Below are positions 1-64,000 of a stretch of DNA of 64,000 nt, one piece after another. The position numbers were made by a program, and so were the translations under genes. How positions within the stretch are numbered: the first letter of the stretch is position 1; each line of letters begins with the position of its first letter. The notes under the pieces are model-generated. The model was not told the origin of the DNA, did not search any database, and was given only the letters and a program-made list of their open reading frames with translations. This DNA is from a virus. Taxonomy: Duplodnaviria > Caudoviricetes. The DNA is taken from the IMG/VR virus record IMGVR_UViG_3300021425_003554; one strand, given 5' to 3'.

Positions 1-177
1 TACATTTACTCTGACCTTGTCCAGACCTTCGTAGCCGTTCAGTTCCGTTGTGGTCACTGTGACGAAGCCACCCTCTCGGTTGCTGTGTTTTTGATAGTCC
101 TTGAACAACGGAAACACTCTACCTGATTGGTCTATGTTTCTGTAGGACCCTTCTTCTATTTTAATGTATTTCTTCAA
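1..177 (-). CDS. 5' part of a phage protein running off the window (TTG start; MKKYIKIEEGSYRN...), possibly the N-terminus of an AAA ATPase
   Basis: GGAGG SD before TTG; frame open to the window edge; ATPase call is from recalled family resemblance only. Confidence 0.45.
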   Translation of the reverse strand, partial: MKKYIKIEEGSYRNIDQSGRVFPLFKDYQKHSNREGGFVTVTTTELNGYEGLDKVRVNV

Positions 178-196
178 ATTAACCTCCCGTTTTGAT

Positions 197-352
197 TTAA
201 AGATATGTTATGTTTTTAATTGATACTCTCATTCCAGGATATCTTGCCTCACACAATGATTGAGCCATGGTCGATGATATGGCCTCGATCGTGTCAAACA
301 ACATACCTTTGGGTGAATTTATTATAAATTCTACTCTAACTTTGTTTTGCAT
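197..352 (-). CDS. small hypothetical protein (51 aa, MQNKVRVEF...)
   Basis: manual translation; GGAGG SD; directly after the promoter at 388-415. Confidence 0.65.
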   Translation of the reverse strand: MQNKVRVEFIINSPKGMLFDTIEAISSTMAQSLCEARYPGMRVSIKNITYL

Positions 353-387
353 TTTACCTCCCAATAAAAGTTTTTTTTAACTTCTTA

Positions 388-415
388 ATTATAACACAGG
401 TCTGTCTAGAGTCAA
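388..415 (-). promoter_or_regulatory. early sigma70-like promoter (GGTTGAC class)
   Basis: minus strand ggTTGACT-N16-TATAAT with TG extension. Confidence 0.7.
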
Positions 416-426
416 CCTGATGGTAA

Positions 427-972
427 TTATTCATTTTCAATAGGTTTCCAATCTTCCACATAAACTTTACCATACTCTTTCTTATCAACGATGTCATACC
501 GTACTTCTCCGTCAATGATCAACTGCTCATCCTCTATCTGCCAGGTGTCCTGGTAATCATAGACCCAACCCATGCCCGATCTACCTTCATCGTCGTTTGG
601 ATCTCCGTTGTACCATTTGTTTGAAAAATCATCCATGTCTTCATCGGTCCAATCACCATCAAAGTCAAAGTCCACGGCACAGAGATCATCTAGATCTGCT
701 CCATGACCCACAGTTGGATCACAATAGGTCTGACCGTTCTGTGGCAGTATCAAATTGGGCCAATCTAGGTTGTCCCCATCCATATAACCATAACCCCAAC
801 GATAGGTTTCTCTCACTTCCACAAATCTATGTCCTGGTTCATTCACTGGTACATTGTAGAGTTGGATCATCTGTGTGATACTTTTCTTGTTCTTGGGTGT
901 GAGCCTCACAAACACATCTTCCTTGGTGAAACCGTGTTTGAGATAATTAAATGTCTTCTGTTTGTCGTCCAT
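427..972 (-). CDS. acidic hypothetical early protein
   Basis: 181 aa ORF, D/E-rich, packed operon. Confidence 0.7.
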   Translation of the reverse strand: MDDKQKTFNYLKHGFTKEDVFVRLTPKNKKSITQMIQLYNVPVNEPGHRFVEVRETYRWGYGYMDGDNLDWPNLILPQNGQTYCDPTVGHGADLDDLCAVDFDFDGDWTDEDMDDFSNKWYNGDPNDDEGRSGMGWVYDYQDTWQIEDEQLIIDGEVRYDIVDKKEYGKVYVEDWKPIENE

Positions 973-1178
973 TATTTCACACTTCGTTTTAGGTCATCTC
1001 GATTGTTCACAAAAACTCTTACCAACCTAGAAACATCTACTGTTTCTTCTTTGAGTGTTTTTGGATTAGTGAAGATCACTCTGCTTGAATTTACTTTTAA
1101 AATTTTGTCACCTGTGTCGTCTACTACAACGGCATCGTCGGTGTTCTTTCTCCAATCGTGTGATGAATATGCTGTCAT
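972..1178 (-). CDS. hypothetical protein
   Basis: ORF with overlapping start/stop coupling. Confidence 0.65.
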   Translation of the reverse strand: MTAYSSHDWRKNTDDAVVVDDTGDKILKVNSSRVIFTNPKTLKEETVDVSRLVRVFVNNRDDLKRSVK

Positions 1179-1555
1179 TTATTTCCTTTCATGAGTGAGA
1201 TTTCTGTGGCCGCTTTTCTGCCCGACACATCATCATCGTCGGCAAATACCGGAACCTGGTTGCTCTTGTGCATGGTCGCGATACCCACTAATTTTCTTTT
1301 ACCGGAATAGGTCATGGGTTGTCTTTTACTGCCCACACCCGGAGTCATGACCGGGATCTTGTCACCGCAAGGTACTCCTTGTCTGTCCTCCAACCTTTCA
1401 GGTTCATAGTCGCCCGACGTGTCCTTGGGTTTAAGGTCATGGAGATTGTTCTTCTCTAACCATGCCCTGTGTTTGGCTCTTGCTTCTCTCAATCTTTTCG
1501 TGTTGCTCAATTTGATCCTAATCCTTTTCCGTTGTGGTATCTGAATGAATCCCAT
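1175..1555 (-). CDS. conserved-type phage hypothetical protein (LVGIATMHKSNQVPVF motif)
   Basis: ORF; motif typical of T4-like marine phages (recall). Confidence 0.7.
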   Translation of the reverse strand: MGFIQIPQRKRIRIKLSNTKRLREARAKHRAWLEKNNLHDLKPKDTSGDYEPERLEDRQGVPCGDKIPVMTPGVGSKRQPMTYSGKRKLVGIATMHKSNQVPVFADDDDVSGRKAATEISLMKGNK

Positions 1556-1565
1556 GACAAATAGA

Positions 1566-1805
1566 TTATTTCTCCTGTTCCGCGATTGCTTCTTTTAGTA
1601 GGTTGTTCATAAATGTCTTTATATTATATTCTAGATCTATATTTGAGTCAACCATACCCATCAAAGGTCTCATCTCACCTTCCGTCCATATGACCCTTTT
1701 CTGTAGGTCTTTCACGGCCACGGCCAGGTAAATCAACAAACCTAATATGGCGAGATTAATCGCCATATTAACCAATCCAGAATTTTCAGATATCTTATTC
1801 TTCAT
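1566..1805 (-). CDS. small membrane protein
   Basis: one hydrophobic helix. Confidence 0.6.
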   Translation of the reverse strand: MKNKISENSGLVNMAINLAILGLLIYLAVAVKDLQKRVIWTEGEMRPLMGMVDSNIDLEYNIKTFMNNLLKEAIAEQEK

Positions 1806-2073
1806 TGTTCTTTTTTCCTGTTGTTAGGTTACCAAAAAATTTCTTGATCGTGGCAATATTTTTTGCTGTCTGCTCCTTGCCCGATTCCCAACTTGTTTTT
1901 TGGTATTCTTTGATGTCTGTCCATTCGTTTTTGATATGTTCAGATATCTTGCCCGGTACAGCCACTACCGTGTCCGCAAATTCTTTTGTGGTCACTGTCT
2001 TGGTCTGTTCTGCCATTGCCTGTCCAGATAATGTAATCATACATATCAAAACAAGTGTCTTTATCTTTGCCAT
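1795..2073 (-). CDS. hypothetical exported protein
   Basis: signal-peptide-like N-terminus (AMA/EQ); SD present. Confidence 0.65.
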   Translation of the reverse strand: MAKIKTLVLICMITLSGQAMAEQTKTVTTKEFADTVVAVPGKISEHIKNEWTDIKEYQKTSWESGKEQTAKNIATIKKFFGNLTTGKKNNEE

Positions 2074-2074
2074 A

Positions 2075-2272
2075 TTATCCTCCTATTTGGTTTTTATAAA
2101 GTTCAAGTTCATTTGGTCTATACACCAGTTCATCGTCCGGAGACTCATATTCAGAGTACAAGTCTTTGATAACGATCTCATTGGTGTCATAATGAATTCT
2201 CAAGATTTCTCCAATTATATCTTGTTCAATATGTTTGACCATGTCTCCGATTTCAAATTTTCTGTCCGACAT
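2075..2272 (-). CDS. small SH3/KOW-like hypothetical protein
   Basis: KFEIGDMVKH...GEI pattern. Confidence 0.6.
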   Translation of the reverse strand: MSDRKFEIGDMVKHIEQDIIGEILRIHYDTNEIVIKDLYSEYESPDDELVYRPNELELYKNQIGG

Positions 2273-2700
2273 TAAAATGGTACCTCCATGTTATCTTTTT
2301 TGTCTTCGGTAGATGCCTTGTTCTCATCGACCTGCCATTCGAACTCACTCTCGGTCCAATTGGGATCATCAAAATAGATGCCGTCGGAGTCTTCGTATGG
2401 AACACACTCTGCGACTTTTTTCACCAATGGACCTCTATACTTTTTATAGTCCTGATCATCCTGATCCGACCAATCCCAATCTGTGGCATACACTTCCACG
2501 GGCTCGTCTTTGTGATAACCGTCTTTCCATTCGATCTTTTCAATACCACCTTGATCAAATACCACATCTTGAGCCTCATCCTTGTTGTCGGCCACCACAT
2601 CATATTCCACCCAGACCGAGTAGTGTTTTCTCACTCTGAATTTCTGTTTGCCGATGTCCTTGTGTGGATTATCTTTTGAATATACTTGTCTCTCTGACAT
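2272..2700 (-). CDS. acidic hypothetical protein
   Basis: ORF in operon; VEYDVVADNKDEA motif resembles 10348-10518. Confidence 0.7.
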   Translation of the reverse strand: MSERQVYSKDNPHKDIGKQKFRVRKHYSVWVEYDVVADNKDEAQDVVFDQGGIEKIEWKDGYHKDEPVEVYATDWDWSDQDDQDYKKYRGPLVKKVAECVPYEDSDGIYFDDPNWTESEFEWQVDENKASTEDKKDNMEVPF

Positions 2701-2701
2701 A

Positions 2702-2959
2702 TTATTTTCCTCCCTTTTTCAATTTATTGATAATATCCTTCTGTTCCATATCATAACTCATTGAATACCAGTGCCATAACATACCGATTGGAACCAGCAA
2801 TCCAACGAGTGGTAAGAACAAATCTCTCACATCAAAGTAGATCAAGACCTTGATCAACAGTATCATTGCCAACACCAGTCCTGCTCCCTTCAATAACCAT
2901 TTAAAATTTTTCTTACCGTCTTTGTAGATTTCTCGAACTATCCAATTTAATCTATTCAT
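2702..2959 (-). CDS. 2-TM membrane protein
   Basis: two hydrophobic segments. Confidence 0.6.
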   Translation of the reverse strand: MNRLNWIVREIYKDGKKNFKWLLKGAGLVLAMILLIKVLIYFDVRDLFLPLVGLLVPIGMLWHWYSMSYDMEQKDIINKLKKGGK

Positions 2960-2960
2960 A

Positions 2961-3323
2961 TTATCTGCCCTCTATCGCATCGTTTTCCAGGTCCATCAAT
3001 ATTTCTGCTTCTGCCTCTTCCTGTTCTGTCAATTTGATTTCTTCTTCCTCGTCCTGGTCCTCGTCCTCGTGTATGAACACAGGAGCCTCTCTGTCTGCTG
3101 GAACGAAATCAAAACAGAATTCGTCGCCTAGGGCATACATATTCACGCCACCTGCTGGGTTGATATTGTCCTTGTAAAAAGTTCTGATAACTCTGTGGAA
3201 ATGATCAAACTTTTCCGGTTGTACCAATGTCACATATAAAGTTCCATGAACCATTTCGTGTCTTTCTGTTAGACCTGTTAATCTTGTAAAGTCTAAAATT
3301 CTTTTTTCTATTGAGTTTAACAT
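2961..3323 (-). CDS. hypothetical early protein, acidic C-terminus
   Basis: GGAGG SD; first gene after the promoter at 3359-3386. Confidence 0.7.
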   Translation of the reverse strand: MLNSIEKRILDFTRLTGLTERHEMVHGTLYVTLVQPEKFDHFHRVIRTFYKDNINPAGGVNMYALGDEFCFDFVPADREAPVFIHEDEDQDEEEEIKLTEQEEAEAEILMDLENDAIEGR

Positions 3324-3358
3324 TTTAACACCTCCTATATTAATTAAATGTATAATTC

Positions 3359-3386
3359 AGTATAGCATGGAACGAATATGCGTCAA
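3359..3386 (-). promoter_or_regulatory. early promoter (GGTTGAC class)
   Basis: ggTTGACG-N16-TATACT with TG extension. Confidence 0.75.
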
Positions 3387-3454
3387 CCACCTAAAAGTTT
3401 CCATTTTATGCGACTTTTTAGTCAGATCAACTATTTTTTTCACAATATCTTGTG

Positions 3455-3676
3455 TCATTTTCTTTTTTTGGTATATTTTTCAGGATTGGTGTAGGGTTCT
3501 ATCATTTTATCAAACTGATCTTTGGTAATCATCTCCAACTCCACTGCGTCGGCTCCATCCTTGTAGAGTTGTTTCACATCATCCATTACCATCTTATATG
3601 GAAAATATCCCCAATGACGGATATCAATTTTCTTGCCTTTGGTTATCTTGACCTTGTAGAAACAATCATCCTTCAT
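3455..3676 (-). CDS. hypothetical protein
   Basis: ORF coupled to the upstream gene. Confidence 0.6.
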   Translation of the reverse strand: MKDDCFYKVKITKGKKIDIRHWGYFPYKMVMDDVKQLYKDGADAVELEMITKDQFDKMIEPYTNPEKYTKKRK

Positions 3677-4014
3677 CGGTCTGTTTTCTTTTCAGAGAAA
3701 TCATACAACGGAATCCACTTCTTACACACGGTCTCAACCCCGCCATCCAGTAGTCGTTTCAATTTACAGTCATAACCGGTTATGGAAGACAGGAACATAT
3801 CATCTGTGGTTTTTTTATCCTTTGATGCCAAACCTATATCAACGGCACTCTTCACATAGGATACAGATTTATAAGATTCATACCCCGCCGTTCCCGAGCC
3901 TATGAACCCGCCAATGGATCCACAGGCCGTCATGAAAGATAATGAGATTATTAATGAGATCCTAGTAATATTTCTCATAATATTCTGTATCGATCGCCTC
4001 ACCGTTCTCGTCAT
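3673..4014 (-). CDS. putative lipoprotein
   Basis: lipobox-like MTAC-G after a hydrophobic stretch. Confidence 0.5.
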   Translation of the reverse strand: MTRTVRRSIQNIMRNITRISLIISLSFMTACGSIGGFIGSGTAGYESYKSVSYVKSAVDIGLASKDKKTTDDMFLSSITGYDCKLKRLLDGGVETVCKKWIPLYDFSEKKTDR

Positions 4015-4180
4015 ACTCTACATCGTCATCGTCTTGATGCATACCTGTTCTTGGTGCCTTACATCTAGGACACTTGGTCTTCTCTCCATCGATGTCGTCC
4101 ATATTACATTCGCCACATATCCAAGGCTTCTCTGCCTCATCACTCTCTGCGTCAAACATAAAATCATATAAGTCGTCCAT
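3962..4180 (-). CDS. small zinc-finger protein
   Basis: WICGEC...KCPRCKAPR (RanBP2-like C4). Confidence 0.6.
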   Translation of the reverse strand: MDDLYDFMFDAESDEAEKPWICGECNMDDIDGEKTKCPRCKAPRTGMHQDDDDVEYDENGEAIDTEYYEKYY

Positions 4181-4477
4181 ATTTCTCTCCTTTGTTGATT
4201 GTTAGACTTTTATACAAATTCTTAACCATACCTCCACCATAACCATATCATAGCGATAACGGCAATGGTCAGATATTGCCATAAAGTTGGTTCCGTTGAT
4301 ACTTCTATCATCTGTTCTCCTTTCAGTCATCTGTCAATTTAAAATAATTTTATCAAGATTATAACCTGTATCACAAGGATGAAGAATGGTACGATCGTTC
4401 TAATCAATTCCATTGTGTGATTGTATTCATCCAACTTCCTCTCAAATTTATTTCTTTTCTTTTTTCTCATATTCCTC

Positions 4478-5050
4478 CTATTCCGGTTTCATAAATGTGT
4501 GATTGCCTATCACTTCTATCAATTCAAATTCTTTGGCCCAATGTGGATACACAAGGTTATGGTTATAATAGTATGTGGCTCCTTGAGTGTTATCATATAG
4601 ATGTCCTGATATGGTGTCCAGAGCAATATGCACCGAATCTCTCCATGCTGTCATATTGGCTTCTATGGTCGTGCCATCCATATATTGGATCCAAATAGTG
4701 TCCTTCTCTCCATCACACCACCATGAAAATTGGCATCTGTGTTTCCTAGGAATATACACTCTGTCTTCTTTAGACAATGTGGGATCCTTCTTTGTCTTCC
4801 AACTTTCTCTCACTGGACCTTCCTTGACCACTTCACAATATGTGTTGGGGTGTGCCTCACTCTTAACTCTATTACGGGTCACATTGGCCACCGCCTGTTT
4901 GCCTGAATGCGATTCTGCTCTGGCTTCGAAATATATGTTCTGCGATAGACACCATAATTCTTTTTGATCAATCTGGATATGGTTGTCTGCCCCAAACTGG
5001 GTCATTAGACTGATCATCAGTGCCATTGCCGCTTCGTTGATTATATTCAT
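4478..5050 (-). CDS. cell wall hydrolase, SleB/Hydrolase_2 family
   Basis: CLSQNIYFEARAE...AVANVTRNRV, CQFSWWCDG, GATYY, IGNHTF motifs; start moved to MNIINE. Confidence 0.9.
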   Translation of the reverse strand: MNIINEAAMALMISLMTQFGADNHIQIDQKELWCLSQNIYFEARAESHSGKQAVANVTRNRVKSEAHPNTYCEVVKEGPVRESWKTKKDPTLSKEDRVYIPRKHRCQFSWWCDGEKDTIWIQYMDGTTIEANMTAWRDSVHIALDTISGHLYDNTQGATYYYNHNLVYPHWAKEFELIEVIGNHTFMKPE

Positions 5051-5211
5051 TTCATATCCTTCCAATCCATAGTAGGATCTGTGTCTAATTTTGTAATATC
5101 AGTCACAGTATAATCCGGAAATCTAGAAACGATATCCTCGCCTGTGTCTGAATAGACATGAGTTGTAATAGTTCTATCTGTCATCTTCAATGTAAAACTC
5201 CATGCCTGCAT
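5047..5211 (-). CDS. small hypothetical protein (54 aa, MQAWSFTLK...)
   Basis: manual translation; fills the gap with overlapping start/stop codons. Confidence 0.55.
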   Translation of the reverse strand: MQAWSFTLKMTDRTITTHVYSDTGEDIVSRFPDYTVTDITKLDTDPTMDWKDMK

Positions 5212-5534
5212 TATTCGTCCTTTGCCAGAGCATCTGCCATATGGTCTGCTCTGCCCTGTTCGTATTCGTCGTTTTCGTCATTGTTAAAATAGTCTTCCCA
5301 AAACTCATCTGTCTCTTTCTCCCTTAACAGGTTTGAGTGTAATTGGCTCTCCTCGTCGATCAAGCCCAGCTCTCTGAAATCATGGAGCATATCTTCAAAT
5401 GGTATTTGGTCATTGCTATTCCATCTGACCACGCCTTCATGATCAATATGGGCACCTGTGTGACCGTTGGTACCAAACCAGTTGTCTCTGATCTGGTCTT
5501 CGTTGTATCTACAATCGTTGATCAATTTAACCAT
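5211..5534 (-). CDS. acidic hypothetical protein
   Basis: ORF; start moved to MVKLIND after a GGAGG SD. Confidence 0.65.
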   Translation of the reverse strand: MVKLINDCRYNEDQIRDNWFGTNGHTGAHIDHEGVVRWNSNDQIPFEDMLHDFRELGLIDEESQLHSNLLREKETDEFWEDYFNNDENDEYEQGRADHMADALAKDE

Positions 5535-5914
5535 TAAGCCACCTCCTTTAAAAGTTCTGTAGCCGGTTCCCAATCAATACCGTTGTCTGAATATTGCCAA
5601 GTACCCTTCATGAATAAAAATAAATGACCGATGTGTTTTCTCATTTCTTCCTTGTTCCAAGAAAGATTAGATTCAATAACATCACCAAATCCATCCACAT
5701 ACCAATAATCATCTTTTCGGAAAGTTGGCATCAGAGTAGGTGAGTCCACCGCTTTCATGGCATCTTCTTTAGTTGGATATTTGTTCAAAAGTATTTGAGC
5801 CATAGCCGTATAACTTACATTCCAACCTGTTTCGATGGCAACCACATTTGACGAAGCGTCAATGTATCCTACCATGATACCGTGTTTATTTGTATAATCA
5901 ATTTTGTTTAACAT
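5534..5914 (-). CDS. hypothetical early protein, possible distant paralog of 7424-7942
   Basis: GGAGG SD; first gene after the promoter. Confidence 0.65.
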   Translation of the reverse strand: MLNKIDYTNKHGIMVGYIDASSNVVAIETGWNVSYTAMAQILLNKYPTKEDAMKAVDSPTLMPTFRKDDYWYVDGFGDVIESNLSWNKEEMRKHIGHLFLFMKGTWQYSDNGIDWEPATELLKEVA

Positions 5915-5935
5915 TTTTTACACCTCCTGTTTAAA

Positions 5936-6045
5936 TGTATAATTCAGTATAACACGGAACCAAATACGGTCAACCTGGTGATCTTGCTAAAAGATACTAT
6001 ATCTAGTGCCACCCTTCCGAGCTCGATACTACATCTAGTATCTTT
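5936..6045. repeat. copy 1 of ~110-bp duplicated promoter + tandem palindrome element
   Basis: near-identical to 8351-8460; contains a promoter at 5946-5973 and GATACTA-N4-TAGT boxes at 5993 and 6025. Confidence 0.85.
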
Positions 6046-6070
6046 CTAAAAAACCTATATTTTTTGGAAA

Positions 6071-6301
6071 TTATTTGGTGATTTTTTTGTAGATCGAATG
6101 TAATACATAAAACCAAACACCGTTGATCGCGGGTTCTATCAAGGCCACTGCTCCCGACTGCCATAGACTGGCTCCGGTCATCACACTTACCACAATCATG
6201 GCGATGCAGATGTGTCCTATGGTGTAAATGATCGCCAACATAAGGCTGGATCCCTGTAGGAGTCGTTTCAGAAAATTAAATGCGCCTTCGTTTATTTCCA
6301 T
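6071..6301 (-). CDS. DUF2061-like small membrane protein
   Basis: GHICIA...MTGA...ALIEPAINGVWFYVLH pattern. Confidence 0.65.
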   Translation of the reverse strand: MEINEGAFNFLKRLLQGSSLMLAIIYTIGHICIAMIVVSVMTGASLWQSGAVALIEPAINGVWFYVLHSIYKKITK

Positions 6302-6521
6302 ATCAATCTATAATTAGCAACCAGCAAGGTGAGGTGTAAAGTATGAATCCTTGCTGGTTGTATTCCCTACGGAATTCTTTAATCCTTTTCCTCCCACCAA
6401 AGTTTTTCTGATTTTTTCTCTTCATCATTGAAATATTTTGGTAAAATTTTGAGAGCGAGGTAAAAACCCCCCACGGTCAATATCATGCCCAAGGCGAACA
6501 ATCCAAATCCTGCTTCTACCG

Positions 6522-6755
6522 TCATTGTTCTAGATACACTCCGTTCTCCTCCAATGCTTTCTCAATGATGCCCCTGTCTTTGTAGGTCCAAACCTCGAAA
6601 CCGGCCGAGTTCATCTCGTCACCGTCCACCACACAATCAATACCTTCTCCTGATAGGATTGATTTTATGCTCGGAACAATGCTCCTGTCCTCATCCAGAT
6701 CCCAACTTCCTATGTCAGCGACTTGGAAATAATGTTTTTTAGTTTTATCAGTCAT
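6522..6755 (-). CDS. hypothetical protein
   Basis: ORF; start moved to MTDKTKK. Confidence 0.6.
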   Translation of the reverse strand: MTDKTKKHYFQVADIGSWDLDEDRSIVPSIKSILSGEGIDCVVDGDEMNSAGFEVWTYKDRGIIEKALEENGVYLEQ

Positions 6756-6756
6756 T

Positions 6757-6954
6757 TTATTTTCCAACCATCTTTTTGAAATTTTGATTGATAAGATGAT
6801 GATCTCTAGCATCGGCCACCGTCTCCGGTTTTGGGGTGTCGTGGTCTATCAATTGGTTGATCATATCGATCGCCAGATCATTGTTCCCATCCTGGATACT
6901 TTCTTTTATGGCAGTCAATACCTGCAACTTATCGGTCATTCCGTTTATGTTCAT
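6757..6954 (-). CDS. hypothetical protein
   Basis: ORF, GGAGG SD. Confidence 0.6.
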   Translation of the reverse strand: MNINGMTDKLQVLTAIKESIQDGNNDLAIDMINQLIDHDTPKPETVADARDHHLINQNFKKMVGK

Positions 6955-7184
6955 TATGCCTCCTCCTTCACTAAACCTAAGTCATAAAGCCTATCGGCTA
7001 TCCACACTTGGGGATCTCCGTCTCTGGCTTTGGCTGTACCATATGGCATCTCTCCTGATCCCACATAGTAATCATATAAATCATCATACAACGGTCCTCC
7101 CACATCGGCTAGATCGTCTAGATCTCCGCCCAGAGCATCGTGTTTGATCAATATGTTTTTCACTTCATCGTATTCACTTGTCAT
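6954..7184 (-). CDS. hypothetical protein (GEMPYGTAKARDGDP motif)
   Basis: ORF in operon. Confidence 0.7.
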   Translation of the reverse strand: MTSEYDEVKNILIKHDALGGDLDDLADVGGPLYDDLYDYYVGSGEMPYGTAKARDGDPQVWIADRLYDLGLVKEEA

Positions 7185-7424
7185 CTATGCTACCTCCCTT
7201 TCTAAATGATTTATGGGTCTACCATACTTTGTGAAAAGATAATCATTGGCTTGGCAATGTTCATCAATTTCAATATCAGTCATATCTGAAAAATAACGGA
7301 ACTCAAATTCTCCTTTGTCATTCTCCACTTCGATGGGTACTTCATCCAACCAAATCCTCACAGAAGCCTTGCCTGCTTCATCCAAATCATTGTAATCGTA
7401 TGCCTCAATCTTGATTATTTTCAT
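7185..7424 (-). CDS. hypothetical protein
   Basis: ORF in operon. Confidence 0.65.
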   Translation of the reverse strand: MKIIKIEAYDYNDLDEAGKASVRIWLDEVPIEVENDKGEFEFRYFSDMTDIEIDEHCQANDYLFTKYGRPINHLEREVA

Positions 7425-7942
7425 TATGCCACCTTCCTTTCCTTCTTGTCATTGAGATATCTCTGTAGGCTCTCGATGTGTTCCTGGATGGCCTTTTCTT
7501 CCACAGGATTGAAACCCGCGGCATCTGAATAATGGGCATAGAACCAAGTCATACAAGGTTTGCCCAAGAAATCCTTCTCGCCCGCATCCTTCATTAGGTA
7601 GATGTATTCCTCACCAGAGTTGAATCCATCTTTGAGATACTCTGCTTCATTTTTGAATATCCTAGGGCCTTGATCCCGCTCACCTCGGTCTCTCATATAA
7701 TAACAATTCATATGCTCAAAGTCCGATCCAAACCTTGCCTTGTCGAAGTCGTGCTTCTCACCTATTGTGACGCCCCACTTGGATGAATTGCCCAGTTTGA
7801 TCGCCTTTAATACCTTTTTGGAATCTGTCCAGTTTTCACATAGGTTGTAGCCTAGACCCGAAAGGTATCCATCCCAATGTTGATATGCGGAAATGATTGT
7901 TCCGTTTTTTTGTTTTATTCCTATTCTTGCTCTTGTTGCCAT
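7424..7942 (-). CDS. widespread phage early protein of the M-TR-IGI...Y-HWDGY family
   Basis: MATRARIGI...AYQHWDGYLSGLG...EEYIYL motif. Confidence 0.75.
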   Translation of the reverse strand: MATRARIGIKQKNGTIISAYQHWDGYLSGLGYNLCENWTDSKKVLKAIKLGNSSKWGVTIGEKHDFDKARFGSDFEHMNCYYMRDRGERDQGPRIFKNEAEYLKDGFNSGEEYIYLMKDAGEKDFLGKPCMTWFYAHYSDAAGFNPVEEKAIQEHIESLQRYLNDKKERKVA

Positions 7943-8016
7943 TATGCCACCATCCCTTCTTTTAGTTTGTCGTTGATTTTCATATATGCTCTAACAGTTT
8001 CAAATTTTGGTTCTTT

Positions 8017-8334
8017 TTACAATTGATTGATTGCCACCAACTCTGCTTCTGCCTTGTGATATGCTCTTTCATTGTCGATAGTTTTTTTAATATCGTTTAG
8101 GTAATATGATCTATCTGATGAACCAAAACCTTCCTCTTCTGGCCAATCGTTCAAAGACCAAAGACATTCATTGGCAACTCCTAACTCGTGTCTAGTTTTA
8201 ACCCAACCTTCTCTAACGGCACTGATCATCAATGATCGAACTAGATCTGTTTCACCTGTATAATTTTCAATTATTTCATTTTCTAACTCTGATTGAGTAA
8301 GATTTTTGGTATAGTGTTCACATTTTTTATACAT
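8017..8334 (-). CDS. hypothetical early protein
   Basis: start moved to MYKKC after the GGAG SD downstream of the promoter. Confidence 0.65.
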   Translation of the reverse strand: MYKKCEHYTKNLTQSELENEIIENYTGETDLVRSLMISAVREGWVKTRHELGVANECLWSLNDWPEEEGFGSSDRSYYLNDIKKTIDNERAYHKAEAELVAINQL

Positions 8335-8350
8335 TTTCACCTCTCCTTTG

Positions 8351-8460
8351 TTCATAATTCAGTATAGCATGGATGGTAATAGCGTCAACCTGGTGATCTT
8401 GCTAAAAGATACTATATCTAGTGCCACTCCTTCGAGCTCGATACTACATCTAGTATCTTT
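8351..8460. repeat. copy 2 of ~110-bp duplicated promoter + tandem palindrome element
   Basis: promoter at 8361-8388; boxes at 8408 and 8440. Confidence 0.85.
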
Positions 8461-8489
8461 TAAAAAAATCATATTTTCTAAGGGTTTTT

Positions 8490-8708
8490 TCATCCAAATA
8501 TCAAACCTGCCACATAGATCAGAGTTAGACCAGCATTCAGAACGATCAAAGAGTTCTCTCTCCAAAGTATGCCTATTACCACCCATATGCCATTTGCCAC
8601 ACAGAACAGATACACATACCAAGGATACAAGTTGAATGCCGCCAGTGTGGCCGCCATGATCAGTATGACTGTCCCAGTCCATGCCAAGGGTTGGTAAGGT
8701 TTAATCAT
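8490..8708 (-). CDS. small 3-TM membrane protein (DUF6552/PQ-loop-like)
   Basis: W..T...; N.IW...G..WRE.SLIVLN pattern shared with 59928 and 61415. Confidence 0.65.
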   Translation of the reverse strand: MIKPYQPLAWTGTVILIMAATLAAFNLYPWYVYLFCVANGIWVVIGILWRENSLIVLNAGLTLIYVAGLIFG

Positions 8709-8985
8709 TGGTTCTTTCATATAAAGTAAATCTATCTGCGAATTTTTTGTGGCAATATGCCGACGGTCTCGAATAAACACATACCCTACCCTCTTCTATG
8801 AATACCGATGATCCACGGTACTTTTTTCTGATCTTAACAACCTTTGCCAGTCTACTCGCCATGTAATGATTATACCAATTGTTAGGTATGTCTTTGGCAA
8901 AAGCCGATTCAGACTCTGGTGCCTTGTATTGTTTCAACCATACCTGTATATCTACGGGCAGACAAAATTTAACTAAACTGTCCAT
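8701..8985 (-). CDS. hypothetical protein
   Basis: ORF coupled to its neighbours. Confidence 0.6.
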   Translation of the reverse strand: MDSLVKFCLPVDIQVWLKQYKAPESESAFAKDIPNNWYNHYMASRLAKVVKIRKKYRGSSVFIEEGRVCVYSRPSAYCHKKFADRFTLYERTND

Positions 8986-9734
8986 TAGACGTCGTCACCC
9001 TCCATCACATAGAAACTTGATGACTTACCGGTGCTGTCTTCTTGAAGGTAATGAATTTCACCATCATACTCGATCTCATTGAAACACTTGAATCCATCAC
9101 AATTTTCATAGGCTATCTTCATCCTCTTGAAGTCAAACCCATCTGGTCCGGTCTTGATAACGCCTTCGGTACCCCAACCACCTTTGTTGAAATACTGGCC
9201 GAACAGGTAATACTTGTCCTTGCAAGAGTCAGATCCGGAATGATGTTCTGCCAAACAATTGACCTTGACACCAAGTTTCTTGAACTTCTCCATCTCGACC
9301 TGTTGATCCTCAACGAACCCACCATCGTCGTCTCGTAGGGCATTGCCGTCTTTGTCCGTCTCCGTTATCGTCACATACTGACCATCAGAGAACTCCGGTC
9401 CGCTCATATGGCAGATGTCCTCGTACTCGTAGAACTCCTTATCAAATCTTGCATTTTCAGGCACACCATATTTCTCATTGGCCTCCGCTGGATCGAATCC
9501 TCTGTCGTTTAGGTATTGTGCCAGGTCATCCTTGCCTTCCCAGAAGTCAAATTGCTCCTTGGTTATCGAACCCATTGCCACTTCTCCTCCGTACCTACCA
9601 AAGTCCAACTTGAAATACCTTTCCGGTGTCTTGATTGCTTTTATCAATCGCTTCTGTTCCTTGATCTTCTTGGCTGTTTTCTTCACAGCCTTCTTGGTCT
9701 TCTTGGGTGTTGCCTTTTTCTTTTTCTTCGCCAT
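8985..9734 (-). CDS. hypothetical protein with Lys-rich N-terminal tail and acidic body
   Basis: MAKKKKKATPKKTKKAVKK...; GGAG SD. Confidence 0.75.
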   Translation of the reverse strand: MAKKKKKATPKKTKKAVKKTAKKIKEQKRLIKAIKTPERYFKLDFGRYGGEVAMGSITKEQFDFWEGKDDLAQYLNDRGFDPAEANEKYGVPENARFDKEFYEYEDICHMSGPEFSDGQYVTITETDKDGNALRDDDGGFVEDQQVEMEKFKKLGVKVNCLAEHHSGSDSCKDKYYLFGQYFNKGGWGTEGVIKTGPDGFDFKRMKIAYENCDGFKCFNEIEYDGEIHYLQEDSTGKSSSFYVMEGDDV

Positions 9735-9746
9735 AGTCTCTCCTTG

Positions 9747-10010
9747 TTATCCGTTTAAGAAATGCCCCAGGTGATCTGGTTGTCTGTTCTTGGCAGGTGT
9801 ATGACCCAGGTAATTGTGGCCTTCGTTGACCACTTGGGGTCTACCACCACCTATGTCAATCACCCAACCTGCAGGCCCTTGCATAACTGCCTTGCCTTTG
9901 CAGACTTGACCAACATTGTTTTTATACCAAACCCGGTCGCCCTTCTGGATCTCGTCAAACAATTCGTCCTCCCATGCTTCGTCCTTTAATGGAAAATATT
10001 TTTCTGGCAT
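9747..10010 (-). CDS. hypothetical protein
   Basis: ORF in operon. Confidence 0.65.
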   Translation of the reverse strand: MPEKYFPLKDEAWEDELFDEIQKGDRVWYKNNVGQVCKGKAVMQGPAGWVIDIGGGRPQVVNEGHNYLGHTPAKNRQPDHLGHFLNG

Positions 10011-10348
10011 TATACCTTCTCCTTTTCAAGTTCGTGGATAGGGTCTTCTTGGTATGGTTCAAAGTCCAATGACGCCGACTCATACAATTCGTACCATCTA
10101 TCCTCTATCTGTTTATATTCCTCTATCAGCTCGCTCGGTTCCATGTTATGGAAACCCTTGAAACCACCTTCCAAGATGTGGGTCAGTGTAGAGTAATCAC
10201 CCTCACGATAATCTGACATGATGCCCGCGAACTCCGCCTGTAGGCATCTCTCTGCCATCACATAGGGTGTCAGTTTCATAGCACGATTGTCTTCGTATAA
10301 GTGATCCTCGTGTCTGTCCATTATGATGTCTGCCAGTCTAGTTCCCAT
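10010..10348 (-). CDS. acidic hypothetical protein
   Basis: ORF in operon. Confidence 0.7.
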   Translation of the reverse strand: MGTRLADIIMDRHEDHLYEDNRAMKLTPYVMAERCLQAEFAGIMSDYREGDYSTLTHILEGGFKGFHNMEPSELIEEYKQIEDRWYELYESASLDFEPYQEDPIHELEKEKV

Positions 10349-10518
10349 TATATTTCCTCCGTTTCAATATGTTCTCTATATTCCCAATCTTCATTGTCGA
10401 CTTCGCCCTCACCGTTGTGGGCCATTTGGTAGGCCTCATCTTCGTCCTTGGCTTCTACTATGAAAGTCTTTTGAACATCATAACTCAGAACGACTGAGAA
10501 TTGTTTTTTGTCTGCCAT
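10348..10518 (-). CDS. small acidic protein (56 aa, MADKKQFSVV...VEAKDEDEA)
   Basis: manual translation; fills the gap exactly. Confidence 0.65.
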   Translation of the reverse strand: MADKKQFSVVLSYDVQKTFIVEAKDEDEAYQMAHNGEGEVDNEDWEYREHIETEEI

Positions 10519-11153
10519 TATGCCTCCTCACCTATGTTGATCGCATTGCCTTTCACATACTCCGTGACATCTTCTTTCTCGGCTTCCTGTTCGGCTTCCC
10601 ATTCTGCCATGGACTCTGTGATATTGAACATCTCGTCCAGTGTGGAACCAACGCCGTCCTGCCAAAAGTCATCTGTGGATTCGTAATCGCTGGGTTTATA
10701 ACAATCATCTGCTCCATTGTCCCACTCACCCATGAAGTCACATCCACCTTCATAGTAGTATGCCTTCAATGAACATTCCTCGTTCTTGGCAAGGAAGTAT
10801 TCATAAGCACCGATGGGTGGTGACCAGGCCGATGAGAATGCGAACGAAATAGTTGATTCGCCCTCACTCTGTTCTGTTAGATATTGTCTGTCCACTCCGT
10901 AGAACTCATTGACGTCCCACTTGGTGCTCCAATTATCGCAGGCCCAACTGTACCAGTCTGAGTAGCCATACTTGGCCTTCAACTTCTTGTTTTCTGAACC
11001 ATCCGCCGTTGTGTTTCTCAACTCCTCAGGCATTGGATGGAAGAAGTTCAGAAGTCCACCACTATCTTTTTCTTCCTTTACTATCTTCTCGATCTTGTCT
11101 ATCACGGAGTTTGGCCCCGTGATAGTGACTTGATTATCGCACCAATTAGGCAT
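10518..11153 (-). CDS. YubB/DUF1281-like ferredoxin-fold protein
   Basis: MPNWCDN..TITG, WYSW...NWSTKWD, FSSAWSPP, YYEGGCDFMG motifs. Confidence 0.8.
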   Translation of the reverse strand: MPNWCDNQVTITGPNSVIDKIEKIVKEEKDSGGLLNFFHPMPEELRNTTADGSENKKLKAKYGYSDWYSWACDNWSTKWDVNEFYGVDRQYLTEQSEGESTISFAFSSAWSPPIGAYEYFLAKNEECSLKAYYYEGGCDFMGEWDNGADDCYKPSDYESTDDFWQDGVGSTLDEMFNITESMAEWEAEQEAEKEDVTEYVKGNAINIGEEA

Positions 11154-11442
11154 TGATCGCCTCCTTGGTTTTGATTGGCGTTAAGTGAGAACCAGGTACA
11201 TTCCATCTAGTTCCACTATCAGTTCTTACCAACACATATTTGATCTTGATCTTTTCAACAGTACCTTTTTCTGTTCTGCCGTATCTGCCTTGGAAAGACA
11301 CCCTGTCACCAACTTTCAATGAACGAGCATCCAATGAGTGTAATTGATTTCTTCTCAATTTCACCGCATCTATAACTTGATTCAATTCATCCGTGTTCAA
11401 AGTGTAGATGTCTTGGATCATTTTGTTTAGTTTTATATACAT
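11146..11442 (-). CDS. SH3/KOW-like hypothetical protein
   Basis: LKVGDRVSF...GTVEKI...W.VP pattern; GGAGG SD. Confidence 0.7.
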   Translation of the reverse strand: MYIKLNKMIQDIYTLNTDELNQVIDAVKLRRNQLHSLDARSLKVGDRVSFQGRYGRTEKGTVEKIKIKYVLVRTDSGTRWNVPGSHLTPIKTKEAINA

Positions 11443-11475
11443 ATTCTTAACACCTCCTATTAATGTTTATAATTC

Positions 11476-11503
11476 AGTATAGCATGGATGGTAATAGCGT
11501 CAA
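11476..11503 (-). promoter_or_regulatory. early promoter (GGTTGAC class), ~40 bp identical to the copy at 8361
   Basis: ataattcagtatagcatggatggtaatagcgtcaacctgg found at both sites. Confidence 0.8.
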
Positions 11504-11576
11504 CCTGGCAAAAAGTCGCATAGAATGGAAGGTTTTTAATTATTTTTGGTGTGAAATATATAGAAATAATTACAGT

Positions 11577-12464
11577 ATGCCTGATTTGATAGTGAGACTT
11601 GATAAAAATAATGATCATAATGACACATACGATTTAAACTATAATTTTTTGGATAACTCTTTTGTATCAAAATGGATAGATCGTTATCGTTTTTCACAGA
11701 GCCGAGGCGATGACATATCCACCCGGGATCAGTTCTATGGATTGAATTCAGAATGGACCGCGGAAAAGACCATATCGATCATCAACGAACGAGTGGATCA
11801 AATTAATCAATTGGTACCCGGTCTCATAGATAAAAAAGTGAATGATATAAATGATCAAGACACTCTCAATTATCTACACTCTTTCTTTGAACGATATCAC
11901 GGCAAAGTAGATGCATGGTTGTCCGACCCGTGGTGGCAGGATAAACCTCGTGAATTAAGACCCATATGGTCAGACCTAAACAATTACATTCACAGGTTGG
12001 AAGGATACAGGAACGGCAATCCAACACCCAGGATCAAGGTGTGTTGGTATGACACTCCCAAGATCAAAACATTTGATCCGGAAGACTATGCTCTGTTTGA
12101 AACAGGACATCGTTTTGGTTATATGTATTCGCTCTATGCTGATGTGGGCAAGGACATCAGATCATTGGCCTACGACGATGACGATCACCATTTGGATTTT
12201 GTTCCACCCACTTACTACTCGGCCGACTTCCATTTGAGATTTCAAACTGAATCACAGGAAAAGATAAATGAGGTAGAAACTCGTTGTCGATCTTTCTACA
12301 ATCAGAATAGCAACTATTTCATATCAAAAGGATTTGATGCTGATGATCCTAGATTGGTCATGGGATCCATACCCATTTCAAAATTAGACTATGATGGTGA
12401 CCAAGATCAATTACTGAAAGATTTAGGCAATTACAATCGTATCCAAGGTGTGTACCTTGTTTAA
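11577..12464 (+). CDS. hypothetical protein inserted on the opposite strand of the early region
   Basis: start moved to MPDLIV; the longer N-terminus reads through the promoter repeat. Confidence 0.7.
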   Translation: MPDLIVRLDKNNDHNDTYDLNYNFLDNSFVSKWIDRYRFSQSRGDDISTRDQFYGLNSEWTAEKTISIINERVDQINQLVPGLIDKKVNDINDQDTLNYLHSFFERYHGKVDAWLSDPWWQDKPRELRPIWSDLNNYIHRLEGYRNGNPTPRIKVCWYDTPKIKTFDPEDYALFETGHRFGYMYSLYADVGKDIRSLAYDDDDHHLDFVPPTYYSADFHLRFQTESQEKINEVETRCRSFYNQNSNYFISKGFDADDPRLVMGSIPISKLDYDGDQDQLLKDLGNYNRIQGVYLV

Positions 12465-12676
12465 TTGATGCTTTCTCTTTCTTTTTGTAATTCGTGTTCA
12501 GACACATCTTCAAACCAAACACCGTTGGTTATCTTGTCCAGTGTGTCTTTGACCTCATACAGATCGTCTTCCAACTTCTTTATTTTTTCAGATCTTGTTT
12601 CAAATTGAATTTGATCCTCTAAAGAAATCTTCTGCCTGATCAACTCTCTTATCTGTCTTTTTTTATCGTCTGTCAT
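12461..12676 (-). CDS. small coiled-coil protein
   Basis: start MTDDKKRQ after a GGAGG SD. Confidence 0.6.
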   Translation of the reverse strand: MTDDKKRQIRELIRQKISLEDQIQFETRSEKIKKLEDDLYEVKDTLDKITNGVWFEDVSEHELQKERESIN

Positions 12677-12692
12677 GATTTCCATATGCCTC

Positions 12693-12923
12693 CTAGTCCA
12701 ATAGTACCATGTATTCTTTGGGATAGTATTTTTGGAACCAGGCGATGCCTTTTTCCATGTGGTCATAATTGCCCAACATCTCCGCACCCTTGATAGTATC
12801 ATAGACTGCCACCGCATCGGGTGATAGTTCAACTTCCTGACCCGAGTATGGATTTTTTATCGTTTCCGGTTTGTCTCCCACCACACATTCGAATGGTAAG
12901 ACCGGTGCCACTGATTTACTCAT
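12693..12923 (-). CDS. conserved-type phage hypothetical protein (NPYSG...YMVLLD)
   Basis: ORF; SD; follows the promoter at 12945-12972. Confidence 0.7.
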   Translation of the reverse strand: MSKSVAPVLPFECVVGDKPETIKNPYSGQEVELSPDAVAVYDTIKGAEMLGNYDHMEKGIAWFQKYYPKEYMVLLD

Positions 12924-12944
12924 ATCATCTCCTTTGTTAATTTG

Positions 12945-12972
12945 ATTATATAATAGATTACCATACGGTCAA
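12945..12972 (-). promoter_or_regulatory. early promoter (GGTTGAC class)
   Basis: ggTTGACC-N16-TATAAT. Confidence 0.65.
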
Positions 12973-13242
12973 CCTTGCCTCTTTGAGTGCCCGTTCTATG
13001 GCTGTTCTCCTGCCCTCTTCGGTGTTGGGCGAGGTATATCTGTATGTCCAATCGGGTGATCCATCGCCATCGGTGTGACCCCTGGGATATTTCTGGCCGT
13101 TGATCCTGACCAACCACCCTGCCACATTCACACACTCCAGTTCGTCGGAATCCTCATACTTTCTATTCCAATAATCGTTGTCGGTCCACTCGGTCTGTAT
13201 CTTGAGTGGGATACCCTCATTCGCTATCGCTCTACTGATCAT
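12958..13242 (-). CDS. hypothetical protein
   Basis: ORF. Confidence 0.6.
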   Translation of the reverse strand: MISRAIANEGIPLKIQTEWTDNDYWNRKYEDSDELECVNVAGWLVRINGQKYPRGHTDGDGSPDWTYRYTSPNTEEGRRTAIERALKEARLTVW

Positions 13243-13432
13243 CTTTTATCCTCTTTATTATTTTGGGTTTTCTTGGAGCCAATTGATTCCTGATATGTTC
13301 CTCGTCAAAACCCATCATCCTTTTGAATTTTCCGTTTACCTTGACTGAATAATTGTATGGTGGTCCGGACCACGGAGACAACTCTATGTTCTCGTATCCG
13401 ACCACCATCTGCTTTTTGGATTTTTTTACCAA
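13232..13432 (-). CDS. hypothetical protein
   Basis: ORF. Confidence 0.6.
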   Translation of the reverse strand: MVKKSKKQMVVGYENIELSPWSGPPYNYSVKVNGKFKRMMGFDEEHIRNQLAPRKPKIIKRIKDDQ

Positions 13433-13816
13433 TTAGTCCGCTCTACTTTCTGAATAAACCCTCATTCCATATTTTTCAAGTTCATTGGCAAAGGCATCAC
13501 AGGCTATTTCTTTTATGCTCATCGATTGAGTCATTCTGTATTGATGATCTTTTGGCATGATGTCATAGTAAGATATCCTGTATCCACCTCTGAAACCCGA
13601 ATCACCTATTCCGTTGTTCTTACAGAACTTGACGAATCGTCCTCTCGCCGGATGTATTGAAACATTGGCGAAACCACAGTATAATGGTTCACCGTGTTTG
13701 GCTGTATAGGCATCAACAGCCTCAATCGCTCGGTTTCTGGCATTATCAAACATAACCCCAGGTTCAATACCTTCTGCATTAAATTTTAATAAAGTTTTAT
13801 TGTCTTCTGTAATCAT
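13433..13816 (-). CDS. hypothetical early protein
   Basis: GGAGG SD; first gene after the promoter at 13847. Confidence 0.7.
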   Translation of the reverse strand: MITEDNKTLLKFNAEGIEPGVMFDNARNRAIEAVDAYTAKHGEPLYCGFANVSIHPARGRFVKFCKNNGIGDSGFRGGYRISYYDIMPKDHQYRMTQSMSIKEIACDAFANELEKYGMRVYSESRAD

Positions 13817-13846
13817 TACACCTCCTGTTTTAAAAATTACTCTTTC

Positions 13847-13973
13847 ATTATAACATGGATGGTATTATGGTCAACCTGACTAATAACTCGCATAAAATGG
13901 AAGTTTTTTGTTCGGCTTTATATATTATAATATAACTTTACCAGGTTGACCGTATTTGGTTCCGTGTTATAAT
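13847..13973. promoter_or_regulatory. divergent pair of GGTTGAC-class promoters (minus 13847-13874; plus 13946-13973)
   Basis: the plus copy is an exact 30-bp reverse complement of part of the 5946 promoter. Confidence 0.8.
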
Positions 13974-13979
13974 GACAGT

Positions 13980-14255
13980 ATGATATATTTGGAAACAAAA
14001 AACGGTCAAATGGTCAAATCTTTGGAAACCTTGTATGAAGAATTCATAGATGGATACATCCAAGGCAATTTCATCGAAGGGGTCTGCTCTTGGAACGGAG
14101 ACGATGCTTTGATGGGACCTAGATCATTCTCACATAAATTCAAAAAAGAAGCATCCAAATTGGGATTTGGTTATGAAGAATACATTGGTTTCGCCAATGA
14201 GTTGGAAGAGTGGTGCCAATCATATCTAGGTAATTTGGAGATGAAATTTAGATGA
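13980..14255 (+). CDS. hypothetical protein, probably leaderless
   Basis: ATG 6 nt after TATAAT; no SD. Confidence 0.6.
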   Translation: MIYLETKNGQMVKSLETLYEEFIDGYIQGNFIEGVCSWNGDDALMGPRSFSHKFKKEASKLGFGYEEYIGFANELEEWCQSYLGNLEMKFR

Positions 14256-14458
14256 GTATAGAAGGATTGATAGGCGGAGTGATGATGTTGATGGCATCTG
14301 TGTCAAACACGGGCACGGTGGATTCAAAAACTGTCTGGAATGCTGTGGTACTTGCGGACAAGGCCATGATCAAGACCGAACAAGGCACTTGGGGTGATTC
14401 GATCCACGAGGAATCATATCAGATAATCAAGGATACCATTAGGAAAATTGGTAGATAG
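14252..14458 (+). CDS. small hypothetical protein
   Basis: ORF coupled by ATGA overlap. Confidence 0.55.
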   Translation: MSIEGLIGGVMMLMASVSNTGTVDSKTVWNAVVLADKAMIKTEQGTWGDSIHEESYQIIKDTIRKIGR

Positions 14459-14459
14459 A

Positions 14460-14933
14460 TTATTTAGGCTTAACTATTTTAGACTTCTGTAATTTCTTTT
14501 TAGAGGCGAGACCCTTACCTTTTTTCAACTTCTTGCCTTTTTTCATTTTGGCAGTTCCGGTCTTCCTTTGCCCGATCTGTATGTTTTTCAATCTAGTGGA
14601 TGCTCCACCTGACTTTATTGTTCTTGCTCTCTTCTGGGCGGTCTGCTTGGCTTTGGCCAATCGTTTCTGTGAAATCTTGGCACCTGTTTTTGGTTTCAAA
14701 GGTGCGGAACAGGTATCCTGGTTGGCCACGATACGACCTTTCCTAGGACCTGCTATACATCTAAAACCTCTTTTCAAACCCTTGCCTTTGGTTCTTCGGA
14801 GGATTTGACCTATGCCTTCTGCTATGGCCGAATGGTCCGATGATGATACTATATCTTGTGCCACAATATCTTGTGCCTTTGATTCGGTTATGGCACTAGA
14901 AGATTTGATTTGGATGATTTCGTTAATTCTCAT
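14460..14933 (-). CDS. highly basic late protein
   Basis: K/R-rich; MRINEII start; TAAATA upstream. Confidence 0.7.
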   Translation of the reverse strand: MRINEIIQIKSSSAITESKAQDIVAQDIVSSSDHSAIAEGIGQILRRTKGKGLKRGFRCIAGPRKGRIVANQDTCSAPLKPKTGAKISQKRLAKAKQTAQKRARTIKSGGASTRLKNIQIGQRKTGTAKMKKGKKLKKGKGLASKKKLQKSKIVKPK

Positions 14934-14950
14934 TATGACACTATTTATGG

Positions 14951-15030
14951 ATCTTACACACCTTACAACCCGCTTAAGAACTTAAACACTCTTATAACTT
15001 AATCGCTTATAGGTTATAACTTAACCGCTG
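14951..15030. repeat. array of short CTTA/TTATAACTTAA repeats in non-coding DNA
   Basis: about 9 (C/G)TTA units at 7-11 nt spacing; TTATAACTTAA twice. Confidence 0.6.
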
Positions 15031-15130
15031 AACTGTTCTAAAACTGACACTATTACATGACAATGACAAAGTTGATCTTGCTCTTTTGTAACAATGATAT
15101 AAGATCAACTTTAGACGGTTAAATACACAT

Positions 15131-15367
15131 ATGCGAATATTTGAAGTGATACAACTCAAAGACAACATAGGACCCGCACCGCGTGGCGTGTGTTCCAAAC
15201 CCACATCATCACTGCCGGCATCGTGGGTGTCATCTTGTAAATCACAAGGTAAACGAAAAAGAACCGGTGCTAGGAAACAAAAAGTCAAAGGAAAAACCAT
15301 CAAGGTTGCCAATAAAAGAATCAAGGGCAAGAAATATGGCGGCCCTCTGCCCGATTACTCCGCTTAA
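15131..15367 (+). CDS. small basic late protein
   Basis: GTTAAATA-N5-ATG; K/R-rich, two Cys. Confidence 0.7.
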   Translation: MRIFEVIQLKDNIGPAPRGVCSKPTSSLPASWVSSCKSQGKRKRTGARKQKVKGKTIKVANKRIKGKKYGGPLPDYSA

Positions 15368-15380
15368 CATCAAAAAATTA

Positions 15381-15429
15381 AAAACCTAATAGCGAGCCAA
15401 ACTGCTATACAAAACCTAATAGCGAGCCA
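15381..15429 (+). repeat. 19-bp perfect direct repeat AAAACCTAATAGCGAGCCA x2, 30-bp period
   Basis: 15381-15399 and 15411-15429. Confidence 0.85.
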
Positions 15430-15440
15430 TAATTAACTGT

Positions 15441-16580
15441 ATGCGTATAGGATTTGTAGGACTTGGTAAATTGGGTATGCCTTGTGCGGAAGCCATGGCC
15501 GAACGTGGTACCACAGTGAGTGGCTATGACATAGTGCCAAAAGTCAGTGAATACATTGATATAAAGTCTAACATCAGAGAAGCAGTGGAAGGGCAGGACA
15601 TAGTGTTCGTGGCCACACCCACTCCACACACAGAAGGCTATGATGGTAGGAATCCAACCAGTCATCTAGAGCCACGTGACTTCAATTACGACGCCGTGAT
15701 AGAAGTTCTGAAACAATGTGATCAACACATGAACAAAGATCAGATACTGGTATTGATATCAACGGTGTTGCCTGGAACCACTCGCAGAGAGTTTGATCCT
15801 TTGATAAAAAACACTCGCTTTGTATATAATCCTTATTTGATCGCCATGGGAACAGTGAAAGCAGATTTCCTATCTCCAGAGATGTTGATAGTGGGCACCA
15901 AGAATGGTAGCATGACAGAGGAAGCAAACACCCTGATCAATTTTTATCAAAAAGTTTTGGGATATTTTCCCAGGATAGAAACAGGCACATGGGAAGAAGC
16001 GGAAGCCATAAAGATATTCTACAACACATTCATATCCACAAAGATCGCTCTGGTCAACATGATACAGGACGTGGCACAGAAGTTGGGCAACACCAATGTT
16101 GATAGAGTGACCACAGCATTGGCCAACAGCACCAAACGTATAATAAGTTCAAAGTACATGAAAGCAGGCATGGGAGATGGTGGAGCCTGTCATCCCAGGG
16201 ACAACATCGCCCTGAGATGGTTATCCAAAGAACTGAAATTGGGTTATGATCTTTTTGATGCTGTGATGACTGCTCGTGAACGTCAGGCGGAAAACATGGC
16301 ATTGGAAATATTGAAGTATGGAAACAATATACATTTCACTTCCGACAGTTACAAACCCGGAACAAATCTCACCGATGGATCATACAGTATTTTGGTTCAA
16401 CATTATGTAAATAAACACGGAGGACAGTTGGTTAACGGATTTGATAATGTTGTGGAAGTAATTGTGAGAGTGCATGAGTCAGATCAATTCACAACAGACG
16501 ACAAAGTGATTATCTTCGATCCATGGAGGACATACCCCAAAGCAGACAACGTGATTTATTATGGCGAGACTACCCAGTAA
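15441..16580 (+). CDS. ugd: UDP-glucose/GDP-mannose 6-dehydrogenase
   Basis: GFVGLGKLG Rossmann motif, FVATPTP, STVLPGT, YNPYLI, K..YN, GDGGACHPRD. Confidence 0.9.
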   Translation: MRIGFVGLGKLGMPCAEAMAERGTTVSGYDIVPKVSEYIDIKSNIREAVEGQDIVFVATPTPHTEGYDGRNPTSHLEPRDFNYDAVIEVLKQCDQHMNKDQILVLISTVLPGTTRREFDPLIKNTRFVYNPYLIAMGTVKADFLSPEMLIVGTKNGSMTEEANTLINFYQKVLGYFPRIETGTWEEAEAIKIFYNTFISTKIALVNMIQDVAQKLGNTNVDRVTTALANSTKRIISSKYMKAGMGDGGACHPRDNIALRWLSKELKLGYDLFDAVMTARERQAENMALEILKYGNNIHFTSDSYKPGTNLTDGSYSILVQHYVNKHGGQLVNGFDNVVEVIVRVHESDQFTTDDKVIIFDPWRTYPKADNVIYYGETTQ

Positions 16581-16938
16581 AACGGTAATGAGAAAGTTCG
16601 GAACTTTCAACAAGATGAGTAAGATCTATTCCCCACACAGAAAAAGTTTCATATTCGAAGGCAGAGTTTACTGGATACATTTCAAAACAGTCGAGGAAGC
16701 ATTAGATTATTTTTTTACTCCAAAGGCACTGGCAAGTTACAAATACTGTCATAGATTTGAAAAAAAGTTGATTGACAATTATTCATTACACTGGACCATT
16801 GATTTTGGTGTGCCCGAAAATCCCAATGAAAAACCCTGGGCCGACCGCTGGAAAGATATCAAAGAGATGTTGACAGATCGGGGTTTGTGGTTCAATCATC
16901 CAACAACAATCACACACGACGCTCCTCATCTATTTTAA
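16561..16938 (+). CDS. hypothetical protein
   Basis: ORF; start uncertain. Confidence 0.55.
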   Translation: MARLPSKTVMRKFGTFNKMSKIYSPHRKSFIFEGRVYWIHFKTVEEALDYFFTPKALASYKYCHRFEKKLIDNYSLHWTIDFGVPENPNEKPWADRWKDIKEMLTDRGLWFNHPTTITHDAPHLF

Positions 16939-16944
16939 AGTCAT

Positions 16945-16980
16945 AAAAAAAGGGCGACACATTTCTGTACTGCCCTTTTT
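16945..16980. terminator. bidirectional rho-independent terminator
   Basis: A-run AGGGC...GCCCT T-run between convergent genes. Confidence 0.75.
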
Positions 16981-16991
16981 ATACTCTAAAT

Positions 16992-17192
16992 TTATGCTAC
17001 TGATAGATTCACAGCACTAGGTCCTTTTGGACCATCCTGTGTTTCAAACGTAACCGTGTCGCCTTCGTTCAACGAGTTTAGGCCTGCGGCCTCCACTGCT
17101 GAGATGTGTACGAACACATCCTTGTCTTCGCTGGCGATGAATCCAAAACCCTTGGAGGCGTTGAACCATTTAACTGTTCCTTGATTGCTCAT
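16992..17192 (-). CDS. cspA: cold-shock protein
   Basis: [23 protein letters not shown] (RNP1/RNP2). Confidence 0.97.
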
Positions 17193-17311
17193 GTTTGCTC
17201 TTTCTTTATTGTTTATGTTATGAGGTAGTCTGTATCTAAAATAGGGCGGGAGGTTTGTTATATCTTCTGCGTCTTGTCTTGTTACTCTTGTCTCATCTTT
17301 ACTTATGCCTT

Positions 17312-17343
17312 AAAAAAAGGGCGATAGTTTCCTACCGCCCTTT
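17312..17343 (-). terminator. rho-independent terminator
   Basis: AAAGGGCG...CGCCCTTT hairpin with T-run on the minus strand. Confidence 0.7.
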
Positions 17344-17367
17344 AACAACTAAATCTAAACGATTAGA

Positions 17368-17742
17368 TTATGCAGAAAAGTTAATTACTTTTCTTCCAGA
17401 CTTTTTAAGTAATGAAATAATGTTTGATTTCATTTCTAATGCTGATGATTGAGGAGCAACTCCTAATACATTAACATTAAAGTCAATACCTTTAGATAAC
17501 AACTTGTTAGTCGCTGTTTTTCTTGCAGTGTTTTTAACTGCTAGGTTTTTGAACTTGATTTTACCACCATGAACTGAACCGTTCACTGTGTAAGCCTTAG
17601 CCGGCTCCGCGAATACACCGATTTGTTTAGCTCTTGATTTGAACTCTCTAGTGTATACAACGTATTGTGTGCTTTTTGCCATTTTCTCTTCCTTTGTAGT
17701 TTTAGAAGAGGTTGTTTTTTTACCAAATAGATTAAAAAACAT
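17368..17742 (-). CDS. basic hypothetical protein (possible start MAKSTQ at 17682)
   Basis: own promoter (17802-17830), SD and terminator. Confidence 0.7.
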   Translation of the reverse strand: MFFNLFGKKTTSSKTTKEEKMAKSTQYVVYTREFKSRAKQIGVFAEPAKAYTVNGSVHGGKIKFKNLAVKNTARKTATNKLLSKGIDFNVNVLGVAPQSSALEMKSNIISLLKKSGRKVINFSA

Positions 17743-17857
17743 AGTTGCCTCTTTCTGTTAATTTAGATGAAGAATTTATTTTCAACATCATATTAAAATA
17801 TATTTTACACTAAAAAGTTGTTTTGGTCAACCTTTAAAAAAGGCTGTAAAAATGGAA

Positions 17858-18313
17858 TTAATTGTCCTTGACTTTGGGCACATGAAATAAATCTATGCCT
17901 TTATCTAGCAATTTGTTTGTTTCTTCTTCTGTGGCTGTGCCAAAAAACTGATCATTTCTTTCACCTTGATCACATTTGATGGCTTCCTCGTAGAATCTAT
18001 TGCCCACGTTCTCAAAATTTTTGGTAATGTATTTGCCAATACGTCTCAGTACATTGGAAGCCTGTGAAGCCGGCATCATTTGTTCAGAAGACAGAGATTC
18101 CTCTCTCATTTGTTGTAGTCTTTCTTTCTTGGATTCAGATCTTGTTTTTGTTTTCTTGACATTGGGCGCCATGATGGCCTTGTTGACATAGGGACTGTCG
18201 CACACAGGACAAAGCAGTTGTCCTTTTTTCTTTTGTTTGGTAAATTCTTTACTATCTGGAAACCAACCGTCAAACTCGTGATCCAAATCACAGATAAGTC
18301 GATATTTTATCAT
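17858..18313 (-). CDS. DUF1178 family zinc-ribbon protein
   Basis: MIKYRLIC...HEFDGWF..S..F..Q...GQLLCPVC.S..V.KAIMAPNV; C-terminal VG.RFYEEA. Confidence 0.88.
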   Translation of the reverse strand: MIKYRLICDLDHEFDGWFPDSKEFTKQKKKGQLLCPVCDSPYVNKAIMAPNVKKTKTRSESKKERLQQMREESLSSEQMMPASQASNVLRRIGKYITKNFENVGNRFYEEAIKCDQGERNDQFFGTATEEETNKLLDKGIDLFHVPKVKDN

Positions 18314-18372
18314 ATACATACTTATTATAAAAGCAATTTGACAACAAGTCAATATTGTATTAGTATTATTAC

Positions 18373-18918
18373 ATGAAGTATAAAATTGAGGACACAGTAG
18401 ACAAAACAGGAGAACCTGTTTCGATATGGCATTCTGATTGTTTCGTACAAAACAAAGAACTTTACACGATATATGAAAAATCAATAGCCTTCATGATGGA
18501 GAAAGGCTGGGCAATGAATCCATCAGGACTCATAAAGTCCGATCACAAGGTTATATTTGCAGAGAACAAGGATGGACGACCCATGGGAGGAGTTGTGTAT
18601 GAATACCATCCATGGAATAGGCAAGGATGGATCGTGTTAATTTTCACAGCGGACGAATTCAGAGGCAGACATATTTACAGTCTACTACAAAAAGCACTCG
18701 AAGATGAGACCATCAAGTTGGGTGGTACCAGCATAGCCAGTCTGGCACACAAGGACAATGAACCCAGAATCAAGGCAGGAGCCAGGGAAGGAATGCATCC
18801 ACAATATCTTCGATTGTACAAAGATCTTTCCAATGAGTTAGAAAAAAGAAAAACTTATATGCAAATCAAATTAAAAAAAGAATGGAAAGACATCACTAAA
18901 GAAAGATGGAGAGGCTAA
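18373..18918 (+). CDS. GNAT-family acetyltransferase
   Basis: FTADEFRGRHIYSLL (motif A). Confidence 0.75.
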   Translation: MKYKIEDTVDKTGEPVSIWHSDCFVQNKELYTIYEKSIAFMMEKGWAMNPSGLIKSDHKVIFAENKDGRPMGGVVYEYHPWNRQGWIVLIFTADEFRGRHIYSLLQKALEDETIKLGGTSIASLAHKDNEPRIKAGAREGMHPQYLRLYKDLSNELEKRKTYMQIKLKKEWKDITKERWRG

Positions 18919-18919
18919 C

Positions 18920-19105
18920 ATGGCGTTAGAAATCAAACACAAAAACAAAATCGAAGAATACACACTGACCAATGAAGAACTACAAATACAAATTAAATTA
19001 TTATCGGCACAGATAGGTAATCTAGAAGTTCAAATAGCAGATTATAAACAGATTGTTGTAGAACTTTCACAAAAAATTAAAAATTTAGAGGCACAAATAA
19101 AGTAG
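18920..19105 (+). CDS. small coiled-coil protein
   Basis: heptad pattern. Confidence 0.6.
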   Translation: MALEIKHKNKIEEYTLTNEELQIQIKLLSAQIGNLEVQIADYKQIVVELSQKIKNLEAQIK

Positions 19106-19158
19106 ATATCAGTTAAATATATAGACAACAAGCAAAAATGTGTTAATATATTAAAATT

Positions 19159-19464
19159 ATGAAAAGAAGAACAAAAAGTATCCTCGAAGAATTAAGTTCA
19201 GTAAGAATTAACAAAGATGAATCTGAGCATTTTGTGGAGTCTAGAGCATCGCATATCATCGACTCTGCCATAAATTTGATATATTTCATAAGAGAAAATT
19301 TTACCCCGGAGACTGCTTACATCCTAGAAAAAAAGTTTAATTCGTCGATAAAGAACCTCGATGCCAGTAAGTTCACAAGAGGTGTCAACAAACTAAAAGA
19401 TCTAAAAGAAGTCAAGAAGTCTTTAACTATCAAAGAGGGTGAATTACAAGAAGAGGACGACTAA
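19159..19464 (+). CDS. conserved-type phage hypothetical protein
   Basis: ORF coupled to the next gene. Confidence 0.7.
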   Translation: MKRRTKSILEELSSVRINKDESEHFVESRASHIIDSAINLIYFIRENFTPETAYILEKKFNSSIKNLDASKFTRGVNKLKDLKEVKKSLTIKEGELQEEDD

Positions 19465-20684
19465 TGTTAATTGAAGAAGTCCTTAGAGAGTTCAAAAGAA
19501 CACACCTAGAGCACATTGAAGATATTATCCTCACATCCGGATATCAAGGAGGTGAAGCAGTAGTCGGCTATTTCACTGACATATATAATATGCTGAAAGG
19601 ACAGAGTTCAACAGCATTACAGATGTCAGTGAAATGGGATGGTGCTCCTGCTGTTATTTGTGGCATCAATCCTGCAAATGGAAAATTTTTCGTTGGTACC
19701 AAATCAGTATTTGCCAAATCACCAAAAATAAATTATACCAAAAAAGATATCGCAACAAATCACGGAACTGGAGATTTGGGAGAGAAACTATTAAAATGTT
19801 TGGTGCATTTGTCCAAATTGAACATACAAGGAGTTGTACAGGGAGATATGATGTTTACCGACAACGATCTTGTGAGACAAAAGATCAACGGAGAAAACTT
19901 TATCACATTCAAACCCAACGAAATTGTTTATGCTGTTCCCGAAAATTCCGAAATAGGCAAAACGATATCACAAGCAAAAGTAGGAATTATTTTTCACACA
20001 ACATACACAGGTGAATCATTGGGAGAAATGAACGCCCAAGCAGGCGCAGATATATCTTCTTTCGTTAAAACTAACGATGTATGGTATGACAACGCCACTT
20101 ATAAAAATGTTTCGGGCTCGGCCACTTTTACAGCATCTGAATCTAAAAGTTTTGCCAGTGGTATCCAAACACTAAAAAAACTTTTGTCAAACGTTCCACA
20201 AAATTTATCAGCCATGTTATCAACCAACAAAGAGTTCATTCCGATGTTCCAGATGTTTATAAACTCAGAAGTCAAACAAGGACGTTTGCCTGATAACGTC
20301 AATCAATTTCTAAAAGGTTTTCAAGAATTCTATGTTGCAAGAATGAATCAACAAATGGCTGGACTGAAAGCACAAAAGGCCATTCAACTAAGACAACAAA
20401 AAATGAAACAGATGCCGGCATTTATGAACACAATAAAAAAACCATTACAGGTCATGCTGACTTTTTACAAACAAGTGCAAATACTAAAAGCAGAAGCACT
20501 CCAAAAAATGAACCAAGCCATGCAGGTTGGCACATTTGCTCAGACTGAGAATGGTTTGGAAGTCACAGACCCGGAAGGTTTTGTTGCTGTTGGATCGGAC
20601 GGTGGTGCAGTCAAATTAGTGGACAGGCTCACATTCTCAAGAAGAAACTTGAGTGCCATCAAAAAATTTGATAAAACCCAATAA
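19464..20684 (+). CDS. DUF6267-like protein of T4-like marine phages
   Basis: THLEHIED, VKWDGAPA, FFVGTKSVF, QGDMMF, FKPN.I.YAV, PEGFV, VKLVDR..FSR.N. Confidence 0.8.
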   Translation: MLIEEVLREFKRTHLEHIEDIILTSGYQGGEAVVGYFTDIYNMLKGQSSTALQMSVKWDGAPAVICGINPANGKFFVGTKSVFAKSPKINYTKKDIATNHGTGDLGEKLLKCLVHLSKLNIQGVVQGDMMFTDNDLVRQKINGENFITFKPNEIVYAVPENSEIGKTISQAKVGIIFHTTYTGESLGEMNAQAGADISSFVKTNDVWYDNATYKNVSGSATFTASESKSFASGIQTLKKLLSNVPQNLSAMLSTNKEFIPMFQMFINSEVKQGRLPDNVNQFLKGFQEFYVARMNQQMAGLKAQKAIQLRQQKMKQMPAFMNTIKKPLQVMLTFYKQVQILKAEALQKMNQAMQVGTFAQTENGLEVTDPEGFVAVGSDGGAVKLVDRLTFSRRNLSAIKKFDKTQ

Positions 20685-21683
20685 GGTTTTGTTTATTTCA
20701 TTCTGTAGAGCAGACCTATTAAAAAAATGTTTTGAATTGTGGTCTCTGATAAGTGTTGACTCTTTGTATAACTCTTCGGCTTTCTGATCTTTCAAAAACT
20801 TACACAACTTAACAATGGCATCAATTCTTTTATCACTGTCATTTTCTTTATCATAACTCTCGTCGAACAAGGTACTGAAAGTTTTAAATCCCATCTCATT
20901 TAACTCCTGTAGATAATTTGGTTTGCTGTGTACTATGAATATCTGTTTCATTAATATGGGTTTCCATATTTTTTCTGTTATGAATGTCTCACCAAAGTCG
21001 TGTGTTTCCGAAACTATATTGTAGGAAGAATGATTGTACGGAAGTTCATAGATGTCTCTATCTTTTCCGTACTTTGGATAATTGTTGACATCCACCCATG
21101 GTAATTCATATTTTGGATCTAAGTTTTTGTTTTCGCTAAGGAAACTGTACAAACTATCGGCCAATAATCCCTCTGACTGTAACTTTTTAAACAGTTTTAT
21201 CCTGTGAGGTCTTTCCTGTTTGTTTAGATAAAAAAAATCAAATGTTTTTTTTGAATGATCTATGTCAAATTTCTGATCTTTGTACCTTTCAAACATCATC
21301 CACCAAAACCAACTTGATCCCCCGGTCCAGTAGGTATATCTGTTTTCTTCTATGACGATTTTTCTTAATTGCTTTATGATTGTGTGCTTGGACTCCCAGG
21401 GATTTGAAATTATCATAACAAACTTGTTTTTGACAAGATATTCGATTCGATCGTACAAGTCTTTCCAATAAAAATCATTTTCCCATAATTTGTAGTTTCC
21501 TATTCGATGATCTATCACAGCAAACTTTCTTTTATACTTTTTTAAATCATAAGAGGGTATGGAGTACCAATCACTGGTGCATTCAAATGTTTGATCATTC
21601 AACGAATGCATATCGATAAAAGATTGTAACTGTTGATGGTTTCCAGTCTTGAGTATATCGGTTAATATTAAGTTGTGTTCCAT
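20637..21683 (-). CDS. putative glycosyltransferase (GT10-like C-terminus)
   Basis: IVSET...FITEKIWKP...GFKTF...FDESYD. Confidence 0.55.
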   Translation of the reverse strand: MEHNLILTDILKTGNHQQLQSFIDMHSLNDQTFECTSDWYSIPSYDLKKYKRKFAVIDHRIGNYKLWENDFYWKDLYDRIEYLVKNKFVMIISNPWESKHTIIKQLRKIVIEENRYTYWTGGSSWFWWMMFERYKDQKFDIDHSKKTFDFFYLNKQERPHRIKLFKKLQSEGLLADSLYSFLSENKNLDPKYELPWVDVNNYPKYGKDRDIYELPYNHSSYNIVSETHDFGETFITEKIWKPILMKQIFIVHSKPNYLQELNEMGFKTFSTLFDESYDKENDSDKRIDAIVKLCKFLKDQKAEELYKESTLIRDHNSKHFFNRSALQNEINKTLLGFIKFFDGTQVSS

Positions 21684-21701
21684 TTTACGGTAAATATTTC
21701 T

Positions 21702-22274
21702 ATGTTAATGCCCTTCATACAGTATGTATCTGAAGCAAGAGTGGTTCGAAGACAAAACGACCTACAACGCTTCACGTTCCAAGATATACAAGAGCGTATA
21801 TATCTAACATTTTTGGGTTTGTCTCTACTAAAAAATATCAACAACGAAGGAAAACAGTGGGCAAAAATGTATGCTCAAAGCACACTGACTTATGGTGATT
21901 TTAAAATCGTGAGAACATCAGGAAACGATTTATACAATATGCTATCGGTCGTGGATGGTAAAGAAGACATAGTCAAAAAATTGAGAAATCCAAAACAGGC
22001 AGAGGCGTTGAGACAAAGGTCCACCTTGCCGACACTGGCTGTGAAACGTTACCTAAGGAAATTGTCTGATGATTATGACTTCCTCACAAAATTAGAAAAC
22101 ACACTCAACATCAGCAACGTCGAATACAAAAACCTACGTAGAAGCATCAGTGATTATTCAAATCTCAAAAAAACAGATAAGAACAATGTCAATCACAGAA
22201 TGGCAAAATTATTACAAAATAAATTACACGCCACAGATATAACAAAAAAAATAAAACAACTGCTGGGACAATGA
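21702..22274 (+). CDS. late hypothetical protein
   Basis: GGTAAATA-N5-ATG; start moved to MLMPF. Confidence 0.7.
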   Translation: MLMPFIQYVSEARVVRRQNDLQRFTFQDIQERIYLTFLGLSLLKNINNEGKQWAKMYAQSTLTYGDFKIVRTSGNDLYNMLSVVDGKEDIVKKLRNPKQAEALRQRSTLPTLAVKRYLRKLSDDYDFLTKLENTLNISNVEYKNLRRSISDYSNLKKTDKNNVNHRMAKLLQNKLHATDITKKIKQLLGQ

Positions 22275-22552
22275 AACACATAGGTGCAATATTAGGTCCC
22301 CCGGAAAACTATTACAACAAAAAGTTTGCATGGATACCAACACGTTTAAAAAACGGATCGTATGTTTGGCTCACCGATTACATGGAAAAAGAAACCACCT
22401 GGCGTTGGTACAAAGGAGCACCCGTGCTATATAAAATCAATATCAGTATGCATGAAGCCATGCTGGAAGGATTGAAAGAAATAAATCATAAAAGATATCA
22501 CACCAAGTCACATTATCAGGCATGGGAAGATGATTACATGGGCAGAGATTAA
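22271..22552 (+). CDS. hypothetical protein
   Basis: ORF; KFAWIPTRL...VWL pattern. Confidence 0.6.
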   Translation: MKHIGAILGPPENYYNKKFAWIPTRLKNGSYVWLTDYMEKETTWRWYKGAPVLYKINISMHEAMLEGLKEINHKRYHTKSHYQAWEDDYMGRD

Positions 22553-23281
22553 ATGAAAAAAGTAAAATGTTTTAGATGTGCTTGTGATACACACTGTGGA
22601 AATGCTTGTGCCAACTGTGAGAATTGTGATCATTGCGACTGCTCCAACTGCCTTCAAAAAGATAATGTATATCCGACCGGCAAAGACTTTTGGGTGGCAT
22701 ACAATGGTCAACATACCCAACCCACATTCGTCAAGGATGCCGGTGATGGACAATCTGAACTGAGAAGAGAAGCCTACTCACACATCAAAAGTTGGAGAGG
22801 GTGCATAGACGCAGGAGCCAATGTGGGTATGTGGACACGAAACCTAATGAAAGATTTTGAGATAGTACACTGTTTTGAACCCAACCCGATATTTGTGGAA
22901 TGTTGGAAAAAGAACATACCTCATGACCAAAATGCCATCTTGCATGAATTTGGACTGGGAGATGTTGAGAGCACGGCCACCTTCCACGAACCACTACACC
23001 AAATGCTTGATCGTACTCCTGGTAGCATACACATCAAGACCCTGGACAGTTTTGAACTGACCAACATCGATTTCATAAAGATAGATGTGGACGGATACGA
23101 AGACCTGTTAATGAAAGGTGCTGTGGAAACTGTTGCCAACAACAGTCCTGTGATCAACATAGAAATGAAAAGAGCAAAAAGACCACACGTGGTGCGAGTA
23201 GCAGAAGACATATTGAAAAAACTGGGTTATAAAATCAAAAAACGTACCAGAAGTGATGAAGTTTGGTTAAAATCATTATAA
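22553..23281 (+). CDS. FkbM-family methyltransferase with Cys-rich N-terminal extension
   Basis: IDAGANVG.W, FEPNP, TLDSF...DFIKIDVDGYE..MKGA. Confidence 0.85.
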   Translation: MKKVKCFRCACDTHCGNACANCENCDHCDCSNCLQKDNVYPTGKDFWVAYNGQHTQPTFVKDAGDGQSELRREAYSHIKSWRGCIDAGANVGMWTRNLMKDFEIVHCFEPNPIFVECWKKNIPHDQNAILHEFGLGDVESTATFHEPLHQMLDRTPGSIHIKTLDSFELTNIDFIKIDVDGYEDLLMKGAVETVANNSPVINIEMKRAKRPHVVRVAEDILKKLGYKIKKRTRSDEVWLKSL

Positions 23282-23376
23282 TACAGCATAAATTACCATA
23301 GTTTACCATAAATAATTGCAACGTGTCACCGGAGCGGTGACTCGCCATTAACGAAGAGAAAAAAAGGAGAAAAACA

Positions 23377-23742
23377 ATGGCAACGATATCAAGAAATATC
23401 AGCACGACTCCATTTGCAGTGGGAACTTATGTTCAAACTGGAAACGTTGGAGCATTCAAAGTAACGTGTCAAAACTCATCAGATGCGGCTCAGGATCTAA
23501 GAAACGAGACTGGTGCAAACGAAGTTATTCAGATGATTTTACACGCAACAAATGCCATCGGTTACACGATCGCAGATGCTAACACAGGCGTTATCTCATT
23601 ATTAGTAGATAACTCTCAGTGGGACGCGGCTGGCTTACAGACTGCGATCAGAGGATTAGGATCTGTAACAGGTGACGACTCAACTTCAATCGACCTAACT
23701 GGTTCGGATGTGGTTGCGGCAACAACATTAACAGTAGCATAA
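23377..23742 (+). CDS. putative virion structural protein
   Basis: late promoter at 23307, AGGAG SD, A/G/T/S-rich. Confidence 0.6.
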   Translation: MATISRNISTTPFAVGTYVQTGNVGAFKVTCQNSSDAAQDLRNETGANEVIQMILHATNAIGYTIADANTGVISLLVDNSQWDAAGLQTAIRGLGSVTGDDSTSIDLTGSDVVAATTLTVA

Positions 23743-23769
23743 TACTGATAATAAATTAGGAGAAAAACA

Positions 23770-24108
23770 ATGGCTGATTTAACATCATCTACAACAATAG
23801 CACCTAACTACGCAAAGTTAAATGTTAACACTAGCGGTTTAGGAGCAAAAACGTTAATCGTAACTATCGCGAAAGATTCTGGCGATGCAACTGAGGCTCA
23901 ATTAAAATCTGTAATTAGAGCATTAGAAGTATCAGGTGGATCTGGAAACGGTACAGACACAAACGGTCCAGACGCATTCGTGTGTGTTGGTCTTTCTGGA
24001 ACAATCGGAACTGACCCAGTATACGCGGCATTCCAAGGTAATGGAACTATAGCGACTGCACCAGTAAGTGGTTACACAGTAACAACTGTTGCGACTTTCA
24101 ACGTATAA
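23770..24108 (+). CDS. putative virion structural protein
   Basis: AGGAG SD, A/G/T-rich; followed by a terminator. Confidence 0.6.
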   Translation: MADLTSSTTIAPNYAKLNVNTSGLGAKTLIVTIAKDSGDATEAQLKSVIRALEVSGGSGNGTDTNGPDAFVCVGLSGTIGTDPVYAAFQGNGTIATAPVSGYTVTTVATFNV

Positions 24109-24140
24109 TAAATTCTGATTGTTAACACAATCATTATTTT

Positions 24141-24179
24141 GAAAGGGTGAGCATTTATTTGTTCACCCTTTCGTCTTTT
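24141..24179 (+). terminator. rho-independent terminator
   Basis: GAAAGGGTGA...TTCACCCTTTC hairpin. Confidence 0.75.
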
Positions 24180-24199
24180 GTAAATACCTTGTAAACATC

Positions 24200-24673
24200 A
24201 TGCACAACTTTTGTATCATAACTTTGGTAGACATTGGTAATCCCGGGAACACAACATTACCTTTTCCCTTCACCTCCCCCACAGGAGTGTTGGTGGATAG
24301 CAAAGACACACTGGAAACTGTGAGATTGCAGAAAGCCAATTTCGTCACGGTGCAACAACTGATACAGTTGAGGGCCAACGTGGATTGGGACCACGATCCT
24401 GTAAAACAATCAGTTGATCTAAAGGAATTCCATTTTGGATCTTTCTACAAAGAAGGCAAACAGAACATATGGTCCTTCACATGGAGGACCGAGCAGACTG
24501 GTGCTTACAGTGATGGCGATAACGGAGTGGCTGGATTGATAACAGATTTTGACCTGATACCAACACACGGCTTTTTACAGGAAACAGTCACATTTCCGGC
24601 CAATTGCTTCAACACGCAGGATACAAAATTTAAAAATACATACTTTATTGATATAGGCCCGACAGATAAATAA
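24200..24673 (+). CDS. hypothetical late protein
   Basis: ORF; TAAATA upstream. Confidence 0.7.
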   Translation: MHNFCIITLVDIGNPGNTTLPFPFTSPTGVLVDSKDTLETVRLQKANFVTVQQLIQLRANVDWDHDPVKQSVDLKEFHFGSFYKEGKQNIWSFTWRTEQTGAYSDGDNGVAGLITDFDLIPTHGFLQETVTFPANCFNTQDTKFKNTYFIDIGPTDK

Positions 24674-24735
24674 TAGTATATTAGGCTCAAATAGGCAGAT
24701 CAACTTCTCAAACAGGCAACAAAAACTGCATCCAT

Positions 24736-24990
24736 ATGGATGCGAAAAAGAGAACTATTATGAGTGATTTAGAAAAAACAAATTTGGAAGCACACGTGGA
24801 CCTTTGCGCCGAAAGGTATAAAGGCCTACACGATCGCCTGTCGTCAATTGAACTGGCATTGAAAAGAATCAACGACGACTTGTTGAACAATCACAAGAGT
24901 TCCAATAAAACTTTGATCATGACCGCGGGTACCGTGGTAGCAGGATTACTATCAACGATTGTTGTGATCCTGATGAAGATGCCCTCATAG
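24736..24990 (+). CDS. coiled-coil protein with C-terminal TM helix
   Basis: LEAHVDLCAERY...; C-terminal hydrophobic helix. Confidence 0.7.
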   Translation: MDAKKRTIMSDLEKTNLEAHVDLCAERYKGLHDRLSSIELALKRINDDLLNNHKSSNKTLIMTAGTVVAGLLSTIVVILMKMPS

Positions 24991-25013
24991 AATTCAAACT
25001 TAAACTTTAAAAA

Positions 25014-25235
25014 ATGTTCATACAATTATCTCGATATGCTCGAGTCTACATAACACAAAGACAAATTGCTTTTATAAAAAAATATAAAAGTAAATTACCA
25101 ATCCTACAAAGCAACCTCGATGTGGAAGACATAGAAACTGCAAGGATATTGGCCAGCAAGGGTGCTCTGGTAAGAAAAAAACTTGTTGATGATACCCAAT
25201 ATGCATTAAATAGAAGCATACGTTTAGTTAAGTAG
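25014..25235 (+). CDS. hypothetical protein
   Basis: ORF. Confidence 0.6.
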   Translation: MFIQLSRYARVYITQRQIAFIKKYKSKLPILQSNLDVEDIETARILASKGALVRKKLVDDTQYALNRSIRLVK

Positions 25236-25246
25236 TATGAATTTCT

Positions 25247-25777
25247 ATGGCAAAAAAAATTGTTGATAATAAAAATGAGATACTTGAGAGTCAAATAAAA
25301 TCCTACAATCTCAAGAACAAATTAAATGAACTGGCCAAAAACGACGAAAAGCAAAGACCTTTTCGACATTTACCAAAACAGTTTTCCAAAGGTATCTTAA
25401 TTGGTAATATCGCAATCGTCCCCAAGAAGATAGATCCAACCAGATATGTTTATGTGATAGCGGACATGACACAGGCAAAGATTTTGTATGACAGTATTTT
25501 CCTCAAACAGACTGCCATATTGGTTGCACATTATCTGGCAGATAAAAAAAACATACCTTCTCAAATATTAACATTGGATGAACAATTCGCATCAAAACTA
25601 TTTGATATAAAGAACTTCAAGAGGTTCTATAAAATGGCAGTCAAAGAAAACGATGACGACAAGGAGTTTGTTTATTCTAACAAATTGATAGAGACCAACA
25701 GGCGAGCAGACGAGATAAAGTCAGAAATACATCAAATATTCGATCACACATTTAGGTTTTTAAATGATTATAAATAA
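25247..25777 (+). CDS. hypothetical protein
   Basis: ORF. Confidence 0.7.
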   Translation: MAKKIVDNKNEILESQIKSYNLKNKLNELAKNDEKQRPFRHLPKQFSKGILIGNIAIVPKKIDPTRYVYVIADMTQAKILYDSIFLKQTAILVAHYLADKKNIPSQILTLDEQFASKLFDIKNFKRFYKMAVKENDDDKEFVYSNKLIETNRRADEIKSEIHQIFDHTFRFLNDYK

Positions 25778-25795
25778 CAGTAAATATATATTATT

Positions 25796-26098
25796 ATGGC
25801 TACTAAAGTAACATATACATTTATTATACCTGTTGGCAAGGTAAGATATTTCAGATCTAGTCCTGAACTAGAAGAGTTATGGCGAACCTATTGTTTAACA
25901 ACCATAGACACAAAAGTCACAACAACAAAAGAAGTCACTAGCATGGATGGTGCAAACAAGCTCGTATTAACCACACACTGGCCAAACGATGCTGATTACA
26001 AAGATTTTGAGTCTAAAATCAGTAGTCATACTGACGCTATTAATGAGTACAATAGAATAAATAACATACAAGTAACAAGAGTTATTGAAAAACTTTAA
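25796..26098 (+). CDS. hypothetical protein, paralog of 26114
   Basis: shared TF.IP.G.VR.F and W..A...F motifs. Confidence 0.7.
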   Translation: MATKVTYTFIIPVGKVRYFRSSPELEELWRTYCLTTIDTKVTTTKEVTSMDGANKLVLTTHWPNDADYKDFESKISSHTDAINEYNRINNIQVTRVIEKL

Positions 26099-26113
26099 AT
26101 TTGGAGAAAAAAA

Positions 26114-26413
26114 ATGGCGATAAGAACAACACAAACTTTTAATATACCAGCAGGTTCTGTCCGTTTTTTCAAAACATATGCTCCTTTGAGAACTGAAATC
26201 ATGAGAATGACGGAAGCAGGAGAGATACAAACTGAAAAAACTGTGACTGCGAACGCAGATGGTTCACATGCATTAAAGATTGTAAACGTTTGGACTAATC
26301 AAGCGGCATTAGATAAATTTGACGCATTCGTAGAAACAATAGCAGATCAAGTAGATGCCTACAACAATGAGCAAGGTATTACAAAATCTGAAAGAACAAC
26401 AGAAACAGTTTAA
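26114..26413 (+). CDS. hypothetical protein, paralog of 25796
   Basis: see paralog; GGAG SD. Confidence 0.7.
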   Translation: MAIRTTQTFNIPAGSVRFFKTYAPLRTEIMRMTEAGEIQTEKTVTANADGSHALKIVNVWTNQAALDKFDAFVETIADQVDAYNNEQGITKSERTTETV

Positions 26414-26415
26414 TA

Positions 26416-27261
26416 ATGAAAGCATTAGATCTAACTAAGAAAGTAACCACAGAATCTTTATTGAAAGAATTTGAATCTAGATTCGGACAAACACTTGACC
26501 TTTCTGGGTTAAGCAAGATCCAACTGGAAAACATGGCCAACATGGTTAGGACTAAAATTCATACAATCACAGACAACACACATTTTGGCAGAGAGCTAAA
26601 TGATGCAAATTATCAAAAACATCAAATGATGTTGGACGTGATAAATCAAGCAATCAAAGAAGTTGATGCAGGATTTACAAAAAAAGCATTAAGCGATCCC
26701 AAGACACAACAGATGATCAAGAAAATTGAAAGAACACCTCAACTGACCGACATAGAGAAAAAAGCAGTGGTGGGTGATCTATTAAGCAAAGAGTCTGTTC
26801 AAGAAGGTGTGGAGCAACAATCAGAATTGATCCTGGCCGCCAAAGACATGATGGACAAGGTAACAGGTTATCTAGAAGATCTGGCCACAATGAAAACTGA
26901 AAGTATGTTAGAACTGGCAGACAGAATCAGAGATGAGATGGGTGCCGACAAGGCAGATGCATTTATCTCAACTGTTCAACCAGCACTGGAAACAGCAGAA
27001 TCCACATTGACACAAACAAGGCAAGACCTTGACAACGGTGTGAGAATTTTGACTGGTGAGGAAACTGCTTCGGAACCAATGGGTGCCGACGACACAGCAG
27101 AATTGGACACTGAATTGGATTCATTAGATTCAGAAACAGACGAGTTTGGAACCACAGATGCAGAAGCAGGTGGCACAGAACCAGAAGGCAGAGAACAAAG
27201 AGAATCGCGTGAAGTTTTTGAATCATCATCAAGAATATACGCAAAACTTGCCGGGAAGTAA
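26416..27261 (+). CDS. helical acidic late protein (possibly head assembly)
   Basis: ORF; acidic low-complexity C-terminus. Confidence 0.65.
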   Translation: MKALDLTKKVTTESLLKEFESRFGQTLDLSGLSKIQLENMANMVRTKIHTITDNTHFGRELNDANYQKHQMMLDVINQAIKEVDAGFTKKALSDPKTQQMIKKIERTPQLTDIEKKAVVGDLLSKESVQEGVEQQSELILAAKDMMDKVTGYLEDLATMKTESMLELADRIRDEMGADKADAFISTVQPALETAESTLTQTRQDLDNGVRILTGEETASEPMGADDTAELDTELDSLDSETDEFGTTDAEAGGTEPEGREQRESREVFESSSRIYAKLAGK

Positions 27262-27266
27262 TCCCG

Positions 27267-27626
27267 ATGAGATTCCGAGAATTTCAAGATCCCAAAACAC
27301 AAGAATTGCAATCCGCAGTCATGAATACGTTGACCAACCTTAGAGGTTCAGCCGACGATGTTGATCAAACTTCGGAAATCAGTTTTGATGCCTTGGAGCA
27401 GATATTGAAAAACACAGGATATCCCATGTTCAACTATAATCTTTTCAAGTCCATGTACGACAGTTCCGATGTTTTAAAAAGTGTTGTTGATGATTTTGAT
27501 CAAGAAAAAGTCATATTGAAAACTGAGAAACAAGCCGAAAAAGATCCAGAAATGGATTTTGACGACCAAGGGTCCACGGATAAAGTTAAGCAGATGGCCA
27601 AGTCTGCTATGAAACACAGACAATAA
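27267..27626 (+). CDS. hypothetical protein
   Basis: ORF. Confidence 0.7.
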   Translation: MRFREFQDPKTQELQSAVMNTLTNLRGSADDVDQTSEISFDALEQILKNTGYPMFNYNLFKSMYDSSDVLKSVVDDFDQEKVILKTEKQAEKDPEMDFDDQGSTDKVKQMAKSAMKHRQ

Positions 27627-27682
27627 TTCATAATCAGAATTTTATTGTAATATAATCTAATATACTATATAATTTTTACTGT

Positions 27683-28387
27683 ATGAAAATACCAACAGAA
27701 ACATTCAAAAGCAAAGGTATAGAATATATTCAACGTTTTGAATATAACGAACTCAGTCGAGCATCTCGTAACGGTAAACGTCATTACGAAACACCCGACG
27801 GAAGACAGGTGCCATCGGTCACAACTGTACTGAGCGCCACAAAGGATATGACACACCTACACGCCTGGCGTAAAAGGATTGGTGTGGAGAAGGCACAGCA
27901 GATCACGACAGAGAGTGCCAACATAGGAACAGTGATGCACCGTAGCCTAGAGAAGCACGTGAAAGGTGAAGATCGAACTCCAGGGTCTAATCTCATACAG
28001 CAGAAGGCACATGCCATGGCCAATATAATAATTGACAATGGGTTGAACAATGTTTCGGAGGTTTGGGGATCTGAGGTTTCGCTTTATTATCCCGAGCTAT
28101 ATGCAGGTACCACAGATCTTGTGGGAGTGTACAAAGGAGCACCTGCCATAATGGATTTCAAACAAGCACGTAAATTGAAAAAGAAAGAATGGGTGGAAGA
28201 TTACTATCTTCAATTAGTGGCTTATGCAGAAGCACACAACAAACTATTTGACACTGATATAAAAACAGGACGTATTTTTATCTGCACACAAAACAACGAG
28301 TATCAAACCTTTGAAATTGACGATTATGATAAATGGTCTGACCAATGGTATCGTCGACTAGAGCAATATTATAAGTCTATCCTTTAG
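27683..28387 (+). CDS. PD-(D/E)XK exonuclease
   Basis: PSVTTVL, GTVMH..LE, SEVSLY, YAGTTDLV...IMDFKQ, Y.LQLVAYA. Confidence 0.88.
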   Translation: MKIPTETFKSKGIEYIQRFEYNELSRASRNGKRHYETPDGRQVPSVTTVLSATKDMTHLHAWRKRIGVEKAQQITTESANIGTVMHRSLEKHVKGEDRTPGSNLIQQKAHAMANIIIDNGLNNVSEVWGSEVSLYYPELYAGTTDLVGVYKGAPAIMDFKQARKLKKKEWVEDYYLQLVAYAEAHNKLFDTDIKTGRIFICTQNNEYQTFEIDDYDKWSDQWYRRLEQYYKSIL

Positions 28388-28420
28388 CATAAATACTGTA
28401 AATTTTAAGGAGAAAATACA

Positions 28421-30031
28421 GTGCCAATAGTGCAAATTTCAAGAATCCAACACCGTAGGGGTAAAGCGACCGACTTGCCACAACTTGCCGCGGGAGAACT
28501 GGGTTGGGTGATTGATGAACAAAAACTCTACATAGGTAATGGCACAGTGGCCGATGGTGCACCGGCTGTGGGCAACACAGAAATCATCACAGAAAATTCC
28601 ACAGGATTTGCTTCTGCTTTACAATATATCTACAAGGGTTATAGACAAGATGACACAATATTAACTGGTGCAAATGTCAATTCTCCAACAACAAGATCTC
28701 TACAGGCAAGACTCGACGATATTGTTTCTATAAAAAGTTTTGGAGCAATAGGAAACGGTAATGATTCAATTGCTACCACCAACACACAGGCTATTCAAAG
28801 AGCCCTAGACGAAATTTACTCCGACATAGTGGATCAAGGTGATGCTCAAAGCAGAAGAATAATTCTTTTTCCTGCAGGCATTTACAAAATAAATTCAACA
28901 TTAAAGATTCCACCTTATGCCCAATTGGTGGGAGAAGGTAACGGCAAGACAATTATTCATAACATAGGTACAGGTTCAATAGCACAAACAGTCGATCAAG
29001 ATGGCGTAGGATTTGGAAGCATGACTGGATCAGCAACAACACCTAAAAATATTTCCGTAGAAGGAATCACTTTTAAAACAGGTACATCTTATGGTGGGAT
29101 ATCTATAGACTGTGCAGAAAATGTTTCGTTTTATGATTGTGGATTTGAAGGTGCATACACTTTAGGTGCTGGTGATGTTGTTCCTTCGATAGATTCTTCT
29201 GTCGGCAAAGGGATCACGATTAGATCCACAACCGCACTGACTTCATCAAACATAACATTTGACAAATGTACTTTCACAAAATTTGCTAGATTGGTACAAT
29301 TGGATCATGATGTTGTATCTGTGAAATTTATCAATTCAGATTTTACACTGGCTAGGTTTGGAGCGGTAATAGGTACGCTGGGAGATGGATCGTCGTCAGG
29401 ACAAACAACTGGTCCAAAAAATATTCAGTTTTTATCTAATCAATTTAAACAAATTCATGAGAGTGCTGTAAAAGTTTCTAACTCCCCAGGAGAAGTTAAA
29501 AATGTGGTAACTTTCAATAACTTTTTTGATCGAACAGTTGGTTTGGCCAATTCCGGAGGTGTTGATAACATAACGACATACCCGATCGTGCAGTTTGACG
29601 CAGATGAATGTTCTTCTGTACTTGACTATTTTGACATCAGCGGTAGAAGAAGTAACACACTGGTTCCTCTAGATGAAGTGCAAGGAATTTGCAATGTGAC
29701 CAGTCCTGTTAGAGTTGCAACTCTGCAAAACAATCAGTCATTGGCATCAACAGGAATAATGATCCCGGCGGCCGAAAACAAAAAGATCACAATTGAATAC
29801 AAAATTGAAAGAGGTTCTAATCATAGAGTTGGAAAATTAATCATCAACGCATATACCACTGGCGTTTCCTACAGTGACGAATTTGAAGAAAACAGTGATG
29901 TGCAGGTTGATTTGATACCTTCGTGGGATGATCTAGATTCTTCAGGATCAAGCGATTCTGTGGTAATTAGATATAACACCGACAACAGTGTTGCCGGCAC
30001 ATTAAACTATCAAGTCACAGTTGGTGTTTAA
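28421..30031 (+). CDS. virion baseplate/tail-associated protein with pectate-lyase-like beta-helix
   Basis: QISRIQHRRG...LAAGELGW N-terminus; VSIKSFGA.GNG, FPAGIYKI; GTG start with SD. Confidence 0.7.
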   Translation: MPIVQISRIQHRRGKATDLPQLAAGELGWVIDEQKLYIGNGTVADGAPAVGNTEIITENSTGFASALQYIYKGYRQDDTILTGANVNSPTTRSLQARLDDIVSIKSFGAIGNGNDSIATTNTQAIQRALDEIYSDIVDQGDAQSRRIILFPAGIYKINSTLKIPPYAQLVGEGNGKTIIHNIGTGSIAQTVDQDGVGFGSMTGSATTPKNISVEGITFKTGTSYGGISIDCAENVSFYDCGFEGAYTLGAGDVVPSIDSSVGKGITIRSTTALTSSNITFDKCTFTKFARLVQLDHDVVSVKFINSDFTLARFGAVIGTLGDGSSSGQTTGPKNIQFLSNQFKQIHESAVKVSNSPGEVKNVVTFNNFFDRTVGLANSGGVDNITTYPIVQFDADECSSVLDYFDISGRRSNTLVPLDEVQGICNVTSPVRVATLQNNQSLASTGIMIPAAENKKITIEYKIERGSNHRVGKLIINAYTTGVSYSDEFEENSDVQVDLIPSWDDLDSSGSSDSVVIRYNTDNSVAGTLNYQVTVGV

Positions 30032-30156
30032 TTATTTTTTTCCAAAATAATATAATAATATCACAAGTTGTGTGTGTGATTTACACATTTTGTCATAGAC
30101 TTGTCATTATTTTTTTATTATAATAGTCTATAATAAACAAAAATAAAAATAAAATT

Positions 30157-32589
30157 ATGACAGCAAACATTTCAGTACAAGAACAAAAAACTCTGATAAA
30201 TACCCATACAAAAAAAACAAAATCCAATTTGAATAATACTGTAATGACCAATACTAATACCTCCGCCATCAATGTTGCAAAAAGAGATGGCAGGTTGGAG
30301 CCATTGGACATCAATAAAATTCATTTTGTTGTTGAAGAAGCCTGTGAAGATTTGTCTGGGGTATCAGCATCACAGATAGAAATCAATGCCAACTTGCAAT
30401 TTTATGACGGAATGTCGACAAAGGACATTCAAAATGTTCTTGTGCGTTCGGCCAATGACCTGACCACTCTGGAAAATCCCAATTATCAATATGCCGCGGC
30501 AAGGTTACTGCTTTATGATGTGAGAAAAGAAGCACACGGTCAATATGAATATATGCCACTCTTGAAATTAATTTTGAGAAATATCAGATTGGGTGTGTAT
30601 GACAAAGGCATCGTTGAAAAATACAATAAAACCGAATTAAAAAAATTTAACACTTGGATAAGAAGAGACAGAGATCTAAATTTTGCCTATGCTGGTTTAA
30701 GACAAGTAGTAGATAAGTATCTTGTACAAGACAGATCGTCGGGCGAGTTGTACGAAACTCCACAAGATATGTACATGATGATCTCAGCAACACTGTTTGC
30801 CGATTATCCAAAAAACAAAAGGATGAGCTATGTTAAAAAATATTATGACGCAATTTCTCAATTCAAAATTAATATCCCAACTCCGGTCATGGCCGGTGTA
30901 CGTACGCCTATCAGACAGTTTGCAAGTTGTGTTCTCGTTGACAGCGACGACACTCTTCCTAGCATTTTTAGTACTGACATGGCTATTGGTCTTTACGTGG
31001 CTCGTCGTGCAGGAATTGGTATTAATGCTGGTAGAATTCGTGGTATCAATTCTAAGATACGTGGTGGTGAAGTTCAACACACTGGTGTCGTCCCGTTCCT
31101 CAAAAAATTCGAAAGCACAGTAAGGTGTTGCACACAGAACGGTGTGCGAGGTGGTTCAGCAACTGTACACTTCCCAATATGGCACCAAGAAATCGAAGAC
31201 ATATTAGTTCTGAAAAACAACAAAGGCACAGAAGACAACAGGGTTAGAAAATTAGATTATTCAATCCAGTTATCTAAACTGTTTTACGAAAGATTCATTA
31301 ACGACGAAGAAATAACTTTGTTCTCTCCACACGAAGTTCCGGGACTGTATGATGCGTTCGGCACAGACAAGTTTGATGATTTATATGTAAAATATGAAAA
31401 AGATAAAAATGTTCCTAAAAAAACTATTTCAGCACAAGAACTATTTTTTGATCTATTGAAAGAAAGAGCAGAGACAGGACGTATCTACATAATGAACATA
31501 GATCATTGTAATTCACATTCGTCCTTCAAAGATAAAGTTAGTATGTCAAACCTTTGCCAAGAAATAACATTGCCAACAACACCCATACAACACATCGACG
31601 ACGACAAAGGTGAGATTGCTTTATGTATTCTTTCTGCAATCAATGTGGGTGCCCTCAATAATTTAGAAGAGTTAGAAAACTTATGTGACCTGGCTGTGAG
31701 AGCCTTGGAAGAAATTATAGAATATCAAGAGTATCCTGTCAAAGCGGCAGAGACCAGCACAAAGAAAAGAAGAAGTTTGGGTGTTGGCTATATTGGGTTG
31801 GCACATTATCTAGCCAAACTAGGTTTTAATTATTCACAACCAGAAGCATGGGACTCAGTGGATAGACTATCTGAAGCATTTCAATTCAATCTACTTAAAG
31901 CATCCAACAAACTGGCAGAAGAACGTGGTGCCTGCGAAGGTTTCTCTCAAACAAAATATGCAGACGGAATACTGCCTATAGACACATACAAAAAAGATAT
32001 AGATAAAATTGTGCCACACAAACAAAGATATGCGTGGGAGTCACTGAGAAAAGACATTATAAAATACGGACTAAGACATTCAACATTGTCAGCACAGATG
32101 CCATCGGAAAGTTCTTCAGTTGTTAGCAACGAAACCAACGGCATTGAACCACCGAGAGCATTGTTATCCATTAAGAAAAGCAAGAAAGGTCCACTCAAAC
32201 AGATTGTGCCAGGATTTCCTAAATTGAAAAATGCCTACACTCTGTTGTGGGATATGCCATCAAATGAAGGTTACATCAATGTTGTGGCAATGATGCAGAA
32301 ATATTTTGACCAAGCCATATCGGGCAACTGGAGTTACAATCCACTCAACTATGAAAATAACGAAGTACCGTTGTCAGTAATGGCTTCGGATTTATTAAAT
32401 TCATACAAATACGGTTGGAAAACTTCTTACTATCAAAACACTTATGATTTCAAAGGTGACGAAGAAGATGTACAACCATCGGGTATAGAAACCACAGAGA
32501 CCGCAGAAGGCGAAGACGTACAACTAACCGATCTTGGAGTAAATGAGAACAGTGAGGACGAAGAAGCCTGTGACGCCTGTGCAATATAA
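30157..32589 (+). CDS. nrdA: class Ia ribonucleotide reductase alpha subunit with ATP cone
   Basis: VAKRDG ATP cone, PTPVMAG, FASC, SNLCQEI, MPSESSS, C-terminal CDAC; true start may be 30244. Confidence 0.97.
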   Translation: MTANISVQEQKTLINTHTKKTKSNLNNTVMTNTNTSAINVAKRDGRLEPLDINKIHFVVEEACEDLSGVSASQIEINANLQFYDGMSTKDIQNVLVRSANDLTTLENPNYQYAAARLLLYDVRKEAHGQYEYMPLLKLILRNIRLGVYDKGIVEKYNKTELKKFNTWIRRDRDLNFAYAGLRQVVDKYLVQDRSSGELYETPQDMYMMISATLFADYPKNKRMSYVKKYYDAISQFKINIPTPVMAGVRTPIRQFASCVLVDSDDTLPSIFSTDMAIGLYVARRAGIGINAGRIRGINSKIRGGEVQHTGVVPFLKKFESTVRCCTQNGVRGGSATVHFPIWHQEIEDILVLKNNKGTEDNRVRKLDYSIQLSKLFYERFINDEEITLFSPHEVPGLYDAFGTDKFDDLYVKYEKDKNVPKKTISAQELFFDLLKERAETGRIYIMNIDHCNSHSSFKDKVSMSNLCQEITLPTTPIQHIDDDKGEIALCILSAINVGALNNLEELENLCDLAVRALEEIIEYQEYPVKAAETSTKKRRSLGVGYIGLAHYLAKLGFNYSQPEAWDSVDRLSEAFQFNLLKASNKLAEERGACEGFSQTKYADGILPIDTYKKDIDKIVPHKQRYAWESLRKDIIKYGLRHSTLSAQMPSESSSVVSNETNGIEPPRALLSIKKSKKGPLKQIVPGFPKLKNAYTLLWDMPSNEGYINVVAMMQKYFDQAISGNWSYNPLNYENNEVPLSVMASDLLNSYKYGWKTSYYQNTYDFKGDEEDVQPSGIETTETAEGEDVQLTDLGVNENSEDEEACDACAI

Positions 32590-32597
32590 ATAACCCA

Positions 32598-33698
32598 ATG
32601 ACGAAGACAGTATTCAATAAACAAAAAATAGATTTCACAAAACAACCCATGTTCTTTGGTGAGGACGGTGGCGTACAGAGGTACGACGATTTCAAATATC
32701 CACAGTTTGATAAACTGAACCAAACCATGATTGGTTACTTCTGGAGACCAGAAGAAGTTTCATTACAAAAAGACAGAGCAGACTATCAAGGATTCAGGCC
32801 AGAACAAAAACACATATTCACCAGCAATCTAAAATATCAAACACTGTTGGATTCAGTGCAGGGCAGAGGACCAAGTCTTATGTTCCTACCATATGTTTCT
32901 AATCCGGAACTGGAAGGCTGTATTGTGACTTGGGATTTCTTCGAAACCATACACTCAAGATCATACACACACATCATGAAGAATGTGTATTCGGATCCAT
33001 CAGAAGTGTTTGACACAATATTAGATGACAAGGAAATATTAAAAAGAGCAGAAAGTGTAACAGGCGAGTATGACAAGTTCGGAGCAATGGCCATGGATTA
33101 TGCTGTGGGCAAAAAAGTGGACATGATTGAACTTAAGAAACAACTATATCTGGCAATGATGACCGTGAACTTGCTGGAGGGTTTGAGATTTTATATTTCA
33201 TTTGCTTGTACCTTTGCATTTGGTGAATTGAAATTGATGGAGGGATCGGCCAAGATCCTCTCACTGATCGCTAGAGACGAAGCCACACACTTGAACCTTT
33301 CAACACATGTGATCAAAGCATGGCAAAAAGGTGATGATCCTGAAATGACCAAAGCAATGAAAGGCACAGAAAAAACTGTGCTCCAGATGTTCAAAGACTG
33401 TGTGGAAGAAGAAAAAGCCTGGGCGAAATATCTATTCAGAGACGGGTCGATTATTGGATTGAACGAAAGATTATTAGGATCTTATGTTGAGTGGACAGCA
33501 AACAAGCGATTGAGAGCATTGGGCTTTGATCCAATTTACGATATATCAGCATCACAAAATCCTTTACCTTGGACACAGCATTGGTTGTCATCAAAAGGTA
33601 TGCAGGTGGCTCCACAGGAGACAGAAGTAGAGTCTTACATTGTGGGTGGCATCAAGCAAGACGTCAAGAAAGACTCATTCAAAAAGTTTTCATTATAA
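32598..33698 (+). CDS. nrdB: class Ia ribonucleotide reductase beta subunit
   Basis: FWRPEEV, LDSVQGR, ETIHSRSY, LEGLRFY.SF, RDEATH, VAPQETEVESY. Confidence 0.97.
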   Translation: MTKTVFNKQKIDFTKQPMFFGEDGGVQRYDDFKYPQFDKLNQTMIGYFWRPEEVSLQKDRADYQGFRPEQKHIFTSNLKYQTLLDSVQGRGPSLMFLPYVSNPELEGCIVTWDFFETIHSRSYTHIMKNVYSDPSEVFDTILDDKEILKRAESVTGEYDKFGAMAMDYAVGKKVDMIELKKQLYLAMMTVNLLEGLRFYISFACTFAFGELKLMEGSAKILSLIARDEATHLNLSTHVIKAWQKGDDPEMTKAMKGTEKTVLQMFKDCVEEEKAWAKYLFRDGSIIGLNERLLGSYVEWTANKRLRALGFDPIYDISASQNPLPWTQHWLSSKGMQVAPQETEVESYIVGGIKQDVKKDSFKKFSL

Positions 33699-33740
33699 AT
33701 CAATATTGACTTTTAAATTATTTCGTGTTACCATAAGAAC

Positions 33741-34142
33741 ATGATACTAGAAAAAATAAAAGAATTTGGTAATGATCTAAAAATGTTAGAAGGTCACGAT
33801 CGTCTACAATATCTTGTTGACAAAGCAAAAGAAGTAGAGCCGTTACCAGACGCCGTTAAAACAGAAGAAAACAGAATACACGGTTGTGCCAGTAAGTTGT
33901 GGATAGTAGGCGGTGCAGATGCAGAAAATAAAATGCAATACAGAGTTGATGGTGATGCCTTTATTACTAAAGGAACTGCTAAAGTTGTCACGGACATAGT
34001 AAACGGAGCTCATCGTAGCGAAGTTGCAAACTTGACAGTAGAAAATTTTACAGAACTAGGAATCAAAGAATTGTTAACACTTCAAAGACAAAACGGATTG
34101 GGCGAATTAATTTTAAGAATTATAAGGATCGCCAATGCATAG
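33741..34142 (+). CDS. sufE: SufE family Fe-S sulfur acceptor
   Basis: ENRIHGCASKLW, DGDAFITKG, L..QRQNGL. Confidence 0.9.
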   Translation: MILEKIKEFGNDLKMLEGHDRLQYLVDKAKEVEPLPDAVKTEENRIHGCASKLWIVGGADAENKMQYRVDGDAFITKGTAKVVTDIVNGAHRSEVANLTVENFTELGIKELLTLQRQNGLGELILRIIRIANA

Positions 34143-34533
34143 CACACCCCCAGGCTGGATCCCTCAAGACAATGCATCAGTGGATCCTAGCCTACACGCA
34201 ACACTTGAAGATATAAAAGAAGACACAGAAGTTCATCAAGAATTTATAGATATAGTAAAAGAAAAATTAAAAACTGTGTATGATCCAGAGATAACTGTGG
34301 ATATCTACACACTGGGATTGATCTACGATGTAAAAATTACCAGTGACAGATATGTGTTTGTGTTAATGAGTCTGACCTCGGCATTCTGTCCTGCCGCTGA
34401 TTCCATGCCCAGAGAGATACAACAAAAGATTGAGAGCATACCCGGATTGAGATGCAAAGTGAGGATCACAATGACTCCACAATGGAGCAGAGAAATGATA
34501 GAACCCGGAATGAGAGATCTTTTAGGTCTATGA
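34135..34533 (+). CDS. sufT: DUF59/SufT Fe-S assembly protein
   Basis: LKTVYDPEI.VDIYTLGLIY, MSLTSAFCPAA, P.WS.EM. Confidence 0.88.
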   Translation: MHSTPPGWIPQDNASVDPSLHATLEDIKEDTEVHQEFIDIVKEKLKTVYDPEITVDIYTLGLIYDVKITSDRYVFVLMSLTSAFCPAADSMPREIQQKIESIPGLRCKVRITMTPQWSREMIEPGMRDLLGL

Positions 34534-34703
34534 AGTTTGCAAAATTAGATCAGATAAAACAATTACGTGAGTCAGGACCTCGCAAGAAAGACAAGGAGTT
34601 CTGGGAAATAGGTCGCAAGGACATCAACAGTTCTAACTACAACATATGGTTGTGCTGGATTGATACAGTGATACAATGGTTGGAAAAAAGAAAACAATCT
34701 TAA
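34530..34703 (+). CDS. small hypothetical protein
   Basis: ATG overlapping the sufT stop. Confidence 0.5.
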   Translation: MKFAKLDQIKQLRESGPRKKDKEFWEIGRKDINSSNYNIWLCWIDTVIQWLEKRKQS

Positions 34704-34752
34704 CAAAAGTTTAATATATCTGTAACAAAACTTTAAGGTTTCTGTGTTTAAA
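34698..34752 (+). promoter_or_regulatory. putative Pho-box array
   Basis: five 11-bp phased units including CTGTAAC-AAAA upstream of pstS. Confidence 0.45.
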
Positions 34753-34807
34753 TAATAGCGTTTTATAACCAATGAAAACATTAAAACAAATCAAACAAAG
34801 GAAATAA

Positions 34808-35764
34808 ATGAAAAAACTAATACAAATTCTTTGTGCGGTAGTTTTATTTTCATCACTGGCCCAAGCGGCAGAACAATCAATCAAAGTTGTTGGCTCGTCA
34901 ACAGTTTACCCTTTCACCACTGTGGTGGCAGAGAGATTCGGTAAGGACAGCAAACACGGAACTCCGATTGTTGAGTCGACTGGCACAGGTGGTGGAATGA
35001 AATTATTCTGTGCAGGGATAGGACCAAACTCTCCCTCTGTAACAAACGCCTCGAGGGCTATCAAAGACCAAGAGATCGAATTGTGTAAGAAGAACGGAGT
35101 ATCATTCGTAGAATTCAAAGTGGGTAATGATGGTATCGCTTTCGCTAATTCTGTGAAAGGACCAAAAGTGAACTTAACCAAAGAGCAACTGTGGCAGGCC
35201 ATGGCGGACCTAGGGACGAGACCCAAGTTGTGGTCAGACATAGACCCCAGCCTACCAAGTTATGAGATCAAGATCATGACACCTCCCGCGACGAGCGGAA
35301 CCAGAGACGCATGGGTCGATCTCGTGATGAACAAAGGTTGTCCGAAAGAGATCAAGGACAAGGACAAGGAATCCTGTAGCATCCTGAGGGAGGACGGTGC
35401 GGTGATCGAGGTGGGTGAGAATGACACACTGTTGATCAACAAACTGACCGCGGACAGAGAGATGTTCGCCATCTTTGGATTCTCATACCTGGACTCCAGC
35501 AGGGACAAGATCCAAGCGGCACAGATCGAGGGCAAGACCATCAGCCTAGAATCAATCCAGAGCTATGAGTATCCGATCGCGAGACCACTGTTCGTGTACT
35601 TCAAGAAAGAGCACTTCGACCTAGTGCCCGGCCTGGAGGGGTTCATGAAGGCCTACATCAGCACCAAAGCGATGGGCAAGAGGGGTTACCTCTCAAACCT
35701 TGGACTGGTGCCACTGGACGAGGCAACCTTCGAGGAGATGGTAAAGAGAACCAAACTCAAATAG
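34808..35764 (+). CDS. pstS: phosphate ABC transporter substrate-binding protein
   Basis: signal peptide; VVGSSTVYPF, VESTGTGGG, NASRAIK, TSGTRD, YPIARPLFVY. Confidence 0.95.
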   Translation: MKKLIQILCAVVLFSSLAQAAEQSIKVVGSSTVYPFTTVVAERFGKDSKHGTPIVESTGTGGGMKLFCAGIGPNSPSVTNASRAIKDQEIELCKKNGVSFVEFKVGNDGIAFANSVKGPKVNLTKEQLWQAMADLGTRPKLWSDIDPSLPSYEIKIMTPPATSGTRDAWVDLVMNKGCPKEIKDKDKESCSILREDGAVIEVGENDTLLINKLTADREMFAIFGFSYLDSSRDKIQAAQIEGKTISLESIQSYEYPIARPLFVYFKKEHFDLVPGLEGFMKAYISTKAMGKRGYLSNLGLVPLDEATFEEMVKRTKLK

Positions 35765-35802
35765 TAGACATTGTTCATAATACCCAGTATAATATACAAC
35801 AT

Positions 35803-36600
35803 ATGAAACTGGGTATTATCGGACATGGGTTTGTAGGATCAGCAGTGGATCATGGATTCACGCATAATATTGATAAATTGATAGTTGATCCAAAACACAA
35901 CAACAATTCAATACAAGATTTAATTAATTTCAAGCCAGACGCAACCTTTGTTTGTGTTCCCACTCCACAGTCGGTTACAGGGGAATGTGATGTTTCTATT
36001 CTTTTCGATGTCATGAAACAATTAAACAACTACACACAATTTGTAATATTAAAAAGCACAGTGCCATCTTACATGATAGAAAAAATAATAAAACAATTTT
36101 CAAATATAAGATTAGTATATAATCCAGAATTTCTCACTGAAAAAAATTATATAAATGATTTTTGTAATCCATCTATGCATATTTTTGGCGGAGAACATGA
36201 GAGCACAGATTGGGTTGAAAACTTATATAAGAATCATTCAATCTGTAAACCTTGTCCTGTTTTTAAAACAGATATAATAACAGCGTCCATGATCAAATAT
36301 TGTATCAATAGTTTTTTGGCAACCAAAGTTACTTTCATGAACGAGATGTATGATGTATTAAAATCTGCCGGTGGTGCTGATTGGGAAACTTTTGCAAAAA
36401 TTATCGCAACAGATCCTCGTATTGGAGCAACACATCTTAAAGTACCAGGCAATGACGGACAAAGAGGATATGCGGGATCCTGTTTTCCAAAAGATACTTC
36501 GGCTTTGGCTTACTTTGCTCGAGAAATACTAAAGACACCATTCACTCAATTGGAAAAAACAATAGATATCAATAATAATTTAAGAAGGGAAAAACAATAA
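35803..36600 (+). CDS. short UDP-glucose/GDP-mannose dehydrogenase family protein lacking the C-terminal domain
   Basis: GIIGHGFVG, FVCVPTP, KSTVP, NPEFL, KYCINSFLA, GYAGSCFPKD. Confidence 0.85.
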   Translation: MKLGIIGHGFVGSAVDHGFTHNIDKLIVDPKHNNNSIQDLINFKPDATFVCVPTPQSVTGECDVSILFDVMKQLNNYTQFVILKSTVPSYMIEKIIKQFSNIRLVYNPEFLTEKNYINDFCNPSMHIFGGEHESTDWVENLYKNHSICKPCPVFKTDIITASMIKYCINSFLATKVTFMNEMYDVLKSAGGADWETFAKIIATDPRIGATHLKVPGNDGQRGYAGSCFPKDTSALAYFAREILKTPFTQLEKTIDINNNLRREKQ

Positions 36601-37406
36601 TGAATATAGACTCAATGCTAGGCAACGATAAAAAATTATTTGCTGTGTTAGGACCTTGCCAAATAGAATCAGAGAGCCATGCATTTAGAATGTGTGAATC
36701 CATTAAAAGTATTTGTGACAAAAATAACTGGAACTTTATATATAAATCATCTTTTGATAAGGCCAATCGTACTTCTCTACAAGGTAAGAGAGGTGTGGGA
36801 CTTGAAGAAGGACTAAAGATATTTGAAAAATTAAAAAAAGAATTTGATGTGTCTGTGGTAACAGACATACACACGGCCGAGCAGTGTGGTCCTGTCGCAG
36901 AAGTTGTAGATATGTTACAGATACCTGCGTTCCTTTCCAGACAGACTGATCTGTTATTAGCGGCTGGCAGAACAAACAAATGGATCAACCTTAAGAAAGG
37001 ACAATTCATGGCACCATGGGACATCAAGCATTCGGCAGAAAAAATAGCATCCACGGGTAACAATAAAATAATGTTATGTGAACGTGGAGTGTCTTTTGGA
37101 TACAACACACTGGTCACTGATATGCGATCTTTATACGAAATGAAGAAGACAGGATACCCTGTGTGTCTAGATGCCACACACTCTTGTCAACAACCGGGAG
37201 GACAAGGAACAACATCCGGAGGAAATAGAGAACACATTCCGGTGATCGCACAGGCAGGTGTTGCCGTTGGTGTTGCTTCGATCTTCATGGAAGTTCATGA
37301 CAATCCTGATCAGGCATATTCAGATGGTCCCAATAACTTAAATTTGAAAGATCTAGAACCGTTGTTACGTAAATTACACGACATCGACTCTATCATTAAA
37401 CATTAA
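36600..37406 (+). CDS. kdsA: KDO 8-phosphate synthase
   Basis: GPCQIES, KSSFDKANRTS, QIPAFL.RQTDL, KKGQF, CERG..FGY..LV, DATHS.Q.PGG. Confidence 0.95.
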   Translation: MNIDSMLGNDKKLFAVLGPCQIESESHAFRMCESIKSICDKNNWNFIYKSSFDKANRTSLQGKRGVGLEEGLKIFEKLKKEFDVSVVTDIHTAEQCGPVAEVVDMLQIPAFLSRQTDLLLAAGRTNKWINLKKGQFMAPWDIKHSAEKIASTGNNKIMLCERGVSFGYNTLVTDMRSLYEMKKTGYPVCLDATHSCQQPGGQGTTSGGNREHIPVIAQAGVAVGVASIFMEVHDNPDQAYSDGPNNLNLKDLEPLLRKLHDIDSIIKH

Positions 37407-37439
37407 AAACGCACATATTTCACAGCCATAAATATTGGT

Positions 37440-37736
37440 ATGTCTAGACCAATTGCAAGAAAAGGTGATCGAGAAGCAACACACTGTTCAACACCTTATA
37501 GAAAAGGTGCATTTAGAAGTGTGTTTGCCAATGGTATAAGAGTGTCCGGAAACGGTCATAGGAACACAAGACATCTCTTACCGTGTAGATGTCCGCCGTG
37601 TTGTTGTCCTCATTCGGCAACCTTGAAAGCAACCACTCGATCTGTGTATGCGGAAGGTATAAGAGTTGGTAGGGTGGGTGACCCGACCTGTACTAGAGTA
37701 ATACAAGGTTCGCCCAATGTATTTGTAGGATCATAG
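37440..37736 (+). CDS. PAAR-like spike tip protein (gp5.4-like)
   Basis: IARKGD...HC, VFANG, RVGD, GSPNVFVG. Confidence 0.85.
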   Translation: MSRPIARKGDREATHCSTPYRKGAFRSVFANGIRVSGNGHRNTRHLLPCRCPPCCCPHSATLKATTRSVYAEGIRVGRVGDPTCTRVIQGSPNVFVGS

Positions 37737-37737
37737 A

Positions 37738-38952
37738 ATGGCAGTCTTAAAAGGTTTAAAAACATTAGTTAACACATCTCCAAATTTCTCTAATCAAGGA
37801 GTTCAAAATGGAATAACAAACTGTAACACAGGATTTATTTCCAAAACGAGAACATTGCTTTCAAAAACAGATGTCAACGAAGTTTTGACCAACTCACAAA
37901 AGAACAGCATAAAAGATGCCATAAACACAAATACGTATCTAAATGTCAAATATCTGGACGAACTAGATGCACACACTGTAAAAATTTTAGATGGTAGCCT
38001 AGGTGAACAAGATCCAGACGACGACAGGCCAAACACAGGAACATTCTTACAACATCTAAGCGAAGTGCAAGGATTTATTTTGACCATACCCACATTGTAC
38101 GGAGTGACTGCAGATTCTATGAACAGAGGAATAAATGGACACTTTGGCTCTATAGCCGGTTACTTGGATAACACCCTAGAAACCTTAACGAGAACAATGA
38201 CTTTTATAAATCAACAAATTATGTCAACAGACACAGCATATCAGACAGCATTGCAAAACATGAGTGATTTGATAGATACATTAGAAGACAGCACAGATTT
38301 GAACGTGTCCACATTTAATTCTTTAGTTAGTTCCATCATTTCAACATCAACAAACTTTCACAACAATTTGTCGACCGGTATATATACTGAATATTATAAT
38401 AATCTTGTGTCTGTTAAAAATACGATCGAAACACAAATTGCACTTGAAACATCCAACTTAGGATCTATTTTTACCTACAGCGAATCATTGACCACACACA
38501 ACATATATCAAAGTTTTGCTTCTGACAAAACAATAGCACAGTTGCTATCTAGGTTGAGTCAGAACGCCGATTGGAAAAAATACTTTGACGAGTATGAAAC
38601 AAATTCCAGTTACGATAATGCATTATATCACAATCCTGCATCTGATTCGTCGGCAAATGAAATAATAGAAAGTGTTATGAGATTGAGAGGATTACCGGAT
38701 GTCGTTGATTATACAGATATAAGATCAGTCACACGTAAGGCATTAAAAGATGTTAGAATCAAAAATAAGATTTCGGATTCCGGAAAAACCGCAGAACAAA
38801 TCATAAATGATTCATTGAACATATTAGGACTATCTGTTCCTGGCAGTGTATATGCAAAATCAAAAGTTCTTTTGGAAAATATGAACAACAACGATATTGA
38901 GATAATAAAGAAAGAACTTGCATTGTTTCAAGACGTCAATACGCTTTCTTAA
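37738..38952 (+). CDS. hypothetical, probably virion/baseplate-associated protein
   Basis: 404 aa, S/T/N-rich, follows PAAR. Confidence 0.6.
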   Translation: MAVLKGLKTLVNTSPNFSNQGVQNGITNCNTGFISKTRTLLSKTDVNEVLTNSQKNSIKDAINTNTYLNVKYLDELDAHTVKILDGSLGEQDPDDDRPNTGTFLQHLSEVQGFILTIPTLYGVTADSMNRGINGHFGSIAGYLDNTLETLTRTMTFINQQIMSTDTAYQTALQNMSDLIDTLEDSTDLNVSTFNSLVSSIISTSTNFHNNLSTGIYTEYYNNLVSVKNTIETQIALETSNLGSIFTYSESLTTHNIYQSFASDKTIAQLLSRLSQNADWKKYFDEYETNSSYDNALYHNPASDSSANEIIESVMRLRGLPDVVDYTDIRSVTRKALKDVRIKNKISDSGKTAEQIINDSLNILGLSVPGSVYAKSKVLLENMNNNDIEIIKKELALFQDVNTLS

Positions 38953-38973
38953 CACCCAATAAATAAAATTGTT

Positions 38974-39852
38974 ATGTTGCTCGGACACAAAAACGATTTG
39001 GAAAATAATTCGTGGAAAGTTTTACCACATTTAAAAGATTGGTCATTAAATAAAAACAAAGACCTGTACACTCTTTACAGCAATATCTGTCCACATCAGG
39101 GTTCTTATTTTAAAGGAACACAAGGACAAAATACCAGACTATGTCCATATCATGGTTGGTCATTCACAAGCAAAGGAGAACCTGTTGGTTCCGGTAGCAC
39201 TTCACATTGGTGTAAGAATGAAGAGAATTTAGAAAATAAAGAAGTTTTTGAATGGAATGGCTATTTGTTTTCTGAAAAACACGACTTGCCCACAATAGAT
39301 TATATCAAGAGCGATCATCTTGTGTTGGAAGAAATGCGTGTAGATAATGTGAAGGCAAATTATATTGATATTGTTAATATTTTTTTAGACATGGATCATC
39401 TTCCAGTAGTTCATCCAAAAATATATGATCAACTATCTGTGGAAAAAGTTGAATGGGAGATTTTAGAAAATTCGTCAGTGCAGTATGCTCCCAACAACAA
39501 AGAAAAATTAGATAATGATTTTGGACAGACAATGCTACAAGAAGATCGAGAAAGGAAACACGGTGCCGCTTGGTTCTGTGTGTATCCATACACAATGATG
39601 GAATACTTTCCTGGTGCTTGGTTCAACACCGTCTGTAACCCAATCAACGATAAAGAAACCAATGTGACTGTTTACAAATACAGAGACACAAGATATTCCG
39701 AAAAGAATTGGGAGTTGAACTGTCACATATGGGAAACTGCCTGGAGCCAAGATAAAACACAATCCGAATCGGTTGTACCTCACTTTCAATCTAAATTTTT
39801 GGAAAAACAAAAAACACATTACATAAATTGGTTACGAAATAATGGATTATGA
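38974..39852 (+). CDS. Rieske non-heme iron oxygenase alpha subunit
   Basis: CPHQG...CPYHGW Rieske motif; NIFLDMDHLPVVH mononuclear Fe site. Confidence 0.9.
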   Translation: MLLGHKNDLENNSWKVLPHLKDWSLNKNKDLYTLYSNICPHQGSYFKGTQGQNTRLCPYHGWSFTSKGEPVGSGSTSHWCKNEENLENKEVFEWNGYLFSEKHDLPTIDYIKSDHLVLEEMRVDNVKANYIDIVNIFLDMDHLPVVHPKIYDQLSVEKVEWEILENSSVQYAPNNKEKLDNDFGQTMLQEDRERKHGAAWFCVYPYTMMEYFPGAWFNTVCNPINDKETNVTVYKYRDTRYSEKNWELNCHIWETAWSQDKTQSESVVPHFQSKFLEKQKTHYINWLRNNGL

Positions 39853-40759
39853 TTCTCTGCCAGGATACGGTAAAGATAATTGGATAAAATATAAATGGAA
39901 TAGAAGTTATGAAAATCCATATCCAAGCAATGATTTTGAATGTTTTTTAAGACCTCAAGGAAACAATAAAATTGTTCCTATAGATGTCGCCACAAGAAAC
40001 GCAGTATCAGACATACACGAAACTTACAATAAAAAAATCTATCTTGCCATGAGTGGGGGGATAGATAGCGAGTATGTTGCGGACATATTGGTCAAACAAA
40101 AAATTAAATTCACACCAATAGTGGTAACTCTCAACAAAGAGAACTCGTTAGACACCTGGTGGGCATTTCGTTGGTGCAAACAAAACAACATCGAACCTCA
40201 CGTGATCAACATCAATGAGGATCAGTATATTGATAATCTGATTGCTCATTCGAAAAAATATTGTAGCATAATGACAGCAGGTTCTGTCACTGTGAAATTT
40301 GTGTTGGATTATGTGAATGATCGCGATGGGATATTATTGACGGGGATGGGGTTTAATGAATTGTACATACCCGATCCTATCATGTACGAAGAGGAATACG
40401 ATGCCACACTAAAAGACAGCGAGGGAAATATGAAACACGGATACCTACAAAGTGAAGCAGATCTTGTAAAATTATTGATTGCCGATGGCAAACATCCAAT
40501 GACTGTTTTAAATTGGAATCCGGAAGTGACCTTGAGTTACATAGCCGCAAGAGATCCAAGAATGACAACAGAAGAAAACAGGTTCAAGATATTTAATTGC
40601 TCTCCCAGACCAAAGATCGCTCTACCCATGGACAGAAGAATCATTGATTCAAAAAAATACAAAAATTTTACAACACTGATAAGACACGTGGGCACAACAA
40701 AAAGTTATTATTTAGGAACAACAGAAAAATTAATTGATCTGTTGTCGAAAGGAATATAG
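39842..40759 (+). CDS. PP-loop (adenine nucleotide alpha hydrolase) family protein
   Basis: YLAMSGGIDSE; LLTGMG. Confidence 0.65.
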   Translation: MDYDSLPGYGKDNWIKYKWNRSYENPYPSNDFECFLRPQGNNKIVPIDVATRNAVSDIHETYNKKIYLAMSGGIDSEYVADILVKQKIKFTPIVVTLNKENSLDTWWAFRWCKQNNIEPHVININEDQYIDNLIAHSKKYCSIMTAGSVTVKFVLDYVNDRDGILLTGMGFNELYIPDPIMYEEEYDATLKDSEGNMKHGYLQSEADLVKLLIADGKHPMTVLNWNPEVTLSYIAARDPRMTTEENRFKIFNCSPRPKIALPMDRRIIDSKKYKNFTTLIRHVGTTKSYYLGTTEKLIDLLSKGI

Positions 40760-40975
40760 ATGTACAATTGGCTGAACTGGTGGGTACCCAACGAGAGAGT
40801 GTTCAATTATGTATTTTTCCTGTTCTTGGGGTTGTATCTGTTGCCAAGCATAATGGGAATACGGTTTACAATGTTGGGATATGTTGTAAATCTAATATGG
40901 CTTGATGCCTTATACTATTGGAGTTATAAAAAAGCAGAAGAATTAAAAGATAGATTCAAGGACGACGATGAATAA
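40760..40975 (+). CDS. small membrane protein
   Basis: two TM-like segments. Confidence 0.6.
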   Translation: MYNWLNWWVPNERVFNYVFFLFLGLYLLPSIMGIRFTMLGYVVNLIWLDALYYWSYKKAEELKDRFKDDDE

Positions 40976-41339
40976 ACATTTAGATATATCAATCTACATA
41001 GACACTTTAAAAAAAACAAACGAGAATCCTGTTGAAATAAAGTTTAATAACAACAAAGTCACAAATTATACAATGGAATACAATAACAAAAGAATCGTGG
41101 TCAAATTTAGTGTCCAAGAACCCACATCGATCACACAATCTATTTTAGAAGTAAAAAATGCTTATAAACAACATTATATTAACATCGCCGACATGACTAT
41201 AAATGATTTTAGTTGTTTATCTTATTTTTCTTTGTTAACTAATGATAAAAATGAAATTATTATGAAACCCGACAACGAAATTATCCTAAGGTGGAACAGT
41301 CCTTATTCTTACTATTTTCTCAAAAATTTTGATCTTTAA
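40968..41339 (+). CDS. hypothetical protein
   Basis: ORF. Confidence 0.55.
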   Translation: MNKHLDISIYIDTLKKTNENPVEIKFNNNKVTNYTMEYNNKRIVVKFSVQEPTSITQSILEVKNAYKQHYINIADMTINDFSCLSYFSLLTNDKNEIIMKPDNEIILRWNSPYSYYFLKNFDL

Positions 41340-42357
41340 TGTAGATCAAATCACTATAAATTGCTTTTTCAAAATTAATACTTTTTAATACTTTCATTCC
41401 TTCTTGATAAATGTCAAAAACTTCTTTATCATTTTCTTTGGCATATTTTTCCATAGATGCACATTCATAATTAACATGAGTTGTGGATAAAAAGGCATTT
41501 TGTCTTTTATAAGCAATATCATCGTTATCCGGCATAACAAGTCCTAGAGATTTTTTAAACTCTTTGTGATCAAACACAGGATTGTGCCCTTGAAATTTTT
41601 GTACTTTTTCATTATCTAAATCTGCGTGTTGTTCATAAAAAGCAATGGCTTTGTGTGTTTGCCAATTGAGAATTTCAAAATCGTCCCAAAATAGATTAAA
41701 AAATTGAGGTAGATAGTATGTGCAATATTCTTGTGTATCAAAATAAATTAAATACCATTTATTATCGTCAAGGTAAAGACGAGGATGATCGTTTCCAGTT
41801 ATATGAATTGTTTTGTCGTTGATTAATCTTTCTTTCTCTATTGGGTGAGTATCTAAAATATTATATCTCATATGTTTGCTAAATCTATCTGTGATAAAAG
41901 GTTGCCTAACCCAATCTTCTTTGTGTTTTAAATAAAAACTTTTGGCAGTCTCGTATCCCACATCCAATACTGTTATTTTACTATTGAATTTTTTATTGTA
42001 ATTTTGTATATCCTTCATTACTAATCTTTTTTCTTCTTTATACAATGAATAAGGATCATATAATTTGTCATAAAAAACTAGTTCATCAAATTCAATATTA
42101 TGACGATACGCACAATCTAATATTGTCTTGCTGTCTGTTCCTCCACTGTACCACAAGATCAACCTAATATCTTGTTGTTTTAATTTTAGAAGTCTGTTTT
42201 TTATTAATTCATCTAAAGTGATGTCTGGACAATTTTTAAAATCATAATTCGTCAATGCATCTGTTTTATAATAAAATTTACAATTAGGATCGGACTCCAC
42301 AGCGATCACTTTGCTTAGATGTTTTTTTCCATTAGCCGTCCAGTAAACATCAATCAT
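41320..42357 (-). CDS. PP-loop family protein
   Basis: LILWYSGGTDS; HITGNDHP. Confidence 0.65.
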   Translation of the reverse strand: MIDVYWTANGKKHLSKVIAVESDPNCKFYYKTDALTNYDFKNCPDITLDELIKNRLLKLKQQDIRLILWYSGGTDSKTILDCAYRHNIEFDELVFYDKLYDPYSLYKEEKRLVMKDIQNYNKKFNSKITVLDVGYETAKSFYLKHKEDWVRQPFITDRFSKHMRYNILDTHPIEKERLINDKTIHITGNDHPRLYLDDNKWYLIYFDTQEYCTYYLPQFFNLFWDDFEILNWQTHKAIAFYEQHADLDNEKVQKFQGHNPVFDHKEFKKSLGLVMPDNDDIAYKRQNAFLSTTHVNYECASMEKYAKENDKEVFDIYQEGMKVLKSINFEKAIYSDLIYIKDQNF

Positions 42358-42671
42358 GTAAAATCCTTTAATTTTTTATCTAATAATTTTTGCACGATAT
42401 TTTTGTTTAACTTTTTATTATGATACAGAACAACAAACCTACGATGCTGTCTGCTTAAATTCAAAGAACAATAAGATTGTCCAAATTTTGTTGTGTGCAT
42501 AGAGTGTTTTTTCCAATTGGATACTATTTTATTATCAACTTCGTACACCTGAGCCTGCTCCCATTTATCTATAAAATACACAGTTCTATAGTTCATACCC
42601 TTATAGTTGATTGATGGTATTTCAAACTCCCCCGGGGCCTGATGTACTAGCTCTAATATTATTTCGCTCAT
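42354..42671 (-). CDS. hypothetical protein, resembles the C-terminal part of 42668
   Basis: FIDKWEQAQVYEVDNKIVSNWK vs LNDRKPGQFMHIEDKIINSWK. Confidence 0.55.
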   Translation of the reverse strand: MSEIILELVHQAPGEFEIPSINYKGMNYRTVYFIDKWEQAQVYEVDNKIVSNWKKHSMHTTKFGQSYCSLNLSRQHRRFVVLYHNKKLNKNIVQKLLDKKLKDFT

Positions 42672-43282
42672 AACTTTATAATTTTTTTCTTTTTAAATTT
42701 TTCAAACTTCTTCGTTGGGATACCTGTTATTCTCAATATCCAACGAGGTTCATTTCCGCAGTTTCCTGCTCCGTGATATACTTCCTTGCTATTATAATAA
42801 AACATATCGCCTTGTTTCCAACTATTAATAATTTTGTCTTCGATGTGCATGAACTGTCCAGGCTTTCGATCATTCAACATTAATAACATTCTATGGTACT
42901 CTGGATTTTTAAACTCATTTGCTTTGACATATAATTCTTTTCTCTCTGCTATATCGTAATCGGGCATATGATCTATGTGTCTTAGTTGTATTTCGCCTTG
43001 TTCATATTTCATTATGATCATTTGAGTATTTTTCCAACCTAGCAATTTTCTTAGTTTCTCTAATGTTGGCATTTTAACAGGATCTATATAACCTCGAGAA
43101 TTTCTTTTTATACCAATCTTTTTGTAATCGATATTTGCTTGTCCCATTTTAAGTGACTTTTTATAATCTTTCTTTTCAAGCACTTGTTCCAAATATTCTC
43201 TGCCAAAGTTTGCCTTATAGTATGATAATTCTTTATCAAAATTGCCACCCACTACTTGAAATTTGTGTACTTTCTTATTCAT
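42668..43282 (-). CDS. 2OG-Fe(II)/cupin-like oxygenase
   Basis: HID motif, WKQGD, HGAGN, R.ILRITG. Confidence 0.7.
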   Translation of the reverse strand: MNKKVHKFQVVGGNFDKELSYYKANFGREYLEQVLEKKDYKKSLKMGQANIDYKKIGIKRNSRGYIDPVKMPTLEKLRKLLGWKNTQMIIMKYEQGEIQLRHIDHMPDYDIAERKELYVKANEFKNPEYHRMLLMLNDRKPGQFMHIEDKIINSWKQGDMFYYNSKEVYHGAGNCGNEPRWILRITGIPTKKFEKFKKKKIIKL

Positions 43283-43283
43283 T

Positions 43284-44012
43284 TTAATTTTTCTCCTTTA
43301 GAATTTTATCAAATAACTCGTTTACAACAATACCTATTAATATAATAATGAAAAAGACAGCATACATGGTAGATGTTTCCATTATGTCTTTGGCATCTGT
43401 CATGTAAGTGCCTATACCCCAATGACTGCCTATAGTGCCAAACACAACTTCTATACCTATCAATATCCTCCAACTCAAATTCCAACACGTTTTGAAATTA
43501 GCGACCAATAAAGGTTTTAAACTAGGAAGATAAACTTTTATTATACTTTCTATTACTCCCAATCTTAGATTGCCACAGTGTTTAGACCATTTTGTCAGAG
43601 ATTCCTCCAAGGAAACGATCATGTTTAATCCCACCATCCAAACGGTAGCAAAGATCATTAATAAAATTATTGTTAATTCATTCACTCCAAACACGAGCAT
43701 GAAGACCGGCAACCATGCAAAAGTTGGTGTGGGTTGTAAAGATGCACAAAGGCTCTTGAAGATAAATCTAAATTGCTTATTTAAAACAGATATTATAATC
43801 ACAACAAACAATAGACTCAATATCAAAAACCAAGTTTTAATTAGGAATAAAATACTGTCTGTTAAGGCACCTATAAATCTTATATCAGTTAATAATTGAG
43901 GATATTCGACTATCAATATATCGATGCCTGGTAAAATATAATTGTTACCTATAGACATTGATAGTAATTGCCAAACTATTAAAATAATTACAAAACTTTT
44001 TATACTATTCAT
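43284..44012 (-). CDS. ABC transporter permease (SsuC/TauC/NitT-like)
   Basis: P.P.FAWLP...FG; EAA-like loop; GIG.Y; start moved to MNSIK. Confidence 0.85.
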   Translation of the reverse strand: MNSIKSFVIILIVWQLLSMSIGNNYILPGIDILIVEYPQLLTDIRFIGALTDSILFLIKTWFLILSLLFVVIIISVLNKQFRFIFKSLCASLQPTPTFAWLPVFMLVFGVNELTIILLMIFATVWMVGLNMIVSLEESLTKWSKHCGNLRLGVIESIIKVYLPSLKPLLVANFKTCWNLSWRILIGIEVVFGTIGSHWGIGTYMTDAKDIMETSTMYAVFFIIILIGIVVNELFDKILKEKN

Positions 44013-44560
44013 TTTACTTTGATAACTTTTCCTAATTGTTTGGCTTCTGTTTGATTGTGTGTAACCCATAAAACTTTTTTGTTTGTGCTTTTAACTAATT
44101 TTTTAAATTCTCTCACTATTTCTTTTCCTGTGGCACCATCAACACCGCTCATGGGTTCGTCACATAACAATATTGATCTATCACTATATAGAGCTCTCAT
44201 CAGAGTAAACCGTTGTTTCTGACCAACTGAACACTCGTTGGGCATTTTATCCAAATGTTTTTCTAATTTTAATTTTTTAGCAATCTTGTTCCAATTTATA
44301 TCTGTAACCAGTCTTAAATTTTCCCTCACGGTCATCCAAGGAAATAGTTGTTCTGTATCTTGAAATACCCTGAAAATATTTGAATTGTCTATGATCTTTC
44401 CTGTGTATTCACAACCTCCGGAGATACATTCGAGAAGACTAGTTTTTCCAATACCCGATGCTCCCATCAATGTGTTTACTTCGCCAGGTCGTAGATGTAG
44501 AGTTATAGGTCTAAATAACTCTACATTGTTTCTGAGAGGAGCAACAGAAATCAATTGCAT
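44009..44560 (-). CDS. ABC transporter ATP-binding protein
   Basis: GASGIGKT Walker A, Q...LFPWMTVREN, CSVGQKQR, LLCDEP, VTH. Confidence 0.92.
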   Translation of the reverse strand: MQLISVAPLRNNVELFRPITLHLRPGEVNTLMGASGIGKTSLLECISGGCEYTGKIIDNSNIFRVFQDTEQLFPWMTVRENLRLVTDINWNKIAKKLKLEKHLDKMPNECSVGQKQRFTLMRALYSDRSILLCDEPMSGVDGATGKEIVREFKKLVKSTNKKVLWVTHNQTEAKQLGKVIKVK

Positions 44561-45495
44561 TATTTCAACGCCTCTGCACGATAGATCATTTTTGATATGT
44601 CGCCTTTGTTATCTTTGAGATATTCTATTTCGTATAAAAAATTATTAAAATACTCTGATCCCCTTAGATCGGAATGGAATATTGCTTGATTTTTTATGTG
44701 TCCCTTTTGTAGATACTCCGCAGTTGTGTCCATTTTGTCTTTCTGAATAAATTTTTCTAAAATTGTTATAGGATCCTTGTTATAATCACGTATAACTTCT
44801 ACCGCTGTTGTTATGAAAGCATAAGCCAAATCGGGATTCTGATCAACCCAATCTTTCCTTGTCCAATAGGCATTGTATGATCCTGCTATACCTTTTTCAA
44901 CATCACTTGTGGCAACTGTAACAAAACCCAGTTCGTCCTGTATCTTGTTCTGTAATGGTGCTCCGGTCATCACGCATTTCACGTCAGAAGATCCGGCCTG
45001 CAATATTTGCCATATTTGAGGTCTTTTCATGGTAATAAAATTTTCATCAAGTGCATAAGGATCTCCAAAGTGTTCTTTTGCCAACCACCTGATTGTGTGA
45101 TGTTCCAAGGTGTTTCTACCAGAAGTGACAATTTTTGTAGTTTTAACATCTTCCATTGTTTTGATGTCAGGTGTACATTGTAAGAAATACTTGTAATGCC
45201 CAATGGCAGATAGCAACAAACTTTGCTCAGGCATCTTATCATTTAAAACAATGAACGATGTGATAGACCCCACGTTGACATCTATCTGTTTATTCATCAG
45301 TAAGGAATTGCCTTTGATGGATGATTTTGTTGGTACTGTGTTTACTGTTATGCCTCGTGCTTCTAATCTCTCGATTATTTCATATCCTATATGCTGATGA
45401 GCACCAAAGGTGGGTTGAATGGCCATTGTAAATTCCTTGGCCGATATTGTTGTTGTTATGATAGATATCAACAACGTCAGAATCATTTTCTTCAT
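44560..45495 (-). CDS. ABC substrate-binding protein (NMT1/SsuA/TauA-like)
   Basis: signal peptide, periplasmic binding protein type II pattern, heads the ABC operon. Confidence 0.75.
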   Translation of the reverse strand: MKKMILTLLISIITTTISAKEFTMAIQPTFGAHQHIGYEIIERLEARGITVNTVPTKSSIKGNSLLMNKQIDVNVGSITSFIVLNDKMPEQSLLLSAIGHYKYFLQCTPDIKTMEDVKTTKIVTSGRNTLEHHTIRWLAKEHFGDPYALDENFITMKRPQIWQILQAGSSDVKCVMTGAPLQNKIQDELGFVTVATSDVEKGIAGSYNAYWTRKDWVDQNPDLAYAFITTAVEVIRDYNKDPITILEKFIQKDKMDTTAEYLQKGHIKNQAIFHSDLRGSEYFNNFLYEIEYLKDNKGDISKMIYRAEALK

Positions 45496-45660
45496 ATAAT
45501 ATTCTCCTAGTTTTAAGTTTAACTACTAGGTTTATTATACCATACGGAAGGGCGTTCTGTCAAACAGTAAAGAGTAAAACTCAAGCGTCCTGTTAATTCC
45601 GACGTCACTACTGGAGTGGCGCTGTAATCGTATTTATAGATTTGATAGATGTGTTAAAAA

Positions 45661-45879
45661 CTATCTACCTAGTTTTTTTGATCTACCCAACGGTAATTTT
45701 TGTAGTTTGTAGAACTCCTCACCACTTTTGGTAGTCCATTCCACTTCCACAAATTTTGCTTTGGAACCGGACTGATAAGATTTCACTGCTCGTCTGTAAC
45801 CCAGTGCTTCAACTTCTTTGACCTGTTCTTCAGCGGGTGCTGTTTTATCTGTAAAAATAAATTTTCTGTTTTTTGGCAT
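45661..45879 (-). CDS. hypothetical protein, leaderless
   Basis: TTGACA-N17-TAATAT-N6-ATG. Confidence 0.65.
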   Translation of the reverse strand: MPKNRKFIFTDKTAPAEEQVKEVEALGYRRAVKSYQSGSKAKFVEVEWTTKSGEEFYKLQKLPLGRSKKLGR

Positions 45880-45954
45880 AAACTTATATTAACATCCAAA
45901 AAAACAAGTGTCAACCTATTGACAAAATACCATTAATGTGTTTAAATACTAGCA

Positions 45955-46256
45955 TGGACGTTGATGGGTAGACAATACCTGGACAAGACGTCGGGGCAGT
46001 ACCGACCACCTCCACCACTCACTTGAAACACACACAATAGATTTGTGCTTTGAGGGGGTGAACTAGGATCGATTGACAGTTAAAACTATCTGGAGTTCAT
46101 CGTGATTATTCCGACGTAATCGGGTTATTTTATAAATGCTAATAAAAAAGCATTGGGATTTGCTGACCTAACAGTTGGTCAATCTCAACTAAGATTAGCG
46201 GCTTAATAGCCAACAATCTTGCGGGTTTGGGGACACCTGGGAACAGAAGTTCCCCC
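45955..46256 (+). ncRNA. ssrA: circularly permuted (two-piece) tmRNA
   Basis: acceptor piece: T-arm GUCGG-GGCAGUA-CCGAC, CACCUCC-A-CCA ending 46017; intervening 46018-46053; coding piece starts GGGGGUG at 46054 (G3.U pair); tag ORF 46138-46206 ANKKALGFADLTVGQSQLRLAA*; TTGACA at 45919; outer ends approximate. Confidence 0.93.
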
Positions 46257-46341
46257 AACATAATACGATCGTATAACTTATAATGTCGTATATTCATTTG
46301 TCATCCTAACCTTAAATATTTCATATTAAACAGGGGTGTGA

Positions 46342-46632
46342 ATGAAAAAACGTAGACTACCAAAGCACAAACAGGTTTGGATGAAAATAAGGAAAAAGGC
46401 TCCCAAAGTTCCCGACATAACCTGCCCGGTCATTGATGATGTGATTGACAAGATAACCAAAATCAAAGAACTGGAAAAAATAATATCTCCCGCTCAATTA
46501 AAAACATTGAAAAAGAAAATGGAAAGACTACGAACAATGAACGAGCAATTGAGAGAAAGCGGACAGTACTGGCATGACGAATGTCAAAAATTAGTGGACG
46601 ACGTTTTCAAACACGGAAAATATAAATTTTAA
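46342..46632 (+). CDS. coiled-coil hypothetical protein (PDITCP.ID motif)
   Basis: ORF. Confidence 0.65.
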   Translation: MKKRRLPKHKQVWMKIRKKAPKVPDITCPVIDDVIDKITKIKELEKIISPAQLKTLKKKMERLRTMNEQLRESGQYWHDECQKLVDDVFKHGKYKF

Positions 46633-48101
46633 TTTATTTTTACAACAGCAGTAGGAAAGTTATCTGCATATAGCAAGGTCACTTTGTTTGTGAATTTCAT
46701 TTGTAGTAGATCTGATGCAAATATCCAACCCGTTCTTTTTGCCACCTGTAATGCTTTCTTACAAAAAGATACATTATGAAGGTTGCTTTTTTTATTCACA
46801 TATAAATTTAAATTTTCAGGATCAAGTTTTGAAACGGGTATCCTTGCCAGAGTCCAAAAATTCATCCAATTGTTACCTTCTTTGACTATCAAGTGATCAA
46901 ATTTATCTCCAACCATTTGATGTATCATTTTTTTAATCATTGTTGCGTTCGCTACATCTAAAGGATCTATAGTTTCTGTGTCAATAAAAGGCAACATTGA
47001 CATCAATTCAAAATCAGAAATTGGAGTGAATTCGTTGCCTATGTCTTTATTATCATACCCTCTTTGTTTTGGTTGAAAAAGTGTTATGATTCCCCAGTCG
47101 TTGTCCCATTCCAAATCCCAATCTATGCCGTTTACAGTTTTTGTATAATAATTTTCATCGATAGGTATGCGTTTTCCGATACGTCTGATCCATTCCCATT
47201 TATGAAATAAAACAGAATTCCCTTCGTGGCCGATTATTACAGGTCTATCTTTGAAATGTTCGGCGACCTCATAAGATTGATAATTAAAAAATGGTTCTGG
47301 ATCTATATTGTTCGCCCATTTGATCAGCGTGTCCTCGTTCATTTTTAATTCGGTGATTTTCTTAAAACCAAGTGTTTTTTCAAAACTCAGGTCAAGGTTG
47401 TTGTCAAATTTCAGAATTGCACCTTCACTGAGAACGTGTGACTTATTGGGATTATGCTTATTCTCATGATGATTTTTGTATTCTAAAGTTGGATTGCTAA
47501 GACGGTCTTTCCAATATGTCTCGGCGTAAGGATTTTTATTCCACAAAGGCAAAAATATTTTTCCATCGACTATTATTGGTTCATAGTCAGGCTCCTGATT
47601 ATTCACGTATACGAGTTCTGTTTTACCTAGAGCGTTGTATTTGTGCAAATAAGCCATTAATAGTATCGAGTCTATGCCTTGGCTGTACATTAAAACTATG
47701 TCATCATGCGAATCAATAAAGTCTTTCATTTTTTTATCAAGTTTTTCTACTGCAAATTTCTCAAATTCTTCGTATGGTATCGTGTTTCGAGGTAGGTCTC
47801 TAACTTCAATCAACCCCTCACTGTTCAATTGAAAATTTTGATAAAATGTGCTAGATTCCCACCCATGGAATATGGTTTCTTTGATGTTGTGTTTTTCAAT
47901 GAACGGATAACATTGAAAATTTACTCTACCTTTAGTCTCGACAGTGGTATTTGTATCTTGCTCTATTTGTTCAAGTGTTTTTGCAGTGATGGTATTGTCT
48001 GGACCATATTTTAAAAATATCTCCCAGTTCCGGCCATTTTTCCTTGTCCAATTTTTTAATAAGTCTTTTGTGTTCTGATCGGTGGGAGTATAGGTTTTCA
48101 T
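46629..48101 (-). CDS. asparagine-synthetase-like PP-loop protein
   Basis: VLMYSQGIDSILL; IIGHEGN; P.SD.EL. Confidence 0.6.
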   Translation of the reverse strand: MKTYTPTDQNTKDLLKNWTRKNGRNWEIFLKYGPDNTITAKTLEQIEQDTNTTVETKGRVNFQCYPFIEKHNIKETIFHGWESSTFYQNFQLNSEGLIEVRDLPRNTIPYEEFEKFAVEKLDKKMKDFIDSHDDIVLMYSQGIDSILLMAYLHKYNALGKTELVYVNNQEPDYEPIIVDGKIFLPLWNKNPYAETYWKDRLSNPTLEYKNHHENKHNPNKSHVLSEGAILKFDNNLDLSFEKTLGFKKITELKMNEDTLIKWANNIDPEPFFNYQSYEVAEHFKDRPVIIGHEGNSVLFHKWEWIRRIGKRIPIDENYYTKTVNGIDWDLEWDNDWGIITLFQPKQRGYDNKDIGNEFTPISDFELMSMLPFIDTETIDPLDVANATMIKKMIHQMVGDKFDHLIVKEGNNWMNFWTLARIPVSKLDPENLNLYVNKKSNLHNVSFCKKALQVAKRTGWIFASDLLQMKFTNKVTLLYADNFPTAVVKIN

Positions 48102-48162
48102 TTTTCAATATTTATATAGCAGTTCATTTGACAAAAAAATATTTGTCATATACAATAGAACA

Positions 48163-48462
48163 ATGATAATAGAAAAAGAAAAAATAGCAACTATAAAATT
48201 GGTCACTGGGGAAGAAGTCATTGCCAAAGTAACTGATCACGATCAAAATAAAATCACCATACAGAAACCTTTAGTAATCATGATGAGTCCACAGGGACTG
48301 GCATTTGGTACATTTGTGCCCACAATGGATCAATCAAAAGATATAGAAATAGAAACCAGGAATATTGTGGTAATTGGATTGGCCAATGAAAAAGTGATCA
48401 ACGAGTACAAGAATGCAACTTCACCTATCAAAACACCACCAAAAAGTAATATTGTTGTTTAA
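48163..48462 (+). CDS. Sm-like fold phage protein
   Basis: TIKLVTGEEVIAKV; Y...TS.I..P tail; leaderless. Confidence 0.7.
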   Translation: MIIEKEKIATIKLVTGEEVIAKVTDHDQNKITIQKPLVIMMSPQGLAFGTFVPTMDQSKDIEIETRNIVVIGLANEKVINEYKNATSPIKTPPKSNIVV

Positions 48463-48472
48463 AAACAGACGG

Positions 48473-48624
48473 TTGACATATTTTGATAATGTGTTAAAAT
48501 TAAATTAACAAGACATATTAAAGTAAATGTCTATAAACTTGTTCCGTCGGATCTCGCTTATATTCGGCGGAACACACGACTCCACACCCTTTGGGTGTAA
48601 TTGAGTCAACATACAGGAGATGAT
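48473..48624 (+). promoter_or_regulatory. GGTTGAC-class promoter plus three-hairpin 5' leader
   Basis: TTGACA-N16-TAAAAT; hairpins AGACAT/ATGTCT, 48541-48573, 48578-48607. Confidence 0.6.
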
Positions 48625-49731
48625 ATGGAAAACAAAGTGAAAACTCTCAATCAAGTGGTTGAGGAATTCTACAAAGACGGCGAAGATGAAGTAGCCAATT
48701 TCAAAACAAGGTTAGAAACAGCCAGAGATAGGCTGAAAGAATTACAAAAAGATCCTGAAATGATATTACCGCAAGGTATTTCACAAGTGGAGATCAATGA
48801 CGATCTATGTTTCAATTACTCTGTACAACGAGACTTGAGACCTTCACACGTGGTTCGTATATGTGAAAAATTTGATCCCCGAGTGGTAAGACCCGCATCA
48901 GCAGTCAAAAGAGACGGAAAATACTTTTTGTTTGATGGACAACACACGTCTGTCGCATTATCGGTATTGGGTTTCAAGGCAGTGCCCATGACCTATGTTG
49001 AGACATCACATCAATCTTTTGATGCCATCGCATTTGAGATATTGAATGACACAGGTATATTGAGGGCAGGCACAGAAGAGATACACAGGGGTCTATTACA
49101 CAGATGGCACAACGATGTCCATTCTGAAAACGATAGGAATAATCCTAGGGTAAAAAATGCCTACACTGTTGATACCCTATTCAAAAAATGTGCTATAGAT
49201 TTAGAACCCAAGCGAGTGAGAAAGAGCCCGGGCAAGTGTGGTCCAAACAAACACTATTTCTCACATTTCGATTATGCATACAAAGGTTTAGAAATGACCG
49301 GCGATGCTGATGTTCTTGAAAAGATATTGTTGGGAATCAAACAATATTACGGAGATGAGGACGGAGGAGAAATCAATCAAGGTATCTACATAGGACTTGT
49401 AAAAATGTACGCATTAGCAAAAGAAGACGGTGCAACTAAATTTCTACCCAAAGATTGGATAGATAAAATTCTATCGGCACTGATCGATATATGTGGAAGG
49501 AATGCACAAGGAATACATTCTGCCTCTAAAAAGCAATGGCAACATTGCCGAGGCACATCATGGGACGCACCAGTGGCAATGAGTACTCTTATGAGAGAAG
49601 CATATCTTTCACACGCATCAGAAGATGATCAGTTCAATCCACCACACGAACCTAAGGTGTCCATGGGTTTATTGAAAAACGACATCTGTGCAGAGTTTGT
49701 TCCTTATTGTAAAATGAAAAACAATGTTTGA
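48625..49731 (+). CDS. ParB/sulfiredoxin-superfamily (DUF6551/DGQH-type) protein
   Basis: VQRDL...V.RI...FD; YFLFDGQHT; start moved to MENKV after AGGAG. Confidence 0.7.
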   Translation: MENKVKTLNQVVEEFYKDGEDEVANFKTRLETARDRLKELQKDPEMILPQGISQVEINDDLCFNYSVQRDLRPSHVVRICEKFDPRVVRPASAVKRDGKYFLFDGQHTSVALSVLGFKAVPMTYVETSHQSFDAIAFEILNDTGILRAGTEEIHRGLLHRWHNDVHSENDRNNPRVKNAYTVDTLFKKCAIDLEPKRVRKSPGKCGPNKHYFSHFDYAYKGLEMTGDADVLEKILLGIKQYYGDEDGGEINQGIYIGLVKMYALAKEDGATKFLPKDWIDKILSALIDICGRNAQGIHSASKKQWQHCRGTSWDAPVAMSTLMREAYLSHASEDDQFNPPHEPKVSMGLLKNDICAEFVPYCKMKNNV

Positions 49732-50266
49732 ACTAGATAGATATATGCGATTAGATCGCGAATTGGTAGGTAAGTTACAATTTAAATCTGCCAACAAAGT
49801 ATCGCTTGAGGCAGATGTAGAAATTCTAAATAGATTCAAAAACGATTTATTAAGTGAAAATGTCAACAGAGAAGTCAAAGGCAAGTACTTTTATTTTTTA
49901 CAGAGATACTTGAGGGACACACAAAAGGCACGATGTCCTGGACAGTCCCATTATGTGGCGGAAGGTGCCAATGAGGGCAAAGCACATCTCGAGCATCCAA
50001 TACCACAAAATAGGATACTACAAGCATACCTGGAAGGTCATATATCTGAGATTGAAGCAATCCATATGCCTTTGTGCCTTATATCAGATGCTGACAAACA
50101 CATCCTGGAAGGAGAATGGCAATACAATGCCACATGGCAGTATCCATTTCGAAGATATAAAATGGCAGGATTTACCAAAACAATTAAAAATTTAAGAGGA
50201 GAACCTATTGATTTAGACTTGTGGTCTATTGAAAATCATTTTACAATGTTAGGAGTAATAAAATGA
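49724..50266 (+). CDS. putative HNH-like nuclease (EHxxP)
   Basis: HLEHPIP...LCLI...PF.RY..AG; overlaps the upstream stop. Confidence 0.5.
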   Translation: MFELDRYMRLDRELVGKLQFKSANKVSLEADVEILNRFKNDLLSENVNREVKGKYFYFLQRYLRDTQKARCPGQSHYVAEGANEGKAHLEHPIPQNRILQAYLEGHISEIEAIHMPLCLISDADKHILEGEWQYNATWQYPFRRYKMAGFTKTIKNLRGEPIDLDLWSIENHFTMLGVIK

Positions 50267-51549
50267 AACCCTGGAAAATCATACAAGAACTGGAAGCGGA
50301 CAATTCGAGACTGAAGAAAGAAGCCATCATAAGGCGTGAGTCAGACGCGGAGAACATCAGGTTCTTCAACGGCGTTGGTGCGGCCTTGGATGGATTCAGG
50401 ACTTTTGGTGTACAGAAGGTGCCCGTATCAAAGAAGGATGGCACAGGAATCACACAGACCGAATTCGATGATGTCTTGAGAAGATTGGAAGACAGAACTC
50501 TCACAGGCAATGAAATGCGAGATGTGATCCAAGACCTTTGTGATAGATCAAACATGGAAGAATGGAACGACTGGTATCGTAGGATCTTGATAAAAGATCT
50601 AAGATGTGGGGTCACACACAAGACAATCAATAAGCATTCTACGATGAAGGTTCCTGTGTTCGAGTGTATGTTGGCAGACGACAGCAAGAAGCACGAAAAG
50701 AAGATGACAGGTGAAGTGTATGTTGAACCCAAACTGGATGGAGTCAGAGTGATAACAATATGCGACGTGGACAAGGACGAGGTTAAGATGTTCTCAAGAA
50801 ACGGCAAGGAATTAGTCAACTTTCCAAAGATACTTCAACAATTTGACGAGATGCTGGACCAGATGTCCGAGAGCATGGTGTTTGACGGCGAGGTCATGAG
50901 TGACGACTTCCAGACCCTGATGAGGGAGATACACAGGAAGGGTGGTGCCAAGACCGATGACGCGGTGCTTAACCTGTTTGATTGCCTGCCACTTGAACAC
51001 TTCAAGGAGGGTGGATCAAATAACACTTTGGGTCAAAGAAAGGATTGGTTGGACGGATATGATTATGGTCCAAACATATCCAAAGTAGAATATGTAAAAA
51101 TAGATTTAGATGACGACGATGGACAGAAGCAGTTCGCGGATTATAATAGATTATGTATAGACAAGGGATTTGAAGGTATAATGGTCAAACCCATCACAGG
51201 GATCTATGAGTGTAAGAGATCCAGCCTCTGGTTAAAAGTAAAACCTTTTATAGAAGTTTCTTTAACTGTCAAAGATGTTGAAGAAGGCACGGGTAGAAAT
51301 ATTGGTAAACTGGGTGCTCTCATTGTTGAAGGTACCGACGATGGTAAATTTATAAAAACTAATGTGGGATCTGGATTGACAGACCAGGATCGTGAAACAT
51401 ATTGGCAACACAAAGATAAATTATTAGGACAGGTTGTTGAAATTAGAGCAGATGCAATAACCCAAAATCAGGACACGACTAGGGAATATAGTCTACGTTT
51501 TCCTAGATTTTTAAGATTTAGAGGATTTGAAATAGGAGAAAAAATGTAA
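50263..51549 (+). CDS. lig: ATP-dependent DNA ligase
   Basis: EPKLDGVR, FSRNGK, FDGE, EGIMVK, W.KVK, GSG, SLRFPRF. Confidence 0.95.
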   Translation: MKPWKIIQELEADNSRLKKEAIIRRESDAENIRFFNGVGAALDGFRTFGVQKVPVSKKDGTGITQTEFDDVLRRLEDRTLTGNEMRDVIQDLCDRSNMEEWNDWYRRILIKDLRCGVTHKTINKHSTMKVPVFECMLADDSKKHEKKMTGEVYVEPKLDGVRVITICDVDKDEVKMFSRNGKELVNFPKILQQFDEMLDQMSESMVFDGEVMSDDFQTLMREIHRKGGAKTDDAVLNLFDCLPLEHFKEGGSNNTLGQRKDWLDGYDYGPNISKVEYVKIDLDDDDGQKQFADYNRLCIDKGFEGIMVKPITGIYECKRSSLWLKVKPFIEVSLTVKDVEEGTGRNIGKLGALIVEGTDDGKFIKTNVGSGLTDQDRETYWQHKDKLLGQVVEIRADAITQNQDTTREYSLRFPRFLRFRGFEIGEKM

Positions 51550-52571
51550 TGAAAAATATTGGAATTATAGGTTCTGGTAAAATTGGATCAACAATATATG
51601 CTTATCTAAAAACAACAGATCATAATATTAGTATAGCGGACAAAATACAAAAAAATGAAGTACAAAAGATAGATGTATTCAACAAAGACGACCTGGAATC
51701 CTTTGTGTCTAAACAAGACATATTGGTCTCAGGAGCACCTTATGATGCTAATCCTTTGATAGCAGATGCCTGTAATAAATTCAATGTGGCATATTTTGAT
51801 CTCACAGAAGACACAGCAGTGACAGATCACATCAAGACTTTCAAATCAGACACATTCATGATGCCGCAGTGTGGTTTTGCTCCGGGAGCCATTAATATTA
51901 TTGCAAGTAATCTTATCAAGCAATTTGAAAGAGTGGACAAAGTTAATATGAGAGGTGGAGCATTGCCTAAGTATCCAAACAATGCCATGGCCTATTATCT
52001 CACATGGAGTACGTCCGGATTGATCAACGAATACGTAAATGATTGTGATGTTATTAGAAATAACAAACACATCAAAACACTACCATTGGACGGTTTAGAA
52101 ACTTTATATGTTGATGGTGATAGATATGAGGCTTTTAACACATCTGGTGGAGCGGCCTCTATGTGTGAAACATTTTCTGACACAGTCAAAACACTTGACT
52201 ACAAAACTATAAGATATCCAGGACATCATGCCAGCATGAAATTCTTGTTGGACGATTTGAATTTAAAACACAACAAAGAAAAATTTATTGATCTATTTGA
52301 TCAGGAAGTGCCTTACACTACCGCTGATGTCATTGTGATGTTCGTTAGTGTGGTCGGCATCAAGAATGGTATGCTACAAGAAGTAACGTATAGTAAAAAA
52401 ATTTACGGAGATGAAAACTTCAGTGCCATACAGAGAACCACTGCATCCGGGGCCTGTGCGGTAGTCCTGGCCTATGCCGAAGGCAAATTAAAAGGCAAAG
52501 GATTTCAACGTCAAGAAAATATACCGTTTGATGTATTCACTGGTAATAAATTTGGAGAACTTTATGGATAA
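51549..52571 (+). CDS. saccharopine dehydrogenase-family enzyme (lysine 6-dehydrogenase-like)
   Basis: GIIGSGKIG; YFDLTED; CGFAPG; WS..GLINEY; EAFNTSGG; YKTIRYPGH; AIQRTTA. Confidence 0.85.
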   Translation: MKNIGIIGSGKIGSTIYAYLKTTDHNISIADKIQKNEVQKIDVFNKDDLESFVSKQDILVSGAPYDANPLIADACNKFNVAYFDLTEDTAVTDHIKTFKSDTFMMPQCGFAPGAINIIASNLIKQFERVDKVNMRGGALPKYPNNAMAYYLTWSTSGLINEYVNDCDVIRNNKHIKTLPLDGLETLYVDGDRYEAFNTSGGAASMCETFSDTVKTLDYKTIRYPGHHASMKFLLDDLNLKHNKEKFIDLFDQEVPYTTADVIVMFVSVVGIKNGMLQEVTYSKKIYGDENFSAIQRTTASGACAVVLAYAEGKLKGKGFQRQENIPFDVFTGNKFGELYG

Positions 52572-53967
52572 ACAAAAATATAACGTGATTGTCAACAGGG
52601 CCATGGACGCCCAGATGTTATGGAAAAATGTTCCTGCTCCGAAAAGAGGAGAACTAATCAGAATATTTGGCAACAAATTAAGAGAAAATTTACAAGAGTT
52701 AGGAGAACTGGTCACAAAGGATTCCAAAAAAATTATTGCGGAAGGAATAGGAGAGGTACAAGAAGCGATAGATATGTGTGATTTCGGGGTGGGATTGTCA
52801 AGACAACTTTACGGATTGACTATGCCATCGGAAAGACAAGATCACAAGTTAATGGAAGTATGGCATCCACTCGGAGTTGTTGGAGTCATATCTGCTTTTA
52901 ATTTTCCTTGTGCTGTATGGTCATGGAATCATATACTTTCTATAGTGTGTGGAAATTCTGTTGTATGGAAACCATCACCCCTCAGTATGAACATCACTCT
53001 AAAATGTAAAGAGTTATGGGATGAGTCAATTGTTGAATTTTTAAAAAACGTGACAGTGAAACATACACAAGGTGATAGATTTCATTTACAAGATCTATTG
53101 GGCATAGTCGAAGGCGGAAAAGAAGCCGCCGAATGGATAGCAGACGATCCTAGAATAAAATTAGTAAGTGCCACAGGTTCCACAGAGATGGGCAAAGCAT
53201 TGGCTCCTAGAGTTTCGGCAAGATTAGGAAAATCTTTATTAGAATTGGGTGGTAACAATGCAATGATAGTTTCACAACACGCAAACTTGAATCTTGCGAT
53301 TAGAGCCATAGTATTCAGTGCTGTGGGAACTTGCGGACAAAGATGTACAACATTGAGAAGATTGATTGTTAACGAAAACATTTACGATACACTACTTGAA
53401 AAAATTAAATCTGCATACAGCAGTTTGACAATAGGTGATCCAATGGATCCTAAAAATTTAGTGGGACCTTTGATCAATCAACAATCTGTTGACAGAATGC
53501 AAGAAGTTTTAAAAAAATGTCGAGAAAGAGGACATATTGTACACGGTGGAGAAGTTATCGAAGGTTGCTATGTAAAACCTGCCATAGTGGAAGTCAAAGA
53601 GCAGGACGAGTTGGTACACAACGAAACTTTTGCTCCTATACTGTACATTTTGAAGTATATCACTCTAGATAATGCTATCAGAAAACACAACATTGTTCCA
53701 CAGGGATTAAGTTCTTGTATTTTTACAGATAATCTGCAAGAAGCAGAAAAATTTATATCTGTGCTGGGATCAGACTGTGGTATTGTAAATATTAATATAG
53801 GTCCTTCAGGTGCAGAAATTGGTGGAGCATTTGGTGGAGAGAAAGACACAGGCGGTGGACGAGAAAGTGGTTCGGATGCATGGAAACAATATATGCGTAG
53901 ATCAACCATCACTGTAAATTATGGAGAAGATTTGCCTTTGGCACAAGGCATAACTTTTGATGTATAA
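52564..53967 (+). CDS. ALDH7-family aldehyde dehydrogenase (AASA/P6C dehydrogenase-like)
   Basis: GEVQEAIDMCDF.VGLSRQLYG.T..SER; SAFNFPCAVW; LELGGNNA; GTCGQRCTTLRR; SDCGIVN.NIG.SGAEIGGAFGGEK.TGGGRESGSDAWKQYMRR. Confidence 0.92.
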   Translation: MDKQKYNVIVNRAMDAQMLWKNVPAPKRGELIRIFGNKLRENLQELGELVTKDSKKIIAEGIGEVQEAIDMCDFGVGLSRQLYGLTMPSERQDHKLMEVWHPLGVVGVISAFNFPCAVWSWNHILSIVCGNSVVWKPSPLSMNITLKCKELWDESIVEFLKNVTVKHTQGDRFHLQDLLGIVEGGKEAAEWIADDPRIKLVSATGSTEMGKALAPRVSARLGKSLLELGGNNAMIVSQHANLNLAIRAIVFSAVGTCGQRCTTLRRLIVNENIYDTLLEKIKSAYSSLTIGDPMDPKNLVGPLINQQSVDRMQEVLKKCRERGHIVHGGEVIEGCYVKPAIVEVKEQDELVHNETFAPILYILKYITLDNAIRKHNIVPQGLSSCIFTDNLQEAEKFISVLGSDCGIVNINIGPSGAEIGGAFGGEKDTGGGRESGSDAWKQYMRRSTITVNYGEDLPLAQGITFDV

Positions 53968-54572
53968 TGAATGTATATCCAAAAGGTTTTTATCAAGATC
54001 CAAATTTGTATTTTGATATAAACAAATTACAATCAGCAGTACAAGAAGTCGATAGTCGTGTGGCTAGACAATCCCCGCTTGGTAAAAGAGACATCAATGC
54101 AATTTGTTTAACACAGATACCCGGTGATCCAAATTCCATAACCGGAGGCAACGTGAGAGGCTACTTTTGGACAAAGCCAGATCACACGGGGATAGAAGTT
54201 ACTCGAGAAAAACCCATAGACGAGACCAAGTATTCCGAGTTTGTCAAATTGTTTGAAGACACTTACTTCAAAGAAGTGTATGATACACTATCTACAAAGT
54301 ATCAATTGGGTAGAATACGACTGCTTTGGAAACTGCCAAGAACAACATTGAGCTGGCATAGAGATCCCGAACCCAGACTGCACATACCTATCATAACCAA
54401 TCCCGGTGCTCACATGGTTGTTGAGTCAGTGAACTTTCATATGCCTGCAGACGGACACGTATGGATAACCAATAACACAAAATATCATAATGCATTCAAC
54501 GGTGGAGAAGAAGATAGAGTTCATCTAGTTGCCACTGTATTAAATTTTGACTTGAGTTTGTTTGGAGATTGA
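53967..54572 (+). CDS. aspartyl/asparaginyl beta-hydroxylase-like cupin oxygenase
   Basis: LSWHRD...RLHIPIITN...H.AFNGG..DRVHLV. Confidence 0.75.
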   Translation: MNVYPKGFYQDPNLYFDINKLQSAVQEVDSRVARQSPLGKRDINAICLTQIPGDPNSITGGNVRGYFWTKPDHTGIEVTREKPIDETKYSEFVKLFEDTYFKEVYDTLSTKYQLGRIRLLWKLPRTTLSWHRDPEPRLHIPIITNPGAHMVVESVNFHMPADGHVWITNNTKYHNAFNGGEEDRVHLVATVLNFDLSLFGD

Positions 54573-54573
54573 T

Positions 54574-54714
54574 ATGAAATATTTTGGAAAATATCTAGAT
54601 ATGTTTGTATCAAATAAAACAAAAAAAACCAAAAAACTAAAAACAAAAAAGAAAAAAACCAAAAGAAGAAGAAGACGAGAAATATCCGATGACGATTGGA
54701 GCGGAATAGTCTAA
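54574..54714 (+). CDS. small Lys/Arg-rich peptide (46 aa)
   Basis: manual translation; GGAG SD. Confidence 0.45.
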   Translation: MKYFGKYLDMFVSNKTKKTKKLKTKKKKTKRRRRREISDDDWSGIV

Positions 54715-54718
54715 CAAA

Positions 54719-54877
54719 ATGAAAAGTTATAAAATAGAAATCAAGGCAGGTGATAAAGTGGAAGTTGGACGTTTCCGTAATGTACAGGCCACAATCAAAA
54801 GCATCGAAACAGATATTAATGGTCAACCCGTGATTGTTACCAACCAAAGAAAATACTTTATCTATAGAAAAGTATGA
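54719..54877 (+). CDS. small KOW/SH3-like protein (52 aa)
   Basis: manual translation IKAGDKVEVGRF. Confidence 0.5.
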   Translation: MKSYKIEIKAGDKVEVGRFRNVQATIKSIETDINGQPVIVTNQRKYFIYRKV

Positions 54878-55569
54878 AAACTTTATTGTTAAACGGATGT
54901 AGTTTTACAGAATGTTGGACACCGTCAAAATATTTTTTAGATAATTTAAATTGTGACACCTATGTTAATATTGGCAAAGTTGCTACCAGTTTCCAAAGGA
55001 CTTGTAGATCCACTATAGAATGGATAGCACAAAACGGTGACCCAAGTTTTATCATTATACCTATAACTTTTAGCCATCGTTGGGAATTGGCTCTTTATAA
55101 AGAAGAAGATACGATAGATGGAGCGTGGACTCCATTACAAATATCAGATCTCATCAATGAGAAACATGAACTACATGGAACAAATTTTAAAGATTTAAAA
55201 AAACTTATTGACGATTATTACAAAATCATTCCTACAATAAAAACCTATTGGGATAAGCAATTTACTGAGATTATAATGTTGGCTGGTTGGTTGGACAGCA
55301 AAAATATACCTTATTTGATGTTTGATATGTGCAATGAATTTGATATGAAACATCTAAAAGGTTACAAAGGATTTTCAAAATTAGATATTATTAAAACCAA
55401 TAATAAAATAATCAATCTATTTAATTTTTGTGGTAATAGATATATGTGGAGCACCATGCCAAACAAAGACCAAATAGATTTTAATATACATCATGCACCT
55501 GAACAATATATTGAATTAGAAAAATATCTATTAAATTACCTTAAAAAAATATCAATAACGGCTGTTTAA
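54874..55569 (+). CDS. SGNH/GDSL-like hypothetical protein
   Basis: LLLNGCSF block I; C-terminal HH.PE. Confidence 0.55.
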   Translation: MKTLLLNGCSFTECWTPSKYFLDNLNCDTYVNIGKVATSFQRTCRSTIEWIAQNGDPSFIIIPITFSHRWELALYKEEDTIDGAWTPLQISDLINEKHELHGTNFKDLKKLIDDYYKIIPTIKTYWDKQFTEIIMLAGWLDSKNIPYLMFDMCNEFDMKHLKGYKGFSKLDIIKTNNKIINLFNFCGNRYMWSTMPNKDQIDFNIHHAPEQYIELEKYLLNYLKKISITAV

Positions 55570-55733
55570 ACCAATTACAGCCATAGACAGATATTATAAT
55601 TGTGTTATAATACAAGTAAATACAACGTATGCAGAAAAAAACTGTTCAGCCTGCGTTTATCAAAACTCACACCTGGTTCAAAAACACCTCGTCAAATTTT
55701 GACAGAAAAGAAAAAATAAGTTAAAATAACATT

Positions 55734-57032
55734 ATGGAACTTGCAATTATTTTATCTTCTGGTATCCTGACCGGAATACTGATAGGATTGTTTCCTGTAT
55801 TTCCTATATATTTGGGTGCATTTCTGTTGTATGTTACTGCCACAATTTGGTCACCCGAACAAATGTTATTGTTCTGGGCAGTCAGCAGTATAGGATCTCA
55901 ATTTTTTTGCAGTGTATCAACCATCACATTGGGTATTCCTGGAGATGCGAGTAGCCTGATTTATGTCAATGATGTTAAGAAGTTATCACTATCGGAAAGA
56001 AATAGTTTGCTATGGCAAACGTCGCGAGGTAGTCTGATAAGCGCCTTCTCGGCACTGTGTTTGGTATGGATACTTTATACTACCTATACAACATCAGGAA
56101 TGCGTTTCATGGGAGGAGTTGAAATAAAATTTTTTTTGTTGTACACAGTGATATTATTTCTAATATTCACTAGCAATAAAAAACTAATGACGGCTTTGAT
56201 AGCATTCATGGCTATTTTCATCGCTCCACAAAACAATTATGCTTTGCCAATAAGTTGGTACTCTGCTTCCATATTTTTACAACACACAACTTTCTTTATG
56301 TTGGTACTTGCAATGGTTGTTATTCCTGATGTTGTCTCATATGACACTGGATTTATCAAAAACGATAAAGAAAAATTTGAACCAAAGAAAACAAAACTGC
56401 CATGGTGGTTGGTAGTAAAAAACACCATAGTAGGCTGTGTGGTCAGTTTGATTCCTGGTCCATCAGCAGAACTATCAGCGGCAACTGCCTATCATACAAC
56501 CAGATCCAATACCAATGACAAGATTATAGCGGCCGAGACTGCCAACAATCCCGGAGTGATCATGATGCTGTTGCCTTTTTTTCTTCTCGGATTGCCTTTT
56601 ACTCCAAGCAGTATTATTGTGAGCAACATAATGGATATCAAAGTGGTAAATGTTATTGAATTGGCCAAATCGTCAAGCACCGTACTGCCCGGAGTGTCGG
56701 TGTTGGATAGTATAATAATACTCGCATTGGTAACTGTTGTTTTTTATTACTTGTTGAGTCTTAGATTTATAAACTTTTATACCTCTATGGTAAAACTAGC
56801 ACATAGCCAATTAAAAATAATACTATTGATGTTGGTGTTAGGTATGATTTACTTGGATGTATCTATACAAGAAATATCTTGGATAAGTTATTTGTCCTTA
56901 CTACTAGGATATACAATTATTGGTTTTATAATGAAAAGATATAACATCAATGCCATGCCTTTTATATTCATATACTTGTTGGGAGATGTGATAATATGGA
57001 CAACCATGCAGGTTTATCTGATCCATTTTTAA
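55734..57032 (+). CDS. tripartite tricarboxylate transporter large subunit (TctA-like)
   Basis: GILIGLFP; LGIPGDASS; IPG.SA; AAETANN; LGLPFTPSS; about 11-12 TM. Confidence 0.8.
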   Translation: MELAIILSSGILTGILIGLFPVFPIYLGAFLLYVTATIWSPEQMLLFWAVSSIGSQFFCSVSTITLGIPGDASSLIYVNDVKKLSLSERNSLLWQTSRGSLISAFSALCLVWILYTTYTTSGMRFMGGVEIKFFLLYTVILFLIFTSNKKLMTALIAFMAIFIAPQNNYALPISWYSASIFLQHTTFFMLVLAMVVIPDVVSYDTGFIKNDKEKFEPKKTKLPWWLVVKNTIVGCVVSLIPGPSAELSAATAYHTTRSNTNDKIIAAETANNPGVIMMLLPFFLLGLPFTPSSIIVSNIMDIKVVNVIELAKSSSTVLPGVSVLDSIIILALVTVVFYYLLSLRFINFYTSMVKLAHSQLKIILLMLVLGMIYLDVSIQEISWISYLSLLLGYTIIGFIMKRYNINAMPFIFIYLLGDVIIWTTMQVYLIHF

Positions 57033-57087
57033 CATCATAGAAAAAACAAAGTCATAATTATTAAAAAAACTAAAATTTTGGAGAACC

Positions 57088-57921
57088 ATGAAAAAAATCA
57101 GTTTAATCATAATGAGTTTGTTTGTTATGATCACATCAGCAAACGCAATCACTATTGTCAATCACAGCAACAAGGCATCACCAGGAACGGTATTAGCAAA
57201 AAGTTTTGAAAATGCATTGAACATATCTTCAGCAAGTTTTTACCAAGCAGGTAATTGTGAGGATGCAGAAGCAAAATTCCAATCCACAAAAGATGCCATC
57301 ATGATCTACAATGTGGATGTGGCAATCGCGGCAATGGGCAAGAAATTAGATTGTCCCCTTCCTGCAAAAGCAGAAAAAACTGTTTTTATTGGTAAAAGTT
57401 ATCTAGATATCTGTACCAATGCTCGTGATCCAAAAGATTTAAAAGATGCTAGAACAATGGGCGGAGCATCTGTGATTCTATCCAAAGGACTGGTAAATGA
57501 CATAAACAATCAACCCGGAGTCAACGTAAAAGGTATTCCATATGGTGGAAGTAAAAATGTGCTTGCCGCCATAATCGCCGGTGACATAGACATAGGCTAT
57601 GTTGGTCACGGAGTGAATAGACCGTCTGTGGAAAATGGAGATGTGATCTGTCCAATACAGGGCAATCCAAAAGACAAAGATTATATTGGTAATAAGTTAG
57701 ATATGCAAATACCAGATTTTCCAATTATCAAAATGATATACACAAACAGCGATGATCCAGAACTTATTGCCAAAATGAGGAAAGCAGTACAGTCAGAAGA
57801 TTTCCAGGCCTACCTTAAAAAAAGTGGTTACGGTGATGTAAAAATTGATAATATCACCCAGAACGATGTAGATGGCAGTTGGAAGCATGGGGTCAAAGTC
57901 TACGAATTATATTGGAAATAG
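57088..57921 (+). CDS. periplasmic binding protein (TctC/Bug-like)
   Basis: signal peptide; IPYGGS...AIIAGDID. Confidence 0.7.
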   Translation: MKKISLIIMSLFVMITSANAITIVNHSNKASPGTVLAKSFENALNISSASFYQAGNCEDAEAKFQSTKDAIMIYNVDVAIAAMGKKLDCPLPAKAEKTVFIGKSYLDICTNARDPKDLKDARTMGGASVILSKGLVNDINNQPGVNVKGIPYGGSKNVLAAIIAGDIDIGYVGHGVNRPSVENGDVICPIQGNPKDKDYIGNKLDMQIPDFPIIKMIYTNSDDPELIAKMRKAVQSEDFQAYLKKSGYGDVKIDNITQNDVDGSWKHGVKVYELYWK

Positions 57922-57976
57922 TGTGTTTTTCATTGGTTGACATCTTTTGATAATATCTTATAATACACACTAACAT

Positions 57977-58195
57977 ATGCCAAAAGAGGATGTACTAAAA
58001 TATTCAGGAACAATACAAGAAGTGTTACCTGGGCAGATGTACAAGGTTTTGTTGGAAAACGGACACAATATTTTAGCATATGCCAGTGGTAAAATAAAAA
58101 AGAACAAAATTAAGATTTTAACAAATGATAAGGTTGATGTTGATATATCGCCTTATGATTTAACAAAGGGAAGAATAACTTTTAGGCACAGGTGA
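57977..58195 (+). CDS. infA: translation initiation factor IF-1
   Basis: MPKED...G.IQEVLP...YKV.LENGH.ILAYASGKI....I.IL..DKV.V..SPYDLTKGRI.FR. Confidence 0.95.
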   Translation: MPKEDVLKYSGTIQEVLPGQMYKVLLENGHNILAYASGKIKKNKIKILTNDKVDVDISPYDLTKGRITFRHR

Positions 58196-58308
58196 GTTGG
58201 TGACCATTCATTTGTTTCCAACTTAAAAGCCCATTAGGCTATAATTTTATTGAGACGGCAAACCCGTCGAATGTAACTCATCCGTGCCAAAAGTTGTTCT
58301 TTAAACAC

Positions 58309-58743
58309 ATGAGTGAAAAAACAAAAGAAATTTTAAACAATCTAAAAGAAATACGATCACCCTCTGTTCCAGAACCTATAATCAAACCAGTCTCAAATAT
58401 ATATGGTGAAGACCAAAATGGAAAACCTATCTATATAGACAGGATATACGGAGGCATATATGGTCAAACAAAATTGATCAACAAGAATGGCACAACATAC
58501 AAAGGAAAGATTCATAAAAGAAGTATTCTGGTAAAAGGCATGGACGGTAACAATTTTAGATCTCACACCTACGAGACCGACGACGGCAGATGGTTCGACA
58601 GATCCGGAATGCCAATAGAAAAACCAAAATCCCTAGTCAAAGAAGAACCCAAAGAAGAAGCCACGATCGAGGTCATAAAGACAGAGCTCACTCCTGAAGA
58701 AAAACTGGCCAACGAACAAGCATTTTTAAAAAAATTAAAATGA
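58309..58743 (+). CDS. hypothetical protein
   Basis: ORF; ATG start chosen. Confidence 0.65.
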   Translation: MSEKTKEILNNLKEIRSPSVPEPIIKPVSNIYGEDQNGKPIYIDRIYGGIYGQTKLINKNGTTYKGKIHKRSILVKGMDGNNFRSHTYETDDGRWFDRSGMPIEKPKSLVKEEPKEEATIEVIKTELTPEEKLANEQAFLKKLK

Positions 58744-58892
58744 TTACAAAAATAAAAGTGAACAAGGATCAACAACCGAGATTGTTGAACAACGCAAGAT
58801 TTATGATGACGAATGCTCAAGATCCGTGGTTCAAAGAATATTGGGAAAAGGTCTACTTGGATCTATTGAAAAAATTTAATAGACTTAATTAA
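58740..58892 (+). CDS. small hypothetical protein (50 aa)
   Basis: manual translation; ATGA overlap. Confidence 0.5.
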   Translation: MITKIKVNKDQQPRLLNNARFMMTNAQDPWFKEYWEKVYLDLLKKFNRLN

Positions 58893-59911
58893 TAGACAAA
58901 AATATCAGTGAGTGGCAATTTGGTCCACGTTTTTAACTCGTCATTCCAAAAATACCCAGGCATTTCGATCTTGGCACCATTATGAATCAGTTCACATTCA
59001 ACCCTAATGACCATTGATAATCTTCTAGCACAATCCATAGGAACTTGTACTCCATGCCAACAAGGTGACACATAAGATTTCATCTCATCAGCATATACGT
59101 AGCCAGGTACCCAAAAACAGTTTCCTTCAGATACTTCTTTGGAGATGTCTCTTTGTATTGAGTGCTCTCTGGTCAACGAATCATCTGTGAATTCTACGGC
59201 GTGAAGTGATGGTGCGTCATGATATAATAAACCTGTTAATAAACTGGCATCCAAATGACTGGCCAATTTGGAATTTATATCGTTTTCGTTCACGTAGTCT
59301 AATAATCTTAAGGTAATTTTAGCATCTAGGTCTTCTACCACTGTTTCATTTTCTTCTAGAAATTTTTTAACCATTTTTGTAGCGGGCTCCAATAGTTCTT
59401 TCATGCGAACCATTAATTCTTTGTTGGCACTGTCATTGGGATCATAACCTGATTGGACCTGTGTCCATAGCATTCTACCTCTGTAATAGTGTCCACACAC
59501 TCCAGACTTGGGCTCTTCTATGGTCCATGTCTGTGTTTTATAAAAATCAAATAATTTTTCTATTTTGTTCTTTAAATCCCCTATTGGTTGAATTCTGTAT
59601 GGTTTTCTAATATCCGGAAATAATTTAGATTTATTATGGAAATACTCACGATCGTTTCCTGGATCAACAGTGACATTTTCGTAACCATTTTTTTTTAATA
59701 TACCTGCCACCCTCTCTCCCCACGCTGGAGGTTCACCATTATTGTATATCTCGATGGGTTCATTTTTTTTGACATCGGCAAAAAGTTCGAGGCATTCTTT
59801 TTCCACAGCATTAATTTTTGGATCTGGTGATGGTTTCACTCCCAACGCCATGGGAGCCCATATGTCATAGTCCACATCTTGTCTTGGTATTAAATTGATA
59901 TTTGCTCTCAT
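58889..59911 (-). CDS. 2OG-Fe(II) oxygenase (IPNS-like HxD...H)
   Basis: LRLLDY...SHLDASLLT...WHGV...R.S. Confidence 0.7.
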   Translation of the reverse strand: MRANINLIPRQDVDYDIWAPMALGVKPSPDPKINAVEKECLELFADVKKNEPIEIYNNGEPPAWGERVAGILKKNGYENVTVDPGNDREYFHNKSKLFPDIRKPYRIQPIGDLKNKIEKLFDFYKTQTWTIEEPKSGVCGHYYRGRMLWTQVQSGYDPNDSANKELMVRMKELLEPATKMVKKFLEENETVVEDLDAKITLRLLDYVNENDINSKLASHLDASLLTGLLYHDAPSLHAVEFTDDSLTREHSIQRDISKEVSEGNCFWVPGYVYADEMKSYVSPCWHGVQVPMDCARRLSMVIRVECELIHNGAKIEMPGYFWNDELKTWTKLPLTDIFVY

Positions 59912-59927
59912 ATTATCAGTAATTATC

Positions 59928-60140
59928 TCACCAAAAAAAGTATTTTATTATTCCTGAGCTCCAAGCCGATGCCATCACAACAAACACGGTCATGGCCGCC
60001 CATTCTCGCATTTTAAAAAGTTGTATGGACCATCCTAGATTGCCTGCGAACAAGAAGAACAAACCAAAGTATGGATGTAGTTGCCAACTTGTGATACACG
60101 CACCCGTGATCATTAAAGAAGTCAAAAACCATTTTATCAT
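59928..60140 (-). CDS. small 3-TM membrane protein
   Basis: KW...ITGA; GNLGW...REW pattern. Confidence 0.6.
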   Translation of the reverse strand: MIKWFLTSLMITGACITSWQLHPYFGLFFLFAGNLGWSIQLFKMREWAAMTVFVVMASAWSSGIIKYFFW

Positions 60141-60305
60141 TTAGAATCCCGACTGTTTCATGGCGTCGATCAAGGAATCAGGCGGAAAAGCATATAACAC
60201 GGTAACAAGCAAGATGACCCCTGCTATACCAAATATTATCATGATATCATCTAATTTCATATGCACTTATTTAAATTACCCAATAAAATTGCGGTATTAT
60301 TCTGG

Positions 60306-60333
60306 TTGACCTTTTACCATTACCTGTTATAAT
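60306..60333 (+). promoter_or_regulatory. GGTTGAC-class promoter
   Basis: ggTTGACC-N16-TATAAT. Confidence 0.7.
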
Positions 60334-60357
60334 TAGGTTAACTTAGGAGAAAGAAAT

Positions 60358-60708
60358 ATGTATAAATGTTCAGCAAAAGCACAGTTGGTATTGGACCAAG
60401 TAATCGCAAGATGTAAATCTGATACTGAAACTGAAAACACATGGAACGGCAAATCAGGAAAGTATATGTTTATTCCTGGCAGAGAGAACGCAGATGGTAA
60501 GGCAACAGGTGTTGTCCACAAATACCAAGAAGATGGTTCTCACAGACTTGCTGGTTCATACAAAATACTTGCTGATGGAAACATCACAAGGTTTACTGGG
60601 TTGTCAAAAGCAGACTGGAACTCTTATATGAGTACAGCCGAAAAACTTTATCAAGAAAGTTTACAACCTACATCAGAGTCTACTGAAACAGTAAGACAGG
60701 CTGTATAA
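60358..60708 (+). CDS. hypothetical early protein
   Basis: own promoter, AGGAG SD and terminator. Confidence 0.75.
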   Translation: MYKCSAKAQLVLDQVIARCKSDTETENTWNGKSGKYMFIPGRENADGKATGVVHKYQEDGSHRLAGSYKILADGNITRFTGLSKADWNSYMSTAEKLYQESLQPTSESTETVRQAV

Positions 60709-60715
60709 AAATAAA

Positions 60716-60735
60716 GATGCCCCTCCGGGGGCATC
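60716..60735 (+). terminator. terminator hairpin
   Basis: GATGCCCC-TCCG-GGGGCATC. Confidence 0.6.
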
Positions 60736-61415
60736 ATAAACACATATTACATATGAAGACTATTAAACACAAAGATACGTCTAACAATTTAAAAACTACC
60801 TTGTACAAGGTTCTTGCCTTGATTTTTATAATTTTTGCTTCATACGGATATGGTACATTCAAGCCAAATGAATGGTCCACTAAAAAGATCATAAGAGACA
60901 CAGAACAGAAAGCGGTGGACAAGGCGAGATTTTTAGGATTTAGAGAACCGGAATTTATATACAATGACAACGATTCGTTTGTTGTAGCCGTTGGAAAGTG
61001 TGTGGACTATCTCAATTTAATGACCGATCCGCACCATAGAATACCTTCTGCTATAATAATATCAATGGCAGTGATAGAATCAGCATATGGCAAATCAAGG
61101 TTTGCCATCGAAGGCAATGCTCTGTTTGGAGTGAGGACTTGGGATTTAACCCAACCTCACATGAAACCCATGGGCATACCCAACGCACAATTTGGTGTTA
61201 AAAAATATATCCATAAATGTGAATCTGTTTCAGACATGATCGCTATCATCAATAGACATCCTGCCTACGAAAAATTTAGAACGGAAAGAGATCATCAATA
61301 CGATTTGGGCAAATTAAATTACAAAGAATTACTTGATGGATTGACTGCTTGGTCTACAAATCCAGAATACAAAGATATCATATTACAAAAAATAAAAGAT
61401 TTAGATTTACCTTAA
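60717..61415 (+). CDS. Bax-like glucosaminidase (GH73) with N-terminal TM anchor
   Basis: IIISMAVIESAYGKSRFA.EGNALFGVRTW; Y.ST...Y; true start probably MKTIK. Confidence 0.85.
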   Translation: MPLRGHHKHILHMKTIKHKDTSNNLKTTLYKVLALIFIIFASYGYGTFKPNEWSTKKIIRDTEQKAVDKARFLGFREPEFIYNDNDSFVVAVGKCVDYLNLMTDPHHRIPSAIIISMAVIESAYGKSRFAIEGNALFGVRTWDLTQPHMKPMGIPNAQFGVKKYIHKCESVSDMIAIINRHPAYEKFRTERDHQYDLGKLNYKELLDGLTAWSTNPEYKDIILQKIKDLDLP

Positions 61416-61681
61416 TGTCAAACAAAACAATTAACAAAGTCACACCACTACACGACTCCACTTGGTATGTGAAATGGATTTCATCGATATTGCTGTTGAT
61501 GGCTGTGGCTTGTCGTAGTGTTGAGGAAATACCCAAGATATACGATGTGTCCATAGGTTGGATAGGAACCATGGGATGGTTGTGGGTTGGTTACAAATGG
61601 CATGACAGAGCTCTCATACTTTTAAATTCTGTTATCGTGTTCATGTTGACACTGAGCTTATTGAGATATGTTGTGTTATGA
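61415..61681 (+). CDS. DUF6552-like 3-TM membrane protein
   Basis: WYVKWISS; GWLWVGYKWHDRALILLN. Confidence 0.7.
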   Translation: MSNKTINKVTPLHDSTWYVKWISSILLLMAVACRSVEEIPKIYDVSIGWIGTMGWLWVGYKWHDRALILLNSVIVFMLTLSLLRYVVL

Positions 61682-62592
61682 ATCTAAATAACATCAAAGA
61701 GATACACATAGAGCCTACCAGTCTGTGTAATGCGGAATGTCTACAGTGTGCCAGGAATGTTTTGGGAGAAGGGTTAAATCCTAACATAAAATTACAAAGC
61801 CTAGATCTTGAATTTTTTAAAAAAACTTTTACTGTTGACAACATAAAACAAATAAACAAAATTTTTTTCTGTGGCAACGTGGGAGATCCGTGTGCCACTC
61901 CGGAACTGCTTGACATACTGAAATATCTTAAATCTCTGAAAAAAAATTTGGTACTGGGATTGAACACCAACGCATCTTTGAAAACACCAGATTGGTTTTC
62001 TAAACTGGGTAAAATTTTAATTGGTCCATTAGACTATGTTGTTTTCAGCATCGACGGCTTGGCAGACACCAATCATATCTACAGGAAGAACACCAATTTC
62101 AAAAAAATCATGGAGAATGCCCGTGCCTACATCAAAACAGGAGCATCAGCACATTGGGATATGTTGGTTTTCAAACACAATCAGCATCAGGTAAAACAAT
62201 GTAAAGAACTTGCCAAAGAGATGGGATTCACTTGGTTCCGTTCAAAGGAAACAGATCGTTGGGACATATATCCACAGGCCCATATCAAACCAATACAAAC
62301 CTATGAAACTGTGGATTACACAGATGCCATCCCTGATTGTGAAAGAAACAGAGACTCCAGCATATTCATCGACTATACCGGTAAAGTATGGCCTTGCTGT
62401 CACATGGCAGAAGCATACCTAAATCTAATGGGACAGGAGAAACACAACGACATAAGGGAATTTACGAACGATCAATTGATGACAGAATACCAAACCAAAT
62501 TATCCAACCAACCTTTCTACATCTGTAGACGTGCCTGTGGTGTTGGAAAATCAAAAAGATCACAATGGAAACAGGAAATACAGTTATCATGA
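61678..62592 (+). CDS. radical SAM protein with C-terminal SPASM/Twitch-like Cys cluster
   Basis: CNAECLQC; FCGNVGDP; FSIDG; GKVWPCC; C...C. Confidence 0.9.
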   Translation: MNLNNIKEIHIEPTSLCNAECLQCARNVLGEGLNPNIKLQSLDLEFFKKTFTVDNIKQINKIFFCGNVGDPCATPELLDILKYLKSLKKNLVLGLNTNASLKTPDWFSKLGKILIGPLDYVVFSIDGLADTNHIYRKNTNFKKIMENARAYIKTGASAHWDMLVFKHNQHQVKQCKELAKEMGFTWFRSKETDRWDIYPQAHIKPIQTYETVDYTDAIPDCERNRDSSIFIDYTGKVWPCCHMAEAYLNLMGQEKHNDIREFTNDQLMTEYQTKLSNQPFYICRRACGVGKSKRSQWKQEIQLS

Positions 62593-62674
62593 TAATAAAA
62601 AAGTCAATAAAAACAAGAGTTTTTAGCCAGATCAACTTGGTTGACGCATTTGGTAACTGTGTTATAATAGTAGT

Positions 62675-62839
62675 ATGATTAGATTAATAATATTGATTTG
62701 CGTGTTCTTGGCAGTCTATCCTTATATAGGCACAGGATACGAGCAATTCACAAACGATTTTAATTTGTCGGCAGTTTCTGAAATTTTCAGAAACATTTTA
62801 GATTCCATCATGGGACTAATTGACAAGTTGAAAGAATAG
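62675..62839 (+). CDS. small membrane/exported protein (54 aa), leaderless
   Basis: manual translation; ggTTGACG-N16-TATAAT-N6-ATG. Confidence 0.55.
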   Translation: MIRLIILICVFLAVYPYIGTGYEQFTNDFNLSAVSEIFRNILDSIMGLIDKLKE

Positions 62840-62848
62840 AGAGGAAAT

Positions 62849-63403
62849 ATGAACAAACTAGGAAAACTAATACTGGTTATATTTACAGGTCTATTGGTAG
62901 CACAATGTTCGACCTACAAGATAAAACCAGACATGGCCAAGAACGGAGTAGTCAACAAGACTCCCAAATGGTATGTGAAATATGATCATGAAACAATGTT
63001 TTCATATCAAGAGGCGGCAACTGCTGTGTCTCCCGATCTAGAACTTGCTGTGAAGAAAAGTATTCTTTTGGCAAAGGCTAAATTAGTTGATAGGATCAAT
63101 GGTGAGATGAATAATCAAACCACCATCAAGAAAGACGAAGCGGGCACCAACGAAAATCTAACAGTAAGAGCAGGATCACAGGACATCATTGTAAATGTCA
63201 TAGAAGAAACACTTGCTAGAGGCTATGAAGTCACAAAACAAGTGGTCTATGCGACCAACAATAAATCTTACAGATCTTATGTGATGGTAGAACTTTCTAA
63301 GAAAGAAGTGAAAGCGATCATTGAAGAAGTGAACAAGAAGAAAGTGGCCATGATCGACACAAAAGAACTTGAATCATCTGTGAAAAACGTATTGAAAAAG
63401 TAG
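62849..63403 (+). CDS. LPP20-like lipoprotein
   Basis: lipobox LVAQC; TPKWY; A.AKAKLV. Confidence 0.7.
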   Translation: MNKLGKLILVIFTGLLVAQCSTYKIKPDMAKNGVVNKTPKWYVKYDHETMFSYQEAATAVSPDLELAVKKSILLAKAKLVDRINGEMNNQTTIKKDEAGTNENLTVRAGSQDIIVNVIEETLARGYEVTKQVVYATNNKSYRSYVMVELSKKEVKAIIEEVNKKKVAMIDTKELESSVKNVLKK

Positions 63404-63413
63404 AGTATCGTAT

Positions 63414-63776
63414 ATGAAAAACACAATACTCTACTTGATCGCTTTGGTAATGTTGGCGTTGGGCATGATACTTTTCGTGATCAGCACAGGAGCAAAGGCA
63501 GGAGGACCATGGTCCGATCAATACTGCGATATATCACACGAAACAGTTATCACAAAAAATGAAAAAGGTGAGGTCATTGATCAAGTGACAAAGGAAATTG
63601 TCAAATGTGAGGATGGCGTCAAGGACTTCCTACACGGTGCCGGCATCGCAAAAAATTGCCAGTTCTTCACTTGGAAGATGCCCTACAAAGGCACAATGAT
63701 AGATCAGAGATCTATAGCCTGTGAAAAAATAGATGGAGGATGGGAAATTGTTCCGGGTTATCATTATATCAATTAG
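63414..63776 (+). CDS. exported hypothetical protein
   Basis: signal/TM segment; four Cys. Confidence 0.65.
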   Translation: MKNTILYLIALVMLALGMILFVISTGAKAGGPWSDQYCDISHETVITKNEKGEVIDQVTKEIVKCEDGVKDFLHGAGIAKNCQFFTWKMPYKGTMIDQRSIACEKIDGGWEIVPGYHYIN

Positions 63777-64000
63777 TTTATTGTTCGCGAGTGTGGCCCA
63801 CTCGGGTACTAACTCTTATGTAAAAGAAACAGAAGGAGCCTTTCTTAACTTTCCAGCACCAACCACTCTTGGAGAGAACGAACTATGGAGTGCTCCGAGC
63901 ATGGCATGGAACCATATACAATATCTGAGATTTTCTTTGAGGAAGGAAGAAAAAAATCTTCATCAGTCAGCGGTATATCATGCCCTTAATAACACCAGGG

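Follow-up and report, generated by a model that had tools for sequence, protein, structure and literature searches.

A Circularly Permuted Two-Piece tmRNA Gene on Marine Phage DNA With a Long Predicted Tag Lacking the ANDN Motif

Introduction

A circularly permuted transfer-messenger RNA (tmRNA) gene lies at positions 45955–46257 (+) of the viral DNA analysed here, a stretch of 64,000 nucleotides referred to as the window, and its predicted tag of 22 residues appears to be a peptide that is conserved while the RNA scaffold changes around it. The gene was called by ARAGORN and two Rfam models, has the fold and a conserved reading frame of a tmRNA, and was found solely on phage-type DNA. We put the probability that it is a functional phage ssrA in the circularly permuted two-piece form at roughly 0.8. 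The new part is the tag, a widespread variant found here on phage DNA only. Phage-borne two-piece tmRNAs of the alpha type have already been published, and the gene as such is not new because such tmRNAs were reported by Buchholz et al. (2022; PMC9004378) in the Methylophilales (OM43) phage Melnitz, which carries a two-piece alpha-type ssrA, and in 17 of 47 pelagimyophage-like contigs, which contain permuted tmRNAs. Of 133 distinct tmRNAs that this study counted in deposited phages, 53 were two-piece, and 50 of these came from marine or aquatic phages; as far as its text and part 1 of its Table S1 go, tags are not discussed and none is given (PMC9004378).

Structure of the tmRNA Gene

ARAGORN reported a single gene in the whole window, a tmRNA labelled as permuted at 45922–46297 with the tag ANKKALGFADLTVGQSQLRLAA. 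Furthermore, both covariance models of Rfam 15 matched: RF01849 (alpha_tmRNA) with 112.1 bits (E 9e-30; cut-off 50) and RF04321 (tmRNA_permuted) with 93.4 bits (cut-off 47), so that the check by ARAGORN or covariance model proposed in the preliminary description was positive with all three. The permuted order is evident from the position of the ACCA end (46014–46017) upstream of the GGGGGUG strand (46054–46060). The tag frame has the features of a tmRNA frame, i.e., an alanine resume codon (GCU), a hydrophobic end (LAA), and in-frame stops (TAA TAG). The parts of the gene are as follows.

45919–45924 (+): −35 hexamer TTGACA, read from the sequence; invariant in 7 of 7 aligned relatives
45942–45947 (+): −10 hexamer TTAAAT, 17 nt after the −35 hexamer; preceded by TGT, as in the extended −10 type
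45955–46017 (+): acceptor piece, the 3′ half of the tRNA-like domain with an encoded CCA end; the RF04321 match starts at 45955
45990–46006 (+): T-arm, stem GUCGG/CCGAC and loop GGCAGUA; 5 of 5 stem pairs kept in 32 of 32 relatives
46007–46017 (+): 3′ acceptor strand CACCUCC (46007–46013), discriminator A, and CCA, from the sequence and Rfam
46018–46053 (+): 36-nt spacer, too short for a gene; differs in sequence from the conserved spacer of most relatives
46054–46257 (+): coding piece with 5′ acceptor strand, D-loop analogue, helix 2 return strands, tag frame, and terminal hairpin
46138–46203 (+): tag frame of 22 codons, ANKKALGFADLTVGQSQLRLAA, with resume codon GCU at 46138 (ARAGORN)
46204–46209 (+): tandem stops TAA TAG, from the sequence and ARAGORN; TAA TAA in most relatives
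46229–46255 (+): terminal hairpin GGGGAC/GUUCCCC with the loop motif ACCUGGNAACAGAA, which fits the RF01849 consensus

All elements named in the preliminary description (T-arm, CACCUCC-A-CCA, 36-nt spacer, GGGGGUG, and helix 2) were recovered in place, and its reading of a two-piece tmRNA borne on phage DNA is sustained by ARAGORN, the Rfam scores, the covariation, and the phage setting. The RF01849 alignment of the coding piece extends to 46257. The 5′ acceptor strand GGGGGUG forms seven pairs with CACCUCC, the G3·U pair included, and in helix 2 GGGUAG (45966–45971) can pair with CUAUCU (about 46086–46091).

Covariation among relatives is far above chance. In an RNAalifold analysis of 32 distinct aligned relatives, 29 of 55 consensus pairs carry compensatory changes, which affect four of the five T-stem pairs and every part of helix 2. 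The G3·U acceptor pair is present in all 32 relatives, and acceptor pairs 5 and 6 switch jointly (GGGGGUG/CACCUCC, GGGGUGG/CCACUCC, and GGGGCUG/CAGCUCC); the helix 2 strands, T-arm, and acceptor strand of the acceptor piece all covary. The stem of the terminal hairpin covaries likewise, with GGCCC/GGGCC, GCCCC/GGGGC, and GCAAC/GUUGC among relatives.

The TTGACA and TTAAAT hexamers would constitute a sigma-70-type promoter of the tmRNA's own. The −10 hexamer can also be read one base on as TAAATA, and TAAATA or TAATTA is kept there in relatives. A simple promoter scan did not list the tmRNA promoter because its −10 hexamer deviates from TATAAT.

The spacer would be expected, on the Caulobacter model, to be removed during maturation. 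In most relatives, it is strongly conserved (alignment columns 84–125, e.g., L127:3371-3685:-) and contains UUGGUGG, the exact complement of the acceptor-piece 3′ end CCACCAA, so that the CCA end of the precursor could, judging from these sequences, be hidden in a hairpin. The subgroup of the window has a different spacer (46018–46053) with a small internal hairpin only.

The sequence is present in estuary, salt-marsh, and seawater metagenomes and in six salt-marsh metatranscriptome runs. Contigs from four salt-marsh metatranscriptome libraries cover 45988–46231, 45988–46331, and 45988–46552 and bridge the spacer; they may represent at most the precursor, or else carried-over DNA. Their starts at 45987/45988 reflect sequence that is common to relatives.

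Comparison With Bacterial and Phage tmRNAs

The two-piece tmRNA of Caulobacter crescentus and other Alphaproteobacteria was reportedly described by Keiler, Shapiro and Williams in 2000. The gene in the window shares with this type the gene order, the G3·U pair, a GGCRGUA T-loop, helix 2, the ACCUGGCAACAGAA motif, and an Ala-Ala end, whereas it is phage-borne, its tag has about twice the length and no ANDN, and the T-loop in its lineage is often canonical. Among the matches listed, the alpha-type GGCAGUA loop occurs in 47 of 84 same-tag metagenome copies and canonical UUCGAAU-like or UGCAAUU-like loops in the other 37. Because the loop type varies within one tag lineage, the T-loop is not a host marker. 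The preliminary description had taken the GGCAGUA loop as a pointer to the host, and this claim fails, since same-tag relatives mix loops and since the alpha-type ssrA of Melnitz goes with a host, OM43, that is not an alphaproteobacterium (PMC9004378). Caution is therefore advisable in predicting hosts from the tmRNA type or the T-loop.

In both Melnitz and the window, a marine T4-like myophage carries a permuted alpha-type tmRNA under an early-type promoter of its own, and RF01849 gives similar scores (106.7 bits in Melnitz vs 112.1 bits in the window). The two differ in the tag, which has 14 residues and is of the ANDN type in Melnitz and has 22 residues with an ANKK start in the window. ARAGORN gave the tags ANDNYVPVDYALAA for Melnitz, ANFNEYALAA for HTVC008M, and, as called, GEDNFALAA for Mosig, and the tag of the window resembles none of these cultured relatives' tags. 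The ssrA of Melnitz has a glutamine riboswitch in its 3′ domain and a gp33-like gene downstream (PMC9004378); within 45500–46700, Rfam showed no glutamine riboswitch of the Melnitz/Mosig type even with E values of up to 10 allowed.

Conservation of the Tag

The tag starts with ANKK where a host-type tag has A-N-D-N, and ends in the Ala-Ala of the ClpX type, as RLAA in every copy. Its net charge is +2, compared with about +1 in common variants and −2 in ANDNEMALAA. The preliminary view that the tag is longer and more basic than host-type tags and lacks their ANDN is upheld by the ANKK start and the 22 residues.

Relatives were collected by two scans. The first was blind to the tag and scanned IMG/VR for an alpha-type T-arm with acceptor end, which matched at least 120 contigs. 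Among the matches listed, ARAGORN called 73 tmRNAs, 48 of which have tags starting with ANDN, most of them of 9–15 residues, and the tag AN[KRT][KR]ALGFADLT...LRLAA was found in five contigs and in the window's twin. Between the window and these five copies, six sites differ in codons 1, 2, and 5–12, and all six differences are synonymous. The second scan searched IMG/VR and marine metagenomes with a degenerate pattern covering codons 1–12 and detected the tag in 40 contigs of the former and at least 120 of the latter, with GOS and Tara assemblies among the matches listed. Every one of 39 distinct viral sequences has a frame open for exactly 22 codons (25 in one subgroup), and the 117 uncut metagenome copies among the matches listed have, without exception, one of 22 or 25 codons; the longer form contains 9 additional nt inserted in frame. 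These copies all end in [LM]RLAA, in most of them followed by two stops. Metagenome copies among the matches listed comprise 44 peptide variants. The start is AN[KTR][KRS] in relatives; V13, G/S14, L/M18, R19, L20, A21, and A22 are conserved, and codons 13, 14, 20, and 22 vary synonymously (e.g., V13 as GTT or GTC and G14 as GGT or GGC), and residues 15–17 vary freely.

This pattern bears on a rival explanation, which we consider unlikely, namely that the phage tmRNA only adds rescue capacity during infection and that its LAA tag has drifted, serves no purpose by itself, and is broken down in the ordinary way. Residues 5–14 and 18–22 are held over at least 44 peptide variants while the scaffold and the T-loop type change, the differences in codons 1, 2, and 5–12 of the tag-blind set are synonymous throughout, and a drifted tag of 22 residues would not be expected to persist in more than 150 contigs. 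The free variation at residues 15–17 is compatible with drift, as is the ordinary nature of the RLAA ending, which other alpha-type viral-contig tags share among the matches listed. Furthermore, simple upkeep of the translation machinery is one role that has been proposed for phage tmRNAs (Buchholz et al., 2022; PMC9004378). A peptide under selection accords better with the held residues, and because selection would act on the peptide, the tag is probably read by something.

Neither of the other two frames is open in any copy, the stop stands at the same codon in all 22-codon copies and is often doubled, the single indel of 9 nt keeps the frame, synonymous changes fall at conserved residues, and the frame opens with a GCN alanine codon after UAAAU and closes with LAA, as in tmRNA tags. 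These features argue for a translated peptide and make it quite improbable that the conservation of the 66 nt reflects RNA structure or RNA–protein contacts and that the real peptide is shorter or lies in another frame, although RNAalifold gives an invariant 5-bp stem AAUGC/GCAUU across the resume codon and more invariant pairs inside the tag region, the Rfam alignment places its consensus stop one base out of frame at 46169–46171, and a third-position excess is lacking in the codons that the search pattern does not fix. Variable sites at codon positions 1, 2, and 3 number 6/4/14 over the whole tag and 7/5/8 in the codons left free by the search pattern. The excess at third positions was accordingly rejected as a proof of coding, being partly produced by the search pattern, and because that count is inflated, the case for coding rests on the tag-blind comparison, on the indel that keeps the frame, and on the constant position of the stop. 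The out-of-frame consensus stop had also suggested that a 10-codon tag with an AA-stop end became the long tag when 1 nt was inserted; this idea was discarded, as no short-frame intermediate was found and all relatives are long-framed.

Another tag, of 23 residues, characterises a sister lineage of tmRNAs from this phage group, ANAFKPEVTVP[MV]S[VI]FAD[QA]ELVAA (L054:4516-4893 and L066:71-448). The sister lineage has a similar scaffold, and its tag is likewise long and without ANDN, contains FAD, and ends in AA; the nrdA product of L066 is 83% identical. By contrast, the first two thirds of the tag are unrelated, and only the AN start, FAD, and the AA end are common to both.

Occurrence of the Tag in Phages and Bacteria

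Because tblastn found no match to the tag in 50,697 deposited phage records, no deposited phage genome carries it. The tmRNA sequence had no BLAST match among deposited phages, and the tag string had no match in a literature search.

Among bacteria and archaea, the tag pattern was scanned in one genome for each of 185,579 species and was found on two contigs, both of one metagenome-assembled genome (MAG), the species representative "Rickettsiales bacterium MED657" (NZHE01000009.1 and NZHE01000011.1; L158, L159, L161, and L162). This MAG has three tmRNA hits. Its own ssrA scores 185 bits and lies in sequence of 30% GC; the long-tag copies score 108–110 bits and lie in sequence of 36–38% GC. One of the two long-tag contigs equals an IMG/VR viral contig in length and tag. 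Probably, therefore, both are phage DNA binned with a bacterial genome, whether through contamination of the bin or, as they may weakly hint, through a link between virus and host; the public MAG is flagged here as containing probable phage contigs. The preliminary description had named occurrence of the same tag in host chromosomal ssrA genes as what would remove its novelty, and none was found among the 185,579 species genomes.

The family of MED657, which appears SAR11-like, was sampled with 41 genomes of 0.8–1.7 Mb, with about 30% GC in the loci checked. An alpha_tmRNA hit is present in 32 of the 41, most at about 200 bits. Of 30 ssrA loci fetched from the family, 23 yielded a tag with ARAGORN, always of the ANDN type with 9–10 residues, and 18 of these are ANDNEMALAA; the papers searched did not contain the tag string of this candidate host group. 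SspB was found in 29 of the 41 genomes, and smpB and sspB are both in the MED657 MAG. The chromosomal ssrA of this family, a possible host group by virtue of the two co-binned contigs, is likewise of the alpha-type two-piece form; it differs in its score of about 200 bits on RF01849, its length of about 295 nt, and its 9–10-residue ANDN tags. The comparison with the ANDNEMALAA family rests on co-binning and pelagimyophage kinship, both of them weak grounds.

Phage Setting and Neighbouring Genes

The window has about 38% GC and encodes a class Ia ribonucleotide reductase (RNR), an ATP-dependent ligase, an exonuclease, a tail fibre with an Mtd_N domain, and a virion protein; the setting is that of a large marine T4-like phage. 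Nucleotide matches among the 50,697 deposited phages are confined to RNR genes. In a megablast search over 24 kb, the sole match besides an 85-nt stretch was the RNR gene of pelagimyophage Mosig (73%), and a wider search added that of HTVC008M (70%). These two Pelagibacter phages are the closest by identity, and cyanophage matches cover more of the query at 66–69% identity. Near-identical viral contigs are present in IMG/VR (G001/L131, L126, and L153). Because CheckV gives a completeness of 16–39% for contigs of 39–93 kb, the genome should be well over 200 kb.

Members of the lineage form a single phage group; their nrdA proteins are 82–84% identical, and homologues of the tail fibre, the exonuclease, a ParB-like pair, and a 96-aa open reading frame (ORF) lie close to their tmRNA. 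Phage neighbours (nrdA, tail fibre, exonuclease, and the ParB-like pair) were found in 74 of 90 metagenome loci of at least 3 kb among the matches listed. That the gene is not a phage gene in use, and is instead either a host ssrA remnant acquired where a prophage attached or part of a bacterial contig that was misassigned, is hardly credible in view of this conserved phage neighbourhood, of two halves, a promoter, and a tag frame that are all complete and conserved, and of the absence of the tag pattern from host chromosomes, even though many of the at least 120 viral contigs with the tRNA-like pattern lack a full ARAGORN tmRNA and could be attachment-site fragments, three related contigs are classed as provirus by IMG/VR, and the window is rich in metabolic genes.

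The metabolic genes form two blocks that flank the tmRNA (38974–45563 and 51549–57032), which is unusual for a phage. They encode a full ABC importer with oxygenase and PP-loop enzymes, an aldehyde dehydrogenase, and a TctA transporter. The provirus class of the three related contigs may be an effect of such host-like metabolic genes.

The preliminary description had noted that smpB is lacking from the window, and this stands: tblastn searches for SmpB and SspB in the window and in related loci gave chance-level hits only. Neither smpB nor sspB was found in metagenome loci of at least 3 kb among the matches listed, and neither SmpB nor ATE_C in five larger related contigs that are 19–39% complete. 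Because of this completeness, smpB may still lie elsewhere in the phage genome.

Two further neighbours were observed. A basic, helical ORF of 96 aa (46342–46632, +), without a Pfam or PHROG family, accompanies the tmRNA. Its homologues lie within about 1 kb of the tmRNA in 32 of 44 viral loci and in 71 of 120 metagenome loci among the matches listed; they either follow the tmRNA closely on its strand or precede it in divergent orientation. The Atlas clusters of the ORF are virus-only. It was considered as a gp33-like coactivator and rejected as such, as it has no similarity to the Melnitz protein. At 48601–50266 (+), a ParB-like protein of 376 aa (weak DUF6551, just under the Pfam cut-off) is encoded with an overlapping partner of 180 aa. 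This pair is near the tmRNA in 24–25 viral loci and in 29–46 metagenome loci among the matches listed.

Proposed Function and Perspective

By analogy with what has been established for the two-piece tmRNA of Caulobacter (reviewed in PMC3985003), a single precursor containing the acceptor piece, the 36-nt spacer, and the coding piece would be transcribed from the sigma-70-type promoter of the gene and cut by host enzymes into two RNAs, which would be held together by the 7-bp acceptor stem with its G3·U pair and by the long helix 2. Charging would be carried out by host alanyl-tRNA synthetase, and host SmpB and EF-Tu would deliver the molecule to stalled ribosomes. Translation would then resume at the GCU codon at 46138 and append ANKKALGFADLTVGQSQLRLAA to the unfinished protein.

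ClpX reads a C-terminal ending of the ALAA type, whereas the N-terminal part is bound by SspB, which increases the delivery of tagged proteins to ClpXP and probably does so in Alphaproteobacteria as well (PMC3985003). The C-terminal LAA of the present tag would serve as the usual ClpXP-type ending, and its start and middle (AN-KK-ALGFADLT-VG) would take the place of the host ANDN motif. It is plausible, judging from the peptide, that the tag is handled by a different adaptor or protease; a partner other than the usual adaptor of the host may recognise it, and proteins rescued by the phage tmRNA would follow a disposal route, or be disposed of at a rate, unlike those of host-tagged proteins. 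A more specific proposal is tentative, with the odds against it: the ALGFADLT core and the basic start may form a degron or handle that is peculiar to these phages and read by a dedicated partner, either phage-encoded or a host factor other than SspB. The product of the 96-aa ORF (46342–46632) is one candidate for this partner.

If such a dedicated partner exists, these phages would possess a private branch of trans-translation, in which phage-rescued proteins are sorted apart from host-tagged ones, e.g., to escape competition for SspB–ClpXP or to feed another protease. We know of no experiments behind the question of why phages carry tmRNA genes. The present lineage makes the role of a phage tmRNA testable, as its peptide persists through changes of the RNA in more than 150 marine contigs, and a tag that lacks the motif of the usual adaptor yet has a protease-type ending predicts a measurable difference in the handling of tagged proteins.

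Follow-up and report, generated by a model that had tools for sequence, protein, structure and literature searches.

In Ruegeria (Silicibacter) pomeroyi, lysine is taken to 2-aminoadipate by the products of two adjacent genes, SPO0234 and SPO0235 (lysdh/aasadh), the first a lysine dehydrogenase and the second an alpha-aminoadipic-semialdehyde dehydrogenase; the pair is experimentally verified (Neshich et al. 2013, summarised in PMC4334477). The one solved lysine 6-dehydrogenase (LysDH), PH1688 of P. horikoshii (3ABI), is archaeal and thermophilic; in a model of the G. stearothermophilus enzyme LysEDH, lysine is held at its alpha-amino and alpha-carboxylate groups by Y238, T240 and R242 (PMC6697735). 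Among phages, an aspartyl/asparaginyl beta-hydroxylase belongs to the core genes shared by all pelagimyophages (Zaragoza-Solas et al. 2020, PMC7029224), in a paper that makes no mention of lysine, saccharopine or aldehyde dehydrogenase genes. Our literature search found no paper describing the phage gene set reported here, in which a LysDH-ALDH7 pair directly precedes a hydroxylase of that family.

The window, the whole 64,000-nucleotide stretch of viral DNA that was analysed (IMG/VR record IMGVR_UViG_3300021425_003554), carries three tightly coupled genes on the + strand at 51549-54572. They encode a LysDH-type enzyme of 340 aa (gene 1, 51549..52571), an ALDH7-type L-piperideine-6-carboxylate (P6C)/2-aminoadipate-semialdehyde dehydrogenase of 467 aa (gene 2, 52564..53967) and a single-domain Cpz10-like 2-oxoglutarate (2OG)/Fe(II) oxygenase of 201 aa (gene 3, 53967..54572). 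An earlier sequence-only reading had listed these overlapping genes; its open reading frames were recovered as listed, and the overlaps of 1, 8 and 1 nt were confirmed in the sequence. One base of TAATG at 51547-51551 belongs both to the stop codon of the upstream ligase gene and to the start codon of LysDH, and a second TAATG (53965-53969) joins the ALDH stop to the hydroxylase start in the same way. The LysDH gene ends with TAA at 52569-52571, within the 8-nt overlap ATGGATAA, with GGAG 5 nt upstream of ATG 52564. Gene 2 most likely starts at this ATG and not at TTG 52528 (which would give 479 aa), because of the overlap with GGAG and because a 467-aa product fits the phage homologues (456-463 aa) and the NCBIfam model (475 positions).

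The coupled run, 48601-55569, is longer than the three-gene span. A gene for a ParB-like DUF6551 protein (48601-49731, +) overlaps by 8 nt a 180-aa ORF (49724-50266, +), which overlaps by 4 nt the ATP-dependent DNA ligase gene (50263-51549, +; phrog_114, 303 bits), itself sharing 1 nt with gene 1; these genes are context, outside the lysine chemistry. Downstream on the same strand, a very basic, Lys/Arg-rich 46-aa ORF (54574-54714) begins 1 nt past the hydroxylase stop and, among related contigs, recurs in L001 alone, a near-identical contig. It is followed by a 52-aa ORF (54719-54877), whose stop overlaps by 4 nt (ATGA) the start of a DUF6071-like gene (231 aa, 54874..55569, +), the last of the run and absent from the otherwise ~99% identical L001. 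Promoter-like sites at 55584 and 55699 open the next unit. The best sigma-70-like promoter upstream of the run lies at 48473..48500 (+; TTGACA-16-TAAAAT with TG, 11/12 matches, a match to consensus only), and no terminator-like site was found on the + strand between it and 53933; the transcript carrying the cassette probably starts at this site. A possible internal promoter within the ligase gene (51120..51147, +; TGGACA-16-TATAAT, 11/12 matches), ~400 nt before the LysDH start, is not conserved in relatives, whose ligase lies elsewhere.

The cassette was present in 14 marine viral contigs with three different flank contexts. The 13 further IMG/VR contigs kept the three genes in the same order at 65-86% amino-acid identity, and dN/dS was 0.13 or less, a sign of strong purifying selection; the cassette is thus more than a chance arrangement. 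The hydroxylase directly followed the pair in 14/14 contigs, where the contig extended far enough, with gaps or overlaps of 0-17 nt. The phage LysDH proteins formed one clade and the phage ALDH7 proteins another (SH-aLRT 99), each grouping with a SAR86 clade (support 99 and 100, respectively), so that in these unrooted trees SAR86 LysDH-ALDH7 pairs are the closest relatives of the phage pair among the sampled genomes. The SAR86 pairs (e.g., CP097968.1) were 48-53% identical to the phage in LysDH and 54-57% in ALDH7, and both lineages have a short N-terminal ALDH form. However, the SAR86 order is reversed, ALDH7 before LysDH with a 10-nt gap, and no hydroxylase adjoins the SAR86 pair. More widely, in a set of 80 bacterial loci that spans many phyla, LysDH and ALDH7 homologues stood next to each other in ~60. 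The phage order, LysDH then ALDH7, is that of most of the 80 loci and of R. pomeroyi. Unlike the R. pomeroyi pair, the phage pair is viral, overlaps by 8 nt, and stands in an operon, preceded by a DNA ligase and followed by a 2OG oxygenase.

The reading that we favor, with reasonable confidence, is a phage auxiliary module in which the pair converts lysine to 2-aminoadipate via P6C and the Cpz10-like oxygenase is separate although co-expressed. Gene 3 matched Pfam PF05118 (Asp_Arg_Hydrox) with 36 bits (cut-off 22.6) and Cpz10, the caprazamycin beta-hydroxylase (7V4F/7V4M; PMC9814697), with an E value of 1e-13 to 7V4F; its AF2 model (pLDDT 82.7) reached a TMt of ~0.8 to Cpz10. Both are single cupin domains of ~180-200 residues. 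Gene 3 residues H131, D133, H174, R184, H139 and H186, of which the first four were invariant in the alignment, align with Cpz10 H115, D117, H160, R170, H123 and H172, so that the iron triad (HRD...H), the Arg that binds 2OG and two extra His are all matched. However, identity to Cpz10 is 24%, the first ~85 residues had no significant Cpz10 sequence match, and no nucleoside-antibiotic genes lie near the phage gene. A closer relative is Mosig_00118 of Pelagibacter phage Mosig (same family, 55.7% identity over 92% of the length of gene 3), which adjoins pstS in a phage without lysine genes. Gene 3 was also found in six further viral contigs without the pair (76-82% identity), and a 66%-identical homologue lies on the chromosome of a 1.3-Mb, low-G+C alphaproteobacterial genome, between hemB and rpiB-glyA-nrdR-ribD. 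Neither LysDH nor ALDH7 was found in that genome, and no gene 3 homologue was detectable in a complete SAR86 genome that has the pair. The pair and the hydroxylase have separate evolutionary sources. Because the hydroxylase belongs to the pelagimyophage core and also occurs without the pair in phages and on an alphaproteobacterial chromosome, its function is probably separate from that of the lysine pair. Of the three-enzyme operon proposed in the sequence-only reading, only co-transcription is supported.

It is conceivable, though unlikely, that the three genes work as a single pathway specific to the phage, the oxygenase hydroxylating lysine, pipecolate/P6C or 2-aminoadipate before or after the dehydrogenases act; such a pathway would yield a hydroxylated compound derived from lysine, or would tie the use of 2OG to lysine breakdown. 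The constant, close company of the genes in three flank contexts speaks for such a pathway, as does a distant phage lineage (contig L112) in which a LysDH-like gene (37% identity) again immediately precedes a hydroxylase (38% identity); a repeated association of this kind speaks for a functional connection of some sort. Chemically, the reaction of Cpz10, the closest solved relative of gene 3, is a hydroxylation at the beta-carbon of an alpha-amino-acid moiety, and the enzyme can oxidise free methionine as well (PMC9814697); among the weaker fold matches of gene 3 is L-proline cis-4-hydroxylase in a structure that contains L-pipecolate (4P7X; E 1.3e-4, TMq 0.53). However, the 14 phage pairs all descend from one acquisition, and their shared position beside the hydroxylase therefore counts approximately once, not 14 times. 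Further, among the related viral contigs that were fetched, only a subset had the pair, whereas the hydroxylase is core to pelagimyophages, and the two never co-occurred in the cellular genomes checked.

The identity of gene 1 bears on the lysine chemistry itself. The protein has two saccharopine-dehydrogenase domains (Pfam Sacchrp_dh_NADP and Sacchrp_dh_C), and its best PDB match was P. horikoshii LysDH 3ABI (E 1.4e-19, 73.8 bits), a score raised to E 1.2e-28 and 103 bits in a profile search. Scores to AASS, Lys9 and saccharopine reductase were 26-38 bits, and neither carboxyspermidine dehydrogenase nor homospermidine synthase was matched in the PDB sequence and profile searches. The 118-residue fragment structure 3IC5, presumably the N-terminal fragment of R. 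pomeroyi LysDH, scored 41.8 bits. Identity of the phage LysDH to bacterial homologues is 40-53%, and to alphaproteobacterial ones 35-48%. In the AF2 model (pLDDT 87.5), 3ABI was the best fold match (TM 0.82/0.80, rmsd 3.3 A), with equal length, the same two-domain build and a T-x-R in the substrate loop; other subfamilies gave a TMt of 0.6-0.7 and were 50-100 residues longer. GxGxxG, D31 and Y218-K-T220-I-R222 were invariant in the alignment as GxGxxG, Asp and Y-x-T-x-R, with Y218, T220 and R222 corresponding to LysEDH Y238, T240 and R242. The enzyme is probably NAD-dependent, since Asp31 stands invariant at the end of strand 2 after GxGxxG. A lysine 6-dehydrogenase-type enzyme is thus well supported by sequence and model comparisons.

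Gene 2 scored 701 bits against the NCBIfam L-piperidine-6-carboxylate dehydrogenase model NF050084, 29 bits under the NCBI equivalog cut-off of 730 (next family, 242), and 445-554 bits against ALDH7A1, antiquitin and Pcd structures in the PDB. It keeps the motifs GEVQE, FNFP..W, ELGGNN, GQRCTT and a C-terminal PLAQG, and also the catalytic Cys, Glu and Asn and the aromatic box of ALDH7A1/antiquitin/Pcd/AmaB. All aminoadipate-semialdehyde-binding residues checked were conserved, including the Glu and Arg-Cys-Thr through which ALDH7A1-type enzymes bind aminoadipate. Its N-terminus is ~45 residues shorter than in crystallised P6C dehydrogenases, and the window copy has a private ~10-residue loop insertion, absent from other phage copies. 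Its assignment as an ALDH7/P6C dehydrogenase is well supported by these comparisons. Gene identities, conserved active sites, gene order and purifying selection were established in this set.

Gene 1 could instead be another saccharopine-dehydrogenase superfamily member (a saccharopine reductase, a carboxy(nor)spermidine dehydrogenase, or an ornithine or other omega-amine dehydrogenase), with the ALDH acting on a different aminoaldehyde, but this is improbable. No curated NCBIfam model matched the protein, source annotations read only 'saccharopine dehydrogenase-like oxidoreductase', and identity to the solved LysDH is ~25%; ALDH7 enzymes also accept other aldehydes, such as betaine aldehyde. 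Against this, LysDH was clearly a better fit than AASS, Lys9, saccharopine reductase, CASDH and HSS, whether judged by sequence, profile, length or fold, the motif binding the alpha-amino and alpha-carboxylate groups was kept, the partner ALDH retained the residues that hold this end of a C6 substrate, and LysDH-ALDH7 pairing is widespread in bacteria, with the R. pomeroyi case verified. The auxiliary lysine pathway of the sequence-only reading is well supported by family, structure, active-site and gene-context evidence.

It is very improbable that the pair feeds 2-aminoadipate to a specialised product of neighboring Rieske/2OG oxygenases and AsnB-like PP-loop enzymes, in line with the cephamycin analogy that the same reading had raised as speculation. 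Genes for a Rieske protein and for Asn-synthase-like proteins, as well as an operon for an ABC importer, do lie at 38974-48101 in the window, but they belong to the opposite strand or to separate transcription units, and a tmRNA gene stands between them and the cassette. The oxygenase and AsnB-like genes that the reading had pointed to are on the opposite strand, at a distance of 6-10 kb. Such neighbors were found beside the cassette only in L001 and in none of 12 more distant related contigs, so that with this link unsupported the cephamycin-like product is too, and the window has no NRPS-sized ORF, its largest encoding an 810-aa ribonucleotide reductase.

Under the favored reading of a lysine-oxidising pair beside a separate oxygenase, we infer substrates, flux direction, expression timing and physiological benefit as follows. 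The cassette would be expressed in the infected cell on a long, translationally coupled transcript starting near 48.5 kb. Using NAD, gene 1 would remove the epsilon-amino group from L-lysine, yielding NH4+, NADH and 2-aminoadipate 6-semialdehyde, which would cyclise to piperideine-6-carboxylate; gene 2 would irreversibly oxidise P6C/semialdehyde to L-2-aminoadipate, forming a second NAD(P)H. Most likely, then, the pair converts lysine to 2-aminoadipate, releasing NH4+ and two NAD(P)H. Gene 3 would be an older core gene of the phage group with its own cellular homologue, co-expressed because it directly follows the lysine pair, and most probably performing a separate hydroxylation, not a third lysine-catabolic step.

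The phage may thereby gain ammonium and reducing power from the lysine pool, and more nitrogen and carbon if host enzymes transaminate aminoadipate. New here are the SAR86 affinity of the lysine pair, the alphaproteobacterial hydroxylase homologue without the pair and the SAR86 genome without the hydroxylase. A large uncultured ocean phage thus carries two intact bacterial-type enzymes predicted to oxidise lysine to 2-aminoadipate.

The sequence-only reading claimed three overlapping genes, and three plus-strand genes were found there: a lysine dehydrogenase-like gene (LysDH, 51549-52571), an ALDH7-type aldehyde dehydrogenase gene (52564-53967) and a gene for a Cpz10-like 2OG/Fe(II) oxygenase, hereafter the hydroxylase (53967-54572); their stop/start overlaps were confirmed in the sequence. 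The hydroxylase started on the ALDH stop (TAATG). The ALDH start is most likely the ATG at 52564, 8 nt ahead of the LysDH stop (ATGGATAA) and with GGAG upstream; the TTG at 52528, the listed ORF start, was disfavoured by homologue lengths and by the SD site at ATG 52564. LysDH itself began where the ligase ended, sharing the last base of its stop (TAATG). Coupling extended to both sides of the three genes, and 48601-55569 formed a single packed gene run with a good sigma-70-like promoter ahead of it (48473-48500). No terminator-like sites were found from this promoter to the end of the ALDH gene. When 45.5-58.5 kb was searched for a lysine riboswitch or other Rfam elements, a tmRNA alone was found. 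The T4 late-promoter motif TATAAATA occurred at chance frequency, with none close to the cassette.

The window is a portion of a large uncultured marine phage. Its LysDH-like protein was recorded on a 234-kb contig in a protein collection, and a stretch of IMG/VR contig 3300040815_003492 (L001) was ~99% identical to the window. Phage-typical genes included those for an ATP-dependent DNA ligase, a class I ribonucleotide reductase, an exonuclease, an Mtd_N tail-fibre protein and a virion structural protein; many host-like metabolic genes were also present. One host-like stretch (33741-37406, +) encoded SufE, a PstS-type phosphate-binding protein, a 265-aa ORF resembling a UDP-glucose/GDP-mannose dehydrogenase fragment and a KDO8P/DAHP-synthase-family protein. 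A 46-residue ORF (54574-54714, +), about half Lys and Arg with an acidic, Trp-containing C-terminus, began 1 nt past the hydroxylase stop. The DUF6071-like gene farther downstream (54874-55569, +) was missing from the otherwise ~99%-identical L001, where a small ORF was followed after ~100 nt by a TctA gene, and this difference is a recent one-gene gain or loss. In the window, a TctA-family membrane transporter subunit (432 aa) and then a 277-aa signal-peptide protein occupied 55734-57921 (+), with two strong sigma-70-like promoters (55584 and 55699) upstream of the TctA gene. A functional link between this transporter and the cassette was rejected; the transporter had its own promoters and, apart from the near-identical L001, no related contig had it next to the cassette.

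The LysDH protein (340 aa) gave Pfam matches to both Sacchrp_dh_NADP and Sacchrp_dh_C, and had the build that marks LysDH, namely two domains in ~340-385 residues, lacking the insertions found in saccharopine reductase, carboxyspermidine dehydrogenase (CASDH) and homospermidine synthase (HSS). None of the curated NCBIfam models matched it. The best solved relative was the LysDH structure of P. horikoshii (3ABI), at 73.8 bits by sequence, rising to 103 when a profile of 14 sequences was used; profile scores were 38 bits for the SDH domain of human AASS, 29 for yeast Lys9 and 26 for saccharopine reductase, and no match to CASDH or HSS was obtained among solved structures. The AlphaFold model (mean pLDDT 87.5) superposed end to end on 3ABI (TM 0.82/0.80, rmsd 3.3 Å), while the other saccharopine-dehydrogenase subfamilies were 50-100 residues longer and gave TMt 0.6-0.7. 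By sequence, the protein is accordingly nearer to the characterised LysDH than to the other saccharopine-dehydrogenase subfamilies with characterised members. G8, G10 and G13 of the GxGxxG Rossmann motif, together with D31, were invariant. An acidic residue after strand 2 of this motif generally denotes NAD preference, and the glycine-rich loop and invariant Asp31 suggest NAD as the probable cofactor. In a model of the G. stearothermophilus lysine dehydrogenase (LysEDH), H181, Y238, T240 and R242 hold the alpha-amino group and alpha-carboxylate of lysine (PMC6697735). The phage motif Y218-K-T220-I-R222 had the spacing of LysEDH Y238/T240/R242 and was invariant in 14 homologues, a comparison covering three of the four model residues; its T and R aligned with 3ABI as well.

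The second protein scored 701 bits against NCBIfam NF050084 (L-piperidine-6-carboxylate dehydrogenase), and the next family reached 242. It missed the equivalog cut-off of 730 bits, a naming threshold that marks no catalytic feature, by 29 bits; the SAR86 orthologue scored 673-674 bits on the same model, and the shortfall fits a divergent clade. Structures of ALDH7A1, antiquitin and bacterial Pcd matched at 445-554 bits. The GQRCTT, ELGGNN and FNFP motifs, which hold the catalytic Cys, general-base Glu and oxyanion Asn, were invariant in 10 aligned homologues. In ALDH7A1, aminoadipate is recognised by Glu121, Arg301, Thr303, Phe168 and Trp175, together with the C-terminal Ala-Gln contributed by the adjacent subunit. 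All aminoadipate-semialdehyde residues that were checked were present in the phage protein (the GEVQE Glu, the Arg-Cys-Thr at the catalytic Cys, the ELGGNN Glu, the Asn-Phe...Trp of FNFPxAVWxW, and PLAQG), and GEVQE, R-C-T, FNFPxAVWxW and PLAQG aligned with seabream antiquitin 2JG7 and bacterial ALDH7 structures. The window ALDH7 carried a private loop insertion of ~10 residues and sat on a long tree branch, yet it was undamaged.

Of the 80 best bacterial loci, about 60 had LysDH and ALDH7 homologues side by side, and bacterial pair loci spanned Pseudomonadota, Verrucomicrobiota, Planctomycetota, Myxococcota and others. In Ruegeria pomeroyi the pair (SPO0234 lysdh and SPO0235 aasadh) was experimentally verified and yields aminoadipate, which accumulates under salt stress (PMC4334477). 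The phage genes were adjacent like those of the R. pomeroyi operon, in the window as in each of the 14 viral contigs. The families to which the proteins belong, their active sites and the conserved gene context together give good support to a predicted two-step route in which lysine would be converted via P6C/aminoadipate semialdehyde to 2-aminoadipate, with release of NH4+ and two NAD(P)H. The conversion of lysine to aminoadipate proposed in the sequence-only reading was thereby borne out as a prediction. The enzymes are ordinary members of known families, and in this respect the finding is solid and unsurprising. DNA and protein searches of GenBank phages returned no cultured phage with the pair, and LR756504.1, a 636-kb uncultured huge phage, alone had an ALDH7 (469767-471131, -), 51.5% identical to that of the window, showing that ALDH7 genes are present in unrelated giant phages too. 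The same genome had a distant Sacchrp_dh-like gene (26%) at 394245-394904 (+), 75 kb from the ALDH7.

LysDH was found on 13 further IMG/VR contigs, with ALDH7 and hydroxylase directly behind it in all that were long enough, and one more cassette contig was found through its hydroxylase. Amino acid identity to the window was 65-84% for LysDH, 65-69% for ALDH7 and 77-86% for the hydroxylase. The cassette is under purifying selection in 14 viral contigs (dN/dS 0.04-0.13, with saturated synonymous sites). Three flanking contexts were observed: the ligase immediately upstream of the cassette (the window), a conserved 80-aa ORF upstream with the ligase 3 kb downstream (L002-L011), and a third context in L012 and L013. 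The window LysDH was 84% identical to the group of L002 and 65-68% to the others, the ALDH7 was equidistant from all cassette contigs (about 68%), and the hydroxylase was nearest to L007 and L013. This discordant similarity of the three genes suggests recombination inside the cassette or uneven rates. Among homologues at 60% identity or more, Tara, JGI and ENA samples accounted for dozens of clusters (made at 90% identity), and the module is common in marine metagenomes. Another phage lineage carried an amino-acid catabolism cluster (L112, 1-8843 of the 108-kb contig IMG/VR 3300020478_000004), ordered as a non-ALDH7 aldehyde dehydrogenase, a thioredoxin-like protein, proline dehydrogenase, a LysDH-like protein (37%) and a Cpz10-like hydroxylase (38%); on the opposite strand was a 304-aa truncated class II aminoacyl-tRNA-synthetase-like protein.

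Unrooted maximum-likelihood trees (quick IQ-TREE search, SH-aLRT support) covered the 80 bacterial loci with the highest similarity to phage LysDH, and nearer cellular relatives may lie outside this set. The 14 phage LysDH formed one clade (SH-aLRT 99), as did the 14 phage ALDH7 (99). The phage clade joined a SAR86 clade in the ALDH7 tree with support of 100, and in the LysDH tree with support of 99 after the very long L112 branch was left out. Because each phage gene forms a single clade and joins SAR86, the pair passed once, and as a whole, between these phages and SAR86 or a relative of it absent from the sample; unrooted trees give no direction. Gene order differed, with ALDH7 first in SAR86 and LysDH first in the phages. 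Given the viral genes in the window, the IMG/VR listing, the purifying selection across 14 viral contigs and the cellular sister clades, the cassette can be classed as putative auxiliary metabolic genes of a phage, host-derived and carried on a bona fide viral genome.

The third protein was a single 201-residue domain that matched Pfam PF05118 (Asp_Arg_Hydrox) at 36.0 bits, against a gathering score of 22.6. A Protein Atlas search gave only generic 'Asp/Asn hydroxylase domain' clusters. Its sole significant solved sequence relative was Cpz10 (E 1e-13), the beta-hydroxylase of caprazamycin biosynthesis, for which an iron triad, a 2OG-binding Arg and two further His have been described (PMC9814697). 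The predicted structure (pLDDT 82.7) matched the whole of Cpz10 with TMt of about 0.8; as fold matches, AlkB, the proline hydroxylases and human AspH ranked far lower. H131, D133, H174 and R184 were invariant in 20 homologues and aligned with Cpz10 H115, D117, H160 and R170, and H139 and H186, also invariant, aligned with the two further Cpz10 histidines. The AspH build of true protein Asp/Asn hydroxylases, an oxygenase with a TPR domain acting on EGF-like domain substrates, was absent, and human AspH structures matched the model weakly (TMq 0.39-0.46, E about 3e-4); with a single domain, this weak match and the whole-length match to Cpz10, the name peptide Asp/Asn hydroxylase does not suit the protein. 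The substrate of Cpz10 is a small molecule bearing an alpha-amino-acid moiety, which makes a free amino acid conceivable as the substrate of the phage protein.

The pair and the hydroxylase had different cellular sources. Full-length hydroxylase homologues were found in 9 of the 401 sampled alphaproteobacterial genomes, 63 of which had a LysDH homologue. The best chromosomal homologue was 66% identical and lay at L138 5960-6550 (G394:C2, about 144.96-145.55 kb) in a 1.3-Mb alphaproteobacterial genome, G394, where the surrounding 12.5 kb had 27% G+C. Its neighbourhood was housekeeping in nature (lepB, rnc, recO, hemB, hydroxylase, rpiB, glyA, nrdR, ribD). This genome had no LysDH (a profile score of 18 bits came from the Rossmann motif only) and no ALDH7 (the best ALDH was 29% identical). 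Conversely, no hydroxylase was detectable in a complete SAR86 genome with the pair, or in a genome of 1.8 Mb and 31% G+C whose two lysine genes lay on separate contigs. As the genome with the hydroxylase lacked the pair and the genomes with the pair lacked the hydroxylase, the two stem from different cellular lines, and their co-occurrence was found only in phages.

We also considered a three-step pathway in which the hydroxylase belongs to the lysine route with the pair. The adjacency of pair and hydroxylase was unbroken in all three flanking contexts, and in L112 the 37%-identical LysDH-like gene, with a YKTIRY motif, lay just upstream of the 38%-identical hydroxylase. However, aspartyl/asparaginyl beta-hydroxylase, with peptide deformylase and ribosomal protein S21, is core to all pelagimyophages in a study that leaves lysine genes unmentioned (Zaragoza-Solas et al., PMC7029224). 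Pelagibacter phage Mosig had a 55.7%-identical hydroxylase adjoining pstS, without the pair, and six viral contigs had hydroxylase copies 76-82% identical without the pair within 5 kb. The cellular genomes likewise kept the two apart, and a shared pathway is considered unlikely. More doubtful again is a virus-only three-enzyme route combining a SAR86-type pair with a Cpz10-like oxygenase of alphaproteobacterial origin; it would yield a lysine-derived, hydroxylated metabolite, for instance one of the hydroxy-aminoadipate or hydroxy-pipecolate type, or would act on hydroxylysine. The sequence-only reading left open, as speculation, a specialised aminoadipate-derived product; an antibiotic-like product of this kind was unsupported, because the oxygenase and AsnB-like genes cited for it belonged to other units (38974-40759, +; 41320-45495, -; 46629-48101, -) and no NRPS-sized ORF was found within the window. 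The tmRNA gene lay between these genes and the cassette, and L001, nearly identical to the window, was the one related contig that had them next to the cassette. The unit at 41320-45495 (-) held a complete ABC importer, in which an NMT1-like binding protein is accompanied by ATPase and permease, and then ORFs of 204 and 105 aa and a 345-aa ORF without a Pfam match, all tightly packed.

The preferred reading remains the two-step oxidation of lysine by the pair, beside a hydroxylase of separate origin. The tmRNA (45899-46257, +) was of the two-piece, circularly permuted, alphaproteobacterial type (Rfam RF01849, 112 bits; RF04321, 93 bits), with a 22-residue tag predicted by ARAGORN, which hints at an alphaproteobacterial host. 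Two further signs, the hydroxylase as a pelagimyophage core gene and the 66% identity of its homologue in a tiny alphaproteobacterial genome of low G+C, combine with this tmRNA into a lead towards a possible SAR11-like host. If the host is SAR11-like and the single genome G394 is representative, the phage may supply lysine oxidation that is missing in its host, which is likewise a lead.

No paper in the literature searched presents the LysDH-ALDH7 pair as a phage gene set, and a search for SAR86 with lysine or aminoadipate gave nothing specific. One survey remarks in a single line, as a KEGG category without detail, that 'lysine degradation' genes make up a larger share in large marine phages (PMC10732071), and in a paper on the polyamine virosphere lysine 6-dehydrogenase appears only as a relative of homospermidine synthase. 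New here are the SAR86 grouping of both genes, the single phage clade, the chromosomal hydroxylase homologue and a reciprocal pattern in cellular genomes, in which one part is present where the other is absent. The placement of the two phage genes with those of SAR86 is a concrete case of gene flow between an alphaproteobacterial-looking phage lineage and an uncultured gammaproteobacterial clade, and a housekeeping role of the hydroxylase family in streamlined marine bacteria seems worth attention. Auxiliary metabolic genes of phages reveal which host resources limit marine virus production. A viral route from lysine to 2-aminoadipate would free ammonium and two reducing equivalents per lysine; if so, amino-acid catabolism and nitrogen remobilisation would join photosynthesis, phosphate uptake, and nucleotide and sulfur metabolism among phage functions, and, since the module is common in marine metagenomes, it could affect the flow of nitrogen and carbon in the ocean.
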